Shown here: in pieces, positions 1 through 64,000 of the stretch | How positions within the stretch are numbered: the stretch's first letter is position 1 | Layout of the letters: each line of letters begins with the position of its first letter | DNA from: an uncultured euryarchaeote | GTDB taxonomy: Archaea; Thermoplasmatota; Poseidoniia; Poseidoniales; Poseidoniaceae | Direction of reading: 5' to 3' | Length of the DNA: 64,000 nt | Assembly (NCBI GenBank): GCA_937892945.1 | Contig: CALBIL010000038.1 | Location: 66,102-130,101, forward strand | The notes under the pieces: model-generated | What the model was told of the DNA's origin: nothing | What the model saw: the letters and a program-made list of their open reading frames with translations, nothing else | The model's database searches: none | Made by a program: the position numbers and the translations under genes

Positions 1-2916
1 ATCAGCAAGGGTCCAGTTTCCATCAGGGTCGGAGAATCCATCACCATCTGTATCTGCACAACCAAACCGGTCGATGCTTGAAGTATCACGAATGGTCGGG
101 CAATCATCGGGAGTAAGGCCGTTTGGATTCTCTCCAAAGCCATCACTGTCACTGTCTGCCCATTGCGTTGCCTCGTCAGGGAAAGCATCGCCACCCATGT
201 CATATCCCCAAGTGAAATCAGCGTTTGAATAGCCATCGCCGTCTGAATCCATACAACCGAAACGGTCGATGGTTGAGTTACCGGCAACTGAAGGGCAAGC
301 ATCTGGCTGGTTACCCGAAGCATTGTCCCCGTAGCCATCCATATCTGCATCTTCCCATTGCGTAGCATCGCTTGAGAATGCATCCATCAGGTCGTACCAG
401 CCATCGCCATCAGCATCTGGACAGCCAAGTGTATCATCTTGCCAGGAGTTTCCTGAACGGGTAGGGCATGCATCTTGCGTAGCTGCATCCATTACCATTT
501 CACCTGGCCAAGAAGATTTCCGGTCAGTCCATGTAGAATTACCCCAATTGTCGCCAAAACCATCTTCATCAAAATCAGACCATTGAGTCGGATCGTTCGG
601 GAAGTAATCCGCACCGTTTCCGACGTTCCAAGTTGTATCGGAATTTGAGTAGCCATCTTCATCAGCATCAAAGCAACCTAAACGGTCGAGAGTGGAAGTT
701 CCAGGAACGGAAGGACAAGCATCGGGTGTAACGCCTTGGGTATTATCACCAAAACCGTCAGAGTCTGCATCGGCCCATTGAGTGACTTCATCTGGGAAGG
801 CATCATCAGCATTCGACCAACCGTCTCCATCGTCATCAGGACAAGCATTTGAGCCATTAAGAGTCGAATTCCCTGCATCAAAGGGGCAATCATCAGTGGT
901 GTCAGACCAACCATCGCCATCGGAATCGAGGCAACCGGTCGTTCCATCGGTCGAGGTCCCTGCCAGAGTTGGACAATCGTCACTCGCATCATCAAAGCCA
1001 TCTGCATCGTCGTTGAGGTCTTCATCACTGTCTCGGCATCCATCGCCATCGATGTCATTGGTTGCTATATCAGAGATCCAAGTTGGTCGGGGAGGACTAT
1101 AGGAAGTGTATGGGCAATTGTCGTTGATATCGAGGACTTGGTCATTATCATCATCGGAATCTTCGACATCATCTTTGCAACCGTCATTATCCCAGTCCGT
1201 CGAAGCGGATGGGTTGTCAATATCTTGCATACTGGTCCAATTAAATTCACTGTTTCGAGGGCAGAGGTCAGGGTAATTATCGGTAAGACCATCGTTGTCA
1301 TCATCCGAATCACATGCATCACCTAAACCATCATTGTCGGTATCGGCTTGACTCGGATTCGAAACGTTTGGACAGTTATCATCGACATCGACAATGCTGT
1401 CGCTGTCAGAATCTTTCAGTGAAGAAGGGTCAAACACCCACACATATGTATCTCGACCACCGCTTGAAGTCAAAGTAGAGCCATCATGCGTCATCGAACC
1501 TGAATACGAACCTGCAATGGCGATGTAGTCACTCATGTTGACGCCCATGGCCCAAGCATAATCATATAGTGAGCCGCCAATGAGTTCAGTCCAATCAAGA
1601 GTACCTGTCGATGAGAGGCCAACGACAAAACCATCATGGTTCGAAGGAACCATCGTTGTGGCTCCTGCGGTATGTGATGCTGTGAGGTATCCACTGTAGG
1701 CGACAGCACCAGTAGAGGTGACTGCGAGACCTTGAGGCTCATCAGTTCCACTTGAACCTGAAACAAATGCCCAGCTGTTAGAAAATGAAACTGCACTTTT
1801 CGCAACAAACATATCATTTCCGCCATAGATTGCACTCGCAGTCCAACCGCCACTCGAGATGGTCCCTCCAAAGGTGCCTGCAAGGTAGGTATCACCTGCA
1901 GAATCGATGATGATGTCTGTTACAACAGTCTGCTGACCACTGGCACCAATTCCTTTGAGATTGAGTACACTACCCGTGGCATCTAATTCCACAATCACGG
2001 CATCAAGAGTACCGATCGCAAGATAACTCGAGGTCCCCCATTGAGCAAAACCATCTGAAAGGGTTGCTAATTTGATACCGCCAGTTGGAGATGCAACTGA
2101 ATCAATAACACGATTCGTACCAATACCCCCACCACTGACGGCCCAATCAAGAACGCCAGTATTACCTGAGTATTTCGCTACAAAAATTTGAGTATTTGAG
2201 ACATTCAAAGCCAAACCACCGAAATCTGTTTCACCTTGGAACTCACCGGTGACAAAAACATCACCAACCATGTCAATTTCTACATTGTTGACTCTACTGT
2301 ATTCGCCAGAACCATTGACCAAAGTGATGAAGCTGTTGGCCCAAAGCCAATTACCCATTGGATCCGATTTTGCAAAGAATCCTTCATAATGAAATCCAGA
2401 GTTCGTATTTGAAAGAATTACTGGGGGATTACCGACACCAGTTGGAAAAGAAATTTCACCATAGAAATATCCGGTGATCAAGATTTCTCCCCCGATATCG
2501 ACCTTGACATCTGTAAGATAGGAAAGACCGCCAGCACCAAAACTGTGGTCGGCACCAAAGAGGGATTGCCAAGTACCAGTACTGTCAATTGTAGCTAAGA
2601 AGAATTCGCCTGCGTTGTACGGCGAAGTGCGTTGGAGCGTGTTGGTACCAAAAGTCAAAGTTGTATTATATTCAGAGCCAAGGACCCAACCACCGCTCCC
2701 ATCAGGTTCGATATGTGAGGGATCAATACTTTGGGTAGAGGAACCTCCAGAAGCAATGAAGGAATTGGAAGAACCACGTGCTGATGTAAACTCGATGAGC
2801 TCGCTGGCGTCGTCAAGTACCTCATTCGATTCACTCGATTGTTCAAGAACAAAGACGGATGAAAGCATCAAGAATGAAATCAAGACTGCCGAGACGGATG
2901 CAAGTAAAGGGCGCAT
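1..2916 (-). CDS. Large secreted surface protein, partial (C-terminal part lies beyond position 1). Signal peptide, Gly/Ser/Thr-rich beta-rich repeat region, then thrombospondin-type-3-like Asp-rich Ca-binding repeats.
   Basis: Minus-strand ATG at 2916-2914 gives MRPLLASVSAVLISFLMLSSVFVLEQSSE, which looks like a signal peptide. Hand translation in the frame whose codons end on multiples of 3 stays open to position 1 (1560-1501 gives YAWAMGVNMSDYIAIAGSYS; 60-1 gives CADTDGDGFSDPDGNWTLAD). All listed minus ORFs in 1-2900 are in a different frame, consistent with one long ORF that the track omits because it runs off the edge. DxDxDGxGD / CP..G..VD..GC motifs are the same as in the 1397-aa and 3022-aa proteins. 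Confidence 0.6.
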   Translation of the reverse strand, partial: MRPLLASVSAVLISFLMLSSVFVLEQSSESNEVLDDASELIEFTSARGSSNSFIASGGSSTQSIDPSHIEPDGSGGWVLGSEYNTTLTFGTNTLQRTSPYNAGEFFLATIDSTGTWQSLFGADHSFGAGGLSYLTDVKVDIGGEILITGYFYGEISFPTGVGNPPVILSNTNSGFHYEGFFAKSDPMGNWLWANSFITLVNGSGEYSRVNNVEIDMVGDVFVTGEFQGETDFGGLALNVSNTQIFVAKYSGNTGVLDWAVSGGGIGTNRVIDSVASPTGGIKLATLSDGFAQWGTSSYLAIGTLDAVIVELDATGSVLNLKGIGASGQQTVVTDIIIDSAGDTYLAGTFGGTISSGGWTASAIYGGNDMFVAKSAVSFSNSWAFVSGSSGTDEPQGLAVTSTGAVAYSGYLTASHTAGATTMVPSNHDGFVVGLSSTGTLDWTELIGGSLYDYAWAMGVNMSDYIAIAGSYSGSMTHDGSTLTSSGGRDTYVWVFDPSSLKDSDSDSIVDVDDNCPNVSNPSQADTDNDGLGDACDSDDDNDGLTDNYPDLCPRNSEFNWTSMQDIDNPSASTDWDNDGCKDDVEDSDDDNDQVLDINDNCPYTSYSPPRPTWISDIATNDIDGDGCRDSDEDLNDDADGFDDASDDCPTLAGTSTDGTTGCLDSDGDGWSDTTDDCPFDAGNSTLNGSNACPDDDGDGWSNADDAFPDEVTQWADADSDGFGDNTQGVTPDACPSVPGTSTLDRLGCFDADEDGYSNSDTTWNVGNGADYFPNDPTQWSDFDEDGFGDNWGNSTWTDRKSSWPGEMVMDAATQDACPTRSGNSWQDDTLGCPDADGDGWYDLMDAFSSDATQWEDADMDGYGDNASGNQPDACPSVAGNSTIDRFGCMDSDGDGYSNADFTWGYDMGGDAFPDEATQWADSDSDGFGENPNGLTPDDCPTIRDTSSIDRFGCADTDGDGFSDPDGNWTLAD

Positions 2917-2981
2917 AGCAGAACCACGACGCCTACAGACATCAAACCTTTGCATTCATCGTGCCAAGAAGTCATGGCAAA

Positions 2982-2999
2982 GTGAACAAAAGAGTTCAC
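2982..2999 (-). terminator. Perfect hairpin (GTGAAC-6nt-GTTCAC) overlapping the rpl30e stop codon, followed on the minus strand by TTTG. Candidate terminator or attenuator between rpl30e and the downstream surface-protein gene.
   Basis: Plus strand 2982-2999 is gtgaacaaaagagttcac. On the minus strand this reads gag-TGA-ACtcttttGTTCAC. Confidence 0.3.
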
Positions 3000-3295
3000 T
3001 CAAGATTCGTTTCGAGTTGAAGCAAATCACTATCGCCAGCATCAATGATACTGATGGTAGAAACTGAAAATGGCTTGCTGCATGCGATTCCGAGTTCACG
3101 GTTGACGAGGGTTGTACGGAACTTTGTCACTTCAGGGTGATTTGCGTGCAGTTCATCAATAAATTCAGATGGGCAGTTAGCAGCGAAAACGATTAGTTTT
3201 GCTTCACCACGAGCACACGCATCGAGTGCTTGGCGTTGTCCAAATCGTAGGTTTCCAGTTGATATTGCATTCTTTAATTGTCGGTTCAGATCCAT
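2996..3295 (-). CDS. rpl30e: Ribosomal protein L30e
   Basis: 99 aa. Conserved L30e pattern (AKLIVFAANCP ... ELGIACSKPFSVSTISIIDAGDS). Position immediately downstream of rpoA'' matches the canonical archaeal rpo operon order. Confidence 0.75.
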   Translation of the reverse strand: MDLNRQLKNAISTGNLRFGQRQALDACARGEAKLIVFAANCPSEFIDELHANHPEVTKFRTTLVNRELGIACSKPFSVSTISIIDAGDSDLLQLETNLE

Positions 3296-3339
3296 ATTTT
3301 ATTCCTCCATACTCCACATCGTTTCTCATGGGTAGAAAA

Positions 3340-8107
<4,768 letters not shown>

Positions 8108-8111
<4 letters not shown>

Positions 8112-11100
8112 CTTCGGTCCTCCAGTTCAAGACGCATGGCCACACCTAAACTCTTCATTTCGTCTAAGAGCAGCTTGAATGCATAAGAGGTTTGTACTTT
8201 GTAAACTTCAGCGCCATCACCATGGATTGGGCTGACGTAGGTGCGTCGTTTCGGATCGTACCAAGCAATGTGACCAGATTGAGCACAGACATACATGTCG
8301 ATACCATCGGACTCATCGAGCAAGCGGTCTTTGATGACCATGGAGGCTCCGTGGGCAATCAAACAGTCACGTTCCATCTCACCGAATCGGAGACCACCTT
8401 GGCGGGCTCGACCTTCGGTAGGTTGACGGGTTAGAATTTGGACACGGCCTCGAGAACGAGCGTGAATCTTGGAAGATACCAAGTGGTGCAATCGTTGGTA
8501 GTAGATGCAACCAATGAAGATGTCTGCTGGATACACTTCTCCAGTTTCACCGTTAATCATTGTTTCACGACCTGTGTGGGCAAGTCCATTACGAACAAGT
8601 CCATCACGAAGGCTACTTTCCTTTTCACCACGGAATGCAGTCGCATCAATACGACGTCCTTCCATAGCTCCGACCTTTCCACCAATCATTTCGAGAACGT
8701 GGGCAACAGTCATTCGAGAAGGAATTGCGTGCGGGTTAATGACCAAATCAGGTACGATACCATCGGATGTGAATGGCATATCTTCTGGTTCAACAAGGCG
8801 TCCAATGACACCCTTCTGACCGTGTCGTGAAGCGAACTTGTCCCCAACTTCAGGAATCTTGTGACTTCGAACCATTACACGGACCAAGCGACCGGAGTCA
8901 AGTGATTCGGTAACATAGACATTGTCGACATAGCCTTTTTCGCCGTGGCGAACAAGCATTGAAGATTCTCGGCGTTCCTGAGCAAGGAGGAAAGCGCCAC
9001 CTGCAGATTCTTCGAGGAAACGAGGAGGACTTGTTTTACCAACAAGTACATCTCCGCCTTCAAGGTACATCTCAGGCAATGGTAGACCATCGGCTTCCAA
9101 GTGTCGGTAAGCCTCTTCTGGCTTGAGACCCTTGACTTCTTGTAGAGAACTGCCTGGCTTTTCGATTTCTTCGACTTGACCACCAGGGAACCGACGGCGT
9201 TCTGCGTTGTAGGTTCTGTTAAAGGTAGAACGACCAAGAGCACGGTCGATTGATCCTTTGTTGATGATGACAGCGTCTTGCATATTGTATCCGTGAAGAG
9301 ACATAATCGCAACGATGAAGTTTTGACCACCAGGTCGTTCATCGAAGTGAGTTGATTCCATAGCGGCTGTTCGAGTAATCGAAGTTTGTGTGTAGTGCAA
9401 AATGTGAGCACGTGTATCGGGACGCATTCGATAGTTCGAACTTGGGAGACCCAATGATTGCTTAACCATTGCAGTACCACCAGTAACACGAGGAGTTGAG
9501 TTGTGTTCTGGATATGGAATCAAAGAAGCACAAACACCCAACACGAGTTGAGGGTCGATTTCACAGTGTGTATATTCTTCATCATACAACAATGGAACTG
9601 AAACTTCTGCTGATTCCCAAGCACCGTTTGGCATACGAACCTTAGCACGTAGTTGTGCTTCAGTTGCGCCAGGTTCTCCAAGGTTGACCCATTCAACGTT
9701 TTCGTTGGTAAGTGGGCGTCCTTTGAATGGTCCGGATGGAATGGTTTCAGGGAGAACGAATGGTCGAGCAGCGATGAGAAGATCTTCTTCTTCTTCAGCA
9801 TCTACCCATTCAACGACACCGTCGTTAACCAAGTTCTTGAACGTCATTTCACCATCACGGAGTGCTTGGAGGTGTTGACCAGTTAAGCGTGGAGCACCGT
9901 CGTAAAGAACTACCAAAGGCCGCAAGATACGTCCCTTGTCAGTGTTGATGAAGATGTCCTTGTTTTCCTTGTCGTGACGAATAGAGACTTCGGCAGGGAT
10001 TGTTCCACGTCGACGAGCGGATTTGAAATGGCGGACCAAGTTCGTTCCTTTCTTGTGGATACCGTAGATGTCTCCGTTAACGTGAATTCGGTCGCCGGAA
10101 CTCCAGTCTTCAAGTTCACTGTTCACATCAAGTTCATCGAGTTGTTCTCGAACTTCGATTTCACTGATGTGTTCCGAGATGTCAATCATTTGAGCTGCGT
10201 TCTTTACAAGACCACAGTTCTGACCTTCAGGTGTTTCGTTTGGACACAAGCGGCCCCATTGAGTAGGGTGCAGGTCACGTGCTTCGAAGTGAGGTTGGCT
10301 TCGAACCAAAGGTGAGGTGACACGACGCATGTGTGAGAGGGATGCGAGGTAGGTTGTTCGGTCAAGCAATTGGCTGACACCAGAACGTCCACCAACCCAG
10401 TTACCTGTAGCCAATGCGTGCATGATCTTGGAAGTCAAAACGTCAGGTCGGAGACAAGAAGTGATTTTCAATTCTCGCTTACGGTTGTGGTGACGTTCAA
10501 GTTGGTACTTAAGGTCACGAGCAAGTTGACCTGAGGAAACACGGAACAAATCTTCGATAAGGTCACCAGCAAGACGAACACGCTTGTTCGCATAGTGGTC
10601 CTTGTCGTTTGGTTCACGGTTCGTCAAAGCCATTTCAAGAACTTGTCGAACGATACGGCCAAGGAAAATTGCCTTCTTCTTACGGTCGGTCGGTTGGTCG
10701 CCCAAGTGAGGAAGGAGTTCACGGTCAAGTAATTGATTGACACGTTGTTCTCGGTATTCTTTCTGTTGACCTGCTGCGAATTTCTTTTGCAACCATTCGT
10801 GTGCTTCAACCATCGATTGAACAGCATACTCTTCGTTGTCATTGACTTCGTTGAGGTTTGCAACGATGTACTTGAACGTCTCTGTAGGTCCTGCAACAGT
10901 CTGGAATACTTCTTGGTCGTTTTCGATACCAAGAGCTCGCATTAACAAGACAACAGGAATTGCAGTTGTTCCAGCGGTGCTGATTTTGACCATGAGCATA
11001 CCGTCACGGCGCTTTTCAACATTCAACGGTTTGCGCATTCCGTCTTTTTGTGAGAAAATCTTTGCAACTTCAGTTCGCTTTGCGTAGCGCTTGTTGATTT

Positions 11101-11719
11101 CAACAGTAACACGGTTAGGTGCAAGGTCTTCCATAGAGATCAAGACACGTTCTGTTCCGTTGATGATGAAGTAGCCTCCAGGGTCAAGAGGGTCTTCGCC
11201 ACGCTTTCGCAGCAAGTCGTCCCACAATGCGGAATCTTCAGTTGAGGTAGTTGGATACAATTGACGTTCTCCAGCAATGTGCTTTGCGTGAAGGTTACAG
11301 CGAGTCGAACGGACCATAATTGGCATGCTACCAACTTGAACGCCAGTTTCGACTGGAGAAGGTACGCCATTACGAGAAATTTGGAAATCGATGGTAACTG
11401 GTGACATGTAGGTCAACTTTCGTAGTCGGCATTCCATAGGAGTCGATGGGTGCTCTGCACCGTTCGCTTCACGAATGGTTGGTTCGCCGAGTTTAATGTT
11501 CTTCAAACGAATGGTGATGTCGTGATCGACGACGTCGAGTTTGATGTAACCGCCTTCATCATCATGGATTTCTTCATCGGTTCCAACACGGATGTTGCGA
11601 ATGATTTCCTCCATACGAGAGATGGTGTTGTCTCCTGACGGGATACAGTCGTCATAGGAAGCGAGTTGGTGGTTGACGAGGCTACGTTCTTTGAAAAATG
11701 ATTGAATAATTTCTTGCAT
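8108..11719 (-). CDS. rpoB: DNA-directed RNA polymerase subunit B, fused B''+B' form (1203 aa)
   Basis: Single continuous ORF covers both halves. Conserved motifs include RPDVLTSKIMHALATGNW, GLVKNAA and the C-terminal GEMERDCLIAHGA. GGAGG lies 8 nt upstream of the ATG at 11719. Confidence 0.95.
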
Positions 11720-11726
11720 ATTAATA

Positions 11727-11731
11727 CCTCC
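11727..11731 (-). promoter_or_regulatory. Shine-Dalgarno (GGAGG) for rpoB in the 12-nt rpoH-rpoB spacer
   Basis: Plus-strand cctcc at 11727-11731, 8 nt upstream of the rpoB ATG at 11719-11717. Confidence 0.5.
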
Positions 11732-12382
11732 TTAGTTACCCTCTACAATAAGTCGATAGGCAACGGTCTTTCCCGCAGATGGTGACTGACGGATTACTTT
11801 CACGACACGGTCGGCAATCCAACCGGCTGCGAGTGGTTTGTGTTCCGGGTCAGCTGCGAGACGTGCGTTATCTGCATTCTCAGCCATTTCCTTAATGACC
11901 TGAACTACAGGGTCTGTGATGAGAATTTTAGGCAACCATTCCTTTGCAATTCGTGGTTCACCGGTTTCATCGTCAGGTTGAATCATTTCCCAAGGAGCGA
12001 GTTCTTCGCTTTCGATAGCGAATTGGTCTTCTACGGAGATGTTTGCTTCACCGACTAATTCATGGTGTGGAACCAAATGGTGGTTCAATGCATTGAAACG
12101 CATGGTGATTTCAGGGCGATCGAAATCATCGATAGCCTTTGCACGAATTGTGATTTTCTTACTCTTCGACTTTGAACGTCGACGAGAACCTTGCTCGGCA
12201 ATAACCGACATGGTGCTAATGAATTGTTCTGAATCTTTGGAAACGCCGAGCGTTGAGGCGACTTCATCGGAAGACATGGCCTTAATGTCAGTCATGTTTC
12301 GGTCTGTTGCTAATTTATGTGCGAACTCTTCTGAAACACCGAGTTCCATGAGTCGTTTCTTTGTTGCGCTTTTTACTACCAT
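11732..12382 (-). CDS. rpoH: RNA polymerase subunit H (Rpo5), 216 aa, with ~90-aa N-terminal extension (HhH/HeH-like module plus basic linker)
   Basis: C-terminal ~120 aa match RpoH (NHHLVPHHEL..., DPVVQVIKE..., RQSPSAGKTVAYRLIV). The N-terminus [27 protein letters not shown] is a paralog of the RpoA'' N-terminus. ATG confirmed at 12382-12380. Confidence 0.8.
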   Translation of the reverse strand: MVVKSATKKRLMELGVSEEFAHKLATDRNMTDIKAMSSDEVASTLGVSKDSEQFISTMSVIAEQGSRRRSKSKSKKITIRAKAIDDFDRPEITMRFNALNHHLVPHHELVGEANISVEDQFAIESEELAPWEMIQPDDETGEPRIAKEWLPKILITDPVVQVIKEMAENADNARLAADPEHKPLAAGWIADRVVKVIRQSPSAGKTVAYRLIVEGN

Positions 12383-12431
12383 GCTCAGACCCCGATCGAC
12401 CCTACCACTTTGAGCCTGCAGACCAGTCAGG

Positions 12432-12505
12432 CGGGCCTGACGGGGTTCGAACCCGCGACCATCGGATTAAAAGTCCGACGCTCTACCTGACTGAGCTACA
12501 GGCCC
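12432..12505 (-). tRNA. tRNA-Lys (anticodon TTT)
   Basis: Minus-strand GGGCCTGTAGCTCAGTCAGGTAGAGCGTCGGACTTTTAATCCGATGGTCGCGGGTTCGAACCCCGTCAGGCCCG. 7-bp acceptor stem, T-arm GCGGG-TTCGAAC-CCCGT, anticodon loop CTTTTAA. CCA is not encoded. Confidence 0.8.
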
Positions 12506-12708
12506 AAAATAGCAACTTGGGCTTTTTGGCCGACTTTGATACTGCTCTTATACCTTACGCAAGCACCCTGTGGCTTCGTATCATAGAGGAGTTGATGTAT
12601 TCACCCACATCCCGAATGCATTGAACACCGATTTGAGGCTCGGGTTGCACGATTCGCTCCGATTGGATAGTCATAAAGACTCCCAAAGGTTGGCCCCAAC
12701 TGAACCAA

Positions 12709-14181
12709 ATGCCTGACGATGAATACTTCGGGTCGGATGACACCGAGCAAGAAATTGAACGATTGGGTCGTGTCGCAAAACAACTGATTTGGACCACTCC
12801 CCAAAACCGTAAAATCCACCTGACTGTACCCCCGACAGTATACCCCCCACGAGAGGATACAGATCTTCTTTCACAAGTCGTCCACCAATACCCGGATCCG
12901 AATGGAAAGCGATTCCTGGAAATTGGTTGTGGCTCTGGCGCTGTTTCTCTTTTTGCCGCCCAACTTGGATTCTGCGTCACAGCGTGTGACATCAACCCCT
13001 TTGCCGTTGCGAGCAGTAGGAATTCCGCTCAAGAGAACGGCATAGAAATCGATGTACGGGAAGGTGGACCCGGCCCACAATCCGATGGTGGAACTGAACA
13101 ATGGGCAGGAGAGACGCCTCACGACATCATCGTGTGGAACCTTCCTTATTTGATGCCTGAAAGGAACACGCAGCATCTCGGACCCTTCGAAGAAGCGGCA
13201 TTGCTCGACACCGATGACAAAGGACTCGTCAACCGCCTCTTACATCACCTCAAAACTTCGAATATTCTCGCAACTGATGGAGTCGTGTACCTCCTTGTAT
13301 CGCAGAACGAGAGAGGAAAGGCTGCACGAACACTCTGCCTCCGAAATGGATTTGCAGTTCGAACAATCACCACACATACATTTGATGATGACGAATGTTT
13401 GGAAGTTCTCGGAGTGTGGAGGCCTTTTCAATTTCATTCAAAATCATTGGAAAAGGAAATCAATTCAACCAACACCTCGCTGTTAAACTCGGATGATAAA
13501 GAGGGCAGTTTTTTACAAGCAGGCCGTCAAACAGCAGGCCATGGACGCCGAGGACGCGCATGGTCACATGAAGACATTGCCTTTGCAGGTTCATGGGTCA
13601 TCCATGAACGCTCAACATCTCCAAACCCAGGCCTACTTCAACTTCAAGGCGGCTTAGCTTTGTATGAAACAATCGCGGCACTCACACAGACCACTAACAC
13701 TCAAATTATGAAATGGCCAAATGATGTTCTTCTTGTGATTGATGGAGAGTTACGGAAAGTGGGCGGCATCTTAGTTGAAGGAATAAGTCAAGGTAAATAC
13801 ACACGGATCATTCTCGGCATTGGATGCAACATCTCCGCACAAAAAGTGGAAAAAAAGGGATACTCAATCGCAACACTTCAAGAACTCAATACCGAAATAA
13901 CACTCACTGCTTTCGAATCGGTAATCCAAGCAGCGGTTGCTTCATGGTTTGAGCAGAAAGAGGGGATGAATGAATTGAAACAAAAGTCGATAATTGCCAA
14001 GTATACATCTCTTTTTTCCAAAGGATTACAAGCCCTCGGAGCACCAATCTATAGAGCACAAAGTATGACCTTTGTTGAGACGGAAAGTAAAGGCAGAATC
14101 ATACTCCAAGATCGCATGGGAAACATACATCTCGTCCAAGATGGTGAAGATATTACATGGACAAACTACGCCACAAATTAG
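12709..14181 (+). CDS. Fusion protein: N-terminal Mtq2/HemK-like SAM-dependent N5-glutamine methyltransferase, C-terminal biotin--protein ligase (BirA catalytic domain)
   Basis: Methyltransferase half: VYPPREDTDLL, motif I LEIGCGSGAVS, motif IV NLPY (an NPPY variant). BirA half: GRQTAGHGRRGRAWS, KWPNDVLL, KVGGILVEG. One uninterrupted 490-aa ORF. Confidence 0.75.
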   Translation: MPDDEYFGSDDTEQEIERLGRVAKQLIWTTPQNRKIHLTVPPTVYPPREDTDLLSQVVHQYPDPNGKRFLEIGCGSGAVSLFAAQLGFCVTACDINPFAVASSRNSAQENGIEIDVREGGPGPQSDGGTEQWAGETPHDIIVWNLPYLMPERNTQHLGPFEEAALLDTDDKGLVNRLLHHLKTSNILATDGVVYLLVSQNERGKAARTLCLRNGFAVRTITTHTFDDDECLEVLGVWRPFQFHSKSLEKEINSTNTSLLNSDDKEGSFLQAGRQTAGHGRRGRAWSHEDIAFAGSWVIHERSTSPNPGLLQLQGGLALYETIAALTQTTNTQIMKWPNDVLLVIDGELRKVGGILVEGISQGKYTRIILGIGCNISAQKVEKKGYSIATLQELNTEITLTAFESVIQAAVASWFEQKEGMNELKQKSIIAKYTSLFSKGLQALGAPIYRAQSMTFVETESKGRIILQDRMGNIHLVQDGEDITWTNYATN

Positions 14182-14678
14182 TCGTTTGATTCAAGAACTG
14201 CATCAATAGACTCACCCATGCGTTCATCCTTTCTCTTGTAAAAACCGAAAACGACACACACTATACCAAGCGGATAGATAATGAAATCGATGAGTAACTT
14301 ACGGTCGACATCGACAACGAATTCCCCCGAACCTTCAGAAAATTCAACAGTATAGGAATAGAACCCTTTTCCGTCTGCTTCGAAATCGATTGAATTTGAA
14401 TCACCGCTGGCGAGTAAAAATGATTCAGCTAAAACAATGTCTCCTTCTTCGTTGACAATTTCAACAGCCACTGTAGACTCATTTTCGGCCGTAATGACGA
14501 GTTCAATAGTATCACCATTCAACAGTGAGGCACCGTTCGAATAGGGTTCTGCATCTGCATCGAGAGAGTGTGGTGAAACTAAACCGTGGATGAACAATCC
14601 ACCCACCAGAAAAGTCACGCCTAGAAGAATGAATACATCACTCATTTTCATTGCAGGTGCTGCTCCGCCTCCAGACAT
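14178..14678 (-). CDS. Hypothetical membrane-anchored protein with N- and C-terminal hydrophobic segments
   Basis: 166-aa ORF with predicted TM segments at both ends and an acidic, beta-rich middle. Convergent 4-nt overlap with the preceding gene. Confidence 0.4.
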   Translation of the reverse strand: MSGGGAAPAMKMSDVFILLGVTFLVGGLFIHGLVSPHSLDADAEPYSNGASLLNGDTIELVITAENESTVAVEIVNEEGDIVLAESFLLASGDSNSIDFEADGKGFYSYTVEFSEGSGEFVVDVDRKLLIDFIIYPLGIVCVVFGFYKRKDERMGESIDAVLESND

Positions 14679-14717
14679 AGTCTAACGAGTAAGCGAAATC
14701 ACATGAAGGTGATGGTG

Positions 14718-15104
14718 TCAACGATTACGATTTGGCCGAGGCAGGTATAAACGTTCACGAACCAAACGTATCTTACCACTACTGGTAAGGCTACGGACGG
14801 CGTAGTCTGAAAGGGAATTCTCTGATTCAATCAAAAGTCGAACGGCCTGATACGCTGGGTGCGGGATTTCAAGGATTCCAAACCCTCGCGCTTCCATCCC
14901 GCCCAATGCGGAAACCGTAGCCATGGCAACTTCCGAGTCTGCTGGATAGAATTCCATCAAACGGAAGGTTGTAGATTGTTCAATGGATTGAAACAAACTG
15001 GAAAGATGTCCACCGAGTGATGAACGAGACTCAAATTGAGAAGTACATTCAATACCGACCCATCTACGTTTTCCGCGCAGTGCCTTTGTCAAGCGCTTAG
15101 CCAT
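14718..15104 (-). CDS. RNase P protein component Pop5 (Rpp14-like)
   Basis: From the internal Met, MAKRLTKALRGKRRWVGIE matches the archaeal Pop5 N-terminal signature (LPPTLRDKKRYIAF style). About 128 aa. The track ORF extends to 15239, but that N-terminus looks non-coding. Confidence 0.55.
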   Translation of the reverse strand: MAKRLTKALRGKRRWVGIECTSQFESRSSLGGHLSSLFQSIEQSTTFRLMEFYPADSEVAMATVSALGGMEARGFGILEIPHPAYQAVRLLIESENSLSDYAVRSLTSSGKIRLVRERLYLPRPNRNR

Positions 15105-15189
15105 CGTAGTGAGGACAGACTCCTCCTTCAAGACCTTTGACCGTAAAAACCGTGCATAAACTGAAAATAGAGACACGCGAGGATAGACC

Positions 15190-16557
15190 ATGGAGGCAGA
15201 GGTTGAGTTCGATAAAGATTCAACCAGCGATGGCGACATGCTGTTGCAATTAGCCGGAAATGAAACATCATTGCTCGGTTTACTTCAAACCTTACTTTCT
15301 CCAAGGACACTCCCCCACTTGGCATTAATCGTTGGACTATCGACGCTCCTCTATTGGATTGCCAACAACGATAATTCTGGTGAGATCGCAGCACTTGGAT
15401 TCATATCTCTCTCGTGCGGGTACGGTCTAACTGCAATGTTCTCAAACAATGAACGTATCCAATCATGGATTCGACTCAAAGACCAATCTGAACATGAGGT
15501 AAAGTTGAGCCTGTTTGTTCGATTATTTTCGAGTTTCAAAATTTGCATATTCCCTTTGGTTGTATCAGGAGTACTGGGTTTATTCACCATACTGTTGTTT
15601 GCACAGGAATCCATCGTTGATTTACCGACCATATTCCCGCTTGGCCTCGGCTCACTGTTCGTACTTTGGGCCATTGCACAAGGACGGTCGTTTGGTTCAT
15701 GGACTTCCTCACTTGCAGCGAAACGCTTACCCGAATCGGAAAGCACTACTGGAAATATAAAAATAATGACAACCACCCAAATCAGTGCACTGTTAATCAT
15801 TTCCGTACTCGGGATTAGTGGATTCGAGTTTCTTTATGAAAAGAAGTGGGATGTCGCAGACGCGATAATCTCCAATATCGGTTTCTTCGCTTTGGCAATT
15901 TCAGCATATGGATTAACCGTGGCTTTGACTTGGAAATACCGGCAAATAGCACTCCGAGACAAGGCATTGAAGCAATTTGCTTCTCGTTGGACAATGTTCG
16001 CCCATGTGTTTGCCACCTGGCACCTCCTCACCGTTTGGAGGCAAATGGTGATGTCACCGGGAACAATTGAAGTCTTCATTGAAGAAGTGTTGTTGATGAT
16101 GTTTACCGTCTTCATGGCAATTTGGACCATTACTTCACAATCAGTCGGGGCAAAGTTCAGATTTATTTCCACAGATAACGCACTCCCATGGGGACTTTCC
16201 TTTGGCTACGCATATGCAGGAAGTGTTGCCATGTTAGCCACTGCATTCAATGACATTACCTATGTGATGGTGACCGGGCACATCATTGCGTTTCTGACCA
16301 TCACTTGGATGCAGAGAAGCGTTCTCGCACGCATTATCGACCAACATGATTTCGAAGTCGAAGTGTCTCGAGTTACAGAACAATCAAGAGATACACCGGA
16401 ACGACCAGCCCGTAACAACGCACCCGTGGAAGAAACAAAATCATCAGAAAACCCCGTTACTTCATCCGATGAAATAGAAGTGCAGTGGGATGGTGCAGTT
16501 GGGCCTACGATCAGTGATGATGTCGAATGGGGTGACGTCATCGAATTAAACGACTAG
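15190..16557 (+). CDS. Polytopic integral membrane protein (~10 TM), unknown function, with acidic C-terminal tail
   Basis: 455-aa ORF with many hydrophobic helices. No recognisable catalytic motif. Confidence 0.5.
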   Translation: MEAEVEFDKDSTSDGDMLLQLAGNETSLLGLLQTLLSPRTLPHLALIVGLSTLLYWIANNDNSGEIAALGFISLSCGYGLTAMFSNNERIQSWIRLKDQSEHEVKLSLFVRLFSSFKICIFPLVVSGVLGLFTILLFAQESIVDLPTIFPLGLGSLFVLWAIAQGRSFGSWTSSLAAKRLPESESTTGNIKIMTTTQISALLIISVLGISGFEFLYEKKWDVADAIISNIGFFALAISAYGLTVALTWKYRQIALRDKALKQFASRWTMFAHVFATWHLLTVWRQMVMSPGTIEVFIEEVLLMMFTVFMAIWTITSQSVGAKFRFISTDNALPWGLSFGYAYAGSVAMLATAFNDITYVMVTGHIIAFLTITWMQRSVLARIIDQHDFEVEVSRVTEQSRDTPERPARNNAPVEETKSSENPVTSSDEIEVQWDGAVGPTISDDVEWGDVIELND

Positions 16558-17471
16558 GAACTCGGTTGAATGCCTGAAAGAAGTGTAACAACCCGGATTG
16601 TGTCTTCAAGGTCTTCACTTACTCGAGCACCCAAAATAACTTGGGCATTTGGGTCCAAAGCTTGCGTGAACATATTGGCGACTTCCTCGAGTTGACCGAT
16701 AGTCATCCCGATTCCACCCTCGACTTGAATCAAACAGCCTTGGGCACCTCCAACATCAAGTTCAGCTAATGGAGCCATCATAGCAGATTCGAGAATTCCT
16801 TCCGGGTCATCGGGTTTACCGATACCAACTAACATGGTCGCTTCGCCTTTCTTTTCGACAATCGCCCTCAAATCCATGAGGTCCAAATTAATGAGACCCA
16901 TGCGCATTAAAGTCCGCACTAATCCTTCAACCAAATCTTCAACCCATTCAGCACCCATTTGCCAAGCAGTGCCCTGTTCGCGTGCTTGCCTTGCAAGGCG
17001 TTCCAGCGAAAGCCGAACCGTAACATGAGCATTTTTCTCGAGTCTGTGAAGGCCTTCTTCAGCAATCGTTGCACGGGTTTCTTGAACATCAAAAGGCAAA
17101 GCTGCTACGGCTACAACGATTGCACCCGATTGGCGTGCTTGCCGGGCAAATTCATGAGCAGCACCCGTTCCTGTACCGCCACCAAGGCCAACGAGTAAGA
17201 GAACTAATTCGACGGGCTCGAGCACAGTTCGAGCAAGAGCGGAATACCCACGCATCCGTTGTTCTGCCAAAGGTGGCAATGCTGCACAACCCAACGGGTC
17301 TAGGGCGTGACCTAAACGTAGTAGGTGTGCTGATTCGCTGTTTTCAAAACTCGAGTCGTCTGCATCCACTAAACACATGTCAGCAAAGCCTTCACAACGT
17401 GCATGCGCACCTTTTGCCCATGAGCAACCCAATCCACCAATACCTGCGATGAGGATATGAGACGCTTCCAT
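16554..17471 (-). CDS. FtsZ/tubulin-superfamily GTPase, compact (305 aa), without a C-terminal tail
   Basis: IAGIGGLGCSWA (FtsZ GGGG-like N-terminus), GGGTGTGAA tubulin signature, and a T7-loop-like GLINLDLMDL are all present and collinear with FtsZ. Confidence 0.75.
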   Translation of the reverse strand: MEASHILIAGIGGLGCSWAKGAHARCEGFADMCLVDADDSSFENSESAHLLRLGHALDPLGCAALPPLAEQRMRGYSALARTVLEPVELVLLLVGLGGGTGTGAAHEFARQARQSGAIVVAVAALPFDVQETRATIAEEGLHRLEKNAHVTVRLSLERLARQAREQGTAWQMGAEWVEDLVEGLVRTLMRMGLINLDLMDLRAIVEKKGEATMLVGIGKPDDPEGILESAMMAPLAELDVGGAQGCLIQVEGGIGMTIGQLEEVANMFTQALDPNAQVILGARVSEDLEDTIRVVTLLSGIQPSS

Positions 17472-17521
17472 GGTGGGCCTTTGAACCGAACATCAATGAA
17501 CTTTGGCTGTGTTTAAACTCA

Positions 17522-17848
17522 TCAAACATAACGTAAATATCGCCGCCGAGCATCTCTCGCCCATGCATTATCAGGTTCAAGGGTAAGCACTTTGTCATAA
17601 TATTCAATCGCCGTTTCAAATTCGGAAAGGTGACGGCCATACAAATGACCGAGATTCGAAAGTACAGGGATACAATTGGCATCGATCTCAATCATCGAGA
17701 GAAGTAACCGTTCTGCAGCCCCAAGATCATTGCGTAACATCATCTCTTCTGCCTGGTCAAGTTGTTCAAGTTGCTCTGGAGTCAGTTCGTAAGTGTTCTC
17801 GAAGTGGTTCGCCATAGTTATTCTCCAATCAGTGCTCGGGGCAATCAT
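17522..17848 (-). CDS. Small TPR-repeat protein
   Basis: 108 aa. SNLGHLYGRHLSEFETAIEYYDKVLTLEPDNAWA is a tetratricopeptide-like repeat. Confidence 0.45.
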   Translation of the reverse strand: MIAPSTDWRITMANHFENTYELTPEQLEQLDQAEEMMLRNDLGAAERLLLSMIEIDANCIPVLSNLGHLYGRHLSEFETAIEYYDKVLTLEPDNAWARDARRRYLRYV

Positions 17849-17936
17849 TGAAGAAGTCTCCCTCTCAAAGTCTTGGTTTTAGGCGTGATTGAATGGAATC
17901 GGAGGAGAAATGCGAGCCACGAACGCACCTCTTTTG

Positions 17937-17948
17937 GTTTTTAAAAAC
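17937..17948 (+). promoter_or_regulatory. AT-rich perfect palindrome GTTTTTAAAAAC ~87 nt upstream of the respiratory operon. Candidate TATA/BRE region or regulator site.
   Basis: Seen at 17937-17948 in the 186-nt intergenic region before the 18035 ATG. A second TATA-like tttaagga sits at ~17991. Confidence 0.25.
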
Positions 17949-18034
17949 GACATACTGCGTCGGTATTTTTGATGGCTTTGGCTGGGAATGTTTAAGGAGC
18001 ACTTGCGAGTGGGTCGAATCACTTAGGTGAGGCT

Positions 18035-18862
18035 ATGCGCGGGAGCACATTTTCTATACGTTCGGGAGTGGTACTCGCGCTTGCCATTTTACTTTTCGTT
18101 CCGGGTTTTGCTTCGTCACTCCACGGAGGCATTGGTGGCGCCCAGGACAACGCCGGCGAAACGATTGATGACGTCGCTAAAGAAGGCTGTCTTTGCCATA
18201 ATGGCGCCGCTGACAATTCAGTTCAAATCATACTCGACGATGTCCCATACGGATGGATTGGTGGCGAAACATACACATTGACCCTCCAAATCATCGGTGG
18301 ACCAGCCGCCACAGGAACATACACTGCAGGATTTTCAATGCGAACAACCGCCGGCATCCTTTCGGGCGATGGTTTGCAAAACTGGGAAGGCGATGTTACG
18401 ACCCTCACACACACTGAATCAACGGCGAATGTGGCTGAACGGATGTGGGTATTCACATGGCAAGCACCAGAAACAGGCGCAGACACAGTCAACTTCTGGA
18501 TTACAGGAAACTCAGTCAACGGCGACCAATTGAATAATGGTGGCGGTGAAGAAGACCGTTGGAACCAATTGCTGTTCCCCCTTCAAGAAGGAAGCGATTC
18601 AACCAGTGCACTTGGAACTCGGACCCTGTTTGCCGGCGATGGAAATGTCAGCCCACCTCAACCGGAATCTCATGGCGTCGACCTTGAGCACATGGGTGCT
18701 GAACTCCGAGCCCATTGGCTTGGATTGCTTGGGTTTGGAGCAGTTCTGATCGTCATTGCTTTTGCAGGACTCATGCTCCGATACAGTTTCTCAACATCAT
18801 ACACCGGACGTACAAATCAATTGCGATTGCGATACAAACTCATGCGACGAGGTGACCAGTGA
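18035..18862 (+). CDS. Secreted, C-terminally membrane-anchored protein heading the Rieske/cyt b operon. Candidate CbsA-like extracellular redox partner (inference).
   Basis: Signal peptide MRGSTFSIRSGVVLALAILLFVPGFASS, C-terminal TM LGLLGFGAVLIVIAFAGLML plus a basic tail. Contains GCLCHNG. Same strand and tight spacing with the downstream genes. Confidence 0.55.
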   Translation: MRGSTFSIRSGVVLALAILLFVPGFASSLHGGIGGAQDNAGETIDDVAKEGCLCHNGAADNSVQIILDDVPYGWIGGETYTLTLQIIGGPAATGTYTAGFSMRTTAGILSGDGLQNWEGDVTTLTHTESTANVAERMWVFTWQAPETGADTVNFWITGNSVNGDQLNNGGGEEDRWNQLLFPLQEGSDSTSALGTRTLFAGDGNVSPPQPESHGVDLEHMGAELRAHWLGLLGFGAVLIVIAFAGLMLRYSFSTSYTGRTNQLRLRYKLMRRGDQ

Positions 18863-19305
18863 TGGACGATACAATCACCACGCTGTTACGCAAGGTCGCA
18901 AGTGGGAAAGTAAGTGTCGAGGATGCCCGTGTTGCCCTCGAAGATGCTTCTTTGACTGAAGACCAAATGCAATCCGCTATCGACCATGGTGTATTCAATC
19001 TCGCCGAATCAGGAACACTGGTCAGTGCATCGCTTGCACCATCAGGCGCTTCGAACCTGATTATGATCTTCTTTGTCTGGGGCCTTTTCTGGTCGTGCTA
19101 CTGGGTATTCTCAATGATTTATGGACTTGCTCAAGGCTGGGACCAACAGCAACTCGCCTATCACCTCGCCATGATGTTGATCACACTCTGTTTGATGGGA
19201 ATGGCTTACCTTAAGTTCGTATTACCGAATGCAATTATTGTCAAGCATGGAATGAATAAGTTCGTTCCAGAACATACAAAGGATTGGAAGGAGTACAAGT
19301 GGTGA
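18859..19305 (+). CDS. Small hydrophobic membrane protein (CbsB-like by position only)
   Basis: 148 aa. Track start is GTG at 18859; the ATG at 18862 overlaps the upstream stop. 3-4 predicted TM helices. Confidence 0.45.
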   Translation: MMDDTITTLLRKVASGKVSVEDARVALEDASLTEDQMQSAIDHGVFNLAESGTLVSASLAPSGASNLIMIFFVWGLFWSCYWVFSMIYGLAQGWDQQQLAYHLAMMLITLCLMGMAYLKFVLPNAIIVKHGMNKFVPEHTKDWKEYKW

Positions 19306-19311
19306 AGATCT

Positions 19312-20157
19312 ATGGCACGTGAATACGACCTCAAACCAGCTCCTTCATCCGGAGACAGCACGGGTGGAGATACGTCTTCCTCGGTGAACCGCCGTCAATT
19401 TTTGCGCTACGGGTTTAACACCGCAACAGGTGTCTTGGCTGCGTCTCTTGGCGTTCTTGGTTTCGCCGCTATTTTGCTTCCACCGGGTGGCACGAACGAA
19501 GGTGAACTCGGCGTCAAGTTCTGGGCAAAGGGTCGAGAAGACAGCGCTTGGTATGGTGCAAAGCACGAACAAATGATGATGCGGCAAGATTTCGTTGATG
19601 AAGCTGCAAAGTCAAACACTGAGACCTCTGGAGCTGCTGGAATTTGGAATGGAGTCCCTGTCGTAGTTACCTACGTCACCCATTCCCAATATGCAAACAC
19701 TCCTTTGTCAAACGGTAAAGCCCGATTCCAATTCACCGAGGGAGTCGATGAGACAGGAAAAACCATCGGCCATTTTGAAGATTTGAGTGACGCTGACCCT
19801 CGCCTGCTACCATCCGATAACTTGGTGATGATCTTTGCCCGTTGCACCCACTTGTGCTGTATACCTGGTTGGCAATTAGTTTCGAACTCTTTTACTGAAG
19901 ATTCATGGACGCCAGGTGGCGGAGACGATGGTGGCACCAAACTGTTCTGTATTTGCCACTCATCCCGATTCGACCCTACCGTACTCGAGATGAATACCAA
20001 TAGAAACCGTGGCGATGGTTCGACGTTCAACTACGCAGGTATTCGGCGTGCTGGAGGACCTGCTCCTGTCGGACTACCAATTATTCCAATTGTTCTCAAT
20101 GGAGATGCAATAGAAGGCATCGTTGACTATTTGGATTGGTACACATATTGTGACTGA
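19312..20157 (+). CDS. Rieske [2Fe-2S] iron-sulfur protein
   Basis: Box I CTHLCC, box II CICHSS, N-terminal Tat-like/TM region (RRQFLRYG). Confidence 0.85.
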   Translation: MAREYDLKPAPSSGDSTGGDTSSSVNRRQFLRYGFNTATGVLAASLGVLGFAAILLPPGGTNEGELGVKFWAKGREDSAWYGAKHEQMMMRQDFVDEAAKSNTETSGAAGIWNGVPVVVTYVTHSQYANTPLSNGKARFQFTEGVDETGKTIGHFEDLSDADPRLLPSDNLVMIFARCTHLCCIPGWQLVSNSFTEDSWTPGGGDDGGTKLFCICHSSRFDPTVLEMNTNRNRGDGSTFNYAGIRRAGGPAPVGLPIIPIVLNGDAIEGIVDYLDWYTYCD

Positions 20158-20168
20158 GGTGATTATGT

Positions 20169-21035
20169 ATGACAACAATGTTTTGGATTCTTTGGTTTTT
20201 CATCGCCTTCGTGGTCGTGTTAGTCGCATTGACTCTTCGTCAAGAGAGCAGTGATATGCCTCGTCGAGAAATTCTTCGAGCAGTTGAATCAACTGGTAAG
20301 ATGGGCTTTGCAGAACGTTTGTTCTTGTGGGTATTCTCATGGCTCGATACCCGTTTCCGCCTCCAAGACTACTGGAACATGTCCAAAGGTGCCTATTACA
20401 ACATGCATCGACAGATGCCATTGTCTCACGCTGAGAAGTATAAACTCAGAATTATTTGGTACTGGTATCCACTGTATTGTCTCGGAGGTATTTCCTTCCT
20501 TTCATTCATTATATTGGTCATCACAGGAACTGTCCTTGGAATTTACTACGTACCTGGCGGAGAAGGGGATCCTTCACCTGCCTACGCAAGTATGCAATTC
20601 ATCATGACTGAACTTCCATTCGGCTATATTATTCGTGCAGTTCATCACTGGGCGACTCACTTCATGGTTGCCAGTGTATTTCTCCATATGTGTCGTGTTT
20701 ACTTCACCGGTGCTTACCGCAACCCTCGTGAACTCAACTGGCTGATTGGAGTTGCACTAATGGCATTAACCATTGTCTTTGGATATTCGGGCTACCTCCT
20801 ACCATGGGATTCATTGGCTTACGGTGCCGCTGTAATTGGAATTAACTTAGCCAATTCAAGCCCCTTGGTTGGTAAATATATTGCCACTTTACTGTTTAGT
20901 GGCTCTTCACTTACTTCACTAACTGTAACTCGGATGTATTTCATTCACGTCTTCATTCTCCCCGTGATTGTGACTACGCTGATCATTATTCACTTATTCA
21001 TTGTCTGGGTACAGGGCATTGCAGAACCACATTGA
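20169..21035 (+). CDS. Cytochrome b, N-terminal (b6-like) half of a split cytochrome b
   Basis: RAVHHWATHFMVASVFLHMCRVYFTGAYRNPRELNWLIGV...LLPWD, with heme-ligand His pairs in helices B and D. 288 aa, about the size of cyt b6. Confidence 0.85.
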   Translation: MTTMFWILWFFIAFVVVLVALTLRQESSDMPRREILRAVESTGKMGFAERLFLWVFSWLDTRFRLQDYWNMSKGAYYNMHRQMPLSHAEKYKLRIIWYWYPLYCLGGISFLSFIILVITGTVLGIYYVPGGEGDPSPAYASMQFIMTELPFGYIIRAVHHWATHFMVASVFLHMCRVYFTGAYRNPRELNWLIGVALMALTIVFGYSGYLLPWDSLAYGAAVIGINLANSSPLVGKYIATLLFSGSSLTSLTVTRMYFIHVFILPVIVTTLIIIHLFIVWVQGIAEPH

Positions 21036-21040
21036 TATTC

Positions 21041-21045
21041 GGAGG
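21041..21045 (+). promoter_or_regulatory. Shine-Dalgarno GGAGG 7 nt upstream of the 942-aa gene start
   Basis: ggaggataatacATG. Confidence 0.45.
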
Positions 21046-21052
21046 ATAATAC

Positions 21053-23881
21053 ATGGGACTAATCGAGAATTTCGGACGTGTGGCTTCTTCCTATATGGAA
21101 GAGAAAGAGCAATTGCAAGCTGTAGAGGGTAAGCGAACCCGTACTCGAACAGGTCATGGATTCTGGCCACACGAAGTTCTTCGTGATGCCATACTGCTTT
21201 CATTCATGACTGCAGTTCTTCTGTTCTATGCATGGTTGATTCCACCACCACTTCACGGTGCTGCTGACCCCTATGCACAAGCTGGTTTCGTGTTCCCTGA
21301 TTGGTACGTATTGTTCTCATACGGGTATTTACGTTGGGGAGAATATCTCCCACAATTCACTGTTCCAACTGGATTCATTGGTGAAATTGTTGGCCAACCT
21401 GTCTTCCCATGGAACGCAGCATGGTGGGGAGCAGCACTCACTGGTATTCCAGTCAGTATCCTTGCTCTACCTCCGTTCCTTGGTGGACGTGAAAAGCGAC
21501 CTGTTGAAGATCCTTGGTTTGCTACTGCTGGCGCAGTCTATCTGGCTCACATCTGGTTTATTTCCGTCTTTTCAATCAATATTTTCTTGGAGTTATATGC
21601 GAAAAACCGTTCGGACTTTTGTAAACTCGATAGCCACGGCGATTTGTTATGTGGTACAAGAGAACCTTGGGTTGCTGACGCGTTCAATACCATCCCCTGG
21701 GTTATGACGGGTGTTCTTGCTTGGATCTGTATCTATTTCTTGGCCCGTGGATTGATTGTCAAAGCATGGGGTGCTGGATTCAAGCCAAGTCATGCAAAGC
21801 AAATACTCATTGGAACACTCTTGATTTCGACTGCAGGAACCGTCGCTACATGGGACACTTACGATGATGGTTTTTGGGACCAAGGCGGATTGCTTACAAT
21901 CAAGGGACTAACCCACGATTACTATCCTGAACTCGAAGCCATGCGCACTCAACCAACGGATGTTCAGGTCCATGCTACAAACGAATTCACAGATGACCGA
22001 GGCTGGAGTGAATCTGAAACGGTACCAACGACTGCTTGGATGGATTGGGTAATTTACCAACCTGCTCGCTATATCCTTACTGACTTTAATGATGCGAATG
22101 GACATCAAGATGCTGCAAACGGAATCAATGCTGCATCCGATGCAACGACCTTCAACGGTGGCGAAGGCTGGATTACAACTGGCTCTTTCACCGTCACTGA
22201 AGACATGGCATTATTCCCCGATGGGCACCATGAAAGTGTGGAAACACTCACAACAGACCTCATTTGTGAATACCGTTCTTCAGAGCGAAAAATCAATGAC
22301 ATCTCAACTGTATCGATGATCGCTACCACTTTATCCGTGGCCAATAGCAATGGAGACATTGTATCTTCATTCGATAATTGTCTCGGTGCTACGGTTGAAT
22401 TACCCGTTGGAACCTATGACTACACCTACTCGGTTGCCGTCAGTGGTGCTCTTGCACTGAACAACAGTATTCAAACTGAAACTTCTTTCTCCATCGCTTC
22501 TTTCCAACCGCTCTTGGTTTGGAACGAAGATGCACCCGCATCTCTAGCAGGCATGACGGTCAATCTTTCAAATGCTGAAGAAATGGCAATTGGTGGGACG
22601 CAATTTTCCTCCGTTGAAAACCCAACGTACCATACCAATCCCAAAGCACTCGATGCCAAACTCACCTATGCAATGTTCATTCCTTGTTTGACTTTTGGTG
22701 CAATGGTCTTCATTCTTCTACGCTCAATGGGTCGTGGATATGAGTTTGAGATGAACAAGTGCTACGGCTGTGACTTGTGCGACGATGCTTGTCCTGTTCG
22801 TTTGTTTAATGGTGGAGACAAACTCAATATCATTTACAATTCGTGGAACAATGAGGACGATGGTGTACCCATGTATTCCTGTCTGACCTGTACCGCATGT
22901 ACAAATGCGTGCCCTCAACTGGTTGATTACGACTCATACGTTGACATTCGGCGCTCCCTTATTGTCGGTGGACCACAAGCTGAAATTGCACACACTGTAC
23001 TGCAGGCAGTTCTTGCAGCTGAAGCTGAAGAAACGGCAAATGATGATTTCATCACCGTCAAAGATTACCCATTGACTTCCAACATCGGATATTACCCTGG
23101 ATGTGTTGATTACCTCGACCAAGAGATGGTGTTCTCACACGTCAATGAAGGTGACATGAACCTCGGTGATGCTACAACCTCTGCCTTCACCTTATTCGAT
23201 GAGATGGAAATGGATGTATCGTACCTTGGACGGGACTTCTTGAAGTGCTGTGGACACGACCAAAAGTGGCAAGGGCTCGATGAAGTATTTGACAAACTCA
23301 AAGCCTACAATCAAAAGAAGATTGAACAATCTGGCATTGATACTCTTGTGTCTTCATGCGCTGAATGTTTCCGAACCTTTGCTCGTGATTACGAACTTGA
23401 AGGCGTCAAGGTCATGCATACGACTGAATTCTTGATTGAAAATGGATTCGATATGAACCTCAAGGCAGAGGAAGAAACAACCGTTACCTATCACGACCCA
23501 TGTCGACTTGGACGTCAAATGGGAATCTATGAAGAACCAAGGCAACTTATTGCTGGTGTTGAAGGCGTAGAGATCGTCGAAATGGAACACAGCGGCGAAG
23601 ATGCAATGTGCTGTGGAGTCTCGAGCATGATGTCATGTAACGAAAACGCTCGTTCACTCCGTGTCACTCGCATGGAAGAAATTCGTGCTACTGGTGCAGA
23701 TACAATGCTGACCTCTTGTCCAAAGTGTGTCTCACACTTTGAATGTCTCAAGTTTGAAGGCGATGAGCGATACGAAGATATTGAGATTCTCGATGTTGTT
23801 TCTTTCCTTGCTCGCCAAGTTGAAGCGAAGAAGGCACGAGCTGTATCTGAATCAAGTACTGTACTCGAAGTCGAAGCTTGA
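21053..23881 (+). CDS. Fusion: cytochrome b C-terminal (subunit-IV-like, PDWY) membrane domain + large extracytoplasmic insert + 2x[4Fe-4S] ferredoxin + HdrD-like Cys-rich (CCG) domains
   Basis: FPDWYVLFSYGYLRW is the PEWY motif of the cyt b C-terminal domain. CYGCDLCDDACP and CLTCTACTNACP are two 4Fe-4S motifs. KCCGHDQ and MCCGVS...CPKCVSHFEC are CCG-domain signatures. Confidence 0.8.
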   Translation: MGLIENFGRVASSYMEEKEQLQAVEGKRTRTRTGHGFWPHEVLRDAILLSFMTAVLLFYAWLIPPPLHGAADPYAQAGFVFPDWYVLFSYGYLRWGEYLPQFTVPTGFIGEIVGQPVFPWNAAWWGAALTGIPVSILALPPFLGGREKRPVEDPWFATAGAVYLAHIWFISVFSINIFLELYAKNRSDFCKLDSHGDLLCGTREPWVADAFNTIPWVMTGVLAWICIYFLARGLIVKAWGAGFKPSHAKQILIGTLLISTAGTVATWDTYDDGFWDQGGLLTIKGLTHDYYPELEAMRTQPTDVQVHATNEFTDDRGWSESETVPTTAWMDWVIYQPARYILTDFNDANGHQDAANGINAASDATTFNGGEGWITTGSFTVTEDMALFPDGHHESVETLTTDLICEYRSSERKINDISTVSMIATTLSVANSNGDIVSSFDNCLGATVELPVGTYDYTYSVAVSGALALNNSIQTETSFSIASFQPLLVWNEDAPASLAGMTVNLSNAEEMAIGGTQFSSVENPTYHTNPKALDAKLTYAMFIPCLTFGAMVFILLRSMGRGYEFEMNKCYGCDLCDDACPVRLFNGGDKLNIIYNSWNNEDDGVPMYSCLTCTACTNACPQLVDYDSYVDIRRSLIVGGPQAEIAHTVLQAVLAAEAEETANDDFITVKDYPLTSNIGYYPGCVDYLDQEMVFSHVNEGDMNLGDATTSAFTLFDEMEMDVSYLGRDFLKCCGHDQKWQGLDEVFDKLKAYNQKKIEQSGIDTLVSSCAECFRTFARDYELEGVKVMHTTEFLIENGFDMNLKAEEETTVTYHDPCRLGRQMGIYEEPRQLIAGVEGVEIVEMEHSGEDAMCCGVSSMMSCNENARSLRVTRMEEIRATGADTMLTSCPKCVSHFECLKFEGDERYEDIEILDVVSFLARQVEAKKARAVSESSTVLEVEA

Positions 23882-23925
23882 TTTGACGGAAAAAAGTTTA
23901 TCATTGCAATTGACCACCTTGAGTC

Positions 23926-24666
23926 ATGGATTACGACAGCATGACTGTTTTACAACTGAAAAACTTATGCAAGGATCGTGGGATACGAATCTCCGGTAAC
24001 AAAGCAGAAGTTGTCATCCGATTGATGGAAGATGATGAATCCTCAGTCCCACAACAACAACTTCAAGTCCCTCAACAGTCATTTCCACAGCATGTCCAAG
24101 GTGGTTATGCGCCTGCACAAACAATCTATGTCAAGAAGGAAGATGAACTCGCATCTGGAATTGGGACATGTATCATAATTTATGCAATCTTTCGATTGTT
24201 TTGGGCTGTTATATTTTCAACAGGAGGAGGAGGGGCTGAGGCTTGGTTACTCTCTCCAGTAGCCTTCTTGTTAGGTGTCGGTTTTTTAATTGGAGGAGTT
24301 ATTACCTATTCTGGTTATCGAAATGGAGTATATATCACACTTGCTATCCTCGCAGTCTCGGGCCTATTTAGTGTAGCATTTCACGGAGACGAACCAAACC
24401 CTGTATCCATCGCATGGGGTGAGGAAATGATCATGACTTCACTCATGTGCTCATTTACTTGTATGATTATTGTAGCTTTGCCGTTAATGCTTTCGAAACT
24501 CAAAGGGGGATGGCCAATACCAATTGAAAATCTCTTGTACAGAAACCAGTCGACGGATGGTAAGAAAAATATTGAGTGCCAATCATGTAAGGCGGAATTA
24601 CGAGTCCCAAGTGACTACTCTGGACAAATTGAATGCCCGACCTGTAAATCTCAAATGAATGTTTAA
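23926..24666 (+). CDS. SAP-domain membrane protein with C-terminal zinc ribbon
   Basis: N-terminal TVLQLKNLCKDRGIRISGNKAEVVIRLME matches the SAP motif. Gln-rich linker, ~4 TM helices, C-terminal CQSC...CPTC. Confidence 0.6.
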   Translation: MDYDSMTVLQLKNLCKDRGIRISGNKAEVVIRLMEDDESSVPQQQLQVPQQSFPQHVQGGYAPAQTIYVKKEDELASGIGTCIIIYAIFRLFWAVIFSTGGGGAEAWLLSPVAFLLGVGFLIGGVITYSGYRNGVYITLAILAVSGLFSVAFHGDEPNPVSIAWGEEMIMTSLMCSFTCMIIVALPLMLSKLKGGWPIPIENLLYRNQSTDGKKNIECQSCKAELRVPSDYSGQIECPTCKSQMNV

Positions 24667-24667
24667 G

Positions 24668-24979
24668 TCAATCTTCTTGCGCAGGTGATTGTCCATCATC
24701 CATTCCAACGATTTCATAGTTTGAGGGAAACAAAGCAATGACGACGCCCAAAATCAAGGAAGCAAGACCCCAACCGAACATCTGCCGAACGAAAAGCATC
24801 TCAAGGGCAATGACGACCAAAATCATACCACCTATGTTCGAAGTCCAAACCAGCGTTTTGAATGTTGAGAGAGAAACGCCAGGCGTTCCTTCTTTGCGAT
24901 ATGGGCCAAATTCACCACCAAACCGTTGGGCTGTATCTTGTTTATCTTTCTTTGACATCGTGTTCACCTCATCGATCAA
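24668..24979 (-). CDS. Small membrane protein (2 TM), hypothetical
   Basis: 103 aa. Start overlaps the stop of the upstream ferredoxin gene. Confidence 0.4.
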   Translation of the reverse strand: MIDEVNTMSKKDKQDTAQRFGGEFGPYRKEGTPGVSLSTFKTLVWTSNIGGMILVVIALEMLFVRQMFGWGLASLILGVVIALFPSNYEIVGMDDGQSPAQED

Positions 24980-25301
24980 TCATTGTGATGGCATCGGTTG
25001 GGCATGCTAAGACACACAACCGGCAACCTGTGCAATCTGCACGTAGAATCTTGGCTTTTTGATTTGACTCTACATGAATCAAAGGACTCACCATATCGAC
25101 CTTATACATCTCAATGGCATCATCGTCACAAACAATGGTACATTGGTCACAACCAATGCAGAGACGTTCTTCAACAAAAGCAACGGCAGTCTCACCACCT
25201 TTGAGGGATGCACGTTGTTCACCTCGAAGTCTGTTGAGTGAAGTACGAATGCGTATAGCCTCCTGTTCTCGACGCTTTCGCAACTCGTCGGAGGAGGTCA
25301 T
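24969..25301 (-). CDS. 2x[4Fe-4S] ferredoxin
   Basis: CIGCDQCTIVCDDDAI and CTGCRLCVLACPTDAI. Confidence 0.7.
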   Translation of the reverse strand: MTSSDELRKRREQEAIRIRTSLNRLRGEQRASLKGGETAVAFVEERLCIGCDQCTIVCDDDAIEMYKVDMVSPLIHVESNQKAKILRADCTGCRLCVLACPTDAITMIDR

Positions 25302-26002
25302 ACAGTCACCTCCACCGGGTCCTTCCCTTCAAACTTGACGACAGCCATGTTCACCAAAAGGTCGCCAAGACAATAGAAAGAACCCACCAACAGTGGAGGA
25401 TTCCAAGCGGTTAAGCCCGTCCAAGGAACCTGATTTGCCCATGTCCAGTTACCGAGTGAAGTTCCCCAGATTTCCATAGCCAATGCAGCCCAAGCCATTG
25501 CTGAGTACAATCGTGGTTGAGGACCCCACTTTGTGAAGATTAAAACAAGAGCCAAAAGGAAAACTGCTGAAGTGTCGCCACCAGTCCACGCACCATAGGC
25601 AACCAACGGAACAAAAGGTGCCAGCAAGGGTAACGCCCAAGTTTCTTTCATCGTGTCTGCGGCCATTCGCCCAAGGTCAAACAGGAAATAGTGACCTGCA
25701 GGAACAAACAATGGCATGAGACCGCGTTGATATTCATAGATCAGCCAGATTTCGCTAAAGAACAATTCCATTGGTGTTGCAATTGCAATCACTGTAATCA
25801 TTTCAATACGCTGCTTACGGCTTCCACCTCGATAAAACCAAGCGAAAAGGCCCCAGCACCAGAGATTGACGGGTAATTCTGCATATTCGTCTCCAACCAG
25901 GCCGTTACAAGCTGTTGCGGAAAACCAGAGCCCTAGAGCAATGGTGCCAATGTAGACCCACGCTCTGTTCATGTTCATACGAGGAGGTCCACCACTTAGC
26001 AA
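25298..26002 (-). CDS. Integral membrane protein, Trp/aromatic-rich, unknown function
   Basis: 234 aa, ~7 hydrophobic helices. 4-nt overlap with the ferredoxin gene. Confidence 0.45.
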   Translation of the reverse strand: MLSGGPPRMNMNRAWVYIGTIALGLWFSATACNGLVGDEYAELPVNLWCWGLFAWFYRGGSRKQRIEMITVIAIATPMELFFSEIWLIYEYQRGLMPLFVPAGHYFLFDLGRMAADTMKETWALPLLAPFVPLVAYGAWTGGDTSAVFLLALVLIFTKWGPQPRLYSAMAWAALAMEIWGTSLGNWTWANQVPWTGLTAWNPPLLVGSFYCLGDLLVNMAVVKFEGKDPVEVTV

Positions 26003-26011
26003 GAACGGATG

Positions 26012-27229
26012 TTATTGATGCCCGTAGGAAAGTAATTCCTTACCCATTGCTAACATGGAAAGTTCTGCAACTAAGGCATGCCAACCGTGTGCATGTTCAC
26101 CGTATTGACCACCTGATTGTGAAAAAGATTCAAATTGGGCACTCGGAGAATTCAAATTATCAATATCCGATTTCTTAGAATTTATTCTATAGAACCATGA
26201 AGCAGCCTGGCCGTCAACTAAATAGACGACAGGTTCGACAGGAGCGCCTTCATCGTTTTCCAAAATGGTCGGAATTCCTTCTTGTATCAGGAAGTTTTCG
26301 ACATCAACACCGCCTTTCGAGTACATCAATCGATTCATTTTACGGTTTGAGAGTTGTAATAATTCGCTTCCGCTGCGAACAGTCATGATTCCGAGACCGT
26401 ATGTGCCTCTATCGTTTTTGATGAAAACGACAGGTTCCCGATCAACGCCGTGTTCCAAGTACTTTTGACGCAGTTGTTCCAAAAAGGAGTCAACTTCAGC
26501 AGCCAGTTCAATTCTACAGGCTTCTTTCTCTAAGCATTTATTTTTCGAGACAAACCATTCAGCCATGAAGTGCCAAGGGTCGATATCGAGCATCTGAGCG
26601 ATTTCTTCTACATATTCACGAAGAACCTCATAATGCTGAGATTTCCTTCGACGGTGCCAGCCCATTGAAGGAGGCGGAGATACAATTTGATTGCTAAGAC
26701 CTGCAACAATACCTTCAGTCAAATCATTATTCAGGAGAATCAAGTCTGGCGCTTTTCCATCGATTAACAGAATTTCTTTTCCATCTTTCTGCGATGATTT
26801 GACTTGGTCGAGTTTCAAAGCACCTGAAAGACCAATCAGGTGGCCCAATTCTACGAAATCCACGGAACCAACAGTGCATCGAAATCCTGCGATTTCCAGT
26901 AATTCTTTCAATGCGATGAGATTTTCAACATATCCTTTGTTCCGAGTATGTGATTCAGGGTAAAGATGGACCCATTCGCAGTCTGTGTATTCACGCAGAA
27001 TATGAGTTTTGAGAAGTGCGCCAATGGACGGTTTATCTTCTGATGAAACATTGTTGAAACCTGCAGGAAAGTGATTTGCATCTACGACACTGATTTTCCA
27101 ACCAGCATCCCGAATGTCAACACTACCATAGATTGGAATCGGCACTTCACTTCTTTTTTGAGTCATCCATGCAGTGAGTTCTGCACGCTTGCTTTCAAGC
27201 ACAGGTGCTAAATTATGAACAAATGTCAA
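26012..27229 (-). CDS. Putative ATP-grasp-type carboxylate-amine ligase (GSP-synthetase/GshA-like; family uncertain)
   Basis: 405 aa. VVFIKNDRGTYGLGIMTV resembles the ATP-grasp K..G..G.GI nucleotide-binding motif. Translationally coupled to asnB (4-nt overlap). Confidence 0.4.
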   Translation of the reverse strand: MTFVHNLAPVLESKRAELTAWMTQKRSEVPIPIYGSVDIRDAGWKISVVDANHFPAGFNNVSSEDKPSIGALLKTHILREYTDCEWVHLYPESHTRNKGYVENLIALKELLEIAGFRCTVGSVDFVELGHLIGLSGALKLDQVKSSQKDGKEILLIDGKAPDLILLNNDLTEGIVAGLSNQIVSPPPSMGWHRRRKSQHYEVLREYVEEIAQMLDIDPWHFMAEWFVSKNKCLEKEACRIELAAEVDSFLEQLRQKYLEHGVDREPVVFIKNDRGTYGLGIMTVRSGSELLQLSNRKMNRLMYSKGGVDVENFLIQEGIPTILENDEGAPVEPVVYLVDGQAASWFYRINSKKSDIDNLNSPSAQFESFSQSGGQYGEHAHGWHALVAELSMLAMGKELLSYGHQ

Positions 27230-29010
27230 CCAATCACCTCGTTGAGTAAATCCATCGTCGAACCCGTAGGTTTTTTCGTCCCTCTATCCAAAATGTGAAC
27301 TGCCTCAAACAATCCTAAACCCAGGGCTATATCAGGCTGTGTCTTTAAGGCCCCAAAAAGTAAGGGATAACGATGAAGAAGAGCATCGGTTTGAGGCTTA
27401 TACTCTGCAAGAAGATTATCGATTAAAGTTGGCGATGTTGCCCGACCTGCAGGTAATTTAGGGCGGCGAACGATATGCTTTGGCAACGAAGTAAGCGATG
27501 CCGCTGCACGTAAGGCGATTTTTTCATCACCGTTGGCAGGAAGTCGCCATTGCATCGGTAATTTGTGACTTGCTTGGCGATGCGACTTGGAAAGGAATGG
27601 AACTCTAACTTCCAATGAGTGAGCCATTGAATGGCGATCAACTAATCGTAATTGGAAATTTGAAAGTTGTCCGTGGTCCAATTCGAATTGAAGGAATTCT
27701 TCCAGTGAACCAGTATGGCTACTGCCAGCATGACCCTTCGCATACCAGTGTTCACCAACAGGTAATGTTTCATTCTCAATTTGACGTGCAAAAGGATGTG
27801 CCATCGATGCCAAACGAGCATCGATCACCTCACCGTGACTCTTGAGGTCGCGATAGCGTGGATAACCAGCGTGTAACTCATCTGCCCCTTGCCCACACAA
27901 TCCAACCGTCACATGCTGTGACATCTTTTGGAAGAGTGGTTGAAAAAAGAGGACTGTGACGTCAAGGTCTTCACCATGCCAGGATAAATCCGGAAGAAGT
28001 GTATCAAATGAATCGGGTTCGAGAATATGTTGATGATGAGCCAAATCAAACGATGAAGCAACTTCTTCCGCAGCAATCCAATCCGGATTTTCCTCACTTT
28101 CAGCGACCGTCCAACATGCCGGAACTGGTTGATGCGCACGTTCTGCTGCCTCATGTGCAACTGCAGCTACCAATGAGGAATCAAGTCCGCCGGAAAGAAC
28201 AATTCCTACAGGTACCTCTGACATGAGACGTTCCGAAACACCTTCGACAAATGTTTCCAGAAGAGATTCTGCATCAGTTTTGGGGTTCCAAGAACTTGAT
28301 GGGTTGACATGTTGCTGTTCGATGGTGGCACGGTCAAACAGTTTGGCTTTACCTTCAAGGTCTAATGCCCAAACTTCAACAGTACCTGGTCGAATCTGAG
28401 TGACATCTTTCAGTAACGTCGTACCATCAAGCGGGTATTCCCATGCAAGACGAGCAACAAGTGCTTCCTCGTCGAGTGCAGGTACATGGCCTTCATGTGC
28501 TCGTAATGCTTTACTTTCACTGGCAAAAAGAAGTGAACCGTCAACGGATGTCCGAACAAGTGGCTTAATTCCAAGCGGGTCACGCGCCAAAAGTAAATGA
28601 CGAGATTCAGAATCCCAAAGAGCAAATGCATACATCCCATTCAATTGCGAGATCCATTGTGCGTGTTGTCGAGCAGTTAACACGCCGGAATGCTTCGATT
28701 TCGAGGCATCAAGAAGTGCCAATATAGATTCAGAGTCACCCTGTGTTTTCCAAGAAAAAGAGGGGTGCTGAGAACGGATTTCCCGATAATTATAGATCTC
28801 TCCATTTGCTACAAGAACTTCACGTTCTGAGCCAAACAGAGGTTGGTCACTTCCAGACAAGTCAACAATAGCTAATCGAGTATGGCCAAGTGAGATATGG
28901 TCATCAGACCAGACATCATTTCCATCCGGCCCTCGATGATGAAGAAGTGAATTCATTCTTTGAACAACGGCAGGGTCCGGCTCTCCGAACATCCCACCTA
29001 TGCCACACAT
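27226..29010 (-). CDS. asnB: Asparagine synthetase (glutamine-hydrolysing)
   Basis: MCGIGGMFG places the class II amidotransferase Cys at position 2; this requires the ATG at 29010, not the track's 29043. PP-loop SGGLDSS. 594 aa. Confidence 0.85.
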   Translation of the reverse strand: MCGIGGMFGEPDPAVVQRMNSLLHHRGPDGNDVWSDDHISLGHTRLAIVDLSGSDQPLFGSEREVLVANGEIYNYREIRSQHPSFSWKTQGDSESILALLDASKSKHSGVLTARQHAQWISQLNGMYAFALWDSESRHLLLARDPLGIKPLVRTSVDGSLLFASESKALRAHEGHVPALDEEALVARLAWEYPLDGTTLLKDVTQIRPGTVEVWALDLEGKAKLFDRATIEQQHVNPSSSWNPKTDAESLLETFVEGVSERLMSEVPVGIVLSGGLDSSLVAAVAHEAAERAHQPVPACWTVAESEENPDWIAAEEVASSFDLAHHQHILEPDSFDTLLPDLSWHGEDLDVTVLFFQPLFQKMSQHVTVGLCGQGADELHAGYPRYRDLKSHGEVIDARLASMAHPFARQIENETLPVGEHWYAKGHAGSSHTGSLEEFLQFELDHGQLSNFQLRLVDRHSMAHSLEVRVPFLSKSHRQASHKLPMQWRLPANGDEKIALRAAASLTSLPKHIVRRPKLPAGRATSPTLIDNLLAEYKPQTDALLHRYPLLFGALKTQPDIALGLGLFEAVHILDRGTKKPTGSTMDLLNEVIG

Positions 29011-29053
29011 AAGGCAACCAAAACGACGACCTTTTTCAAGCATCCCTTAGAAA

Positions 29054-29170
29054 TCAAAGGCCCCAAAGCGGATACCGAACCATGGAGATTGCAAGGAAAA
29101 TGACACCGAGGGAAAACACGACAAAATAGGCGATTTGTGGTGGTGCTGAATCTTTGGTCTCTTCATTCAT
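29054..29170 (-). CDS. Candidate small membrane protein (38 aa) not in the ORF track
   Basis: ATG at 29170 gives MNEETKDSAPPQIAYFVVFSLGVIFLAISMVRYPLWGL, then TGA. Single hydrophobic helix. Sits in the ~200-nt gap upstream of asnB. Confidence 0.25.
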   Translation of the reverse strand: MNEETKDSAPPQIAYFVVFSLGVIFLAISMVRYPLWGL

Positions 29171-29241
29171 CTGTATCCCTCAACCTTGCCAGTGCTAACC
29201 ATCATTTGAACATATTGAGTCAACTTCTACACATCTTTTGA

Positions 29242-29877
29242 TTACATCAGTTGGAGAAAGGGCTCAAACAGTAAAATCATACCAAGTGGAATAAGGACCA
29301 TGGTTGCGTTATCATCGATGTAGCGTAGACGAGGCCATTCAGAGGCTACACACAAAGGTGCAAACAAAAAGGCCAGCCAGAAGGGTGTTCCAAAAAAGTG
29401 CCAGCAAGCGACCCAAACAAAGAACAGGAAGACCACCGATGATACAATGACACTACGCGTATTCATTCCTCGGCGTCTCATTTCTCCAAGGAAAGGGTCA
29501 CCTAACGATAAAGAAAGAATAATTGGCCAAGCATAGGCTTCGACTGGAGCCAATAAAAAAACCAGACCGATTCCAAATGCGCCCCAACCGAGTGCAGAGA
29601 TTTGCCGGGCTTCATACTCTCGTTGACCATAGATCGTAATCCCAAAACGAAGACGAAGCCCTTCTAAAATAAACAATAAAAAAACCATCGTCGACATGAA
29701 TTGTGGCACTGTCAATCCAACAAGGTCCGAAAGGGATTCACCATATTCAAAAAATATCAAGGGAAGAAAGGACATACCGACATGGATTGAACGGCGGAAC
29801 ACATGTCCACCCATTCCACCAATTGATAATTCAACAGGGTTTGTTAATTCAACATGTTCACTCATTGTGTTCACCAC
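29242..29877 (-). CDS. Integral membrane protein (~6 TM), unknown function
   Basis: 211-aa hydrophobic ORF. Overlaps the 3' end of meaB by 20 nt. Confidence 0.45.
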   Translation of the reverse strand: MVNTMSEHVELTNPVELSIGGMGGHVFRRSIHVGMSFLPLIFFEYGESLSDLVGLTVPQFMSTMVFLLFILEGLRLRFGITIYGQREYEARQISALGWGAFGIGLVFLLAPVEAYAWPIILSLSLGDPFLGEMRRRGMNTRSVIVSSVVFLFFVWVACWHFFGTPFWLAFLFAPLCVASEWPRLRYIDDNATMVLIPLGMILLFEPFLQLM

Positions 29878-30769
29878 CTATAATTTGTAACGCTTCATCT
29901 AACAGAATTGAACCCTTCGCCAGTTTTTCGAGTAATTCCTCGAGTTGTGGAGATTCCAGTATTTTTCGTTCATGGTATGCCAAAAGACGTTCACGCCATC
30001 GAGCACGTATTGAACGACCCGATGAAGAAAGTGTGAGAAGCATTTCAGCAGCCTCTGTAATACCATTGCCATGTATGGCTGAAGTCAAAAGCACGGGAGG
30101 GGAATTACCCGCACCTAATTCAAACGATTCACGTATTTCATCAGCGTGAAGTTCCGCACCAGGTAAATCCGATTTGTTGACTAAAACTGCATCTGCTAAT
30201 TCGAGTAAGCCTGCTTTTTCAGCTTGAATGCCGTCACCTCGTGCTGGCCCTTCAACCACAACGATTCGGTCGGCTAATGCTGCGCATCTGACTTCAGATT
30301 GTCCTGCGCCAACCGTTTCAATAACGACTCTCTGCCAGCCTAAAGCGAGGAGTACTTTGGTCATGTCTTCTACGATGACTGGGACACTCCCAGATGCTTT
30401 ACGAGTGGCAACTGAACGCAAATAAATTAATTCATTCAACTCACGGTCATCAACGACCGTCATCCGTACTCTGTCACCGAGTAAAGCGCCACCCGTTCGA
30501 GGAGATGAAGGGTCGACGGCCAAGACTGCAACCCGGAGTCCTTTTTCAGCCCAGGAACGAAGCAATCCATCAAGAAGACATGATTTGCCAACTCCTGGAG
30601 CACCTGTAATGGCTAATGTTTGCCAATCATCGTTGGCAGCGTGAGGGACTAAACCAATCACATCGAGTACTTCTTCAATCTTGACTAAACCGTTTTCAAG
30701 ACAACTTAACGTTCGCGCAAGTGAACGACGGTCGCCAGATTTGGCTTGCTCAAGGAACTCGAATGTCAT
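29858..30769 (-). CDS. meaB: Methylmalonyl-CoA mutase-associated GTPase MeaB/ArgK
   Basis: P-loop GAPGVGKSCLL, AVDPSSPRTGGALLGDRVRM, NKSD. Confidence 0.85.
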   Translation of the reverse strand: MTFEFLEQAKSGDRRSLARTLSCLENGLVKIEEVLDVIGLVPHAANDDWQTLAITGAPGVGKSCLLDGLLRSWAEKGLRVAVLAVDPSSPRTGGALLGDRVRMTVVDDRELNELIYLRSVATRKASGSVPVIVEDMTKVLLALGWQRVVIETVGAGQSEVRCAALADRIVVVEGPARGDGIQAEKAGLLELADAVLVNKSDLPGAELHADEIRESFELGAGNSPPVLLTSAIHGNGITEAAEMLLTLSSSGRSIRARWRERLLAYHERKILESPQLEELLEKLAKGSILLDEALQIIGGEHNE

Positions 30770-30778
30770 CCCATCACC

Positions 30779-31240
30779 TCATGCCGATGAGGTCCAATAC
30801 CAATCGCTGTCTTGCCCAACGCCAGTATTTTCCAACTGTGTTGCTTGTTCTATAAATTCTAAAATCTCAGAAGTAGGTGTACCTGGGCCAAAGATTGCTC
30901 GTATTCCACAAGCGTACAAGGGTTCACGGTCGCCGAGAGGAATGATTCCTCCACCAAAAACGATTACATCGTTCAAGCCTTGCTGTTTCAATAATTCACA
31001 GACCTTTGGAAAAAGATGTTCATGCGCACCGGAAAGTGAAGAGAGACCGAGGAAGCGTGCGTCTTCGTCTCGAACTGTATCAACGATCTGCTGAGCAGAG
31101 CGACGTAAACCAGTGTAAATGACTTCATTCCCTGCATCGCGCAATGCTCTTGCGACCACTTTAGCACCCCGGTCATGCCCATCTAAGCCGGGCTTCGCAA
31201 CCACGATTCGCCACGGTTCGCTCATGGTTGTTGGAGGCAT
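30779..31240 (-). CDS. Methylmalonyl-CoA mutase small subunit (B12-binding domain). Start uncertain (Met at 31240 or 31225).
   Basis: RIVVAKPGLDGHDRGAKVVARALRDAGNEVIYTGLRRS is the cobalamin-binding DxHxxG motif. The track ORF start at 31342 adds a non-homologous 35-40 aa. Confidence 0.75.
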   Translation of the reverse strand: MPPTTMSEPWRIVVAKPGLDGHDRGAKVVARALRDAGNEVIYTGLRRSAQQIVDTVRDEDARFLGLSSLSGAHEHLFPKVCELLKQQGLNDVIVFGGGIIPLGDREPLYACGIRAIFGPGTPTSEILEFIEQATQLENTGVGQDSDWYWTSSA

Positions 31241-31383
31241 CCCCTCCCTATCAACACACCCCTTGCGACTGGTAGAGGCAGGTGAAAAGCGCTTTTGAGG
31301 AACGGTCTTGAGAACGCTTTCTAGGACCTCAATCAAAGGCAACGCATAAGGGCGGGTTTTCCATAGACCCCTTTGGGAAGCCT

Positions 31384-32937
31384 ATGACATCATCAGATGA
31401 AAGACTCCAAGATTTGCGAAATCGTAAATCTCGCAGCGAAATGGGCGGAGGCCAAGACCGAATCGATCGACAACATAGCAAGGGTAAAATGACGGCCCGT
31501 GAACGCATAGAGGTCTTACTCGACGAGGGTACATTCCAAGAGATTGATGCATTGGTTGAGCATCGTTGCCGAGATTTCGGCATGGACAAGGACATCATCC
31601 CTGGCGATGGTGTTGTTACTGGCCACGGCTCAATCAATGGACGTCAAGTGTTTACCTTCGCTCAAGACTTCACCGCTTACGGCGGATCTCTCGGTGAGAT
31701 GCACGGACTCAAAATATGCAAAGTCCTCGACATGGCACTCAAAACAGGACGCCCAGTCATCGGTTTAAACGACTCAGGAGGCGCTCGAATTCAGGAAGGA
31801 GTTGCCTCGCTAGGAAGTTATGCAGAAATCTTCTTTCGAAACGTTCGTGCTTCGGGTGTTGTACCTCAAATATCAGTCATTATGGGCCCATGCGCAGGTG
31901 GCGCAGTCTATTCTCCAGCCATCACAGATTTTGTCATCATGGTTGAAGAATCTTCATACATGTTCATCACAGGCCCAGAAGTTATCAAAACAGTAACGAA
32001 TGAAGAAGTCAACTTCGAAGATTTGGGCGGGGCATCAACACACGGCAGTAAATCAGGAGTCTCTCACTTCTCGGCAGCAGATGACGAAGCAGCAATTCAG
32101 TTGGCACGTGATTTATGCGATTTACTTCCACAAAATAATCTCGAGCGACCACCGGATAAGAAAACAAGTGATCCAATCGACCGTTCTTGCGAGATGCTCG
32201 ACTCCATCATGCCAGACCAAGCGACCAAAGCATACGATGTTCTTGATGTCATTTCAGAAGTACTCGACGATGGTGCTTTTCTGGAAGTTCAAGCGGACTG
32301 GGCGCAAAATATTGTCATTGGCTTTGGCCATCTTGGCAGTCATACAGTTGGCGTAGTTGCCAATCAACCCAAGTTTTTAGCAGGATGTTTGGACATCGAT
32401 GCAAGCGACAAGGCAGCTCGTTTTGTCCGTTTCTGTGATGCGTTTAACATTCCGATCATTACACTTGAAGATGTACCGGGATTCCTACCGGGTACAAGTC
32501 AAGAATGGGGAGGCATTATTCGACATGGAGCTAAACTACTCTATGCATATGCTGAAGCAACAGTTCCTAAACTTACAGTTATTCTTCGGAAAGCCTACGG
32601 TGGAGCATACGACGTCATGTCATCGAAACACATCCGTGGAGACTACAACGTCGCTTGGCCAACCGGTGAGATTGCTGTGATGGGTGCAGACGGAGCAGTC
32701 GAAATCATTCATAGAAAGCGTATTTCAAACTCACGAAATCCTGAACAGGAGCGCCAAAGACTCACTGAGGATTTTAATGAGAAGTTTGCAAATCCATATA
32801 CTGCTGCAGCATTAGGATATTTGGACGATGTCATCGAACCAAACCAGACTCGAAGTAAACTCTGCCGTGCACTTGAGATGCTCTTGGATAAAGAAGAATT
32901 ACGTCCTGCTCGGAAGCATGGAAATATCCCACTTTGA
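31384..32937 (+). CDS. pccB: Propionyl-CoA carboxylase beta chain / methylmalonyl-CoA carboxyltransferase
   Basis: 517 aa. Carboxyltransferase motifs across both domains ([37 protein letters not shown]). Confidence 0.9.
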
Positions 32938-32940
32938 GGA

Positions 32941-33141
32941 ATGCATATGTCAAACCATGATGAAGAAACTCTCCGAATGGCTGCTATTGCTGCAGTCTAT
33001 TCCCTACTCTCTCAAAGCGGAGACGACCCCGGTCAAGTTGCTCGTAAACCCGGTCTAGCATGGTCTCAAGACCATCGGAGAATGAATATGGGGCTCTCCT
33101 CATTAATGCTTAAACGAGCAAGCCGCTCACCTTGGAAGTGA
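32941..33141 (+). CDS. Small hypothetical protein between pccB and the BCCP gene
   Basis: 66-aa ORF, 3 nt after the pccB stop. No recognisable motif. Confidence 0.25.
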   Translation: MHMSNHDEETLRMAAIAAVYSLLSQSGDDPGQVARKPGLAWSQDHRRMNMGLSSLMLKRASRSPWK

Positions 33142-33145
33142 ACTT

Positions 33146-33547
33146 ATGACTGAAACACGAAAAGTGATCGTTGATGGAGCCGAATTTGAAGTCTTGATTG
33201 AAGGTGAAGGAACTTCATGGTCGGCAACTGTTGAAGGAAAGACATTTCAAATCGAAATACCTGATGCAGCACCTGTTATGAAAAAGAAAAGAAACGCAAG
33301 CGGGAAAAAGAAAAAGTCTGGCACTGTTTCAGCCAACATCCCAGGGAAAGTCGTTACAGTCGAAGTCAATGTTGGCGACGAAGTTGTTGAAGGACAAGTA
33401 ATTCTCATTCTCGAAGCCATGAAAATGCAGAATGAAATCCAAGCGCCTGTATCTGGAACCGTCATCTCTGTAAATTGTGAAGAAGGGCAGGCAATTGAGG
33501 CAAATATTCCGTTGGTTGTAATTGAACCGGTTCCAGAAGTTGAATAA
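33146..33547 (+). CDS. Biotin carboxyl carrier protein (biotinyl domain)
   Basis: EAMKMQNEI biotin-attachment motif. 133 aa. Confidence 0.85.
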   Translation: MTETRKVIVDGAEFEVLIEGEGTSWSATVEGKTFQIEIPDAAPVMKKKRNASGKKKKSGTVSANIPGKVVTVEVNVGDEVVEGQVILILEAMKMQNEIQAPVSGTVISVNCEEGQAIEANIPLVVIEPVPEVE

Positions 33548-33614
33548 CACTCAAAATATCTCTTGAATACATCTTAGGCTCTATACGACCATTAAATACC
33601 TGTAAGCCTCTAAG

Positions 33615-33860
33615 ATGCTCATGGGCGGCTCAGCGGTATGTGATTTCCTCGGATGTGGCGAAGAAGGAACTATTGTTTCTCGACTTTCACCAGAAGGTTT
33701 TCTTGTCGCTACTGGCAAAAAGGCATATTCATTCAGAGAAGCATACCGACGATTTCACTACTGTGGCAATCACCATGATGAATTGATGGGTGGAGTTTGG
33801 TCACGGGTTCGCAAACCAGAAGATAAAAAAGAAGGCCACGTTGCACCTACCGCAATTTAA
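33615..33860 (+). CDS. Small Cys/His-rich protein (possible zinc-binding), hypothetical
   Basis: 81 aa, with CDFLGC ... YCGNHH. Its stop overlaps the start of the 1397-aa gene by 1 nt. Confidence 0.3.
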   Translation: MLMGGSAVCDFLGCGEEGTIVSRLSPEGFLVATGKKAYSFREAYRRFHYCGNHHDELMGGVWSRVRKPEDKKEGHVAPTAI

Positions 33861-36800
33861 TGCGGAATAGAGAGTGTCTTAAACTACGACTCAATCCCAT
33901 GCTTATGTCCTCTCCCTTGAGTTCAACGAATCCCAATAAATCGAGTTCCATTCTCTTGGCATTGATGCTTGTCGTAACGACGCTTACTTTGTCTGCACCA
34001 AGCGTATCTGCCGTCGGTCCAAATCAAAACGATTTCGGATTATCTATGGATTTACCAGACACCATGTCAGGACTCAATTCATCCTTTGTAGCAAACCTTT
34101 CAGGATTGGCACCTGTGTATTTTCCTGACTTCGGAGAGTTCGATGTCAATGATGATGAAGACTGGCTCGCAGTTAACCTTTCAGCCTATGAAGGTTTAGC
34201 CCTGGAACTTTCCTTTAATTCAACATATACTTCAGCCAACGGAACAACGTATTCCAATGATTTTGATCTTGCAATCTATGATGCGAATGGAAATTTTATC
34301 GATGAATCATATATGTACAACCCCGAGTCTGTAAGCACAAATAATTCAGCAACTCCACATGGAGGGACTGTTTTCATCCAGATGTCTCGTTATGACGGGT
34401 ATGGATTCTATACGCTTGAACTCTGGACATTCAGCACCTCAACAGGCAACGGTACTGGTGGCAATAGTAGCGGAGGAAACGCAATACCAAGCCCATGTAC
34501 TGGGAACGGTACTGCACCGGACATCTTAGAACCCAATGATTCACCTGCGACTGCGACTGTAGCCTCATTATTGCCGGTTATCTGCACTGGATTAAGTGTC
34601 GAAATAAGTTCTGCTGGAGTTGCCAATGATGATTATTACGAAATACAAATGATCAGTGGAGTCACCTACTACTTCAATTTGACATTCTATCATTCCAATG
34701 GCGATGTTGATGCAACTTTACAAGATGCTTCTGGAAATTCTCTTTCTTTCAATAATTTCGCGAGTATGTCTTCTTCATCAGATAATGAAGCAGCGTCATA
34801 TACTGCTGCATCAAATTTCACAGCATACTTCAAAGTGTATCATTACTCATCATTTGGGTCTGTTGGAGTTATTGCGAATACATATGCCGTCTCAATCACT
34901 ACAAACTTACCAGGCGGTGGGCAAAGTTTTCAGTCCGTCACCGTGACCATGAATGGAACAACTGATTCAATGCTTGAATTCACGGGATTGACCGTTGGAG
35001 ATTCCTATCTTTATAATTATTCAAATGTTCAGTTTTTCTTGAATGGTACTGAAAGTTGGTCTGCGCCAACCAATTCCACCCTCAATGCAACAGCAACGAC
35101 CATGCTTGCCAATGCGACATCGGCAAGCCCGCTTATGGAAGAATCGGATTACTGTTCTATTTCGGTCTTGAAAGACGCCATAGGAGCAATGATCGATGAA
35201 GATCGAGATTGTATCTACATCGAAATGCTCGAAGCTTACGTAACCTCTTCAACAACAGGGGAAATATATGCAACAAACCTCAGTACATACACCGGTTATA
35301 CAGTATGGTGGCTTGTCTATGATATGGTCGAATTCGATAACAATTACACGACTTCGATGGATGTCGATATGGCACTCGCAGCATCAATGATTGACCAAAT
35401 GAACGTCACGTTCACTACCAGTACGGCCACATCTGAATCGTGGCAAATTACATGGAATGGACCAACGACCATGAATGATCACGGGTTTGTTACTTTCCTT
35501 TCTTACAATAACACTCTCGTTAATCTGACTTCCAATGAAGGATTTATTGGCGTTCATGATGATGATTTCACCCCACAATTGCCGACCATGTTGATCGATT
35601 CTTATTCAACAAGTTCAACTTCAGCCACCAATGATGTCATGGTCAAAGGCAGCGACCTTGTTACAGGAGACGATTACAAATATCAAATCTTAGTCACTGA
35701 TAGTGCAGGTGCATCGTTGGCTACTTCAACCCTCAGTACCTTTACTGCAACAGCACAGAACATGAGCATGCCAACATTTACGTATGCTACACCAAACATG
35801 AGTGGTATTTACTGCGCAGTCGTCAATCTCTACTCGGCAGCAAGCGTTCAATTGATCGGCGACAGTGATTGTTTCTCACTGACCATCGATGATGATAATG
35901 ATGGAGTTGCCAATGAATACGATCTATGTGCCAACACAACTGCTGGTGCTTCGGTCGACATGGATGGTTGTGAACTTTCTCAGAAAGATTCCGACGGTGA
36001 CGGCTACAACGATATGGTTGATGATTTCCCTTACGACAGCAGCCAATATTCAGATATGGATGGCGATGGGTATGGCGATGACCCAACTGGTAATTCACCC
36101 GATGCTTTTCCGCTTGACAGTTCCCAATGGGATGACCAAGATGGTGACGGCTATGGAGATAATCTAAACGGCAACTCATCCGATGCTTTCCCTTACGATT
36201 CAACACAATGGGCAGACCAAGACGGTGATGGCTACGGAGATAACGCCGCAGGAAATTATGCTGATGAATATCCTACCGATTCAACGCAATGGGAAGATAC
36301 AGATGGTGATGGATTCGGTGACAACCCAACGGGCACCAACGGTGATGCTTTCCCTACGGATTCATCTCAATGGGCAGACCAAGATGGTGATGGGTATGGT
36401 GACAATCCAACTGGAACCACTCCTGACCAATTCCCTACTGATTCAACCCAATGGACCGACACCGACGGTGATGGCTACGGGGATAACCCGACAGGAAACA
36501 ACGGTGATGCTTTCCCTGCAGATGTAACCCAATGGGCTGACGAAGATGGCGATGGCTACGGAGATAACCAAGCAGGCACCAACCCGGATGCTTTCCCAAT
36601 GGACGGGACTCAATGGGAAGATGCCGATGGTGATGGATACGGAGATAACCAAAATGGAAACATGGCTGACCGATTCCCTACTGAACCAACACAATGGTCC
36701 GATGCAGATGGAGACAGCTATGGTGATAATCCAAACGGCGATACTCCAGACCATTGTTTGAACACACCCGCAGGTCAATCCGTTGATTCAATGGGATGTT

Positions 36801-38053
36801 CAGAACAACAGAAAGACGATGATCTCGATGGAGTCAGTAATGACCTCGATGCATGTCCAATGACCCCTGCAGGTGAAAACGTCGACCCTACAGGATGTTC
36901 AGGCTCTCAAGAAGACGGCGATAATGATGGAATCATGGATGCATTCGATGCTTGTCCAATGACACCACTTGGCTCTTCAGTCGATAGCGCAGGATGCGCC
37001 GATATGCAACGAGATACTGATGGAGATGGGATTAATGACCAACTCGATGAATGCCCAACGACCACACCGGCAACTTTGGTCAACGGCATTGGCTGCTCAT
37101 CTGCTGAACGTGATACTGATGGAGATGGTGTCAATGACATTGATGATTTTTGCCCAATGACTGTGGACGAAGATGAGGTAAATGACGATGGGTGTTCAAA
37201 CGCTCAGCGGGATGATGACAATGATGCAATCATGAACGATGTCGATGAATGTCCAGATACTGAACTCGGTCTTATAACGGACGCCTCTGGATGTGCTGAC
37301 AATCAAAAGGATGCTGATGACGACATGATTGATGATACCATTGACACCTGCCCTGCAACGCCTTCAGGCGAGCAAGTCAATCCAGAAGGTTGCGCTGAAT
37401 CTCAAATTGATGAAGACAATGACACAATTAAAAATCACAAAGATTTGTGCCCTGATTCAGATGAATCGCACGGTGTTGATCTCGATGGATGCTCAGAGTA
37501 TCAAAAAGACGATGATGAAGATGGAGTCAAGAATGTTGATGATGACTGCCCTCTCTCACCTATTGGTGGAATTGTTTTCGACGATGGATGTGCTTTGACA
37601 CAGATGGATACCGACCAAGATGGAATTAATGATGCTGAAGATGATTTCCCATTAGACCGTAACGAAACGACAGATACTGATGGAGATGGAGTTTCAGACA
37701 CCTATGATTACTATCCCGAAGATGCTGCACGCTCAGAACAGGACACAGAAGACGGTGGAGGCGGACTTGTTTACGCAATTCTTGCCCTCCTAGCACTCTG
37801 TGGCCTTGGTGCACTGCTCGTTGTTCGAAAGAGCCAAGAATCTGTTGTTGAGAGTTCACCATTTGCAACTCAAAACTATACAGATACTGCTACTGACGCA
37901 CACATGGGAACCGAAGCGTCAAAGGAACTCCCCGTAATTGCAGAAGAACCTCAACAATGGGAAGAAGCCGGTGTCAATTGGTCGAAAGCTGCTGATGGAA
38001 GTTTATCGTATTACGATACTGCATCGAGTTCTTGGGTCCCTTACGAAGGTTAA
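33860..38053 (+). CDS. Giant surface protein (1397 aa): signal peptide, N-glycosylation-sequon-rich beta domains, two blocks of thrombospondin-type-3-like Ca-binding repeats, C-terminal TM anchor
   Basis: N-terminal hydrophobic leader. Many N-x-S/T sequons. 27-aa DGDGYGDNPxG...DAFPxDSTQW repeats, then C-P-x-T-P-x-G-x-x-V-D-x-x-G-C Asp-rich repeats. C-terminal LVYAILALLALCGLGALLVV plus RK. Confidence 0.85.
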   Translation: MRNRECLKLRLNPMLMSSPLSSTNPNKSSSILLALMLVVTTLTLSAPSVSAVGPNQNDFGLSMDLPDTMSGLNSSFVANLSGLAPVYFPDFGEFDVNDDEDWLAVNLSAYEGLALELSFNSTYTSANGTTYSNDFDLAIYDANGNFIDESYMYNPESVSTNNSATPHGGTVFIQMSRYDGYGFYTLELWTFSTSTGNGTGGNSSGGNAIPSPCTGNGTAPDILEPNDSPATATVASLLPVICTGLSVEISSAGVANDDYYEIQMISGVTYYFNLTFYHSNGDVDATLQDASGNSLSFNNFASMSSSSDNEAASYTAASNFTAYFKVYHYSSFGSVGVIANTYAVSITTNLPGGGQSFQSVTVTMNGTTDSMLEFTGLTVGDSYLYNYSNVQFFLNGTESWSAPTNSTLNATATTMLANATSASPLMEESDYCSISVLKDAIGAMIDEDRDCIYIEMLEAYVTSSTTGEIYATNLSTYTGYTVWWLVYDMVEFDNNYTTSMDVDMALAASMIDQMNVTFTTSTATSESWQITWNGPTTMNDHGFVTFLSYNNTLVNLTSNEGFIGVHDDDFTPQLPTMLIDSYSTSSTSATNDVMVKGSDLVTGDDYKYQILVTDSAGASLATSTLSTFTATAQNMSMPTFTYATPNMSGIYCAVVNLYSAASVQLIGDSDCFSLTIDDDNDGVANEYDLCANTTAGASVDMDGCELSQKDSDGDGYNDMVDDFPYDSSQYSDMDGDGYGDDPTGNSPDAFPLDSSQWDDQDGDGYGDNLNGNSSDAFPYDSTQWADQDGDGYGDNAAGNYADEYPTDSTQWEDTDGDGFGDNPTGTNGDAFPTDSSQWADQDGDGYGDNPTGTTPDQFPTDSTQWTDTDGDGYGDNPTGNNGDAFPADVTQWADEDGDGYGDNQAGTNPDAFPMDGTQWEDADGDGYGDNQNGNMADRFPTEPTQWSDADGDSYGDNPNGDTPDHCLNTPAGQSVDSMGCSEQQKDDDLDGVSNDLDACPMTPAGENVDPTGCSGSQEDGDNDGIMDAFDACPMTPLGSSVDSAGCADMQRDTDGDGINDQLDECPTTTPATLVNGIGCSSAERDTDGDGVNDIDDFCPMTVDEDEVNDDGCSNAQRDDDNDAIMNDVDECPDTELGLITDASGCADNQKDADDDMIDDTIDTCPATPSGEQVNPEGCAESQIDEDNDTIKNHKDLCPDSDESHGVDLDGCSEYQKDDDEDGVKNVDDDCPLSPIGGIVFDDGCALTQMDTDQDGINDAEDDFPLDRNETTDTDGDGVSDTYDYYPEDAARSEQDTEDGGGGLVYAILALLALCGLGALLVVRKSQESVVESSPFATQNYTDTATDAHMGTEASKELPVIAEEPQQWEEAGVNWSKAADGSLSYYDTASSSWVPYEG
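35990..36757 (+). repeat. Coding tandem repeat, ~9-10 copies of an 81-bp (27-aa) unit (TSP3-like, DxDGDGYGDN)
   Basis: Period verified by counting one unit from gatggtgatggg to accgacacc (81 nt). Successive units are 70-90% identical. Confidence 0.7.
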
Positions 38054-38094
38054 TCCCGATTTGAAACACGACTCATTAGAGAGAAGTCTCATCA

Positions 38095-38580
38095 ATGACG
38101 AATCAATCGAGTTGTTTGATGCAACGGCGGGTCCTTTTAATGCGACATGCCAAAAGTGGCTGGAGTGATACTTCACTTCATGATCATCAAAGACCCCTTA
38201 ACCCGAGAGGAGTAAGGGATGCACCGCGGATTGCACACGCCTTACAACGTTTAGAATGGACTCCAAGTCACGTCTATGTCAGTGATTCCAAGCGTACATT
38301 ATCGACGCTCGAAGGCATGAAAACAATTTTTGGAGATCTGAAGATACACATAATGGAAAGTCTCTATCATTCACCAGCAATTACGATTCTTGAATGTATA
38401 CAAAAATCCAAGCAAGAGGAAGTCACTCTCATCCTCTCACACAATCCTGGAACAGAAATGGTGTTGTATCAACTTACAGGGGTACTACATGAAATGCCAA
38501 CAGCAGCCTGTGCTCTTCTTGTTGAACAAGGTGGAAAGTGGCATTGCCAACATGTACTACGTCCAAAAGAACTTGATTAG
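38095..38580 (+). CDS. Histidine-phosphatase superfamily protein (SixA-like phosphohistidine phosphatase)
   Basis: N-terminal VLLMRHAKSGW is an RHG-type motif variant. 161 aa. Confidence 0.5.
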   Translation: MTNQSSCLMQRRVLLMRHAKSGWSDTSLHDHQRPLNPRGVRDAPRIAHALQRLEWTPSHVYVSDSKRTLSTLEGMKTIFGDLKIHIMESLYHSPAITILECIQKSKQEEVTLILSHNPGTEMVLYQLTGVLHEMPTAACALLVEQGGKWHCQHVLRPKELD

Positions 38581-38798
38581 TATGAATCAGAAATCGGGCA
38601 TGTACTGTGGCCCAATACTCGATAAATGTAGCAATTTCCGGAAATAGCATTGAATAAAAGGGAGCCTGCAGCTGCCAGGAGACCCACTGTGACGATGGAA
38701 GAGGGTTCCAAACTGACCGTTAGAATAATCAGTATTGTACCGATGATAGCACGTACTTTTCGGTCCTTACCGCTTTGATTCGTCACGATAAGTTCCAA
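38577..38798 (-). CDS. Small 2-TM membrane protein (DUF2892/YgaP-like?), downstream of gdhA
   Basis: 73 aa. RKVRAIIGTILIIL pattern. 13 nt after the gdhA stop. Confidence 0.35.
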   Translation of the reverse strand: MELIVTNQSGKDRKVRAIIGTILIILTVSLEPSSIVTVGLLAAAGSLLFNAISGNCYIYRVLGHSTCPISDSY

Positions 38799-38810
38799 AA
38801 TGTCACTTCC

Positions 38811-40166
38811 TCAAACAACGCCATGTGCCATCATTGCTTCTGCGATTTTCAAGAAGCCTGCAACGTTCGCTCCAAAAACATAGTCGCCAGGGCGGCCATA
38901 CTTTTCGGCTGTTTCAGCAGCGTTCTTGTGAATATTAACCATAATGTTGTCCAGTTTTGCATCGACTTCTTCACGAGTCCATCCATATCGAAGTGAGTTT
39001 TGAGACATTTCAAGACCAGAGGTAGCAACGCCACCTGCATTACTTGCTTTGCCTGGAGCAAACATAACACCGCTCTTTTGGAACACTTCAACTGCCTCAG
39101 GTGTGCACGGCATGTTGGCACCTTCTGCCACAGCAATCACATTGTTATCCACGAGCATTTGTGCTTCAGCACCGTTCACTTCGTTCTGTGTTGCACATGG
39201 AAGAGCGACATCAACATTGACACCCCAAAGACCGTTTGAGGATGGTTCAGGCGCAGATGCTGTAAAGGTGCCACTGGTAAATTTAGAAGCGTATTCTGAA
39301 ATTCGCCCACGGCGATTATTCTTCAGATCCATAATCCAAGCCAATTTCTCTCGGTTGATTCCTTCTGAATCATGAATGAATCCACTGGAGTCAGACATGG
39401 TCATTGGAATTCCACCAAGGTCAAGCACTTTTTCACAAGCGAATTGGGCAACGTTACCCGAGCCAGAAAGAGAGACTGTAGCACCTTCGAATGACTTGCC
39501 TTTCGTGGCAAGCATTTCACGAGCAAAGTAGACTAAACCGTATCCAGTTGCTTCTGGTCGAATCAATGATCCACCATATGAGCGACCTTTTCCTGTTAAG
39601 ACACCTGCCTGAAACTCATTTCGGAGTTTTTTATACATTCCAAACATGTAACCGATTTCGCGACCACCGACGCCGATATCTCCGGCAGGAACGTCACAGT
39701 TATGTCCGATATGTCGCCAAAGTTCCATCATAAACGATTGGCAAAAGCGCATAACTTCACTATCAGACTTACCCTTTGGATTAAAATCTGCACCACCTTT
39801 TCCGCCACCCATTGGAAGGCCTGTCAAGGAATTCTTGAAAATTTGCTCAAAAGCAAGGAACTTCAAGATGGAAGCATTCACCGTTGGATGGAACCGAAGT
39901 CCACCCTTGTAAGGGCCGATAGCGCCATTAAATTGGATGCGGAATCCACGATTCACTTGAACGGCTCCTGCATCGTCGACCCATGGAACTCGGAAATGGA
40001 TAAGACGTTCTGGTTCTACAACTCGTTCAACGATTGAGCGGTATTCTGGGTGAGCTTCGATGACAGGTTCCAGCGACTCTAAAACTTCCCAAACAGCCTG
40101 ATGGAATTCAGGTTGATTCGGATCTCGGGCGACCACGGATTCATAAATCTCTTTTGTTACACTCAT
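38811..40166 (-). CDS. gdhA: Glutamate dehydrogenase
   Basis: LPMGGGKGGADFNPKGKS Glu/Leu/Phe/Val dehydrogenase signature. 451 aa. Confidence 0.9.
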   Translation of the reverse strand: MSVTKEIYESVVARDPNQPEFHQAVWEVLESLEPVIEAHPEYRSIVERVVEPERLIHFRVPWVDDAGAVQVNRGFRIQFNGAIGPYKGGLRFHPTVNASILKFLAFEQIFKNSLTGLPMGGGKGGADFNPKGKSDSEVMRFCQSFMMELWRHIGHNCDVPAGDIGVGGREIGYMFGMYKKLRNEFQAGVLTGKGRSYGGSLIRPEATGYGLVYFAREMLATKGKSFEGATVSLSGSGNVAQFACEKVLDLGGIPMTMSDSSGFIHDSEGINREKLAWIMDLKNNRRGRISEYASKFTSGTFTASAPEPSSNGLWGVNVDVALPCATQNEVNGAEAQMLVDNNVIAVAEGANMPCTPEAVEVFQKSGVMFAPGKASNAGGVATSGLEMSQNSLRYGWTREEVDAKLDNIMVNIHKNAAETAEKYGRPGDYVFGANVAGFLKIAEAMMAHGVV

Positions 40167-40280
40167 AATAGCACCATTAACGTATGTGTTAGCCGTGCCA
40201 AAGAGAGACCCTTTCTAAGTATTACCATCAAAAGCGTTCCTCAAAGCGCTGGTTGGTAACGATAACTGTCTGAACCATAT

Positions 40281-40727
40281 TCAATATGGACATACCGTGT
40301 TGAACCGCTTTAATCGTTCAAGACGGCGAACACCATTCGAATCAATATCTGCCATGGCCTGAATGGCTTCTTCAATCATAACATGTTGGTCTTCTTGAAT
40401 ACCAATAAATGTTCGAAGTGTAGTGAGCATCGACCATTCGTCTTCAGAGATGACTTCATCGTCCAAAGCCGCAATAAGAGCTGATTGGTAAATCGTCACA
40501 TCTCCAGTATGGTGCCCAGAGTAATCGAATTCCGTTCCATCGAATGGATTGGTTTCCTCTCCACGGACAACAGCAAGGCAAAAGGCAGTATCACTCGGAT
40601 GGACACCAAGAGCAAGAGCAAGCACATGCAAAATATTTGCTTCATCATCAGTAACGATCGAATCATCCATTGCACTGGTAAGCGTTCGCAAGTAGAGGTA
40701 GAGACCTCGGGATGGTTCAAGAGCCAT
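40281..40727 (-). CDS. TerB-like (tellurite-resistance-fold) acidic protein, two half-repeats
   Basis: ILHVLALALGVHPSD and ALIAALDDEVISEDEWSMLTTL resemble TerB helix-pair repeats. 148 aa. Confidence 0.35.
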   Translation of the reverse strand: MALEPSRGLYLYLRTLTSAMDDSIVTDDEANILHVLALALGVHPSDTAFCLAVVRGEETNPFDGTEFDYSGHHTGDVTIYQSALIAALDDEVISEDEWSMLTTLRTFIGIQEDQHVMIEEAIQAMADIDSNGVRRLERLKRFNTVCPY

Positions 40728-40978
40728 GAAGTCTGCTGAAGTCTCACGTATTAGAATGTTCTACTGCGAAACAGAAGAATGACTTGTGTCAATCTATCGA
40801 AGCATGCATACGCCTGTTCCAGGAATACACATCAGAGATTCGAGTCAGGCGTTCAAAAAACTCCTCAACGAGGCACTGCTCAGTAAAAGTTAATGTAATC
40901 ACCTGTAAGTCAATATGTCATTATTCGAGTTACATTGATATACCGCCAAGTATACCCAATGGATACGGAGGACTGAGA

Positions 40979-41353
40979 ATGACAACCCCAAGCAATCTTG
41001 TATCACTACGAATTACTGAGGAAGATCTCGCACAACTCGATGCACGTGTTGGGCTTGAAGGTGCCCGTAACCGTTCGGATGTGATTCGATTGGCCATCCA
41101 ACAATTCCTCAAGGGCCAACCACTTCTCGCCGGCATGGATTCAGTGCGAATCCCTCTCGGGTATGGCGACAAGATGCTTCTTGGCCAACTCTACGAACTG
41201 CAAGGGACTACCCCCGAAACAGCTGCCCAGGAAGGGCTTTCACTTTACATAGAACAGGCCATTAAGTCCCGTTCTGAATTAACACAACAACTCGAGGATC
41301 TCTTGGTTGAAGCCAAGAGTTCAACGATACGACGCGAAGAATACCACGAATAG
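40979..41353 (+). CDS. Ribbon-helix-helix (CopG/NikR-like) DNA-binding protein
   Basis: From the ATG at 40979: LVSLRITEEDLAQLDARVGLEGARNRSDVIRLAIQQFL is a typical RHH beta-alpha-alpha motif. The track ORF begins at an upstream TTG (40784). Confidence 0.5.
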   Translation: MTTPSNLVSLRITEEDLAQLDARVGLEGARNRSDVIRLAIQQFLKGQPLLAGMDSVRIPLGYGDKMLLGQLYELQGTTPETAAQEGLSLYIEQAIKSRSELTQQLEDLLVEAKSSTIRREEYHE

Positions 41354-41695
41354 TGGGTGAGAGTGCAGGAGGGGATGGAAAATGAATTGGCAGAACGATG
41401 TTTGCGAGACTCGCGATGCCACCTTCAATGCCGTACGGGATTTGTCCAGTCCGTGCGGATTTGCCGCTTTGCGTCTGCGTGCCCGTCTTGCACGCGCTGG
41501 ACTAAAACAAAACCCAACACACCTCCCCTCGGATGACGGGCGGGGGGACTCAGATTCCACTCCAGCTTGCTAAGTTGGATGGTTCCCACGTGCTCAGGAC
41601 CCCCACATACCTGGGCACAATTATTCACAGCAGTGCAACCGCTGCAAACCAAATATCCCCCAATCCTTTAGAGGGGTCGACACTGAACCATCATT

Positions 41696-43801
41696 ATGAC
41701 AGTGGAGGAGGGTCGAGCAAAGGAAGATGTGTTTGCCTTTTTGGCCCATGAAAAGCCCAGGCCTGGTCAAATCGAAATGATCCGGGAATCGACAGAAGCT
41801 CTTCGGAGCGGTGGCTACCATTTGGCTGCAGCACCAACTGGAATCGGAAAGACGGCGGCGGCTCTCGCTGCTGCACTTGAAATCACGCAGAACTCTCCAA
41901 ACAAGAAACATGTATTTTTTCTCACTTCACGTCAAAGTCAACATCGAATCGTTGTTGACACTGTCCGTAGAATAAACCAAATGCGTGCTGGTAAAGCACC
42001 CATCTCTTTAGTCGATATGATTGGACAATCCGGAATGTGTGTCCAACCCTTTGCAAAGGAATCCTCCCTCGTGTTCTCAATGATGTGCAGTACTGCCCGG
42101 AAGACGAAATCATGTCGCCCATGGATCACCAGTGCTCCGGGATTAACCAAGAGAATCCTTGACAGCCCACTTCACGTTGATGAATTAGTAGATCTGACTA
42201 AAATCCATAGAGTCGGTGGTGAAATCACTCAGACTTGCCCTTGGAAAGCAGCGAGAGAAGCCGCAGGTCATGCGGATATTTTCGTAGGCGATTACAACCA
42301 TATCTTTGATGAAGGCGTCCGTAAATCAAGTTTAGAAGCAATGGGAGTCGCTCTTGAAGATGTTATTGTCGTTGTCGATGAGGCACACAACCTTCCGAAC
42401 AGAATCAGGATGACGATGGAAAAAATCATCACGCCTCTTATGGCCCGAAACGCAACCATGGAATTAGAAGAATACGTGGGCACACTAACGGCACATTACC
42501 TCAAATCGAACTCAGTCTCAAGCGCATTGGAACTTGATGTAGCGACGTGGGCGTTTGAAGTTATGAAAATTGCTCGGACAAAGGTCGCTGATTTATTTCG
42601 TCAACTCCACACCGATTTACCGAATAACAAGGATGAATCCCGCGTCGAAGTTTCAAGAATCTTAGAGATTCTTCACCGTTCGTGCGATGAATATGAAGGG
42701 TTGACTGGACAAAAAACATTGGCTGATAAACCTGAATTAGCGGATGTATCTGTTGAAAGGAGCCATCGATTACCGCGACTTTCCGACCTGCTCCTTCGTG
42801 TTGAAATCGATTTGGAAGCAGGAGACGATGAAGATGCAATGGAACCGGATTCTCATCGAATGGGGCATATTCTAAAATGCATCGAAACCTTTGGAGAGAC
42901 CAGTGCTTTAAGTTTGGTATTTAGTTCGAAAAAAGGCAAGGACGGAACAATTACCTCGCACCTTTTGGACCCCGGCCTTGTATCTGGCCCAGTATTCTCA
43001 TCCATACATGGCGCTATTCTGATGTCGGGAACGCTGTATCCTCCCCAGATGTATGCAGACATGCTTGATCTACCTGCTGGGAAAACTACGAAAACAGCGT
43101 ACACCTCACCGTTTGCTGGCGAACGACGACCGGTACTGGTTGCAGGTGATGTCACCACCAAGTTCAGCCAAAGAACACCAATGATGTGGGCAAAGATTCG
43201 AAATCACATTCAAGCCCTCGTCGATGGAACACCAGGGCATATTGCGGTCTTTTCAACTTCATACAGAATTATGGATGAGATTCTCGGAGAAACGAACTTC
43301 AAAGGCATCAGAAAAGTAGTTGAAAGTAGAGACTGGACAAAAAATGACATCGATTCAATTGTTGAAACTCTCCGCAGCGAGAAAGAATCAGGTCGTCGAA
43401 TCTTGCTGTGTGGAGTGATGGGAGCACGGTTGTCAGAGGGTATCGATTACAATGGTGGCATATTGGATGCAATCGTCTGTGTTGGAATTCAAAATCCACC
43501 TCCATCTGTCCTCTCAGATTCACTCAACGCCTATGCTGGAGACCGTTTTGGGAAACATAACGCTTGGCGTTATACGGTAACCCAACCGGCGATTAATACA
43601 ATTTTACAAGCAATGGGTCGCCCGATCCGCTCTGTTGGCGACCGTGCCTTGATTCTCCTTTTGGACCAGCGTCATACCGACCGAAATTACATCAGTTGTT
43701 ATCCAAGCGATTTGCGAATGAATTCAACCAATGACCCACAAACGACAGCAAGTTTTGCTCGTCGCTTCTTTTCCAAAGTCCACACCATTGAAGAAGTGTG
43801 A
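41696..43801 (+). CDS. XPD/Rad3-family SF2 DNA helicase with 4-Cys FeS domain
   Basis: Walker A AAPTGIGKTAAAL, DEAH box VVVDEAHNLP, four Cys between motifs I and II (GMC, MMC, KSC, QTC), C-terminal helicase motifs (QAMGRPIRS). Confidence 0.8.
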   Translation: MTVEEGRAKEDVFAFLAHEKPRPGQIEMIRESTEALRSGGYHLAAAPTGIGKTAAALAAALEITQNSPNKKHVFFLTSRQSQHRIVVDTVRRINQMRAGKAPISLVDMIGQSGMCVQPFAKESSLVFSMMCSTARKTKSCRPWITSAPGLTKRILDSPLHVDELVDLTKIHRVGGEITQTCPWKAAREAAGHADIFVGDYNHIFDEGVRKSSLEAMGVALEDVIVVVDEAHNLPNRIRMTMEKIITPLMARNATMELEEYVGTLTAHYLKSNSVSSALELDVATWAFEVMKIARTKVADLFRQLHTDLPNNKDESRVEVSRILEILHRSCDEYEGLTGQKTLADKPELADVSVERSHRLPRLSDLLLRVEIDLEAGDDEDAMEPDSHRMGHILKCIETFGETSALSLVFSSKKGKDGTITSHLLDPGLVSGPVFSSIHGAILMSGTLYPPQMYADMLDLPAGKTTKTAYTSPFAGERRPVLVAGDVTTKFSQRTPMMWAKIRNHIQALVDGTPGHIAVFSTSYRIMDEILGETNFKGIRKVVESRDWTKNDIDSIVETLRSEKESGRRILLCGVMGARLSEGIDYNGGILDAIVCVGIQNPPPSVLSDSLNAYAGDRFGKHNAWRYTVTQPAINTILQAMGRPIRSVGDRALILLLDQRHTDRNYISCYPSDLRMNSTNDPQTTASFARRFFSKVHTIEEV

Positions 43802-43832
43802 ACGGAATACAAATGTTGGAGGACGAAGGTTC

Positions 43833-44333
43833 ATGGAGGCCGCACACAACCGATACACCATGTCGACATGGGAAACAGTTCACTTGGAAACAGAAAGTTT
43901 CGATGAAGTCACTGAAAAAACGATGGATGGAAAGACATTGGGACTTGAGGCTGAACCTCAACAACTCCATGCTGAGTTCCATATTCAAGCCGGACATTTA
44001 TCGGATGTTCAAATCAACCATCAACGCGTCCTCACTGCATCAGGAATGATTCCAGAAACACATCTTGCTGAAATAGAACCTGAGCGACGTTTGGCTTGGA
44101 TGGTTGACCAATTGCACGGAACCGTGAACCCTGATGGACTCATGATACCGCTCCATGGAGCCAACGATTCTGACATTCAAGTTTCAACTCTTGAAGATGA
44201 AACGCAACGTCAATTACGTATTATCGTCAAGGAAGCTGGCCATGACGACCTGCTACGCATCCTCCCATTACCGGCTGAAGCAAGTGAAATCAGTGCCCAT
44301 TTCATCAATGGTCGACTTCATCTCCGCTGGTGA
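43833..44333 (+). CDS. Hypothetical protein with weak Hsp20/alpha-crystallin-like C-terminal motif
   Basis: LLRILPLPAEASEISAHFINGRLHLRW resembles the Hsp20 C-terminal beta-strand pattern. Start taken at the internal ATG 43833; the track ORF at 43731 overlaps the helicase 3' end. Confidence 0.3.
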   Translation: MEAAHNRYTMSTWETVHLETESFDEVTEKTMDGKTLGLEAEPQQLHAEFHIQAGHLSDVQINHQRVLTASGMIPETHLAEIEPERRLAWMVDQLHGTVNPDGLMIPLHGANDSDIQVSTLEDETQRQLRIIVKEAGHDDLLRILPLPAEASEISAHFINGRLHLRW

Positions 44334-44338
44334 GTTTC

Positions 44339-47300
44339 TCAACGTGCAGGAATCGCTTTGAGTGTTGAGATCTCTTGACCCATTCGTTCCAAAGCAAGTT
44401 GGGCTGCTTCTTGATGTTGCGGACCCATTTCCTCACGACCGTAACGTGCTTGCTCAAACATATTGTCAAGAGCAAGTAACGCTTCATCAGAAATCTGCGG
44501 CATTGCTTGACGAATTGCCATCTCGAATTCACGAACTGTTTCGAAATCACGACGCAAGAATCCGTGTTCTTGGAAAGCAGCACAGAGATTCTGATAACAC
44601 GTGAAGATTGCTTCACGGATTGAGTCGCCCGCAGCCAACAACTCAGCCGTATACGCAAATATCTCAGCAGCTTCTTCCATTAATTCTGAAGACTTACGGC
44701 GGCGGTAGAGGAGGGTACCTGCACCTGCCAGTCCGAAGATGAGAAGGGTGAGAATATACGCCCATGCAGGAATTTTCGTTGCTGCTTCCTGGTATTCATA
44801 TGAAGGGGCAAATGCATCACCGGACAGTAAAGCAAACTCAGATAATGTTTGTTCTGAGAGCCGAGGGTCGTTGATAAGAATCTCCATGTATAATTCGCCC
44901 CAAGCATCTGTGTCACCATATGGAGGGTCAGAATTGAAATCAAACTCTGCAACACCATCGGCATTCGTAAGTGGTTGCTGAACATCGCCAAGTTGAGTTC
45001 CATTCTCCGTGTAGAGATAAATGGCGACTGCAATTCCATCAACACCCTGTCGAGTATCTTGTGCCGTAATGAGAATACTTCCTCCAATGTCCTCTTGTTC
45101 ATCCTCGATGATACCATCCAGAGATACAACAATGTCTGCATTAATTTTGACAAAGATCAAGTGACTCACACTTGCCGAGTTGAGATAATGGATATCTTGA
45201 CGAGAAGTTTCCAGATGCAAGTATTGAGTTCCAGCACCAAGGAAGGCAGGTGCAGTCGTAGTTAGGGAGAAGTTTCCATTCGACCAATCAATAACGAGAT
45301 TTTCTAAGCAACGCGCCCCATCCTTCTGGGCCAAACATTGTGAACCATTACCAAGATACAGTGTGACATTGTCAAACACTTCACCAAGTCCTCCAATTTC
45401 AGAGACTGAACCGGTCAGTATGATCGGTGCAAAGGTTGAATCGGAACGAACCACAATGTTTGCAGAGGTTGCATCGATGGTGATTCTGGCATTTGCCCAC
45501 ACGGTCGCAGCACCAGTTGCTTGAGTCCCAAGATGGGCCTCAGTGCCTTCATAGAAGATTGTGAAGAGGTGGTCGCCACGAGCTAAATCGGAAGTTGCAG
45601 GTACGAGTATTGACCAACTACCATCGGAACCTGTAACGAGGGTTGCAATCTCAACGTCATCTAAGCGAAGACTGAGATCCATCCCACTCAAGCCGTCGTT
45701 ATTGACAGAATCAATGTCAAACAAACGACCTGACAGAGCCCAGAAATTACCGCGAGTTACATCTTTACCCTCATCGAAGATGAAAGTAACATCTGAGCGA
45801 TGGGCCAAGAAGAAGGAAGTATTGCCTGTGTCTGAACGATAGTAGCCTTGTGCATCCACATTTGCAAACAAGAGGTGGTCGCCAAATCCAAAGGTATCTG
45901 GAACGGTCCAAGTGAAAGTAAACATCCCTTCTGCATCTGTAACAACGGTCGCAATGATGAGGCCTTCGACTTCAAGAAGCACCGTATGGCCGGAGATTCC
46001 AGAGAGTTGATTATCGACGACAGTACCGGTGATGGTTGTATTCTGACCGACTGCGACTGGGCTTTCCATCGAAACTGTGACCAATATTGGACTGTATACA
46101 GTCCATGTCCCAATTGCATTACTTGGCAGATAGAAGGTTGTGCCTGTGAAACGAATCTCCAGCGAAATTGGACCGAGTTGGGCATCAGCAGGTACTGGGT
46201 AAACTGCGGTAAAGAGACCTGTTTCATCAGTCGTCACATTCGTCATCCATTGACCGTCAAGCCAAACTTCAACTGTGAGGTTGTCCAAAGGTACGTCAAC
46301 CAAATCCAGCAAACGCCCTTCAAGAGTCATTGTTGCTTCGCGGTCAACTGTCCCGGTAGGCGTCAAAAGAATAATTTTAGTAGGTACACTGACATTGAAG
46401 TTGACTTGTGCACTGCTAGGGAGGTAGAAATCAGGGTTTGCAGGGTCACCGACGCCAACGGGGTCGACCCAATCGCGTCCACCAAGGAAACGTACTTCAA
46501 TCAAATGTGCTCCAGCAGAGGTGTCCTCTGGCAATGTCCAACCGATTGAAAAGTTCCCACTCAATGCATTCGTTTCAATACTCGAAACTGGGATTCCATC
46601 GACAAGAAGATGAACAATTGCAAGTGATGAGATCCCGTTGATTGTGAGTGTTTGATTTAGGCTATCGAACAATGTCCCTTCGACTGTGAACGAGTCTCCT
46701 GCTACAAGTGTTGAAGGGGATGAGGAAATCATAAGATTCGTCTGAGCAAGAACAACGAATTGTGTTGAGGTATTTGAGCCGATCAAACCAGTTGTCCCCG
46801 GAGTCCCAGCAAAAGTCACGTGCAGGTCATTGAAACCAATGGATTGGTTATTTGGAACGGTAAGTACACCTACGCCTGTCCCATTTTCAAAGGTCGTGAG
46901 GATGATGCTTACATCTGTACCAATAAGCGTAACAACGACCTGTTGTGCTGCAACTGCAGACTGAGTATTGTCACGTAAGAGCACCTGAATTTGTACATCA
47001 TCACCACGTTCAGTACGGTCATTCAAAGATGGTAAACCAATACCATCAAGTGAAGGTTGAACGAAGATAAGGGAGGTAAACCCTCGACTATCGAAAGAGG
47101 TGTTCATCGTCGAACCAATGTAGTAATTGACGTTTGGAATAAATGAGGCATCGAGAGAATTGTTTCCTGCTTCGAAGCCTTCACCAAGAAGGATGGTCGC
47201 GGACCATATTCCACCTGTGGTGACTGAACCACCCGTCACCGAAAAGCCAGTGGTTTGGCCGTTGAGACTGAACAAAATATTCGAAGGCAAGACACTGCCA

Positions 47301-50300
47301 TCGCGTTGTTCAAGCCCACTTCCATTGTCACTGGTTACCGTACCGGTGACATTGAATGAAGTACCAGCAACAGGGTTCGCTGCAATTGGATCAACCACCA
47401 TAATGGTCGTCGAGCGAATGGTAATGGTTGAAAGGTTCACTTGTGTATTCAATAAGTCTGAAGAACCGTTGAACACCAATGAGACAATAATTAATCCAAG
47501 TGGATGTGACATTGGTATTTGGTGACTGAAGTTCGCATAGCCTTCACCATCTGTTTGAGTACCTACTAACCATGTTTCATGAAATTGAATATCGACATCG
47601 AATCCGGATAATGGTGCAAAGAGATTCGATGATTCCATTAAACGTCCAGTGATGTTAATTGAATCTCCACGATTTACGGTGACTGGAATTAACGGTTGGA
47701 GATTATTAAATTGACTTACACCCATCACTAACATTCCATTTTGTGAAGTGGAAGTGAGGTAGAAAGGTGAAGAGTCTTCATTCACACTCAAAACGAGAAT
47801 CTTGTTACCACGTTCAGTACCATTGCCGGAAGTATCGGTTGGAATACTCATATTGAAAGTTCCATTTGAAGTTGTCAGATAGGTACCTACCAACAGTTCA
47901 TCAGGATTATTCAACCAGAATGCAGACATTTCAACTGGAGTTGTAAGAGGACGTGCAGTATTATCTCCGTCGAGAACTTGACCGATGACATTGAAATTTA
48001 ATCCAGCTGTTGTCACAGTAGGAATCGAATCGATTCGGATTTCACTCGGAACTTGAACGGTGAGGTTGATGATGGAGGAGTTGCCCGTGCGACGTGAATT
48101 ACCTTGCCCAAGAGCGTCGGTTAAATCATCATAAACAATCACCAACACATCATAATAGCCAGGTGAAACGCCTGTTGCCGTCCATTGGAGAGTCGAATTA
48201 CCTTCAGCATCTGAAGTATCAAGACCCAATGAAACATTGGTGTTCCCCCAATCAAAGATGTATTCGACTGAAGCACCAGATATGTTTGATTTGTCGGCGA
48301 CATCACGAATTGTCGTATTGAAATCAATTGCTTGGTTGACTTCAACGATTAAGGAACTGCGTTCAGGTTCAACTACAAACTCTGACTCAATGCCAACAAG
48401 TGTTGATGGGAAAGTAGGCGCAGCAGGTGGAACAGAAGTATCGACAAGTCGGAAATATGCGCCACCGGCCGGAGCCATCGAGTCAAAGTCCATATTCAGA
48501 AGGAATTCATATGAATCTGAAGGATTTGTCGTTGGAACCGTGAAGTTGAGAAGGAAACTTCCTGTCGTATTGTTTAACAATCCTTGTGAAAGGTCGATCG
48601 GCATACCATCCGGTGTCATCATGATCACAGAAAGCATGGTAATATTGTCGCCAAGTACACTCAGGTTTGTGTATTGAGCGTCAAAGATATCTCCAATCAA
48701 ATAACTCGAATTACCCAAGTGGGTCCAATCTTGCCCGAGGGTCAAATTCCATCCGACTTCAGCAGCAACGCGCACCATGCCCATGCCGCTCGAGGGTTGA
48801 TACAAATCTGAACCGTTGAATACGATGTCAAACGAGTAATCACCAGCAAACAAAGTCGAATCAATTAACCAATTAATGGTCAATGTTTCAGATTGTGGGT
48901 CGACGGTGGTATTAATCCAGTTTCCGTTAAAAGAGAAATCAAAATTTCCAGAGAGAAGGAGGTCTGAATTAACACCACGATGGTCGACTGCGGTGACTAA
49001 GACTGTTGCTTCAGACCCTCTTAACTGGGCGGAGGCTTGAACTTCGAAATCAAGTGTCCCTCGCAGGAGATAAGGGCCACCTGCAGTGATGTTTGCATCA
49101 TCTGTTGCTTCAATTGCATCCGGGAAGAAACGGAGTTGAATTTCGAGTACTCCTGCCATGACTTGGGTATCTGCTGCCAAGAGTAAATGTTGGATACTAA
49201 ATGACCCATTGACACTTTGGTTAAACACTTGAACCCAGTCTTGTGAAGATCCGTTTTCTCGAATTGAGAATGAAAGATTACCTGGCATTGCGACAGGAGA
49301 TGCTCCAGTCGTCAGGGTAGAACCGTTCACCCAGAGATCATCTCCGATAAGGATGACACTCTTATTAGCAAGAGGTCCTTCAAGAGTGGCAGTTAAATTC
49401 GGTGCATCGCGCACATCAATTACAATCGAAGCGGTCGAAGGACGTAAATGGAATTGAGTCGGAGTTATGCCGGTAGCTTGCGTATCTTGCCATCCAGAGA
49501 AGCCAAGAGTTGCAGAAAGATTCGTTTTCGTCTCGAGTGGGTCGAGGTCTAAATCAAAACTCCAAGTACCATCGATATTCATAAAACTGCTCAAATTTGT
49601 GAAACCTGTCACCGATGAAGTGTACGTTAACCAAACCGATGGTGGTGTCAAATCATTGACGCCAAGATTTGCAATATTGTTTTGTGGAGCATTCTCCAAA
49701 GAGAGTCGCCCTTCAATTACTGTCATGGCACCAGCACCAGCAATTGGAGCATTGATTGCATTGGGAGCAGTGTGATTAAGAATTGAATCATCGGTGACGT
49801 TGATGTATCCATCAAAAATCACGCCTGCTTCGGCTACATACCCGGATTGAACGAGTTTGACAACGACGCGATACATTCCTGGGCCGTCTAATTCAGGAGG
49901 AATTCCAATGAAACTAAAGGTTCCATTCGAAAGCGTAGTGGTTGAACCAATCTCGAAGTTTGGAATAGCAGCTTGTCCGGGGACATCATTTTGCAATCCC
50001 ATTGGAACAAGGTAGCCTAAAAGTATGTGATCCGCAATAGAAGATGTGTTTTCAGTGAAGCGGAGTTGTCCAGTGACATTGAGCAAGGTCGTCCCATCAC
50101 GGTCGAGGGTTAAGGAAGAAAGAGTTTGATTCACAATTTCAACTTCTTCAGCCGCAGGACAGGCGTCGAATGCAATCCATCCAAGTTCAGTATCTCCATT
50201 CGCTGAATTTTGTTGCAATCGGACTTCACCCCAAGTGGACAAATGGGTTGGGTACAGTGAATAGCCATCACCGTTCCAAATACCGCCAGAGAAACCGGTC

Positions 50301-53300
50301 ACCATACGAGCAGGTAATCCAGCAAGGCGAGCCATCGTAACGAATGCTGTATTAAATTCTGAACAAGTTCCTTCAAATGCAGCTTGGACTAAAGTTACGC
50401 TCAAATCTTCGGAAGAAGGGATTCCAGAGCCGTTGTAATTACGCTTGAAATCAGTGGTTGCATTTCCTTCAGTCAGGAAAGTCTGCAAGGCTGTTGCACT
50501 GTCATAAGCATTGGTTGCACCTGCCTCAGTAATGACTGCAGTTGTAACATTGAGGAGGTACGAATTCGGGTGCGAGGGGTCGTTAAAGGTAGGCGGTAAA
50601 ATCAATTCATAACTTGAGTTCGTGCCCGGTACTGTCGTTGATGCAAGTGTTGCCCAATCGAAGTAATACTCTGGTTGTTGGACATAAATTTCTTGAATTG
50701 GCCCATTAAGAACTCGGATGTTATGAGTATCATTCGATCGTAGTAACTCTCCAGCAATGTCCACGTAAAACGATACATTAGAGAGTGAATAGGGGACGGG
50801 GAGATTACCCGATATTGATGGATTTTGATAAGTAATCATCCAATCAAGAGTTTCGTTCGAAAAGGTAAGGTCACCAAGATGAGTTAGATTCGAGTAAGGG
50901 AGAATCATGGGTTCAAATGGATGAATCGCTTCAAGATGCGCATAGGTTGTACCTGTGTAGAAATCATTGGTCGTTTGGCGCCATCGATGAATTGAATCGA
51001 TATCGACGACACCTGAGGTATTGTTTGCCCAAAAGACAACTTCTGAAGAAATCAAATCGTCGGTTGGGTCAAAAGGATCGAAAGGTGAACCTTGACATCC
51101 GACAATCCAAAACTCTTGAGGGCATTCGAGGCCATCAATCATCCCACCGCCGTCGGTATCCGGGTTGGTCCAATCAGTTCCTGTTTGATTCTCAACAGCA
51201 TCAGGAATACCGTCACCATCAAAATCAGCAGGCAATAAGTCATCAGTCGGATCGTTTTCAGGGTTCGTACCATCAAAATATTCATCGCGATCCCCAACAC
51301 CACCAGCATCTGTATCGCTCGTCACATCGCTTGTAACCCATACATCTGTCGAACCGTTGAGGATTCCAATCCACGAAAGATCGCAGCCTGTTGTCGCTTC
51401 AAAATAATTGTTCAATCCATCAAGATCATCATCGAGTAAATTCGTGCAGGGTTGGTTGGGGTCCGTGTTGTCAAAGACTTCATCAAAATCATTCACACCA
51501 TCTGCGTCAGTATCCGCGAGCGTAGGATTCGAAAACCAACCAAACGTTCCGAGTAATTCTTGCCAATCTGCAAGGCCATCTCCATCTGAATCTGAATAAT
51601 CATCATCACAATATTGCTGAGTTGTGCCAATTGTCCCACTGGCTGTTGCCGATGTGTGGCAGAAAGACCCGTTGCGATTTGAGACTTGCGTGACACCTGA
51701 ATTTGGAGCGGTTGATACGCCTTGTATGGCATTATTCACCGTACCTGCATAAGCAAAAGCAATCCAGGTGCCAGAAGTGTTGTACCACCCCACACCACCG
51801 CTTGGATTGAATCCTGTCCCATCGAGAACTTGGAGTTGGCTGGTACCTGCAGCCCAAGATACAATGGTCGTTTCAAAGTTGATTATCGAGTCGCAAGGGT
51901 CCGTTCCATGCGAAACATTGCGTTCATCACCATCATTGATTCCACCGAAATCGGTATCGGCAATATCCCAAGTGGTGCATGAAAGGTTTTCTTCCCAATT
52001 CTGAATCCCATCATTGTCTTCATCACCGGAATCTTCCATTCTCGTAGGGTCGGTTTCACCTGCATCCAAAACACCATTAAAATTGGTATCTTCTTCACCA
52101 TCGTCAAAGGCGTCCCCGTCGGTGTTATTGTTACGCGGATCGCTTGGTTGAGGAGGTATTCCATAAGCACCGTTAACTTCAACGCCGTCATCAATACCAT
52201 CGCGGTCGGTATCTGCAGAAGTTGGGTCTGTCAAGAGCGTCAATGCTTCATAGGAATCGTTTAATCCGTCACCATCAGTATCTGCGCGCTGTGGATTTGT
52301 ACTCGTAATGCCATCGACTTCGGCAGTCAAAGCAGCACAACCACCTGGCCCAATTCCGGACACAGGGTCACAAGGCGAAGTGGTTTCTGTAACAACTCCA
52401 TCAGGACCGTTCCGGAAACAAGGTGAAGTACCACACATTGTGGTCCATGATGGATTGACATATTCCATGAGATTGGTGAGCCCGTCTCCATCTGGGTCGC
52501 CATTTGGCCCATCAGCATTGGAAGCGGAAGTTGCATTGAGGCCATTCGCGGCCTCCCAACCGTCATTCATTCCATCGCCGTCGGTATCCCAACCGGCCAC
52601 GTCTTCATCAGCAATGCCATCACCGTCATCATCGTTGGATGAGCAATCTGCATCCCCGTCATTATCGGGATCGGCAGAATCAACCAAGCCGTCTTTATCG
52701 TCATCGAAACCATTCGTACAAATATTGCCTACTGGGTCTTCGTCGCAAAGAATCACACTGCCGGTGCCGTCTGAGCCACTATCACCGCAACCAGGTCTGT
52801 TGTACTGCAGGGCTCCTTCTTCATTCCAATCATTGACTGGAACTGTACCGTTCCACCAAACACCCTGATCAAGAACACCTGGTGTTGAAGAGCTGTCCCA
52901 ATTTTGAGGTTGCAAGTAAGAATATTCTTGTAAATTTGACATCCCATCGCCATCAGGGTCGCCAACTGCTCCATCTCCGCCGTTACTCGAAAGAGGGTCA
53001 AGGCCATATTGCCACTCCCATCCATCGGGCAAACCATCGTTATCAGAATCGGGGTCATTTGGAGCTGTATTCATGAGGTATTCCAAACCATACGTCAAAC
53101 CATCTCCATCTTGGTCAGAAGCGGCCAGAACATCCATCGAAATATACGGAATTGCAGCAAAAGTTGAGAGCACCATCAAGGCCGCTAGGGAGAACGATTT
53201 GAAGGCGTTACGATGCTGAAGAATCTGCCATTGGAAGCGCGGCTCGGAGGGAGAAACAGTCGTGCGCATTGGATTCACTGTTGACGGGCTGGTTTGATGC

Positions 53301-53407
53301 CTCATAAGGGAAATGGTACGATGTTCATACAATGCTTCACTTTGAGGGGTGGTCGTGAAGAGTAAATACGAAACAAACAGCCACGCAGTAAAGCGTATAC
53401 ACTTCAA
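44339..53407 (-). CDS. Giant surface protein (3022 aa): N-terminal TSP3-like repeats, extracellular transglutaminase-like Cys/His/Asp core, ~2000 aa of repeated beta-sandwich-like domains, single TM, DUF4129-like cytoplasmic tail
   Basis: Transglutaminase core: EGTCSEFNTAFVTMARLAGLPARMVTGF, HLSTWGEV, GWIAFDA, located around 50100-50420. TM: AWAYILTLLIFGLAGAGTLLY RRRK. Tail: TVREFEMAIRQAMPQISDEALLALDNMFEQARYGREEM. Confidence 0.85.
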   Translation of the reverse strand: MKCIRFTAWLFVSYLLFTTTPQSEALYEHRTISLMRHQTSPSTVNPMRTTVSPSEPRFQWQILQHRNAFKSFSLAALMVLSTFAAIPYISMDVLAASDQDGDGLTYGLEYLMNTAPNDPDSDNDGLPDGWEWQYGLDPLSSNGGDGAVGDPDGDGMSNLQEYSYLQPQNWDSSSTPGVLDQGVWWNGTVPVNDWNEEGALQYNRPGCGDSGSDGTGSVILCDEDPVGNICTNGFDDDKDGLVDSADPDNDGDADCSSNDDDGDGIADEDVAGWDTDGDGMNDGWEAANGLNATSASNADGPNGDPDGDGLTNLMEYVNPSWTTMCGTSPCFRNGPDGVVTETTSPCDPVSGIGPGGCAALTAEVDGITSTNPQRADTDGDGLNDSYEALTLLTDPTSADTDRDGIDDGVEVNGAYGIPPQPSDPRNNNTDGDAFDDGEEDTNFNGVLDAGETDPTRMEDSGDEDNDGIQNWEENLSCTTWDIADTDFGGINDGDERNVSHGTDPCDSIINFETTIVSWAAGTSQLQVLDGTGFNPSGGVGWYNTSGTWIAFAYAGTVNNAIQGVSTAPNSGVTQVSNRNGSFCHTSATASGTIGTTQQYCDDDYSDSDGDGLADWQELLGTFGWFSNPTLADTDADGVNDFDEVFDNTDPNQPCTNLLDDDLDGLNNYFEATTGCDLSWIGILNGSTDVWVTSDVTSDTDAGGVGDRDEYFDGTNPENDPTDDLLPADFDGDGIPDAVENQTGTDWTNPDTDGGGMIDGLECPQEFWIVGCQGSPFDPFDPTDDLISSEVVFWANNTSGVVDIDSIHRWRQTTNDFYTGTTYAHLEAIHPFEPMILPYSNLTHLGDLTFSNETLDWMITYQNPSISGNLPVPYSLSNVSFYVDIAGELLRSNDTHNIRVLNGPIQEIYVQQPEYYFDWATLASTTVPGTNSSYELILPPTFNDPSHPNSYLLNVTTAVITEAGATNAYDSATALQTFLTEGNATTDFKRNYNGSGIPSSEDLSVTLVQAAFEGTCSEFNTAFVTMARLAGLPARMVTGFSGGIWNGDGYSLYPTHLSTWGEVRLQQNSANGDTELGWIAFDACPAAEEVEIVNQTLSSLTLDRDGTTLLNVTGQLRFTENTSSIADHILLGYLVPMGLQNDVPGQAAIPNFEIGSTTTLSNGTFSFIGIPPELDGPGMYRVVVKLVQSGYVAEAGVIFDGYINVTDDSILNHTAPNAINAPIAGAGAMTVIEGRLSLENAPQNNIANLGVNDLTPPSVWLTYTSSVTGFTNLSSFMNIDGTWSFDLDLDPLETKTNLSATLGFSGWQDTQATGITPTQFHLRPSTASIVIDVRDAPNLTATLEGPLANKSVILIGDDLWVNGSTLTTGASPVAMPGNLSFSIRENGSSQDWVQVFNQSVNGSFSIQHLLLAADTQVMAGVLEIQLRFFPDAIEATDDANITAGGPYLLRGTLDFEVQASAQLRGSEATVLVTAVDHRGVNSDLLLSGNFDFSFNGNWINTTVDPQSETLTINWLIDSTLFAGDYSFDIVFNGSDLYQPSSGMGMVRVAAEVGWNLTLGQDWTHLGNSSYLIGDIFDAQYTNLSVLGDNITMLSVIMMTPDGMPIDLSQGLLNNTTGSFLLNFTVPTTNPSDSYEFLLNMDFDSMAPAGGAYFRLVDTSVPPAAPTFPSTLVGIESEFVVEPERSSLIVEVNQAIDFNTTIRDVADKSNISGASVEYIFDWGNTNVSLGLDTSDAEGNSTLQWTATGVSPGYYDVLVIVYDDLTDALGQGNSRRTGNSSIINLTVQVPSEIRIDSIPTVTTAGLNFNVIGQVLDGDNTARPLTTPVEMSAFWLNNPDELLVGTYLTTSNGTFNMSIPTDTSGNGTERGNKILVLSVNEDSSPFYLTSTSQNGMLVMGVSQFNNLQPLIPVTVNRGDSINITGRLMESSNLFAPLSGFDVDIQFHETWLVGTQTDGEGYANFSHQIPMSHPLGLIIVSLVFNGSSDLLNTQVNLSTITIRSTTIMVVDPIAANPVAGTSFNVTGTVTSDNGSGLEQRDGSVLPSNILFSLNGQTTGFSVTGGSVTTGGIWSATILLGEGFEAGNNSLDASFIPNVNYYIGSTMNTSFDSRGFTSLIFVQPSLDGIGLPSLNDRTERGDDVQIQVLLRDNTQSAVAAQQVVVTLIGTDVSIILTTFENGTGVGVLTVPNNQSIGFNDLHVTFAGTPGTTGLIGSNTSTQFVVLAQTNLMISSSPSTLVAGDSFTVEGTLFDSLNQTLTINGISSLAIVHLLVDGIPVSSIETNALSGNFSIGWTLPEDTSAGAHLIEVRFLGGRDWVDPVGVGDPANPDFYLPSSAQVNFNVSVPTKIILLTPTGTVDREATMTLEGRLLDLVDVPLDNLTVEVWLDGQWMTNVTTDETGLFTAVYPVPADAQLGPISLEIRFTGTTFYLPSNAIGTWTVYSPILVTVSMESPVAVGQNTTITGTVVDNQLSGISGHTVLLEVEGLIIATVVTDAEGMFTFTWTVPDTFGFGDHLLFANVDAQGYYRSDTGNTSFFLAHRSDVTFIFDEGKDVTRGNFWALSGRLFDIDSVNNDGLSGMDLSLRLDDVEIATLVTGSDGSWSILVPATSDLARGDHLFTIFYEGTEAHLGTQATGAATVWANARITIDATSANIVVRSDSTFAPIILTGSVSEIGGLGEVFDNVTLYLGNGSQCLAQKDGARCLENLVIDWSNGNFSLTTTAPAFLGAGTQYLHLETSRQDIHYLNSASVSHLIFVKINADIVVSLDGIIEDEQEDIGGSILITAQDTRQGVDGIAVAIYLYTENGTQLGDVQQPLTNADGVAEFDFNSDPPYGDTDAWGELYMEILINDPRLSEQTLSEFALLSGDAFAPSYEYQEAATKIPAWAYILTLLIFGLAGAGTLLYRRRKSSELMEEAAEIFAYTAELLAAGDSIREAIFTCYQNLCAAFQEHGFLRRDFETVREFEMAIRQAMPQISDEALLALDNMFEQARYGREEMGPQHQEAAQLALERMGQEISTLKAIPAR

Positions 53408-53423
53408 AGAAACAGGAAATTAC

Positions 53424-56381
53424 TCAAAGATCTTCAAGTTGATCTAAAAGTTCCAAATCATCATCTTCTTCGACCACTGGTTCGACGATAGATTCTACAG
53501 TTTCGAGTCCAAAATCAAACTCTTCATCGACCCACTTTTGATGAGGTTCATTCATCCCACCAGCATTTTGCCCACGCCGATACACAGCAAAGACTAGAAC
53601 AAATGCGAGACCAATTCCAAGCGCTAATGTTTGAGGTTCTGGATTCATAATTTCATTGAAAAGACATGCAATCCCATTGCATTCAGTTTGATATGAAAAC
53701 GACATAATTTGAGTGAATTCACTGTCATAGGGCACTTCCTCATCCATCGGAGTAACTGTCAGAGTAAATTTCACGTCATCACCGTCTTTCAAATTTGACG
53801 GTGGGGTAACTGCAACTGAGAAGTCTTTACTCGTGTATGCAGGAAGTGTGAGCAAGAGGAAACTTCCTCCATTTTGGCCAGAAGATGCTCGAATCAAGCC
53901 ATCCCATCCATTCGGCTCCTCCAAGGTAATCACCACATCGAGAGGTATGTTGTTTTGGTTATCAATCTTGAAGTTAATACTCCTTTCTTCATCTGACTCA
54001 AACCGGATAATTTCAGTGCTTGTGTCGGTGATTTCAAGTTGTCCTGGTTGGACGTCATCTCGGACTTCAACTGTAATTGGTAAATCGAAGTATCGCGCTT
54101 CTTCAGAATCTACGCCTTCCTCGATGACTCGAACATAGACAGTATGGAACCCAGCCTCAACCTTAGAGCGCAATGTCAAGTCGAGCTTGATGTCTACGTG
54201 CTCATCGGCTTCAAGATAGACGACCACAATATTGGATTCCGTTCCATTCGAGATATCATAATCCCATGTACCATAATCGGGGTTACCGTCTGGAGTTTCG
54301 AGATTACGGTCTAATTCTGAAGGATTTTTAATTCTCCATGTCGTTTGACCCAGTGTTTCACTTGAATCTGTGATTCGCATATTGTAATACATGCTTGAAC
54401 CTGGTGAAACAGGCCCGACTGTACCGAGCGTGCCTCCATCAGAGTCAGCAATGACTTCCACCAGGATGCCAAAAGTCCGGTGAACTGTGAACGCAATTTC
54501 TGTGCTGAGTTCGGTGTCACTGGTACTGGAAACTGAAAACTCGACCAAACCAATGTCTTGTGCATCTCGCTCATTCGGTGGGAAAATTTCCATGCGTAGA
54601 GTGATAATTTGATTTGAACCTATATCGGGAGTGATTGAATAAATTCCTTCTTCAGTCAACTCCATTCCCGTATCGTTATCGAAGAACTTGAATTGCCAGG
54701 CGTCAGGAAAATCTGTAACTCGTAATCGGAATGAATCTGTAATAAATCCTGCATTGAAGACATCGACGAAGAATTCACCTTTGGTATCGCCGGCGTCGAC
54801 ATAATGCGAAAGTGTCTCATCATAGGCTTCAACACGCGTTGAATCAGCAATTTGTATTTGATGTTCAAAATCTTCAAAGATGGCAATCCGAGGTGGCGCC
54901 AATACATCAGATTCTTCAATCGAAAGGACAATCGTTTTTATTGCTACTTGATCGTTTTGGGCATTTTCAGTATCTGCATAGGCTCGTGCTTCAATTTCGA
55001 TGCTGCTTGGAGCATTGGTGAGGTCTCCATCGACCACATCAAACCTGAGAATTGGACGAGCAAAGGTGCCTCCACCGTTGAGCGTGTATCCACCGGCTTG
55101 ATCCCATATAGGGTCTGACCATGATGAAGGGAAAGGTGAACCAACTAAATCAAAGACGATATTCATCGATGAAGAAGTAGAGCCGGTATGTTCGATCAAG
55201 AATTCAATACTGGATGTTTGGCCTGGAGCAATTAGAACAGTATCTGGCTGAGAAGAAGGGAGTGAGAGATAGATGTCATGCTCCACGAAAGTAATCCCGG
55301 GGTGTTCAAAGACAAGTGTATGACCTTGAACGTCATTGATTTCCAATTGCAAGGGGTAATCGCCAGCACTGATACCAGAATCATACGTCCACGTATAATT
55401 CCCAATCAATCCTTGATTATCCAACTTCAGCTCATCATCGTCGAATGTTTTATCGAACTCTGAGTTTGCACCATTTGGCGTACTCATGACCAAATCCACG
55501 TTTTGAATGTCATCACGCCCAAAAGCATCACGAACATCAACAGTGAATTGCATTGTTCGGAAATCAGGCCGATGGTTTGGAGACCATTCAAGAACTTCTG
55601 CATCAGTAAAACTTGCACCAGGTCGGTGAACACGAACAGATGAGTCAGCTAATGCATTTGCTTTCAATTCGAGTTTCGAGTATCCATTGGTTTGTTCGAC
55701 ATCACCAAAGGCAACATCGACTTCACAATTGTTGCCACCAATACCGCCACCACCACTGCTTTCACAAGTGGCCTGAGCATCGATATTCAATTCCAGTTGT
55801 TCTCCATTTTCGACAGTAAAGCCGTTTGATGAGATTTCAAAATCGATAATGCTTGGCGTCCAAGAACAACTACCAGTTCCAAGAGCCCCACCGGTACATG
55901 GTTCCTCAAGAGTTTCTGAAAACGAATCAATTTCGGTCCCACCGGATTCGAGTGAATAGGTGATGTCTGCGGTAGAGCCCGTTGACCCACGGAATTGTAA
56001 AAACAGCGTCAACGTTACTTTGTCGGTATTGTCACGGCCGTAGACTAAGAGGTCGGAAATCATTTCATTACTACGGAATTGAATCCCACCCAGTGCACTC
56101 AGTTCCTGGTGAGAACCTGAAGGTTCCTCTGTGGTGATTGAACCATCTCCGCCAGCCTCTGAGGTCATTTCATCGAGGTACAGATCGTACGATTGGCACG
56201 TATTGCAATCGTTTCCTGCGGGCAAAACACTCGGTTCATCTTCAAGAACAGAATCGAATGACGTCGGGTATGAAGAAGGGGCAGTCATAGGAAGAATTGA
56301 GCCGATGAGCAAGATGACCAAAAGGACGGGTAAAAGGCGGTTGACGGAAGTTGCATGCGTTGAGGACACTCTGTTCACCAT
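53424..56381 (-). CDS. Large surface protein (985 aa): signal peptide, beta-rich domains, C-terminal TM and acidic tail. Upstream partner of the 3022-aa gene.
   Basis: Leader LLPVLLVILLIGSILPMTAPSS. C-terminal LALGIGLAFVLVFAVY RRGQ and a D/E-rich tail. 16 nt from the downstream gene start. Confidence 0.8.
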   Translation of the reverse strand: MVNRVSSTHATSVNRLLPVLLVILLIGSILPMTAPSSYPTSFDSVLEDEPSVLPAGNDCNTCQSYDLYLDEMTSEAGGDGSITTEEPSGSHQELSALGGIQFRSNEMISDLLVYGRDNTDKVTLTLFLQFRGSTGSTADITYSLESGGTEIDSFSETLEEPCTGGALGTGSCSWTPSIIDFEISSNGFTVENGEQLELNIDAQATCESSGGGGIGGNNCEVDVAFGDVEQTNGYSKLELKANALADSSVRVHRPGASFTDAEVLEWSPNHRPDFRTMQFTVDVRDAFGRDDIQNVDLVMSTPNGANSEFDKTFDDDELKLDNQGLIGNYTWTYDSGISAGDYPLQLEINDVQGHTLVFEHPGITFVEHDIYLSLPSSQPDTVLIAPGQTSSIEFLIEHTGSTSSSMNIVFDLVGSPFPSSWSDPIWDQAGGYTLNGGGTFARPILRFDVVDGDLTNAPSSIEIEARAYADTENAQNDQVAIKTIVLSIEESDVLAPPRIAIFEDFEHQIQIADSTRVEAYDETLSHYVDAGDTKGEFFVDVFNAGFITDSFRLRVTDFPDAWQFKFFDNDTGMELTEEGIYSITPDIGSNQIITLRMEIFPPNERDAQDIGLVEFSVSSTSDTELSTEIAFTVHRTFGILVEVIADSDGGTLGTVGPVSPGSSMYYNMRITDSSETLGQTTWRIKNPSELDRNLETPDGNPDYGTWDYDISNGTESNIVVVYLEADEHVDIKLDLTLRSKVEAGFHTVYVRVIEEGVDSEEARYFDLPITVEVRDDVQPGQLEITDTSTEIIRFESDEERSINFKIDNQNNIPLDVVITLEEPNGWDGLIRASSGQNGGSFLLLTLPAYTSKDFSVAVTPPSNLKDGDDVKFTLTVTPMDEEVPYDSEFTQIMSFSYQTECNGIACLFNEIMNPEPQTLALGIGLAFVLVFAVYRRGQNAGGMNEPHQKWVDEEFDFGLETVESIVEPVVEEDDDLELLDQLEDL

Positions 56382-56471
56382 CGTGGCCTGTTCAACCGAG
56401 TGTTAAACGGTTTTGCATTGAATGTTCAACAAAACCCCCCTCTACGAGGGGGCGAATGAGTATTGAAAGAG

Positions 56472-56558
56472 TGGTGCAGGGAGTGGGATACGAACCCACG
56501 AACCCATACGGGACCGGATCTTAAGCCCGGCGCCTTTGACCACCTCAGCCACCCCTGC
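56472..56558 (-). tRNA. tRNA-Leu (anticodon TAA), type II with long variable arm, CCA encoded
   Basis: Minus-strand GCAGGGGTGGCTGAGGTGGTCAAAGGCGCCGGGCTTAAGATCCGGTCCCGTATGGGTTCGTGGGTTCGTATCCCACTCCCTGCACCA. Acceptor 7 bp (one GU), anticodon loop CTTAAGA, T-arm GTGGG-TTCGTAT-CCCAC. Confidence 0.8.
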
Positions 56559-56609
56559 AGACCTCCGAACTGCAAGGAGGATTTGAAGAAAACCCCTAAG
56601 CACATTGCT

Positions 56610-57383
56610 TCAAGGTGAAACTGACCAGCCACCATCAACATTGATGGTTTGGCCTGAAAGATAGGTTGAATTGAGAAGAAACAAAATGGTTTGTGCTACA
56701 TCAGTTGGTTCACCTGCCCGTCCGAGAGGTATTTTCTCGAGAACTGAGGCGAAGTGTTCACTTTCCCAATCGGCTGCAATGATCGCCCCAGGTGCAACAC
56801 AGTTCACACGAATATCCGGAGCAAGGTCACCTGCTAAATTCATCATCAATTGGCGCAAACCGGCTTTACTTGCTGTGTAATGTGACAAGCCTTTCCAAGC
56901 TCGTCCCAATGAAGTATCAATCATTCCAATTACACAACCTTGACCCGATTTGAGAGGCGTCAAAAGACCTTGTGTCAAAAGGAAAGGAACTTCGATGTGA
57001 AGGCGGTTGTTGAGCCGAAGAGATTCAAGCGTAACTGATTCGTAATCTTCCGAACTATAGATTGAAGCATTATGAATAAGTGCGTGTAAACCACCGTTCG
57101 ATTTTACTTTTTCATGGGTAAGAACTGCCTCGATAAGCGTGCCTAAATCTTCATCGCTATTGAGGTCGGCTTGAATGATTTCAGCCTGTGCTTTGGAACC
57201 GTGTCTTTGCTCATATGTTTGAAGAATTTCTTCGGCTTCTGTGAGTGAAGACCGGACGTGAATAAAGACGAACCAACCATTGTCCAACAGAAGAGAAACT
57301 GTTGCTGCGCCTATACGCTTTCCACCACCAGTAATCAATGCAACCTGTTGCGCCATGAACTGTTCGAATCGTTCGCCCCTCAT
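56610..57383 (-). CDS. Short-chain dehydrogenase/reductase (SDR) family oxidoreductase
   Basis: ALITGGGKRIGAA Rossmann motif, NASIY, YTASKAGL (YxxxK active site). Start placed at the internal Met (57383 or 57356). The track N-terminus looks non-coding. Confidence 0.7.
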   Translation of the reverse strand: MRGERFEQFMAQQVALITGGGKRIGAATVSLLLDNGWFVFIHVRSSLTEAEEILQTYEQRHGSKAQAEIIQADLNSDEDLGTLIEAVLTHEKVKSNGGLHALIHNASIYSSEDYESVTLESLRLNNRLHIEVPFLLTQGLLTPLKSGQGCVIGMIDTSLGRAWKGLSHYTASKAGLRQLMMNLAGDLAPDIRVNCVAPGAIIAADWESEHFASVLEKIPLGRAGEPTDVAQTILFLLNSTYLSGQTINVDGGWSVSP

Positions 57384-57510
57384 CAATGCTCTCAAAAATA
57401 ATTCATGCGAAAATAACGCAGATTCTAGGTTTGTACGGCGCATGACCAAAAAAGACCACAGCACATCTTTTTGAAAGGCAAAGCATAGGATGAAGCAAGG
57501 GGGAACATGT

Positions 57511-58539
57511 ATGTCGGGCAAACAACTACCGATGGCGAGTAAAACTCCTCCTGCTTTACGTCCAAAACCAAAACGTGAACGGCTCCCCGACTGGTTTCGT
57601 ACAACTCTACCTTCCGGAGAGCAGCAAGCTCTTTTCAACAAAACAAAAGCGGCTGTTCAAGACAATGCCCTACACACTGTTTGTCAAGAAGCCCGATGCC
57701 CAAATATCCATGATTGCTGGGCCAGTGGTGATGCTACATTCATGATTGCTGGCCAAGAATGCACCCGTGGATGCCGCTTTTGTGCTGTTGGCACCATCAA
57801 AACACCTCCGCCCCTTGACCTTGAGGAACCCTCACATCTTGCAACTGCTGTTGAATCGATGAATCTTCGACACGTCGTCATTACAGTCGTCAACAGAGAT
57901 GACCTACCCGACAGTGGAGCCGACCATTACAAACAATGCATCGCTGCCGTCCACAAGCGTCAACCAAATGTCACACTTGAATTGCTTTGCTCAGATTTAG
58001 CTGGCGACCATGAAGCCCTTGCTCATCTTCTCGATGGAAGCCCACTCTCGGTCTTCGCTCACAATGTTGAATGCGTACCTCGTCTTGACAAAACCGTTCG
58101 TGACCACAGAGCATCTTTTTCTCAATCGCTCGAGATTCTTCGTCAAGCCAAAATCCTACGCCCAGATCTCATTACGAAATCTTCGTTGATGGTTGGAGTT
58201 GGTGAGCGTGATGAAGAAATCACTGAATCCTTACACCTCCTACGCAACGCTGGCGTAGACCTCATCACAATTGGACAATACCTTGCCCCTTCATCAAGTC
58301 ATTTGACGGTCGACCGGTTCCCGGAGCCGGAGATGTATGACACGTGGGCAAAGGAAGCAATTGCAATGGGTTTTGCTGGAATTGCCAGTGGACCTCTCGT
58401 ACGCTCATCCTTCAAGGCCGGACTTTTACTGCGAAAAACACTGGATTCCGAGAACTCGGAAAGAATGCCTGGTGCATATGTGTATGTCGCTCAAGATGAA
58501 AACGATACACCCGCACCTCTTAAGGGCGGGATGAACTGA
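57511..58539 (+). CDS. lipA: Lipoyl synthase
   Basis: CPNIHDC, WASGDATFMIAG, radical-SAM CTRGCRFCAV. GGGGG lies 7 nt upstream of the ATG at 57511; the track starts at 57490. Confidence 0.85.
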   Translation: MSGKQLPMASKTPPALRPKPKRERLPDWFRTTLPSGEQQALFNKTKAAVQDNALHTVCQEARCPNIHDCWASGDATFMIAGQECTRGCRFCAVGTIKTPPPLDLEEPSHLATAVESMNLRHVVITVVNRDDLPDSGADHYKQCIAAVHKRQPNVTLELLCSDLAGDHEALAHLLDGSPLSVFAHNVECVPRLDKTVRDHRASFSQSLEILRQAKILRPDLITKSSLMVGVGERDEEITESLHLLRNAGVDLITIGQYLAPSSSHLTVDRFPEPEMYDTWAKEAIAMGFAGIASGPLVRSSFKAGLLLRKTLDSENSERMPGAYVYVAQDENDTPAPLKGGMN

Positions 58540-58548
58540 GGTGGAACA

Positions 58549-59790
58549 ATGACCGAGAGAGTGACTGCCACGACTAAGCCGTACACCATCGGCCGGCCTC
58601 CATTTCGTCCTGGTGAAGATGCTGATTTTGGCGGGAAGTTTACTGAACAACCTGGTGATTTGAATCGGCCAGACCCCGCAAACTGTTCAGCACAGGATAC
58701 AGTAGCCCATGCATCGGGTTTGATTCGTGTCCTCACTGATAATGGAATCGCAGAAGGTGAATGGAACCCTCTCTTAGATGCCGAGACCTTGATTCAAGGA
58801 CTTGAATATATGATGCGTCTTCGAATATTTGACGACCGGATGATCAAAATGCAACGAACCGGAAAACTCTCGTTCTACATGCGGTCTTTTGGCGAAGAAG
58901 CAATTGCAATCGCCCAAACCATGGCGCTTGAAACACAGGATTGGATTTTCCCATCCTACCGACAACCTGGCGCTCAATTTGTTCGTGGGCGTGACATGGT
59001 CAGTATGATTTGTCATTGCATTGGCAACACTGAAGATAACGTCAAAGGACGTCAGATGCCAGTTCATTATACTTGGAAACAAGGCCGATTCATTTCCATT
59101 TCTTCTCCTGTAGGAACTCAATTCTCCCAAGCAGTCGGTGTAGCGATGGCCAGTGCGTACAAAGGCGATGATGAAGTTTGTATCTCCTGGCTCGGTGACG
59201 GAACATCTGCACAAGGAGACTATCACTACGCATTAAATTTCGCTTCGACGTTTAAGCCCCCAGTTATTCTCAATGTGGTAAACAACCAATGGGCCATTTC
59301 AACCCACGCTAACCTCGCAACAGGTGGACGTACTTTTGCAGAACGTGGATTAGCCTATGACATTCCTTCTTTCCGAGTGGATGGGAATGACTTCCTCGCA
59401 CTCTACAGCGTGACAAAATGGGCACGTTTGCGAGCAGCTGCCGGTAAAGGGGCAACTCACATCGAAGTCTACACCTATCGAGCAGGTGGACATTCTTCAT
59501 CTGATGACCCCTCTGTATACCGCCCAAGTGATGAATTCAAATATTGGCCTGGTGGAGATCCAATCGAACGACTCAAAGAACACCTCATGAAAGCTGAATT
59601 GTGGAATGAGACCCGTCATACAGCTTTGGCTAAGAAAATTGATGATGAAGTCATGGCTGCATACAAAGCCGCATGTGAGTTTGGCGATTTGGCAAGTGGG
59701 CCATATCCGCCTGCTTCAACTATATTTACCGAAGTCTACGAAACTGTACCTTGGCATGTCCAAGAACAGAGAGAGGAACTTGGAAAGTGA
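58549..59790 (+). CDS. 2-oxoacid (branched-chain/pyruvate-type) dehydrogenase E1 component alpha subunit, TPP-dependent
   Basis: WLGDGTSAQGDYHYALNFA TPP-binding motif. 413 aa. Confidence 0.9.
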   Translation: MTERVTATTKPYTIGRPPFRPGEDADFGGKFTEQPGDLNRPDPANCSAQDTVAHASGLIRVLTDNGIAEGEWNPLLDAETLIQGLEYMMRLRIFDDRMIKMQRTGKLSFYMRSFGEEAIAIAQTMALETQDWIFPSYRQPGAQFVRGRDMVSMICHCIGNTEDNVKGRQMPVHYTWKQGRFISISSPVGTQFSQAVGVAMASAYKGDDEVCISWLGDGTSAQGDYHYALNFASTFKPPVILNVVNNQWAISTHANLATGGRTFAERGLAYDIPSFRVDGNDFLALYSVTKWARLRAAAGKGATHIEVYTYRAGGHSSSDDPSVYRPSDEFKYWPGGDPIERLKEHLMKAELWNETRHTALAKKIDDEVMAAYKAACEFGDLASGPYPPASTIFTEVYETVPWHVQEQREELGK

Positions 59791-59796
59791 GGTGAG

Positions 59797-60810
59797 ATGA
59801 TGACTGATATGAACATGATTAAAGCACTCAATTCCGCTTTGGAAGTACAACTTGAGAAAGATAAGAACGTCGTCATCTTTGGAGAAGATGTTGGATTCTT
59901 TGGTGGAGTATTCCGAGTTACTGACGGATTGCAAAAGAAATTCGGTGAACACAGAGTCTTCGACTCTCCACTTGCCGAAGGTGGAATTGCTGCCATAGCA
60001 ATGGGCATGGGTTTGAATGGACTTCGACCGGTTGCAGAGATTCAATTCGCTGACTATATCTTCCCTGCTTATGACCAAATTGTCAATGAAATTGCCAAAG
60101 TACGTCACCGCTCAGGGGGAGAATTTACCGCACCGCTCACCTTTAGAACACCTGCTGGAGGAGGAATCAAAGGTGGCCATCATCATTCGCAATCACCCGA
60201 AGCTCAATTCACCCATACGCCAGGTTTGAAAGTTGTTTATTGCTCAACACCATACAATGCCAAAGGATTGTTGACCGCTTCTATTGAATGCAACGACCCC
60301 GTTATTTTCTTTGAACCCAAGCGTTGCTACCGAGGGCCATTTTATGGCGACCCACACAATGTTCCAACTTGGAGTGGACACCCAGATGCTGAAGTCCCCG
60401 AAGGCCATTACATCGTCCCATTGGAAGAGGCCCGTATTGTTCGAGAAGGCAGTGCTTGCACTGTTATTGCATGGGGCACCATGGTTCACATGTGTGAACA
60501 AGCCATCAAAGATTCCGGAATTGATTGTGAACTCATCGATTTGCAAACATTGGTTCCTTGGGACCGGGACACCGTCGTCAATTCAATCAAGAAGACTGGG
60601 CGCTGTGTCATTGTACACGAAGCACCGAAGACAAGTGGTTTTGGTGCAGAGATGAGTGCATCAATTCAAGAACGTTGTTTCTACCACTTGGAAGCACCAA
60701 TAACTCGAGTGACGGGATGGGACACGCCTTTCCCCCACACTACGGAATGGGATTATATCCCGAGTCCAGCACGAATTGCAGAAGCAATAAAGAATACACA
60801 GGAGGAATAA
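59797..60810 (+). CDS. 2-oxoacid dehydrogenase E1 component beta subunit
   Basis: Transketolase-like beta-subunit motifs (VVIFGEDVG..GGVFRVT, RVFDSPLAEGGIAA). Confidence 0.9.
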   Translation: MMTDMNMIKALNSALEVQLEKDKNVVIFGEDVGFFGGVFRVTDGLQKKFGEHRVFDSPLAEGGIAAIAMGMGLNGLRPVAEIQFADYIFPAYDQIVNEIAKVRHRSGGEFTAPLTFRTPAGGGIKGGHHHSQSPEAQFTHTPGLKVVYCSTPYNAKGLLTASIECNDPVIFFEPKRCYRGPFYGDPHNVPTWSGHPDAEVPEGHYIVPLEEARIVREGSACTVIAWGTMVHMCEQAIKDSGIDCELIDLQTLVPWDRDTVVNSIKKTGRCVIVHEAPKTSGFGAEMSASIQERCFYHLEAPITRVTGWDTPFPHTTEWDYIPSPARIAEAIKNTQEE

Positions 60811-60812
60811 AT

Positions 60813-62099
60813 ATGGGAACGTTTGCATTTAAGATGCCAGATATTGGAGAAGGAGTCGTCGAAGGAGAAGTTGTTGAATGGATGGTCGCTGTTGGCGACG
60901 TCGTCAAAGAAGACGATCCGATTCTTTCTGTGATGACCGATAAAGCAACTGTCGAAATCCCTTCACCTGTTGACGGTAAAGTAATTTCAGTCATTGGCGA
61001 AGCCGGTGACACATTGCCAGTCGGTGTTGTTTGTATCGAATTCGAAGTTGACGGTGATGGAAACGCAGCATCATCAGTTGATGTACCAACACCTGCCCCT
61101 GAACCAAAAGCAGAACCGGCTTCAACCCCAGAGCCAGAAGCAGCGCCTGAGGTAAAAACATCACCAGTTGCAGCAGCGCCAGTTGCAGCAGCACCCGCCG
61201 TTCAACGTGCAGCAGGAACCAAGGCATTGTCCAGTCCTGCAGTTCGTCAACGTGCCCGTCAAGCCAACATCGACCTCAACATGGTCGCAGGCTCCGGCCC
61301 TGCAGGTAGAATTAGCCATGCAGACCTCGATGCCCACATCGCTGGCGGAGTAAGTGGCGCAAGCCGTGCCCGACCAATGGGTGCTTCAGCCCGAACTGAG
61401 CGGAATGGAACAGAAGAAATCAAAGTTATTGGTCTGCGAAGAAAAATTGCAGAAGGTATGGTTTCATCCTACACCACTATTCCTCATTTCTCGTACTTTG
61501 AAGAAGTCGATGTCACGGCTCTGGAAGAATTACGCCAACATCTCAATGCGACTCGCCCTGAAGGTGCTCCGAAATTGACCTATTTGCCCTTCATCATGCA
61601 AGCATTGGTCAAGGCATTGGGAGAACGCCCAGAATGTAACGCAGTCTATGATGACGATTCAAACATCGTCACTCGACATGAAGCGATCAATCTTGGAATT
61701 GCAACTCAAACTGACCGTGGACTGTTCGTCCCTGTTGTCCAACACGTGGAAGCCATGGACATTTGGCAATCTGCTGAAGAAATGGTACGTGTCACAAGTG
61801 CAACTCGAGATGGTAAAGCAACTGCAGATGACCTTTCAGGCTCGACCTTTACCATCACCAGTCTTGGACGACTTGGAGGATTAGGTGCAACCCCAATCAT
61901 CAACAAACCGGAAGTTGGAATTCTTGGAATTCATAATGCAAAAGAACGTGCAGTTGTGAGAGATGGTAACATTGTGATTCGTCGAATGATGAACCTTTCA
62001 TCTTCTTGGGACCATCGAGTTGTCGATGGTCATGACGGTGCAAGTCTTGTACAACTCGTGAAGTCATACCTCGAACATCCGGCTACAATTTTCATGTGA
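60813..62099 (+). CDS. Dihydrolipoamide acyltransferase E2 (lipoyl domain + Ala/Pro linker + catalytic domain)
   Basis: Lipoyl-lysine motif VMTDKATVEIPSP. Catalytic DHRVVDG. GGAGG 8 nt upstream of the ATG at 60813; the track ORF at 60558 overlaps E1beta. Confidence 0.85.
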   Translation: MGTFAFKMPDIGEGVVEGEVVEWMVAVGDVVKEDDPILSVMTDKATVEIPSPVDGKVISVIGEAGDTLPVGVVCIEFEVDGDGNAASSVDVPTPAPEPKAEPASTPEPEAAPEVKTSPVAAAPVAAAPAVQRAAGTKALSSPAVRQRARQANIDLNMVAGSGPAGRISHADLDAHIAGGVSGASRARPMGASARTERNGTEEIKVIGLRRKIAEGMVSSYTTIPHFSYFEEVDVTALEELRQHLNATRPEGAPKLTYLPFIMQALVKALGERPECNAVYDDDSNIVTRHEAINLGIATQTDRGLFVPVVQHVEAMDIWQSAEEMVRVTSATRDGKATADDLSGSTFTITSLGRLGGLGATPIINKPEVGILGIHNAKERAVVRDGNIVIRRMMNLSSSWDHRVVDGHDGASLVQLVKSYLEHPATIFM

Positions 62100-62110
62100 G
62101 GTGCTAAAAT

Positions 62111-63541
62111 ATGCAGACTAAAAAATGTCAAGTTCTCGTAATCGGAGCAGGCCCTGGTGGATACGTCGCTGCAATTCGCGCAGGACAACTCGGTTTGTCA
62201 ACCATCATTGTCGAAGGTGAAAAAGCAGGTGGGACCTGTCTCATTCGAGGCTGCATCCCATCGAAGGCTTTGATTCACGCCGCTCACCAATTCCATAAGT
62301 TAGCAAAGCATTCATCAAACGATGGCCACATGGGTATCTCGATTCCTGGACCGGCAGAACTGAACATGGGTAACTTGGTCTCTTGGAAAGAAGGCATTGT
62401 CACTCGACTCAACAAAGGTGTCGAACATTTGCTCAAGAATGCAGGTGCTGAACTCATCATCGGATGGGCTGAATTTCAAGACGCTAAAACCGTCAAAGTT
62501 GGTGAAGGAAAGGATGCAACCATCATCCAAGCAGAGCATGTTATTCTTGCCAATGGGTCAGTCCCGATTGAACTTCCATTCATGCCATATGATGAAAACG
62601 TTATTTCGTCTCGTGAGGCCTTATCCCTTGAAGAATTACCAAAGCACGTTGCCATTGTTGGTGGTGGATACATCGGACTTGAACTTGGAATTACATTCCG
62701 TATGCTCGGTTCCGAAGTGACTGTTGTTGAAGCAATGGACAGCGTCCTACCGATCTTTGACAAGGAACTACGACGACCACTTGAGATCTCAATTAAGAAG
62801 CAGAAAATCAAGACACATCTCGGTGTATTCGCAAAAGGTGTTGAAAAAGCAAAAGATGGTCGTACACAACTCAACTTTATTGATAAAAATGAGAAAGACG
62901 AATCGAAAATGCAGAATGTCATTGTCGACAAAGTGTTGGTCACAGTTGGCCGCAAACCCAACTCAGCATCTTTGGCCCCAACTGGCGTGGCATTAGATGA
63001 ACGTGGATTCGTCAAAGTCAACGACCGTTGTGAAACCAACATGCGTGGTGTTTATGCAATCGGTGATGTCTGTGATTCTGGAGAAATGTTGGCGCATGTT
63101 GCCTCTTTCCAAGGAGAAATGGTGGCCGAAATTATTGCTGGTCACAAGCGAGCATACGACCCAGTCGCTGTCCCTGCAATCGTGTTCACTGAACCTGAGA
63201 TCGTATCCGTTGGACTTTCACCTGAAGAGGCAAAAGCCGCTGGACACCCTGTAATTGTCGGGAAGTTCCCCTTGGGAGCAAACGGACGTGCATTAACGCA
63301 AGAAGCGGAAAAGACTGCAGGATTTATTCGAGTATGTGCACGAGAAGATGATCATCGTATTCTTGGAATCCAAGGTGTGGGAACTCACATCAGTGAACTG
63401 GTTGGTGAGTGGACACTTGCTCTTGAAATGGGTGCCTTACTCGAAGATATTGCTGGAACAATCCATGCACATCCAACCATGACTGAAATGACCCATGAAG
63501 CTGTTCTTGCAACTCTTGGTCATGCGATTCATTCTGCTTGA
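62111..63541 (+). CDS. lpdA: Dihydrolipoamide dehydrogenase E3
   Basis: GAGPGGYVAAIRAAQLG FAD motif, redox disulfide GGTCLIRGCIPSK, C-terminal HAHPTMTE. Confidence 0.9.
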   Translation: MQTKKCQVLVIGAGPGGYVAAIRAGQLGLSTIIVEGEKAGGTCLIRGCIPSKALIHAAHQFHKLAKHSSNDGHMGISIPGPAELNMGNLVSWKEGIVTRLNKGVEHLLKNAGAELIIGWAEFQDAKTVKVGEGKDATIIQAEHVILANGSVPIELPFMPYDENVISSREALSLEELPKHVAIVGGGYIGLELGITFRMLGSEVTVVEAMDSVLPIFDKELRRPLEISIKKQKIKTHLGVFAKGVEKAKDGRTQLNFIDKNEKDESKMQNVIVDKVLVTVGRKPNSASLAPTGVALDERGFVKVNDRCETNMRGVYAIGDVCDSGEMLAHVASFQGEMVAEIIAGHKRAYDPVAVPAIVFTEPEIVSVGLSPEEAKAAGHPVIVGKFPLGANGRALTQEAEKTAGFIRVCAREDDHRILGIQGVGTHISELVGEWTLALEMGALLEDIAGTIHAHPTMTEMTHEAVLATLGHAIHSA

Positions 63542-63718
63542 GAAATCTAATTACTATAAGAATCATATTAACACTCATGAGTATTATTCAAGGCAAAGCG
63601 CCTACGAGTAAGGAAAAAGAAGCGTGATGAAACGCACTCAGGGCCTCACCCGCAGGACTTGAAATCCCCGAGTGAAGGTTTACACCCTCGAGTATCTATA
63701 AACTTCAACCAATCGTAC

Positions 63719-64000
63719 TCACGAACCGCAACTGAGGCAGTCATCAGGCGTATCAAGTGAACAAGCGATAGCTTCGAGACTTGAAATGTCTTCAGCACGT
63801 TCTGCCAGTCCACCAACAGTTTGATCTTCGGCTTTCTTTGCTTCAACAGTGAATTGGATTGCATCTGATGCAGCTTTGGTTCGGAGGTAATACATTCCGG
63901 TTTTGAGCCCCTGCTTCCATCCATAGAAGTGCATCGAAGTGACCTTAGCCGGATTTGCATCAACCATGTGAATGTTGAGTGATTGGCTTTGATCGACGTA
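63719..64000 (-). CDS. Ribonucleotide reductase large subunit, C-terminal fragment (gene continues beyond window end)
   Basis: [19 protein letters not shown] plus a C-terminal CLSCGS Cys pair, typical of the RNR C-terminus. The reading frame runs off the right edge. Confidence 0.55.

Follow-up and report, generated by a model that had tools for sequence, protein, structure and literature searches.

What is the N-terminal part of RNA polymerase subunit H (RpoH, Rpo5) encoded at this locus, and which role may it play? For the evolution of eukaryotic Pol II, the archaeal enzyme serves as the reference model, and Poseidoniales are among the most abundant archaeal groups of the surface ocean. The archaeal H subunit has been described as a protein without an N-terminal extension (PMC3906176; PMC2847245; PMC3479171).

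The window, i.e., the entire 64-kb stretch of DNA analyzed in this work, comes from a Poseidoniales (Marine Group II) archaeon and carries its RNA polymerase operon (Table 1). Synteny with Pfam-labeled genes of relatives supports the gene order rpoH-rpoB-rpoA'-rpoA'', in which rpoH heads the operon. Rpb2 domains 1 to 7 were detected in the syntenic rpoB genes of loci L081 and L207, and the TGA stop codon of rpoA' overlaps the rpoA'' ATG (TGATG). The tight coupling between rpoH and rpoB reported in the initial annotation was confirmed, since the GGAGG-containing spacer is followed by the rpoB ATG at position 11719. At the other side of rpoH, the 3' end of a tRNA gene is conserved in related loci as well as in loci L081 (MGIIb) and L207.

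Table 1. Features of the RNA polymerase operon in the window
Feature	Position	Strand	Description and basis
tRNA-Lys(UUU)	12430..12505	-	47 nt upstream of rpoH, same strand; ARAGORN
Shine-Dalgarno-like GGGGT	12389..12393	-	7-11 nt upstream of the rpoH ATG
rpoH (rpo5) CDS	11732..12382	-	216 aa plus stop; ORF listing, PF01191 match, homologues
N-terminal five-helix module	12185..12382	-	residues 1-66; AF2, dN/dS, Foldseek
Basic linker	12137..12184	-	residues 67-82, RRRSKSKSKKITIRAK; predicted disordered, dN/dS 0.014
Pre-core segment	12089..12136	-	residues 83-98, AIDDFDRPEITMRFNA; conserved, dN/dS 0.018, predicted disordered (pLDDT <50)
RpoH/Rpb5 C-terminal (assembly) domain	11735..12088	-	residues 99-216; Pfam, NCBIfam, PDB alignments, Foldseek
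rpoH-rpoB spacer	11720..11731	-	12 nt, ggaggtattaat, containing GGAGG; sequence
rpoB	8108..11719	-	unsplit, 1203 aa; ORF listing
rpoA' (Rpo1N)	4905..8111	-	1068 aa; ORF listing, sequence, synteny with Pfam labels
Shine-Dalgarno element GGAGGTGA	4912..4919	-	upstream of rpoA''; conserved in related loci
rpoA'' (Rpo1C)	3340..4905	-	521 aa, N-terminal extension of ~115-120 aa; translation
Module, second copy	4726..4905	-	RpoA'' residues 1-60, ATG at 4905; phmmer, module HMM
RpoA'' linker	4546..4725	-	residues 61-120; net +6 over 61-96, remainder acidic

Translation start of rpoH

The ATG at position 12382 is the first start codon past the upstream stop codon, and the protein sequence quoted in the initial annotation is identical to the translation of this ORF. 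A database search returned 813 homologues of the window RpoH, which in Poseidoniales are named RpoH. The start codon was surveyed in the best 80 loci, from Poseidoniaceae species genomes: the position of the ATG and the length of 216 aa are kept in the window and in 80/80 of these genomes, and such an agreement over 81/81 sequences cannot be due to chance. The extension is also present in Thalassarchaeaceae, where RpoH has 195 aa and covers 99 to 100% of the full-length query, and in a third lineage, where a module-bearing RpoH of 191 aa starts with TTG. The survey of relatives that the initial annotation had proposed thus shows a conserved extension. Short relatives (72 to 173 aa) were considered as RpoH proteins devoid of the extension and were dismissed as fragments, frameshifts, adapter chimeras, or products of miscalled starts. 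The sole case that apparently lacked the module, L206, is a contig of 528 bp in which the GC content jumps from 24% to 49%.

The extension could be an annotation artefact if translation initiated at Met12 or Met94 within the ORF, so that the preceding codons formed an untranslated leader. Many database entries are indeed called from Met12, resulting in 205-aa products, and the ATG at 12382 is preceded by GGGGT only and not by a strong GGAGG. The claim of the initial annotation that there is no better alternative start has to be qualified by the entries called from Met12. However, no part of the protein is more conserved than residues 1 to 11, upstream of Met12, as their codons are free of any nonsynonymous change (pN = 0.000 in 416 genome pairs), and dN/dS is ≤0.026 over codons 1 to 98. 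The same 11 residues are common to paralogous modules that open other genes, and they participate in the module fold predicted by AF2. In the divergent lineage with the TTG start, the reading frame is maintained. The CGGGGT upstream of the ATG is conserved in related loci, and neither Met12 nor Met94 is preceded by a Shine-Dalgarno-like sequence in the window. An internal start appears to be ruled out by the conservation of the ATG, the dN/dS values, and the TTG-start lineage, and we consider it extremely improbable.

Domain arrangement of RpoH

RpoH is a three-part protein, composed of a module of ~65 residues, a disordered segment of ~35 residues that is basic in its first half, and an assembly domain that is canonical apart from its insertions. 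The initial annotation had assigned only the last ~120 aa to RpoH homology, and Pfam and the PDB anchors agree with this, placing the homologous part at residues 99 to 216. The match to PF01191 (RNA_pol_Rpb5_C) is confined to the C-terminal part (E = 7.4e-10, 38.9 bits versus a cutoff of 23.5 bits), with its best stretch at residues 144 to 212. The NF007129 equivalog threshold, which applies to a standard H subunit of ~80 aa, was missed (48.2 bits versus a cutoff of 83), and the match is in two stretches. The core is divergent and contains two insertions of ~21 to 23 aa each relative to the solved archaeal subunits of 77 to 84 aa. Alignments to the archaeal H subunits in the PDB reveal the conserved anchors NHxLVPxHE, LPKIxxxDPV, and RxSPxAGxxxAYRL; NHHLVPHHEL corresponds to residues 100 to 109 and AYRLIV to residues 208 to 213. 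Because these alignments anchor there, ~98 residues precede the core. The assembly-domain fold was recognized by Foldseek with a probability of 1.00 and a TMt of 0.64 to 0.75 to Rpo5/H chains of five archaea, and the AF2 pLDDT is 84 to 93 over residues 111 to 216 and 74 over residues 101 to 110.

In the AF2 model of full-length RpoH (pLDDT 81), the module reaches a pLDDT of ~90, whereas the values for residues 68 to 100 are below 50. Residues 5 to 65 are confidently predicted to form a five-helix domain (pLDDT ~86 to 90), with helices at residues 5 to 13, 18 to 24, 30 to 34, 38 to 45, and 52 to 65. Disorder of the module, which the initial annotation had contemplated, is not what AF2 predicts: modeled alone, the module again gives five helices with a pLDDT of 85.6 and a pTM of 0.68. 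Its charge is polarized, since a basic arm of 11 residues with a net charge of +4 precedes an acidic helical core, for which the net charge is -6 and the pI 4.3. The basic Ser/Lys/Arg linker that had been noted behind the module is present and predicted to be disordered (pLDDT <50); the stretch SRRRSKSKSKKITIRAK has a net charge of +9, computed over residues 66 to 82 and thus including the uncharged Ser66. The dN/dS values of the module and the core are 0.026 and 0.083, respectively. As far as codon evolution can tell, the extension is translated, and purifying selection acts on it more strongly than on the core.

A CusF-like domain at residues 56 to 101 was considered and discarded as a chance local match: the NCBIfam hit has an E-value of 3.9e-5 but only 23.7 bits versus a cutoff of 143, the Pfam E-value is 0.05, and AF2 predicts disorder in this region. 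This chance match accounts for the odd JGI label "CusF" on some homologues.

Predicted fold of the module

The initial annotation had proposed a helix-hairpin-helix (HhH)-like module. The top Foldseek matches of the module are (HhH)2 domains, namely, those of FANCM/FAAP24, UvrC, and NusA and the N-terminal domains of RAD51/RadA, and SAM domains are also among the closest folds. The (HhH)2 matches have a TMq of 0.58 to 0.69 over 60 to 70 columns, with every E-value >0.1; for FANCM/FAAP24, the TMq is 0.69, the rmsd 1.9 to 2.6 Å, and the probability 0.94 to 0.96. In the AF2 prediction, two helix-hairpin-helix units plus a connector helix make up a compact five-helix domain. At the sequence level, no significant match to the HhH Pfam families was obtained, with 1 of 55 module members touching HHH_5 (E = 0.077), and a PDB search with the module profile did not match any sequence. 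A sequence tie to the RadA and RAD51 N-terminal domains was rejected, since hhalign gave probabilities of 27% and 4%, respectively, with query sequences that were both approximate. The Gly-hydrophobic-Gly hairpins by which HhH domains bind DNA phosphates are absent: both hairpins of RpoH read LGVS, and in some paralogues the hairpins, MLVP and CETD, are free of glycine. The second hairpin follows the pattern h-x-x-h-x-G-[VI]-S-x-x-x-x-x-h. The proposal is supported by the predicted structure insofar as (HhH)2 domains are its best matches, but these have weak E-values and come without sequence support or Gly-x-Gly hairpins.

A second copy of the module on RpoA''

The RpoA'' subunit opens with a paralogous module, which the initial annotation had overlooked; it was detected in a phmmer comparison with the RpoH module (E = 7e-11) and by the module HMM (E = 3e-30). 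Solved A'' chains (391 to 397 aa) align from RpoA'' residue ~121 to 134 onward. The RpoA'' module is present with an ATG start in 58/58 loci that reach rpoA'' and has a dN/dS of 0.059; the value of 0.12 to 0.15 for the linker corresponds to relaxed yet still purifying selection. Because a paralogous module and linker are also fused to the N-terminus of A'', there are two tethered copies per polymerase. The A''-type modules are 70 to 74% identical over three lineages, whereas H-type and A''-type modules share 38 to 50% identity; the module duplication is older than the split between the two Poseidoniales families. Beyond RpoH and RpoA'', no further copies were found within the 64-kb window, and in the 18-kb neighborhoods of 80 genomes (best 80 loci) the module is also restricted to these two proteins.

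Other proteins that carry the module

Proteins from at least a dozen unrelated families also begin with the module at their very N-terminus. These carriers include a protein with a TFIIB repeat, an ATPase of the AAA_15 type that has C2H2 fingers, and numerous small proteins without Pfam match; several are DNA related in appearance (zinc ribbons, C2H2 fingers, SMC/SbcC-like ATPase, TFIIB repeat), and one protein has two tandem copies. The carriers divide into H-like and A''-like flavors. Their loci are gene dense and contain uncharacterized ORFs as well as ribonucleotide reductase, thymidylate-synthase-like, and 5'-3' exonuclease genes. Since it also opens scattered uncharacterized proteins, the module is, by its distribution, a mobile and lineage-specific element and not an RpoH-specific extension. 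A conserved module-bearing TFB paralogue was considered but was given little weight, because the family comprises only two clusters.

As a homotypic or heterotypic plug, the H-like and A''-like copies may permit the fast-evolving carrier proteins to dock on the host polymerase or to displace its modules, which would amount to mimicry by mobile elements or viruses. We regard this idea as doubtful; if true, it would represent a route by which Marine Group II mobile elements or viruses capture transcription. A viral origin of the module is conceivable but gained no support: no matches were obtained in IMG/VR with the module start pattern or with a gene adjoining one carrier, nor in GenBank phages by tblastn, and PHROGs returned almost nothing for genes neighboring the carriers. 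The BFVD viral structures contain nothing comparable to the module fold (best probability ≤0.47), in a search that was not designed as a control.

Possible function of the module

In solved archaeal polymerases, subunit H is located at the lower jaw, adjoining downstream DNA, and binds A''. It is strongly tied to A'', and its cross-links to the downstream DNA map to +10 to +20 (PMC2847245); the positions of the N-termini of H and A'' relative to the DNA are taken from papers. A positively charged groove beside the N-terminus of H is filled by the Rpb5 jaw domain in eukaryotes and by Rpo13 in Sulfolobales. Rpo13 occupies the position of the Rpb5 jaw and binds double-stranded DNA through its basic tail, and its authors foresaw analogous factors in other archaea (PMC3479171). 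Given the location of H at the lower jaw and the groove by its N-terminus, we infer that this site is occupied, specifically in this lineage, by the nonhomologous module. By analogy, it is probably an accessory element that is tethered at the lower jaw, like Rpb5-N or Rpo13, and contacts downstream DNA. In this arrangement, the polymerase or the twin module on A'' would be the binding partner of the acidic (HhH)2/SAM-like core, and the basic arm and the Lys/Arg/Ser linker would establish weak, sequence-independent contacts with the downstream duplex. DNA loading and early transcription might thereby be stabilized, as by the lysine tail of Rpo13. The initial annotation had envisaged a DNA/RNA-binding module on the jaw; the location of H supports the place (PMC2847245), but the acidic core, the noncanonical hairpins, and the lack of a significant HhH Pfam match lend no support to the binding. 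The same acidic core without Gly-x-Gly hairpins, together with the Foldseek E-values >0.1 and the lack of a Pfam or PDB sequence match, counts against a jaw element.

A generic tag accounts for the presence of the module on many unrelated proteins no less well than a DNA guide specific to the polymerase. A serious rival to the jaw element, which we judge possible but on the unlikely side, is that the module does not bind DNA but serves as a protein-protein docking or pairing tag: the copies on H and A'' would pair mutually or with the module on other proteins, so that tagged accessory or mobile-element proteins are recruited to the polymerase or compete at this site. The acidic core devoid of canonical DNA-binding hairpins is consistent with this, and the closest folds include the obligate heterodimerizing (HhH)2 pair FANCM/FAAP24, the protein-binding C-terminal repeats of NusA, and SAM domains. 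The number of unrelated families headed by the module, its H-like and A''-like flavors, and its tandem copies in one protein point in the same direction. However, the basic arm and linker that accompany the module suggest nucleic acid contact, the TFIIB-repeat carrier belongs to a tiny family, and the remaining carriers might merely be DNA-associated proteins with a common DNA tether. According to another explanation, the extension is a general tether for nucleic acids or the nucleoid that has no specific relation to the downstream-DNA jaw; it might bind, for example, nascent RNA or chromatin proteins and hold the polymerase and the tagged proteins on the nucleoid. The basic arm and linker always accompany the module, on diverse proteins, and several carriers look DNA related, but the occurrence of copies on two neighboring subunits favors a local role. 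Only geometry would separate this explanation, which we find improbable, from the jaw element.

The initial annotation had called RpoH "Rpb5-sized". A further explanation would be that the protein is a full-length archaeal Rpb5 whose extension is homologous to the N-terminal jaw domain. The total length is close to that of eukaryotic Rpb5 chains in the PDB (205 to 210 aa), and the extension occupies an equivalent position relative to the assembly domain. However, RNA_pol_Rpb5_N remained unmatched in Pfam even at E ≤ 10, and only the C-terminal domain aligns, over ~25 residues by phmmer and ~117 columns by Foldseek (TMt ~0.27). When searched alone, the module retrieves (HhH)2 domains and not Rpb5, and its occurrence extends to A'' and to unrelated proteins. 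The similar size is a coincidence of length, and we assign practically no probability to jaw-domain homology.

Relevance

We found no description of the RpoH/RpoA'' module in the literature. According to the recurring statement that archaeal H is devoid of an N-terminal domain, the space at the downstream DNA has just two occupants, the eukaryotic Rpb5 jaw and Rpo13 of Sulfolobales. With the jaw element proposed here, Poseidoniales would offer a third solution to the same architectural problem, namely, a small unrelated domain that is joined to H by a basic tether and has a twin on A'', and a concrete, testable case of the "analogous factor" foreseen in PMC3479171. The module also defines a previously unmodeled domain family without Pfam match that marks otherwise dark Poseidoniales proteins. 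As it is short and appears soluble, DNA-binding and pairing assays are feasible despite the uncultured hosts.

Comparison with known systems

Residues 99 to 216 are equivalent to canonical archaeal H/Rpo5 (PF01191, NF007129; 77 to 84 aa) in sequence and predicted fold, and the gene is likewise located directly upstream of rpoB. In contrast to the canonical subunit, Poseidoniales RpoH is 2.6 times longer, with the 98-residue N-terminal extension and two insertions of ~22 aa.

Eukaryotic Rpb5 has the same layout of an extra N-terminal domain and a conserved assembly domain at similar total length, and the place beside downstream DNA may be common to both. However, the N-terminal parts share neither sequence nor predicted fold, and Rpb5 is a compact two-domain protein, whereas Poseidoniales RpoH joins its parts by a long disordered basic tether. 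Rpo13 of Sulfolobales resembles the module in being small and helical, with strongly polarized charge and a Lys-rich disordered segment, but it forms a subunit of its own and has a helix-turn-helix, whereas the module is fused to H and A'' and has five predicted helices. The Rpo13 chains in the PDB library, which includes 2waq and 4ayb, were matched neither by the RpoH protein nor by the module profile.

The (HhH)2 domains of FANCM/FAAP24, of XPF/ERCC1-type proteins, of the UvrC C-terminus, of the NusA C-terminal repeats, and of the RAD51/RadA N-terminus have the same predicted five-helix topology. The module differs from them by the lack of the Gly-h-Gly hairpin and of significant sequence or profile similarity, by its acidic core, and by the invariant basic arm MVVKSATKK, which belongs to the module fold. 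The alpha C-terminal domain of bacterial RNA polymerase was absent from the top 50 Foldseek matches of the module. This domain is present as two small helical, HhH-related copies per polymerase, which are attached by flexible linkers and contact DNA and regulators. The module is likewise present as two tethered copies per polymerase, although on other subunits, at the other terminus, and in another domain of life, and the resemblance is a functional analogy only.

An extended RpoH subunit in the Poseidoniales

Domain, fold and gene position all place the rpoH product in the RpoH/Rpo5 family. It matches the Pfam profile RNA_pol_Rpb5_C above threshold, the best stretch comprising only residues 144-212, and scored 48 bits with the NCBIfam subunit-H equivalog, missing the cutoff of 83 because of insertions in its core. 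When aligned with archaeal H chains of known structure (77-84 aa), the protein shows the anchor motifs NHHLVPHHE, LPKILITDPV and RQSPSAGKTVAYRL at residues 100-108, 150-159 and 198-211, respectively; compared with these chains, their spacing reveals two core insertions of ~21-23 residues each, and the canonical domain therefore spans residues ~99-216, preceded by 98 residues. In the AlphaFold2 model the core is confident and includes an additional helix at residues 117-127, a beta-hairpin at 134-145 and a long helix at 158-177. The first insertion corresponds to a helix plus beta-hairpin (~residues 113-149) and the second to an extended helix plus loop (~164-190). In Foldseek searches, the full-length model matched archaeal Rpo5/H, and eukaryotic Rpb5 only over the C-terminal ~117 columns. 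The initial annotation had proposed an Rpb5-sized RpoH with an extension preceding the core: the extension is confirmed, in an ORF whose length and sequence are as first reported, whereas the size agreement is a coincidence and full-length Rpb5 identity was rejected. A CusF-like domain at residues 56-101 (NCBIfam E = 3.9e-5, far under the cutoff) falls in a region predicted to be disordered and is almost certainly spurious; this weak match accounts for the JGI label 'RpoH / Cu/Ag efflux protein CusF' on some homologues. The NCBI name 'RpoH/Rpb5 C-terminal domain-containing protein', given to some homologues, indicates no more than that the pipeline registered a non-standard length.

The operon has the order rpoH-rpoB-rpoA'-rpoA'', with an unsplit rpoB (1203 aa) whose ATG is separated from the rpoH stop codon by the 12-nt spacer ggaggtattaat. 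A CGGGGT element located 7-12 nt 5' of the rpoH ATG is conserved in relatives, as is the tRNA-Lys gene. The same-strand arrangement of tRNA-Lys(UUU) and rpoH was found in related genomes too, and since the spacer between them is GC-rich and lacks a TATA-like stretch, rpoH may be co-transcribed with tRNA-Lys and then freed by processing. The low pS of the first 11 codons suggests an additional constraint on the mRNA 5' end, for example on initiation or RNA structure. The methyltransferase-ligase fusion gene also adjoins rpoH in MGIIb and third-lineage loci. Elsewhere in the window, the 3022-aa and 985-aa ORFs probably encode giant surface proteins.

Features of the window discussed in the text
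Feature	Position	Strand	Remarks
rpoA'' start	4905		ATG overlapping the rpoA' stop (TGATG)
rpoH	11732..12382	-	216 codons; start is the first start codon past an in-frame stop
rpoH core insertions	11735-12088	-	lineage-specific, ~22 aa; both partly shorter in MGIIb
rpoH codons 1-11	12350-12382	-	pS 0.195 vs 0.44 for the whole module
tRNA-Lys(UUU)	region 12383-12505	-	47 nt upstream of rpoH, same strand
Methyltransferase-ligase fusion	12709-14181	+	490 aa; small methyltransferase domain (MTS/PrmA-like) plus biotin/lipoate protein ligase domain; divergent neighbour of rpoH
3022-aa ORF	44339-53407	-	transglutaminase core, CarboxypepD_reg, DUF4129, TSP3 repeat
985-aa ORF	53424-56381	-	precedes the 3022-aa ORF; no Pfam match

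Conservation of the extension

We found 813 homologues, the named ones being RpoH of Candidatus Poseidoniales, Poseidoniaceae or Poseidonia; database entries of 205 aa differ from those of 216 aa solely in a start called at Met12. Scanning a single genome for each GTDB species, we obtained 400 loci that encode a relative, and in the best 80 of these 400, all from Poseidoniaceae, the ATG position is identical and the product has 216 aa (80/80). Nei-Gojobori dN/dS values, estimated from 416 genome pairs in which synonymous divergence was not saturated, were 0.026 for the module (residues 1-66), 0.014 for the basic linker, 0.018 for residues 79-98 and 0.083 for the RpoH core, and codons 1-11 showed zero nonsynonymous changes; the extension is thus more constrained than the core that defines the family. 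More distant relatives keep both synteny and extension: a 196-aa form has 58% identity, a 195-aa family to which Candidatus Thalassarchaeum betae (MGIIb) belongs aligns over 99-100% of the full-length query, and in a third lineage the module lies in frame behind a TTG start, the gene caller having started at an internal Met.

The 50%-cluster library also contains short "relatives", which were rejected as extension-less forms because they turned out to be fragments, frameshifts, adapter chimeras or a 528-bp contig of chimeric composition. Because these are artefacts and the extension occurs in distant lineages, its absence or interruption in relatives, which the initial annotation had named as a possible counterargument, was not observed in the Poseidoniaceae loci, MGIIb or the third lineage. 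GC content along the 528-bp contig shifts abruptly from 24% to 49%, the mark of an assembly artefact able to mimic a module-less relative. Several public entries, P0117, P0179 and P0192 among them, likewise mimic truncated relatives and end in LLYTSPSPRDR-like tails, which we take to be read-through into Illumina Nextera adapter sequence.

A paralogous module on RpoA'' and other carriers

We searched 1.84 billion cluster representatives exhaustively with phmmer, using the complete RpoH protein as query; of the 144 matches, ~100 cover residues 1-~80 only, almost always at the extreme N-terminus of the matched protein. The largest group among the latter is RpoA''; the module on this subunit and on other proteins had been missed by the initial annotation. 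The rpoA'' ATG is closely preceded by a GGAGGTGA element. Solved A'' chains (391-397 aa) align to the 521-aa RpoA'' only from residue ~121-134, so that its layout, as in H, is module, partly basic linker and canonical subunit. All 58 loci reaching rpoA'' encode the module with an ATG start, and its dN/dS (0.059) is near that of the adjoining A'' core (0.049). Across three lineages, identity is 70-74% among A''-type modules, 40-58% among H-type modules and 38-50% between the types, which indicates that the H/A'' duplication took place before the Poseidoniales families separated. The window contains exactly these two copies, and no others were found in the 18-kb neighbourhoods of the best 80 of the 400 genome loci. 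In this order, subunits H and A'' of the polymerase each carry, on a flexible tether, a small and strongly conserved domain, the two being paralogous.

The module is also N-terminal in an 851-aa AAA_15/AAA_21 ATPase with C2H2 fingers, a 193-aa protein with a single TFIIB cyclin repeat, zinc-ribbon and Cys-rich proteins, and a 1292-aa protein with no recognisable domain; one protein (P0241) has two modules in tandem. A degenerate DNA pattern for MVVKSATKK[KR]L retrieved at least 130 matches at at least 120 metagenome loci. Among the matches listed, at least 73 are RpoA'', at least 32 RpoH (including two 206-aa products assigned by sequence) and at least 15 complete other proteins of 146-337 aa, and at least 10 products are cut by a contig end. 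Ten of the 15 complete other carriers were tested against Pfam, and none had a match; at least two C-terminal families recur among these carriers, with FRGLGSLF motifs and a WYxEYYExWV motif, respectively. The non-polymerase carriers split into H-like and A''-like flavours. One database protein, P0166, shares module, linker and a KAIEDDDIPTG segment with MGIIb-type RpoH, which, judged by sequence, looks like capture of the rpoH 5' part by another gene. Genes in the carrier loci (L203, L204, L205, L132, L172) are densely packed and mostly point the same way, and hardly any belong to a recognisable family; the exceptions are ribonucleotide reductase, a thymidylate-synthase-like gene, a 5'-3' exonuclease and the AAA_15 ATPase. 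The loci are compatible with viruses, plasmids or variable islands; IMG/VR had no match for the start pattern or for a gene neighbouring a carrier, GenBank phages none for the module, and PHROGs almost none for the neighbouring genes.

Predicted fold and charge of the module

In the AlphaFold2 model of full-length RpoH (65-row alignment, mean pLDDT 81), residues 6-65 form five helices with pLDDT ~90, whereas residues 68-100 have pLDDT <50. The module modelled alone from 55 diverse instances showed the same helices (pLDDT 85.6, pTM 0.68) and a small predicted bridge between residues 3 and 26, which accounts for conservation of the extreme N-terminus. Foldseek against the PDB gave no match at E <= 0.001; the top ranks, all above this value, were consistently (HhH)2 domains (NusA C-terminal repeats, FANCM, FAAP24, the UvrC C-terminus, RAD51 paralogues and the RadA N-terminal domain), with SAM domains behind. 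The FANCM and FAAP24 matches had TMq 0.69, rmsd 1.9-2.6 A over 61-64 columns and probability 0.94-0.96, and a viral structure library held nothing comparable. The module belongs to no Pfam family, PDB sequence searches found no match even with a profile, and hhalign scores with approximate sequences of the RadA and RAD51 N-terminal domains were weak. The Gly-hydrophobic-Gly signature is missing from both hairpins, some paralogues having no glycine there. Net charge is +4 in the N-terminal arm, -6 (pI 4.3) in the helical core and +9 in the linker SRRRSKSKSKKITIRAK. Given the missing signature, the charge split and the orphan sequence, the HhH-like character initially proposed holds for the predicted fold, which resembles an (HhH)2 domain, but not for family membership. 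The basic linker was borne out, while the suggested DNA/RNA binding by the module is, from its sequence, doubtful for the helical core.

Discussion

We hold the structural and evolutionary description of the extension with high confidence. H lies in the lower jaw and associates strongly with A''; in the pre-initiation complex it cross-links to downstream DNA between +10 and +20, and open-complex formation depends on it (PMC2847245). In Sulfolobales, the place of the Rpb5 jaw is filled by Rpo13, a small helical protein of polarised charge that binds dsDNA weakly and needs its lysine-rich tail to do so (PMC3479171). By analogy, the Poseidoniales extension could be an Rpo13-type void-filling factor, a reading that we put slightly short of an even chance: the acidic core of five helices would attach to the polymerase or form a pair with the A'' copy, and the basic arm and linker would contact the downstream duplex independently of sequence. 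The main alternative, less likely but serious, is that the module serves chiefly as a tag for protein pairing. Its acidic surface speaks for this, as do the lack of hairpins of the canonical DNA-binding type, the presence of SAM and heterodimerising (HhH)2 domains among the top fold matches and its occurrence as N-terminal tag on many unrelated proteins. DNA contact by arm and linker is compatible with such pairing.

The H subunit itself is already known, whereas its domain fusion, the duplication onto A'' and the module family appear to be undescribed; full-text literature searches returned no account of an extended H subunit or of the module in Poseidoniales, and a 2026 paper surveying variation in archaeal small subunits deals with Rpo6 and Rpo8 but not Rpo5 (PMC13257274). 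Compared with canonical archaeal H chains, the RpoH of this window adds 98 N-terminal residues and the two core insertions. The likeness to (HhH)2 domains is one of predicted fold, sequence tests being all negative, whereas the likeness to the Rpb5 jaw and to Rpo13 lies in the position that we infer for the module, Rpo13 membership having found no support in sequence. The authors of the Rpo13 study described the Rpb5 N-terminal domain as absent from all archaea and speculated that analogous factors occupy the void in other archaea (PMC3479171); if Rpo13-like, the Poseidoniales extension would be such an analogue.

Follow-up and report, generated by a model that had tools for sequence, protein, structure and literature searches.

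A cytochrome b subunit IV-type domain fused to an HdrD-like Fe-S module in the Rieske/cytochrome b operon of MGII archaea

A five-gene operon for a Rieske/cytochrome b complex (18035-23881) ends with a gene (21053..23881, + strand) for a 942-aa protein in which a subunit IV-type domain and an ecto-domain are joined to an HdrD-like Fe-S module. The gene was found in a 64,000-nucleotide stretch of DNA (hereafter the window) from an uncultured Marine Group II (MGII) archaeon of the Poseidoniales, where an ORF check showed the frame to be open for 942 codons from an ATG start. A permanent subunit IV::HdrD-like fusion is absent from ordinary bc1 and b6f complexes, and the fused module probably gives the Rieske/cytochrome b complex a direct electrical link to the cell interior. 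The reading of the whole that we favour, at slightly better than even chances, is that this six-helix MGII subunit IV wires the n-side haems to a cytoplasmic donor, with electrons flowing towards Qi.

Architecture and conservation of the fusion protein

Orthologues turned up in over 480 protein clusters, which derive from many assemblies made independently of one another; the full-length ones among those listed are 915-942 aa long with 59-97% identity. The same uninterrupted fusion gene was found in the same operon in all 80 of the 80 best genome loci. Mean identity within MGII differed by domain, reaching 95% for the ferredoxin (Fer4) domain, 83-87% for the CCG domains and 45% for the ecto-domain; the Fe-S module was the most strongly conserved part of the protein. 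A preliminary description of this DNA had considered that separate petD-like and hdrD-like genes might have been joined by misassembly or frameshift. Pfam's blindness to the N-terminus could have hinted at such a spurious frame, and no other support for it was found. By contrast, the fusion gene is kept across the Poseidoniales, in hundreds of genomes, and an artefact is therefore excluded; conservation is also selective, and short-form fusions occur in other phyla, leaving a pseudogene or assembly error a negligible chance. The same description had placed the gene downstream of cytochrome b and Rieske genes, and both do lie directly upstream (20169-21035 and 19312-20157). A promoter and terminator scan was uninformative for an archaeon.

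Residues 1-275 (21053..21877, +) were assigned to the cytochrome b C-terminal/subunit IV family by hhalign and profile comparisons; the helices (E 39-62, ef 83-96, F 122-137, G 154-183, then H 206-242 and I 245-271) were placed from an AF2 model. Pfam gave no match for the N-terminal 279 aa even at E<=10, and NCBIfam gave no subunit IV match (TIGR01156) for the 942-aa protein; the domain lies outside the curated models PF00032 and TIGR01156 and belongs to the family by profile homology. Comparison of the A2 alignment with full-length PF00033+PF00032 cytochrome b (P0222) by hhalign gave a probability of 99.3% (E 9.8e-21), with query residues 35-175 aligned to cytochrome b residues 250-374. Against solved structures, the A2 profile matched cytochrome b (1.4e-13) and b6f subunit IV (9.9e-12), a significance that needed the added short forms, as a 28-sequence MGII profile gave sub-threshold cytochrome b matches in the PDB (E 0.26-2). 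Relatives of the domain found by phmmer exceeded the PF00032 gathering score. The Qo-site motif PDWY (residues 82-85; 21296..21307, +), part of FPDWYVLF (residues 81-88), was conserved in the 69 aligned sequences, short forms included: P82, D83 and W84 were invariant, Y85 was kept in at least 90%, and the motif was present in every short form.

These profile and motif comparisons identify the N-terminus as a divergent member of the cytochrome b C-terminal/subunit IV domain family. The preliminary description had proposed as much from a PEWY-type motif and a PetD-like N-terminus, and PDWY and the profile methods uphold it despite the Pfam miss; of the Pfam domains expected there, CCG and 4Fe-4S were found, whereas the cytochrome b C-terminal domain was not. 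In common with b6f subunit IV and PF00032 proteins, the domain has helices E-F-G, of which E opens with WPxExL, and an ef loop bearing the Qo motif P[DE]W[YF]; its gene directly follows that of a split four-helix cytochrome b6 with the haem cn CxGG motif. Unlike b6f subunit IV, it is too divergent for the Pfam model, and the chain runs on: first comes helix H, which long bc1 cytochromes b also have, then another helix, the ecto-domain of 265 aa, the sixth helix and lastly an Fe-S module of 385 aa predicted to be cytoplasmic.

The ecto-domain, a beta-sandwich of ~265 aa (about residues 272-535; 21866..22657, +), sits between TM5 and TM6, where extra TM helices around a loop of ~250 aa had been noticed earlier. 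It has no cofactor motif, and Pfam returned nothing for this loop even at E<=10. TM6 (about residues 537-557; 22661..22723, +) was placed from hydropathy (537-555) and an AF2 helix (532-559). The number of TM helices before the Fer4 domain was always even, with six in the long form and four in the short forms, and therefore the Fe-S/CCG module should share a membrane side with the N-terminus of subunit IV, and in b6f this is the cytoplasmic n-side. The module is thus predicted to be cytoplasmic and the ecto-domain outward-facing; the location outside the cell against which the preliminary description had advised checking was not predicted. Conserved cysteine pairs fell in predicted outer loops (C190/C200, both invariant; C405, invariant, with C443, at least 90%). 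A first AF2 model, built on 28 sequences, was too poor for use (mean pLDDT 61, N-terminus <50); the second, on 69 sequences, reached a mean pLDDT of 73.9 as a single chain without cofactors, with pLDDT 40-60 in the Fer4 region.

The HdrC-like 2x[4Fe-4S] ferredoxin domain (residues 566-624; 22748..22924, +; Pfam Fer4_8/9/10, with a 4Fe-4S dicluster domain at residues 566-622) carries the motifs C570xxC573xxC576xxxC580 and C610xxC613xxC616xxxC620, whose eight cysteines were invariant in the 69-sequence alignment, and the A2 profile matched HdrC at 1.4e-10. Since the domain begins ~12 residues past TM6, the last TM helix, the cluster chain should face the n-side membrane surface. Two CCG domains follow (Pfam CCG x2, 6e-22). 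CCG domain 1 (about residues 680-775; 23090..23377, +) has the form C684...C732C733G...C769xxC772, its cysteines being invariant or at least 90% conserved in the 69 sequences; CCG domain 2 (residues 811-898; 23483..23746, +) has the form C817...C853C854G...C889xxC892, with additional invariant C862 and C898. Both motifs are complete, with ten cysteines including two CC pairs. Judged by its motifs, the module is of the HdrD type, with sites for two cubane [4Fe-4S] clusters and two noncubane-type CCG sites, in agreement with the preliminary description. The protein reached no NCBIfam equivalog cutoff; partial matches were to TfrB (5e-33), LdhH, GlpC and GlcF, and Foldseek matched LutA with a target TM-score of 0.78. 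The closest stand-alone relative (44% identity, E 2e-100) heads an hdrCBA-mvhD cluster in Methanoperedens.

The operon, its relatives and candidate partners

The five-gene operon was intact in every locus with enough flank. Its first gene (18035..18862, +) encodes an exported 275-aa choice-of-anchor V protein (NCBIfam NF041895, 2.7e-22) that starts with a signal peptide and ends in a TM anchor followed by a conserved basic tail (TM segments 11-29 and 229-247), and was conserved in 62 of the 80 loci, which is every locus with enough flank. An alignment of 65 orthologues showed C52, C54 and H55 of its GCLCHN motif in at least 95% of them, and in locus L083 its operon slot is occupied by a pentahaem cytochrome c. 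It is a candidate p-side partner of the Rieske protein and probably sets the identity of the p-side acceptor. The next gene (18859..19305, +) encodes a 148-aa small membrane subunit with two TM helices and a weak DUF7318 match (E 0.0024); the operons of Thermoplasmata, Geothermarchaeales and MGIIb have a DUF7318 gene ahead of the Rieske gene. The 281-aa Rieske [2Fe-2S] protein (19312..20157, +; TIGR01416 at 4.8e-10, below the model cutoff) has a TAT signal (RRQFL) and a TM anchor, and its CTHLCC (178-183) and CICHS (213-217) motifs were kept in 71 orthologues.

The fourth gene (20169..21035, +) encodes a split b6-type cytochrome b of 288 aa (PF00033, 4.5e-42), comprising helices A-D and an extra N-terminal TM helix, with 92-99% identity across MGIIa. 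Its best PDB match was cytochrome b6 (4.7e-44), and C104, in the haem cn motif YCLGG, aligned with b6 Cys35, the haem cn ligand. The haem histidine spacings H-x13-H and H-x14-H were computed for the 288-aa MGII orthologues in L088 and L089 and are visible in the window sequence. The core is of the b6f type: one operon encodes subunit IV, a Rieske protein and a split four-helix cytochrome b with four histidine ligands and CxGG. No Pfam or NCBIfam cytochrome c match and no CxxCH was seen in the five operon translations; whereas b6f has cytochrome f, the acceptor slot here holds the choice-of-anchor V protein with its CLCH motif and no cytochrome f or c1.

The phyletic survey suggested in the preliminary description took the fusion beyond the source organism: at least four divergent lineages of archaea have it, in each case within Rieske/cytochrome b operons. 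Shorter fusions without the ecto-domain were found in Thermoplasmata, in Geothermarchaeales and in one MAG with multihaem cytochromes c in the operon, and a search with a subunit IV::Fer4 protein from a Halobacteria MAG returned just 19 relatives, the named ones being MAGs and none traceable to a cultured organism. In the short-form loci, the operon is followed by a polyferredoxin-MvhD gene or by HdrC/HdrB/HdrA/MvhD genes, the order in Thermoplasmata being DUF7318, Rieske, cytochrome b, subunit IV::Fer4::CCG fusion and polyferredoxin-MvhD. MGII differs from the Thermoplasmata loci in having the long form with the ecto-domain, a small separate ferredoxin and no polyferredoxin-MvhD; the relatives' HdrA/MvhD genes are absent from MGII operons.

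Beyond the fusion gene lies a convergent triplet (24668..26002, -) encoding a 103-aa two-TM protein, a 110-aa RnfB-like 2x[4Fe-4S] ferredoxin (24969-25301, -) and a 234-aa membrane protein. The ferredoxin gave Fer4 matches, its best NCBIfam match being the rnfB subfamily (1.5e-11, below cutoff). The triplet adjoins the fusion gene in 53 of 59 MGIIa loci, is inverted yet still adjacent in L073, L075 and L076, and the ferredoxin is also near the fusion gene in L088 and L089. By synteny only, and within one order in which overall gene order is also conserved, this ferredoxin is a candidate cytoplasmic partner; its resemblance to the Thermoplasmata polyferredoxin-MvhD protein is generic Fer4 similarity. 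The module's substrate need not be a disulfide, and a ferredoxin-type partner is at least as likely. A lipoyl protein or gamma-glutamylcysteine as CCG substrate is speculation from loose gene neighbourhood, namely a lipoate-ligase fusion at 12709-14181 and the GshA gene in the window, and GcvH in locus L084. For an ETF partner, as the EtfD analogy might suggest, our scan of ORFs in the window turned up no ETF genes, and the literature offered no support.

A proposed electron wire and its alternatives

In the arrangement that we propose, the cluster chain would lie next to haem bn and the covalent haem cn at the Qi pocket, and would serve as an electron wire between these haems and a cytoplasmic partner, comparable to the connection of HdrD with the haems of HdrE and of the EtfD clusters with EtfD haem b. 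In the EtfD structure, the CCG clusters, two [4Fe-4S] clusters, haem b and menaquinone are 4-9 A apart (PMC13083937). Electrons would most likely pass from a cytoplasmic donor through the Fe-S chain and haem cn/bn to quinone at Qi. Either the RnfB-like ferredoxin encoded nearby or a thiol couple reacting at the CCG site might be the donor, and complex III would then also be a donor:quinone oxidoreductase whose own Qo site re-oxidises the resulting quinol. The domain identities, the PDWY motif with its invariant residues, the b6-type CxGG partner, the even-helix topology, the constraint on the Fe-S module and the conservation of the operon all argue for such a wire, as do the cytoplasmic electron-transfer partner genes beside short-form relatives and the persistent RnfB-like neighbour. 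Ferredoxin entry at complex III was proposed by Diamond et al. for Ca. Angelarchaeales, where hdrD-like and rnfB-like genes are its neighbours (PMC9038741). In MGII, reported as aerobic heterotrophs with no anaerobic metabolism indicated, Tully et al. noted that RnfB is an orphan and that complex III is non-canonical (PMC6336850). Against the explanation stand the synteny-only link to the ferredoxin, the generic polyferredoxin similarity and MGII operons without HdrA/MvhD.

Both CCG motifs retain the complete cysteine set of catalytic HdrB/HdrD, and the module therefore fits thiol/disulfide chemistry better than plain ferredoxin oxidation. This brings in a reading that we consider unlikely but worth weighing, namely that the module is an exit port with quinol-based bifurcation. 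One electron from Qo oxidation would enter the Rieske/high-potential branch, and the other would pass through bL, bn/cn and the Fe-S chain to an acceptor at the CCG site rather than to quinone at Qi; this acceptor could be a low-molecular-weight or protein disulfide (bis-gamma-glutamylcystine, lipoyl protein) or a ferredoxin. All ten CCG cysteines are kept, among them both CC pairs, which are catalytic in HdrB, while EtfD, which is an electron relay only, has lost one (PMC13083937). The Methanoperedens relative heads its hdrCBA-mvhD cluster, and other relatives adjoin HdrA-type bifurcating flavoproteins. HdrDE and DsrMK operate from quinol to disulfide, in keeping with this polarity. The GshA gene (26012-27229) lies 2 kb from the fusion gene in MGIIa, but this adjacency is not kept in MGIIb, and the MGII operon has no disulfide carrier gene. 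Aerobic heterotrophs, moreover, reduce disulfides by NADPH-dependent routes, and electron flow towards the n-side opposes the membrane potential, so that the full driving force of the high-potential branch would be needed. Anammox Rieske/cytochrome b complexes have been proposed as a comparable source of NAD(P)H (PMC12954380). A quinol-driven bifurcating machine outright, in which Qo oxidation with an O2-linked pull would make low-potential cytoplasmic ferredoxin or thiols via the HdrD module, seems to us quite improbable; if true, one of the surface ocean's most abundant archaeal groups would carry a bifurcating complex, and relatives with HdrA/MvhD neighbours would couple Q-cycle-type bifurcation directly to the flavin-based kind.

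Several dehydrogenases use CCG proteins as their membrane-associated electron- or quinone-interacting subunits, and the partial NCBIfam and LutA matches given above would also suit an independent HdrD-like dehydrogenase or quinone reductase (SdhE-, GlpC- or LutA-like) that borrows subunit IV for membrane attachment and nearness to the quinone pool and exchanges no electrons with the haems. However, the operon encodes no dehydrogenase catalytic subunit, the fusion stays within Rieske/cytochrome b operons in every one of its divergent lineages, and Fer4 directly follows the last TM helix, as in EtfD, where Fer4 contacts the haem. We regard this reading as very unlikely, and the wire from a cytoplasmic donor to the n-side haems remains our preferred explanation.

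Relation to known systems and significance

HdrD of the Methanosarcina HdrDE, equivalent to HdrC and HdrB joined in one chain, likewise has two CXnCCGXmCXXC domains after a 2x[4Fe-4S] domain. In the MGII protein, the membrane partner is a Rieske/cytochrome b6 complex rather than the NarI-like HdrE, and the link is covalent; the operon lacks an HdrE gene, the protein stays below every NCBIfam equivalog cutoff, and the host is reported as an aerobic heterotroph (PMC6336850). EtfD (Rv0338c family; PDB 9ojn) has a five-helix mono-haem HdrE-like membrane domain in place of the cytochrome b C-terminal domain, and its match to the fusion protein covers residues 606-930 only. The first CCG of EtfD is degenerate (CTG), giving a linear [3Fe-4S] cluster, with His583 in place of a bridging cysteine, and its noncubane cluster is non-catalytic (PMC13083937); the fusion protein has KCCGHD where EtfD has CTG and SCAECF (CAEC) where EtfD has CPHC, both CCG motifs being intact.

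Genes of hdrD-like and rnfB-like type at complex III have already been noted in Ca. Angelarchaeales (PMC9038741), and the fusion is present in several archaeal lineages. The Angelarchaeales locus reflects the same concept, and its hdrD-like gene probably belongs to one family with the fusion gene, but in the part of that paper drawn on here it is not described as fused to a cytochrome b C-terminal domain. Our literature search found no paper describing the subunit IV::HdrD-like fusion itself. Bacillus-type QcrC (subunit IV::cytochrome c) and anammox complexes are precedents for a Rieske/cytochrome b core with added redox modules, and a subunit IV::di-haem c fusion (P0226) was retrieved with the N-terminal domain of the MGII protein. 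QcrC carries its added module on the p-side after three helices, whereas the module of the fusion, after an even number of helices, is predicted on the n-side. The anammox modules are separate cytoplasmic NAD(P) oxidoreductase flavoprotein subunits, not HdrD-like fusions (PMC12954380).

MGII archaea are globally abundant and uncultured, and their complex III has so far been described only as cytochrome b and Rieske without a canonical bc1. Its composition can now be defined as five conserved subunits with a b6-type core, a probable haem cn and no cytochrome c. The fusion offers a testable answer on the role of the orphan 'RnfB' and on how low-potential electrons may enter or leave without Rnf, and the short forms beside HdrABC/MvhD genes carry the question over to anaerobic archaea. 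As a natural example of n-side haems hard-wired to soluble redox chemistry, it would speak to the old debate over whether haem cn is where ferredoxin feeds electrons into b6f during cyclic electron flow, and to suggestions that cytoplasmic acceptors receive electrons by bifurcation in some bc complexes.

Gene integrity, operon and distribution of the fusion

The ORF at 21053–23881 (+) consists of 942 codons, open throughout, and is the last of five plus-strand genes that are tightly spaced or overlapping. Upstream lie genes for a choice-of-anchor V protein that is exported and anchored by a C-terminal TM segment (18035–18862, +), a DUF7318-like protein with two TM helices (18859–19305, +), a TAT-dependent Rieske protein (19312–20157, +; CTHLCC...CICHS) and a b6-type cytochrome b (20169–21035, +; PF00033, 4.5e-42). 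This five-gene order was identical in every locus with enough flank, with cytochrome b being 92–99% identical among these loci, and more distant Poseidoniales carried the same operon at 60–62% identity. The window comes from an archaeon of Marine Group II (MGII, Poseidoniales). The top genome locus (98% identity) belonged to a Ca. Poseidoniales MAG, and the best 80 loci from the GTDB species set were labelled Poseidoniales, Poseidoniaceae or 'Euryarchaeota/Methanobacteriota/Thermoplasmatota archaeon', with a single Verrucomicrobiales exception that is probably mis-binned. Protein searches returned >480 clusters; among the matches listed, full-length members (915–942 aa, 59–97% identity) came from many independent assemblies. 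The single fused gene read in the preliminary description is therefore not the product of a frameshift or of a chimeric assembly joining petD-like and hdrD-like genes, both being ruled out by the full-length orthologues and the conserved operon. All Poseidoniales sampled here carry the fusion.

Copies of the MGII fusion gene, some full-length and some partial, were also seen in a Verrucomicrobiales-labelled locus (L037, NZEQ01000055.1) and in a Flavobacteriales-labelled MAG (protein P0098). Because L037 holds the whole archaeal operon together with the ftsZ neighbourhood, these most likely reflect binning contamination, not transfer. A PrmA-like methyltransferase domain fused to a biotin/lipoate protein ligase domain (12709–14181, +) is kept upstream of ftsZ and the operon, including at an MGIIb-type locus (L089:1933–3291). 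Elsewhere in the window, at 57490–63541 (+), the lipoyl synthase gene precedes genes for all components of a 2-oxoacid dehydrogenase complex (E1 alpha, E1 beta, lipoyl-E2, E3). The E2 ORF as called (60558–62099, from a TTG) shares ~250 nt with the E1 beta ORF, which makes a true start further downstream probable. Three very large ORFs of 1397 aa (33860–38053, +), 3022 aa (44339–53407, −) and 985 aa (53424–56381, −) may encode surface or adhesion proteins; the 1397- and 985-aa products, the two scanned, had no Pfam match at E≤1e-5.

Domain architecture and membrane topology

Residues 1–279 were not recognised by Pfam or NCBIfam, and an MGII-only profile gave weak cytochrome b/subunit IV matches, though at the correct positions. 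When short forms (related fusions lacking the ecto-domain) were added, the resulting alignment of 69 sequences (A2) matched full-length cytochrome b with 99.3% probability (E 9.8e-21), pairing window residues 35–175 with cytochrome b 250–374 (helices E, ef, F and G), and matched solved structures of cytochrome b (1.4e-13) and b6f subunit IV (9.9e-12). P82, D83 and W84, within FPDWYVLF (residues 81–88), were invariant in 69/69 A2 sequences. The N-terminus is thus a true subunit IV/cytochrome b C-terminal domain, as first proposed, although one so divergent that Pfam is blind to it. An exhaustive phmmer search with residues 1–275 against 1.84 billion representatives returned 108 proteins, with the non-MGII matches sorting into four groups: proteins of 543–789 aa with PF00032 (Cytochrom_B_C) above gathering score, Fer4 and two CCG domains; proteins with PF00032 and Fer4 only; full-length cytochromes b, aligned over their C-terminal domain; and a QcrC-like subunit IV::cytochrome c fusion. 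Fold searches added nothing on this domain, since model confidence in the membrane part was only moderate.

The C-terminal module carries two ferredoxin-type motifs (C570xxCxxCxxxC580P and C610xxCxxCxxxC620P) and two CCG motifs (C684...KC732C733GHD...C769AEC772 and C817...MC853C854GVS...C889PKC892), so that all motifs listed in the preliminary description were recovered. Pfam identified a 4Fe-4S dicluster domain (566–622) and two CCG domains (6e-22). Fer4 (95%) and CCG (83–87%) are the protein's most conserved regions; across A2, 8/8 ferredoxin cysteines are conserved and nine CCG cysteines are invariant, with C733 kept in at least 90%. A2 profile matches to EtfD (7.8e-42), HdrC (1.4e-10) and HdrB (1.1e-8), and a Foldseek match to LutA (target TM-score 0.78), identify an HdrD-type module, HdrC-like plus HdrB-like. 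Its nearest stand-alone relative (44% identity, E 2e-100) is encoded at the head of an hdrC-hdrB-hdrA-mvhD cluster in Ca. Methanoperedens. Profiles, Pfam and operon context thus uphold the overall architecture described earlier, a subunit IV-like domain joined to an Fe-S/CCG module and encoded after Rieske and cytochrome b.

Hydropathy and a second AF2 model agreed on six helices: E (39–62), F (122–137), G (154–183), H (206–242), I (245–271) and a sixth at 532–559. Short forms lack the ecto-domain hairpin and have four helices ahead of the Fer4 motif. In b6f the subunit IV N-terminus is cytoplasmic (n-side). As the helix count is even in long and short forms, the Fe-S module falls on that same side, bearing out its earlier placement in the cytoplasm rather than outside; conserved cysteine pairs in predicted outer loops (C190/C200, invariant; C405, invariant, with C443 in at least 90%) fit this topology. 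The first Fer4 cysteine lies ~12 residues past the last helix.

Candidate redox partners of the fusion

The 288-aa cytochrome b best matched cytochrome b6 (4.7e-44), and its Cys104 (YCLGG) aligns to b6 Cys35, the covalent ligand of haem cn. The motif is shared by MGII orthologues and by nearly all cytochromes b encoded in fusion-containing operons, which also show b6-type H-x13-H and H-x14-H spacing. CxGG is taken as the signature of haem cn by Dibrova et al. (PMC5600118), which suggests that haem cn is present in the complex. Ahead of helix A, the window's cytochrome b further possesses an additional TM helix at its N-terminus (residues 5–23) and a stretch of ~80 aa (20169–20470, +); Thermoplasmata relatives instead have Big_5 Ig-like ecto-domains totalling ~600 aa at the N-terminus of cytochrome b. 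Large extracellular domains are grafted onto the complex in both groups, on different subunits. The Pfam Rieske model matched neither MGII nor Geothermarchaeales Rieske proteins. Two features recur in the Rieske proteins of the window and of locus L084 (594–1265): a CTHLCC box, which is unusual, and at the C-terminus a conserved DWY(T/D)YC(D/G) motif that contributes an extra cysteine. The choice-of-anchor V protein has a strongly conserved cytoplasmic tail (LRLRYK..RRGDQ) and a GCLCHN motif that ≥95% of the 65 orthologues retain; neither a solved relative nor literature was found for it. It occupies the slot held by a pentahaem cytochrome c in a relative's operon, and so may accept electrons from the Rieske protein on the p-side, a role that would be novel for such a protein.

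Short-form fusions (PF00032+Fer4+CCG, 540–800 aa) were recovered from one Thermoplasmata genome, one Geothermarchaeales MAG and numerous metagenomic contigs, so that joining subunit IV to HdrD is a design that recurs among archaea. Four loci (one Thermoplasmata genome, three metagenomic contigs) share the order DUF7318, Rieske, Ig-domain::cytochrome b, fusion, polyferredoxin::MvhD/FlpD. One MAG has pentahaem cytochrome c, small TM protein, Rieske, cytochrome b, fusion, HdrC-like, HdrB-like, HdrA-like, MvhD, and the Geothermarchaeales order is DUF7318, Rieske-like, cytochrome b, fusion, FrhB-like, HdrA-like, MvhD, HdrD-like, GcvH. In these loci, genes for cytoplasmic electron-transfer partners come after the short-form fusion; none follows the fusion gene within the MGII operons.

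A minus-strand triplet (24668–26002) encodes a small two-TM protein, a 110-aa 2x[4Fe-4S] ferredoxin (24969–25301, −; best NCBIfam match, the rnfB subfamily) whose N-terminus is extended by a basic stretch, and a polytopic membrane protein of 234 aa that matched no family. The triplet adjoins the fusion gene in 53/59 MGIIa loci, is inverted yet still adjacent in three of these, and its ferredoxin is also near the fusion in two more distant Poseidoniales loci. As general synteny is also conserved in Poseidoniales, this linkage is only suggestive. The 'orphan RnfB' described from MGII probably corresponds to this ferredoxin. A SAP-domain and zinc-ribbon protein (23926–24666, +) lies between fusion gene and triplet; it is fast-evolving (40–95% identity) and confined to the closest relatives (15/59 loci).

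Possible routes of electron transfer

Aerobic heterotrophs need low-potential electron sinks, and MGII has been reported without Rnf. On balance, we lean towards an Fe-S chain lying within tunnelling distance of haem bn/cn and exchanging electrons with it. For the direction of transfer along such a wire, our tentative preference is entry: a cytoplasmic donor, which would be either the RnfB-like ferredoxin or a thiol acting at the CCG site, would supply electrons that pass through the Fe-S clusters to haem cn/bn and on to quinone at Qi. This would resemble EtfD, a reversed HdrDE and the proposed ferredoxin-to-haem cn route of b6f. In the cryo-EM structure of EtfD, the CCG clusters, two [4Fe-4S] clusters and haem b line up as an unbroken wire leading to menaquinone; its first CCG is degenerate, with histidine replacing a bridging cysteine, making the clusters non-catalytic (PMC13083937). 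By contrast, the window protein retains both CC pairs in the alignment and is in this respect closer to catalytic Hdr.

These intact, catalytic-type motifs, together with the Hdr-rich neighbourhoods of relatives, favour the main rival, which we nonetheless consider rather improbable: electron exit, in which bifurcation at Qo would send its low-potential electron to a disulfide or ferredoxin in the cytoplasm. Less likely still is passive anchoring of the HdrD-like module through subunit IV, because the fusion is recurrent and specific and sits inside Rieske/cytochrome b operons.

MGII has been described as having cytochrome b and a Rieske protein, no canonical bc1 and an orphan RnfB (Tully 2019, PMC6336850), and a study of Ca. 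Angelarchaeales, noting hdrD-like and rnfB-like neighbours of complex III, suggests that this complex may admit reduced ferredoxin (Diamond et al., PMC9038741). Cytochrome bc evolution reviews, as searchable, do not mention Fe-S or CCG fusions, and the Methanoperedens model paper does not tie HdrD to a Rieske/cytochrome b complex; within this incomplete literature coverage, no account was found of subunit IV covalently joined to HdrD, or of this fusion being universal in MGII. The complex joins a Rieske/cytochrome b core of b6f type to a probable Fe-S wire of HdrD/EtfD type, each of a kind known before, in a fusion that is widespread among uncultured archaea.

Follow-up and report, generated by a model that had tools for sequence, protein, structure and literature searches.

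The DNA analyzed here, a window of 64,000 nucleotides, carries a giant surface protein gene at 44339..53407 on the minus strand, listed as an open reading frame of 3022 codons and recognized from that list and its translation; all features described below lie on the same strand. Judging from the sequence, the actual start codon is probably Met35 (53303-53305) or Met47 (53267-53269); orthologs are 2943-3088 aa long and, in the ortholog alignment, their N-termini lie 40-55 aa ahead of a conserved DQDGDG motif. Residues 72-89 (53141..53194) read as a hydrophobic signal peptide or signal anchor, the sole N-terminal hydrophobic segment of the 3022-aa protein, and every full-length ortholog has a comparable stretch before DQDGDG. 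Acidic, Cys-paired TSP3-type repeats of calcium-binding-like character follow at aa 97-760 (51128..53119), matching Pfam TSP3_bac and, partially, NCBIfam CglD/MtsD. This region of ~660 aa contains 14 D-x-D-x-D-G-x-x-D motifs and is the best-conserved extracellular part of the protein, with 58-67% identity to orthologs. A TgpA-like extracellular module, delineated with an AF2 model (m90015c24ea50) and Foldseek, spans aa 761-1100 (50108..51127) and combines an N-terminal beta subdomain with a transglutaminase-like core. It is succeeded by a stalk of ~16 divergent beta-sandwich repeats (aa 1101-2870; 44798..50107). Self-comparison of these ~1,770 aa gives offsets of ~100-110 aa and their multiples, Pfam matches comprise CarboxypepD_reg and, weakly, MG2, and ortholog comparison finds no conserved Cys in aa 1101-2870.

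The stalk leads into a single TM helix (aa 2882-2900; 44708..44764) followed by RRRK, which has a counterpart segment in orthologs and is alone above threshold in a hydropathy scan. Beyond it lies a cytoplasmic DUF4129 domain (aa 2937-3006; 44390..44599; Pfam PF13559, E=7.3e-7, 29.6 bits against a cut-off of 24.8), whose tail is conserved in the ortholog alignment at 60% identity. A preliminary description of the locus did not mention this domain. Its outline of the extracellular portion holds: the core lies ~900 aa past the N-terminal segment and is followed by ~1,770 aa of beta repeats and one TM helix. The protein contains 76 N-glycosylation sequons, compared with 35±5 in shuffled sequences, and 377 acidic versus 74 basic residues. 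It is a C-terminally anchored and probably heavily glycosylated cell-surface protein.

Relatives are encoded in 222 species-representative genomes, and the best 80 of these, all Poseidoniales, supply the 80-genome column counts given below. Orthologs occur in Poseidoniaceae and Thalassarchaeaceae, and both the protein and its gene order are conserved throughout Marine Group II archaea (Poseidoniales). The order partner gene, giant gene, small ORF and XPD helicase is kept in three divergent orthologous loci. The upstream partner (53424..56381), recognized from the same three loci, encodes a 985-aa membrane-anchored, all-beta surface protein and sits 16 nt upstream of the listed start of the giant ORF, or about 120-155 nt upstream if translation begins at Met35 or Met47. 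Over 880 aa it shares 33% identity with the partner in MGIIb, it has 588 homologs, and its AF2 model, searched with Foldseek, resembles a generic beta-sandwich array.

The presence of a transglutaminase-like core, proposed in the preliminary description, is firmly upheld. Pfam Transglut_core (PF01841) matches aa 962-1082 (50162..50524) with E=5.5e-11 and 43.2 bits against a cut-off of 23, covering profile positions 9-108 of 108, and the family profile matches TgpA (6g49) with E=2.8e-6. The structure prediction that had been suggested as a check yields a transglutaminase fold: the AF2 model of the module has a pLDDT of 78.7 and a pTM of 0.79, and its best Foldseek matches in the PDB are the structures 6g4h and 6g49 of the periplasmic domain of TgpA (E=2e-11, 309 columns, target-normalised TM 0.64), followed by 3isr, FXIII and TG2, so that the top matches are all of the transglutaminase fold. 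In the model the core helix begins at C1015, and strands run over aa 1056-1066 and 1074-1080. The module core belongs to the transglutaminase/papain-like superfamily, with a match far above chance. Both the TSP3 region and the DUF4129 tail are better conserved than the core, which has 47% identity to orthologs and for this reason may not be the main functional element of the giant protein.

What does the core retain of an active site? The three motifs to which a Cys, His and Asp triad had been assigned are all found within 50100-50420: EGTCSEFNTAFVTMARLAGLPARMVTGF at aa 1012-1039 (50291-50374), HLSTWGEV at aa 1055-1062 (50222-50245) and GWIAFDA at aa 1076-1082 (50162-50182). Two of the three residues are canonical. 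According to the alignment and the AF2 model, Cys1015 (50363..50365) occupies the nucleophile position of a G-x-C motif at the N-terminal end of the core helix and is invariant, in 23/23 clade sequences and in 80/80 of the best 80 genomes. Asp1081 (50165..50167) aligns as the triad acid at the end of a G-W-x-x-x-D strand; it is Asp in all of the best 80 genomes, and its column reads D15/E5/N1 for the wider clade. E1017, W1059 and E1061 are likewise invariant (80/80 of the best 80). The proposed His, His1055 (50243..50245), is in the wrong register: it lies four residues before the Trp (W-4), a non-canonical site that aligns with the Asp of TgpA FDAHAWVE, and its column reads D48/H18/N14 in the best 80 genomes, with Gln in most distant relatives. 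The canonical catalytic His position, W-2 of H-x-W-x-E, is taken here by Ser1057 (50237..50239), since H-A-W-V-E of TgpA aligns over a-t-W-g-E of the family. This column reads T35/A22/S20/G2/N1 in the best 80 genomes and S/A/T/D/N/R/L in the wider clade; His is absent from it in 80/80 of these genomes and in all ~100 clade sequences, and is found at W-2 in 168 of ~220 aligned distant cores. The general-base His is thus replaced by a small residue across the clade, Ser1057 here and Thr, Ala or Ser elsewhere. The preliminary description had itself regarded poor conservation of the triad in homologs as grounds against its reading; Cys and Asp are kept, but for the His this is what we find, because the His column is variable in homologs. 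Its claim that the triad fits in sequence context and spacing, and its view of the domain as catalytically competent, find no support, and with the canonical His absent the cell is unlikely to be attached covalently to particles through canonical transglutaminase chemistry.

The loss of His is accompanied by the gain of a Cys. Column counts and the Cys-pairing pattern single out Cys1083 (50159..50161), two residues after the triad Asp in a D-x-C-P motif, as a clade-specific invariant residue that presumably pairs with Cys1015 in a disulfide. Both C1083 and P1084 are present in 80/80 of the best 80 genomes, and a Cys at Asp+2 occurs in 24/24 Cys-bearing His-less cores versus 1/87 His-bearing cores. 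The conserved extracellular Cys form neighbor pairs (346/357, 477/505, 583/600, 654/675 and 762/771, then 1015/1083), and ortholog comparison finds none conserved within aa 1084-2880. In TG2 the residue at this position, Thr360 (Asp358+2), lines the active-site tunnel (PMC13073648), and Cys1083 is its positional equivalent. As all other conserved extracellular Cys fall into neighbor pairs and C1015 and C1083 are left, a disulfide between these two is likely, a view that draws on the pairing pattern and on the analogy to TG2.

Based on these observations, we propose that the protein is an inflated-TgpA giant surface glycoprotein with a His-less, non-canonical head, a presumed C1015-C1083 disulfide and a binding or structural role, a reading we hold to be moderately probable. 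The module is probably neither a canonical transglutaminase nor a canonical cysteine protease. In the oxidising extracellular milieu C1015 and C1083 would be joined as a disulfide, and the former active-site cleft (E1017, T1058, W1059, E1061, D1081, C1083 and P1084), which is strongly conserved, would form a head with a binding or structural role instead of a catalytic one. The stalk would hold this head, together with the calcium-binding-like repeats, at its far end. From their co-occurrence, the giant protein probably acts together with its co-transcribed 985-aa partner in the cell envelope or in an adhesion apparatus, and the conserved DUF4129 tail may link it to something cytoplasmic. However, the constraint around the invariant Cys1015 and Asp1081 is unlike that of a plain decayed pseudo-enzyme, and because these two residues are invariant and their surroundings strongly constrained, some chemistry at the site is possible.

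Such chemistry could take the form of an enzyme in which Cys1015 acts as nucleophile and a group different from the canonical His activates it, for acyl-transfer, deamidation or peptidase reactions on envelope or particle proteins. We regard this as unlikely. The candidate activators would be an acidic residue or His at W-4, D1081 or E1061 in a direct Cys-Asp dyad, or the neighboring Cys1083. The invariance of C1015, D1081, E1017, W1059 and E1061 in each of the best 80 genomes and the limitation of the W-4 column to D, H or N would suit such an enzyme, and the microbial transglutaminase of Streptomyces, of unrelated fold, uses a Cys-Asp pair with Asp in the role of His. However, W-4 is Asn, which is unable to act as a base, in 14/80 of the best 80 genomes, and W-2 tolerates T/A/S/G/N/D/R/L, so that no specific substitute for His is apparent. 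An unpaired reactive thiol would also be unusual in oxic seawater, where the other extracellular Cys of the protein all appear paired, and we know of no active His-less member of the PF01841 fold. It is less probable still that the tip of the stalk holds a redox or metal site, in which the former catalytic pocket, with C1015, C1083, D/H/N1055, D1081 and E1061, would act as a dithiol/disulfide redox switch, a 'capture' site based on thiol-disulfide exchange, or a metal-binding site. Two invariant Cys predicted to face one tunnel, nearby invariant or restricted D, E and D/H/N residues typical of metal or proton-relay ligands, and the strict coupling of Cys gain to His loss are in keeping with this proposal; a plain structural disulfide is nonetheless a simpler account of the same pattern, and the Asn found at 1055 in 14/80 of the best 80 genomes is a poor soft-metal ligand. 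Finally, a canonical enzyme that cross-links or cleaves cell-surface proteins with a working C1015-H1055-D1081 triad is very improbable: all three residues occur here, correctly ordered and about as far apart as expected, the domain is well over the Pfam cut-off and its closest solved relative, TgpA, is active in vitro (PMC3507681), but H1055 stands at W-4 instead of W-2, aligned with an Asp of TgpA, the canonical column lacks His throughout the clade, and position 1055 is His in just 18/80 of the best 80 genomes (D 48, N 14), so that an order-wide conserved function cannot rest on a residue missing from most orthologs.

The head that we favor, His-less and probably non-catalytic, can be set against several known systems. 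The closest match in both sequence and structure is TgpA (PA2873) of Pseudomonas aeruginosa (6g49, 6g4h), a likeness that extends beyond the core over the whole ~310-residue module, which in Foldseek and profile comparison resembles TgpA residues 180-544 as a whole. TgpA, the nearest relative to have been characterised, shows transglutaminase activity in vitro (PMC3507681), a point against our preferred reading. The two proteins share the order outward-facing transglutaminase module, TM helix and cytoplasmic DUF4129, and TgpA and the family have in common a GG-x-x-x-x-G insert past the Arg strand and an Asp at W-4. TgpA is a protein of 688 aa with six TM helices, DUF3488 and an intact Cys-His-Asp triad, whereas the giant protein, at ~3,000 aa, has one N-terminal hydrophobic segment, TSP3 repeats and a beta-sandwich stalk, lacks the catalytic His and has added an invariant Cys at Asp+2; DUF3488, an N-terminal polytopic domain of about 5 TM helices, has no Pfam match in it. 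The mature giant glycoprotein, of ~2,980 aa, thus appears as an inflated version of the TgpA plan. The nearest His-bearing relatives in an exhaustive search (E about 1e-53) are multi-core transglutaminase-like giants linked to MoxR (AAA_3) and DUF58 (for example P0036, locus L003). They are likewise 2,000-3,000 aa long with beta-sandwich (MG2-like) domains, but they carry 2-4 tandem cores with Q-A-H-Q-W-A-E-V, in which the His is present and Asp+2 is not Cys, and in some core copies the nucleophile Cys is changed to Ser, Ala or Gly. MoxR and DUF58 genes adjoin the distant relative P0036, whereas neither was found near the Poseidoniales locus, in the scanned ORFs of the window or within ±10 kb at the orthologous loci L001 and L002. 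The core fold is also common to other bacterial transglutaminase-like 'putative cysteine proteases' such as 3isr of Cytophaga hutchinsonii and TglA (9crn) of Streptococcus (Foldseek E of 5e-7 and 2e-4), which are small soluble proteins that align over the core only (TM 0.25-0.30). Animal transglutaminases (factor XIII A, TG2 and TG3; Foldseek E 1e-4 to 1e-3) share the papain-like core with its Cys at the helix N-terminus, W-x-E strand and Asp strand; they differ in having a beta-sandwich and two beta-barrels, a tunnel formed by Trp241, Trp332 and Thr360, and calcium activation. Among the animal proteins, Band 4.2 is without the triad and exemplifies an inactive transglutaminase fold used as a non-catalytic scaffold (PMC13073648). 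Band 4.2 has lost its Cys, whereas the Poseidoniales clade has kept Cys and Asp, lost the His alone and turned the position equivalent to Thr360 into Cys. As a functional analogy only, the giant protein would resemble scaffolds of the Band 4.2 type, having lost one triad residue, the His, while retaining the fold.

The giant gene (44339..53407, minus strand, 3022 codons) encloses the interval 50100-50420, and its translation contains the three peptides in which a catalytic Cys, His and Asp had been proposed, namely EGTCSEFNTAFVTMARLAGLPARMVTGF (aa 1012-1039; Cys1015 at 50363-50365), HLSTWGEV (aa 1055-1062; His1055 at 50243-50245) and GWIAFDA (aa 1076-1082; Asp1081 at 50165-50167), all on the same strand. 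The Pfam Transglut_core profile (PF01841) matches aa 962-1082 with E=5.5e-11, scoring 43.2 bits where the curated cut-off is 23. As the motifs are present and the score exceeds the cut-off, the transglutaminase-like core noted in the preliminary description is genuine and not a chance likeness. A profile built from aa 770-1136 and 19 metagenomic homologs identified the periplasmic domain of Pseudomonas aeruginosa TgpA (6g49, E=2.8e-6) as the best match among PDB sequences, with weaker matches to PNGase, factor XIII and 3isr. The AlphaFold2 model of aa 770-1136 (mean pLDDT 78.7, pTM 0.79) likewise displays a TgpA-like fold: Foldseek searches of the PDB ranked TgpA structures 6g4h and 6g49 at the top (E=2e-11, 309 columns, target-normalised TM 0.64), followed by 3isr, factor XIII, TglA and TG2. 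Given these profile and structural matches, the likeness to the outward-facing portion of TgpA extends over the entire ~340-residue module, whose core genuinely has the TgpA-type transglutaminase fold.

Which residues of the triad are retained? In the transglutaminase superfamily the catalytic His lies two residues before the conserved Trp of the H-x-W-x-E motif (W-2), as in TG2 H335-C-W-V-E. Profile alignment places TgpA 'FDAHAWVE' over the family consensus 'edlatWgE', so that the canonical His position is occupied by Ser1057, and His1055 pairs with the TgpA Asp four residues before the Trp (W-4). A profile search of 1.84 billion representative proteins returned 15,760 matches at E≤1e-3 and 58 at E≤1e-30. 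When 245 core domains from the top 150 proteins and 19 homologs from the first search were aligned to the core HMM, W-2 was His in 168 cores and Ser, Thr, Ala, Asn, Asp, Arg or Leu in every member of the window's clade; W-4 was mostly Gln in distant cores and Asp, Asn, His or Ser in the clade. Cys1015 is kept in 23/23 aligned clade sequences, a second set that includes full-length orthologs of 2,701-3,088 aa, and there W-2 reads S6/A6/T5/D2/N/R/L, W-4 reads D10/N7/H4/S1 and the Asp1081 column D15/E5/N1. A third set came from scanning one genome per GTDB species: a relative occurs in 222 genomes, and of the best 80 essentially all belong to Poseidoniales, among them the original MG-II genome, CM001443.1. 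Cys1015 and Asp1081 are each present in 80/80 of these, with T35/A22/S20/G2/N1 at W-2 and D48/H18/N14 at W-4. Conservation of the proposed triad across homologs therefore holds for Cys and Asp and fails for His; His1055, in the register of the TgpA Asp and in a variable column, is not the catalytic His. A register shift bringing His1055 to the catalytic site was discarded, as TgpA itself has both the W-4 Asp and the W-2 His, and most clade members keep the Asp. The clade alignment contains no invariant His anywhere in aa 770-1100. The best-conserved His of the module, H895 in an R-[ST]-N-D-T-H motif, was rejected as a universal catalytic residue, being present in 14/17 sequences and replaced by Arg or Gly in three orthologs. 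The catalytic His is thus absent clade-wide, and Cys and Asp are conserved.

The loss of His is coupled to the gain of a cysteine. Two residues after the catalytic Asp (Asp+2), in a D-x-C-P motif, the clade carries a specific and invariant Cys1083 (C1083 and P1084 each in 80/80 of the best 80 genomes). Among representative cores, an Asp+2 Cys is found in 24/24 His-less, Cys-bearing cores versus 1/87 His-bearing, Cys-bearing cores. The equivalent residue of human TG2, Thr360, is strictly conserved and forms the active-site tunnel with Trp241 and Trp332 (PMC13073648), so that Cys1083 should face the pocket of Cys1015. The extracellular cysteines of the giant protein form strict sequence-neighbour pairs, conserved in six of six full-length orthologs (346/357, 477/505, 583/600, 654/675 and 762/771); the next pair is 1015/1083, and no further conserved Cys occurs between residue 1084 and the transmembrane helix. 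The simplest reading, we infer, is a putative C1015-C1083 disulfide, for which a small residue at the old His site makes room.

Taking these data together, we favour, with modest confidence, a model in which this disulfide would form in the former active site, canonical catalysis would be lost and the module would serve as a binding or structural head working together with the product of the neighbouring 985-aa gene. What chiefly speaks against a dead domain is the strong constraint still acting on the pocket: E1017, T1058, W1059, E1061, D1081, C1083 and P1084 vary little or not at all among the best 80 genomes. Such constraint would suit a non-canonical enzyme that still uses Cys1015, an option that we regard as possible though rather unlikely. 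A redox or metal site at the two cysteines we consider improbable, a plain disulfide being the simpler account. The canonical triad originally proposed matches the fold, the Cys and the Asp, but with no His at W-2 in the clade it is highly improbable.

The remainder of the polypeptide is that of a conserved, membrane-anchored surface protein carrying the module. A hydrophobic segment (aa 72-89) precedes an acidic N-terminal region of ~660 aa with 14 D-x-D-x-D-G-x-x-D motifs, which matches bacterial TSP3 repeats and parts of CglD and MtsD. Residues 1101-2870 consist of divergent beta-sandwich repeats of ~100-110 aa with matches to CarboxypepD_reg and MG2-like models; from ~16 such repeats, the stalk can be roughly estimated at tens of nanometres. 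The extracellular part contains 76 N-x-S/T sequons versus 35±5 in shuffled sequences and 377 acidic versus 74 basic residues, counts that fit a glycosylated archaeal surface protein. Asn1093 (50129-50131, minus strand), in an N-Q-T sequon just past the core, is invariant (20/20 in the clade), which suggests a conserved N-glycan beside the former active site. The C-terminal anchor described previously is present, a single transmembrane helix (aa 2882-2900) followed by RRRK, but that account overlooked the cytoplasmic DUF4129 domain beyond it (PF13559; aa 2937-3006, 44390-44599, minus strand, E=7.3e-7, above cut-off), with which the C-terminus is laid out as in TgpA-type proteins. Identity to five full-length orthologs is 58-67% in the TSP3 region, 60% in the DUF4129 tail, 47% in the core and ~30-40% in the stalk. 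The tail, among the best-conserved parts, has a conserved C-Y-x-x-L-C pair (C2937/C2942); DUF4129 has essentially no description in the literature searched. The listed TTG start (53407) is probably over-extended, because orthologs start 40-55 aa upstream of the conserved DQDGDG; alignment suggests Met35 (53303-53305) or Met47 (53267-53269) as the true start.

The 985-aa gene (53424..56381, minus strand) lies 16 nt upstream of the listed start of the giant ORF, or about 120-155 nt upstream if translation begins at Met35 or Met47. Its product, all-beta in its body, is held in the membrane at both ends, by a signal anchor and by a C-terminal transmembrane helix, and belongs to no Pfam family; its AF2 model is weak (pLDDT 61, pTM 0.34) and Foldseek returns only generic MG/Ig-like beta-sandwich arrays. 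It has 588 homologs of about 950-1,000 aa each, all unannotated. The order of this gene, giant gene, small ORF and XPD helicase is repeated in three divergent orthologous loci, which span Poseidoniaceae and Thalassarchaeaceae and include a Thalassarchaeaceae locus whose version is 33% identical over 880 aa, and the protein is probably a functional partner of the giant protein. A TgpA-style MoxR/DUF58 operon was sought, and neither gene occurs among the scanned window ORFs or in the orthologous loci. MoxR and DUF58 genes do adjoin P0036 (locus L003, 8001-21315). This protein is one of the distant relatives of 2,000-3,000 aa that have 2-4 tandem transglutaminase cores and keep the His, with Cys replaced by Ser, Ala or Gly in some core copies; genes for an 822-aa protein, for a MoxR AAA+ ATPase and for a DUF58 protein come after it. 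Comparison of the 822-aa protein with the partner gave no detectable homology, and the locus looks like a different, likewise uncharacterised system.

The split A'/A'' and B subunits of RNA polymerase and the XPD helicase mark the window itself as archaeal, and every close homolog belongs to an assembly of Candidatus Poseidoniales (Marine Group II), with both Poseidoniaceae and Thalassarchaeaceae represented. One contig labelled 'Verrucomicrobiales bacterium' (NZEQ01000074.1) contains a Poseidoniales-type gene (58% identity) and is probably mis-binned. A second large ORF (33860-38053, plus strand, 1,397 aa) has a weak thrombospondin type 3 repeat match and presumably encodes another surface protein. 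At 57490-63541 (plus strand), a lipoyl synthase gene lies just before a full operon for 2-oxoacid dehydrogenase (E1 alpha, E1 beta, E2, E3), an arrangement syntenic with the orthologous Thalassarchaeaceae locus.

What are the implications for these archaea? Among the planktonic archaea of the surface ocean, the Poseidoniales rank first in abundance. Marine Group II (MGII) archaea are uncultured, so that we know of no experimental work on either their envelope or their particle attachment. The domain assignment is already known from public annotation ('transglutaminase domain-containing protein', 'transglutaminase-like putative cysteine protease', 'DUF4129 domain-containing transglutaminase family protein'). 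Such labels suggest that surface proteins are cross-linked or proteolysed by MGII cells, a conclusion that is unsafe because the catalytic His is lost clade-wide. Our literature search found no paper joining transglutaminase with MGII or Poseidoniales, and Rinke et al. name only 'thrombospondin genes' as adhesion candidates (PMC6461757). Three points are new as far as we found: across the clade, loss of the His is coupled to gain of the Cys; the TgpA architecture is inflated; and synteny with the partner extends through the order. Conservation and synteny in both Poseidoniales families make the gene pair a promising candidate for a core structure of the cell surface. It is conceivable, albeit unlikely, that the tunnel has been rebuilt as a functional two-cysteine site at the stalk tip (a redox switch, thiol-disulfide-exchange 'covalent capture' or metal site) on a protein pair conserved throughout Poseidoniales, and that the giant protein together with its 985-aa partner forms a major part of the MGII envelope or of the apparatus for particle attachment. 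If the disulfide-bonded, non-catalytic head that we favour is correct, its value lies in correcting the record, with a modest structural curiosity besides and no new mechanism.

The strict coupling of His loss to Cys gain at the tunnel position makes this clade a clean and testable example of how an active site is remodelled within the papain/transglutaminase fold. The N-terminal beta subdomain that precedes the TgpA core is also found in the module of the giant protein, and the TgpA-type order of a transmembrane helix and then DUF4129 recurs at its C-terminus. The two proteins diverge in the active site, where W-4 and W-2 are Asp and His in TgpA and His1055 and Ser1057 in the giant protein.
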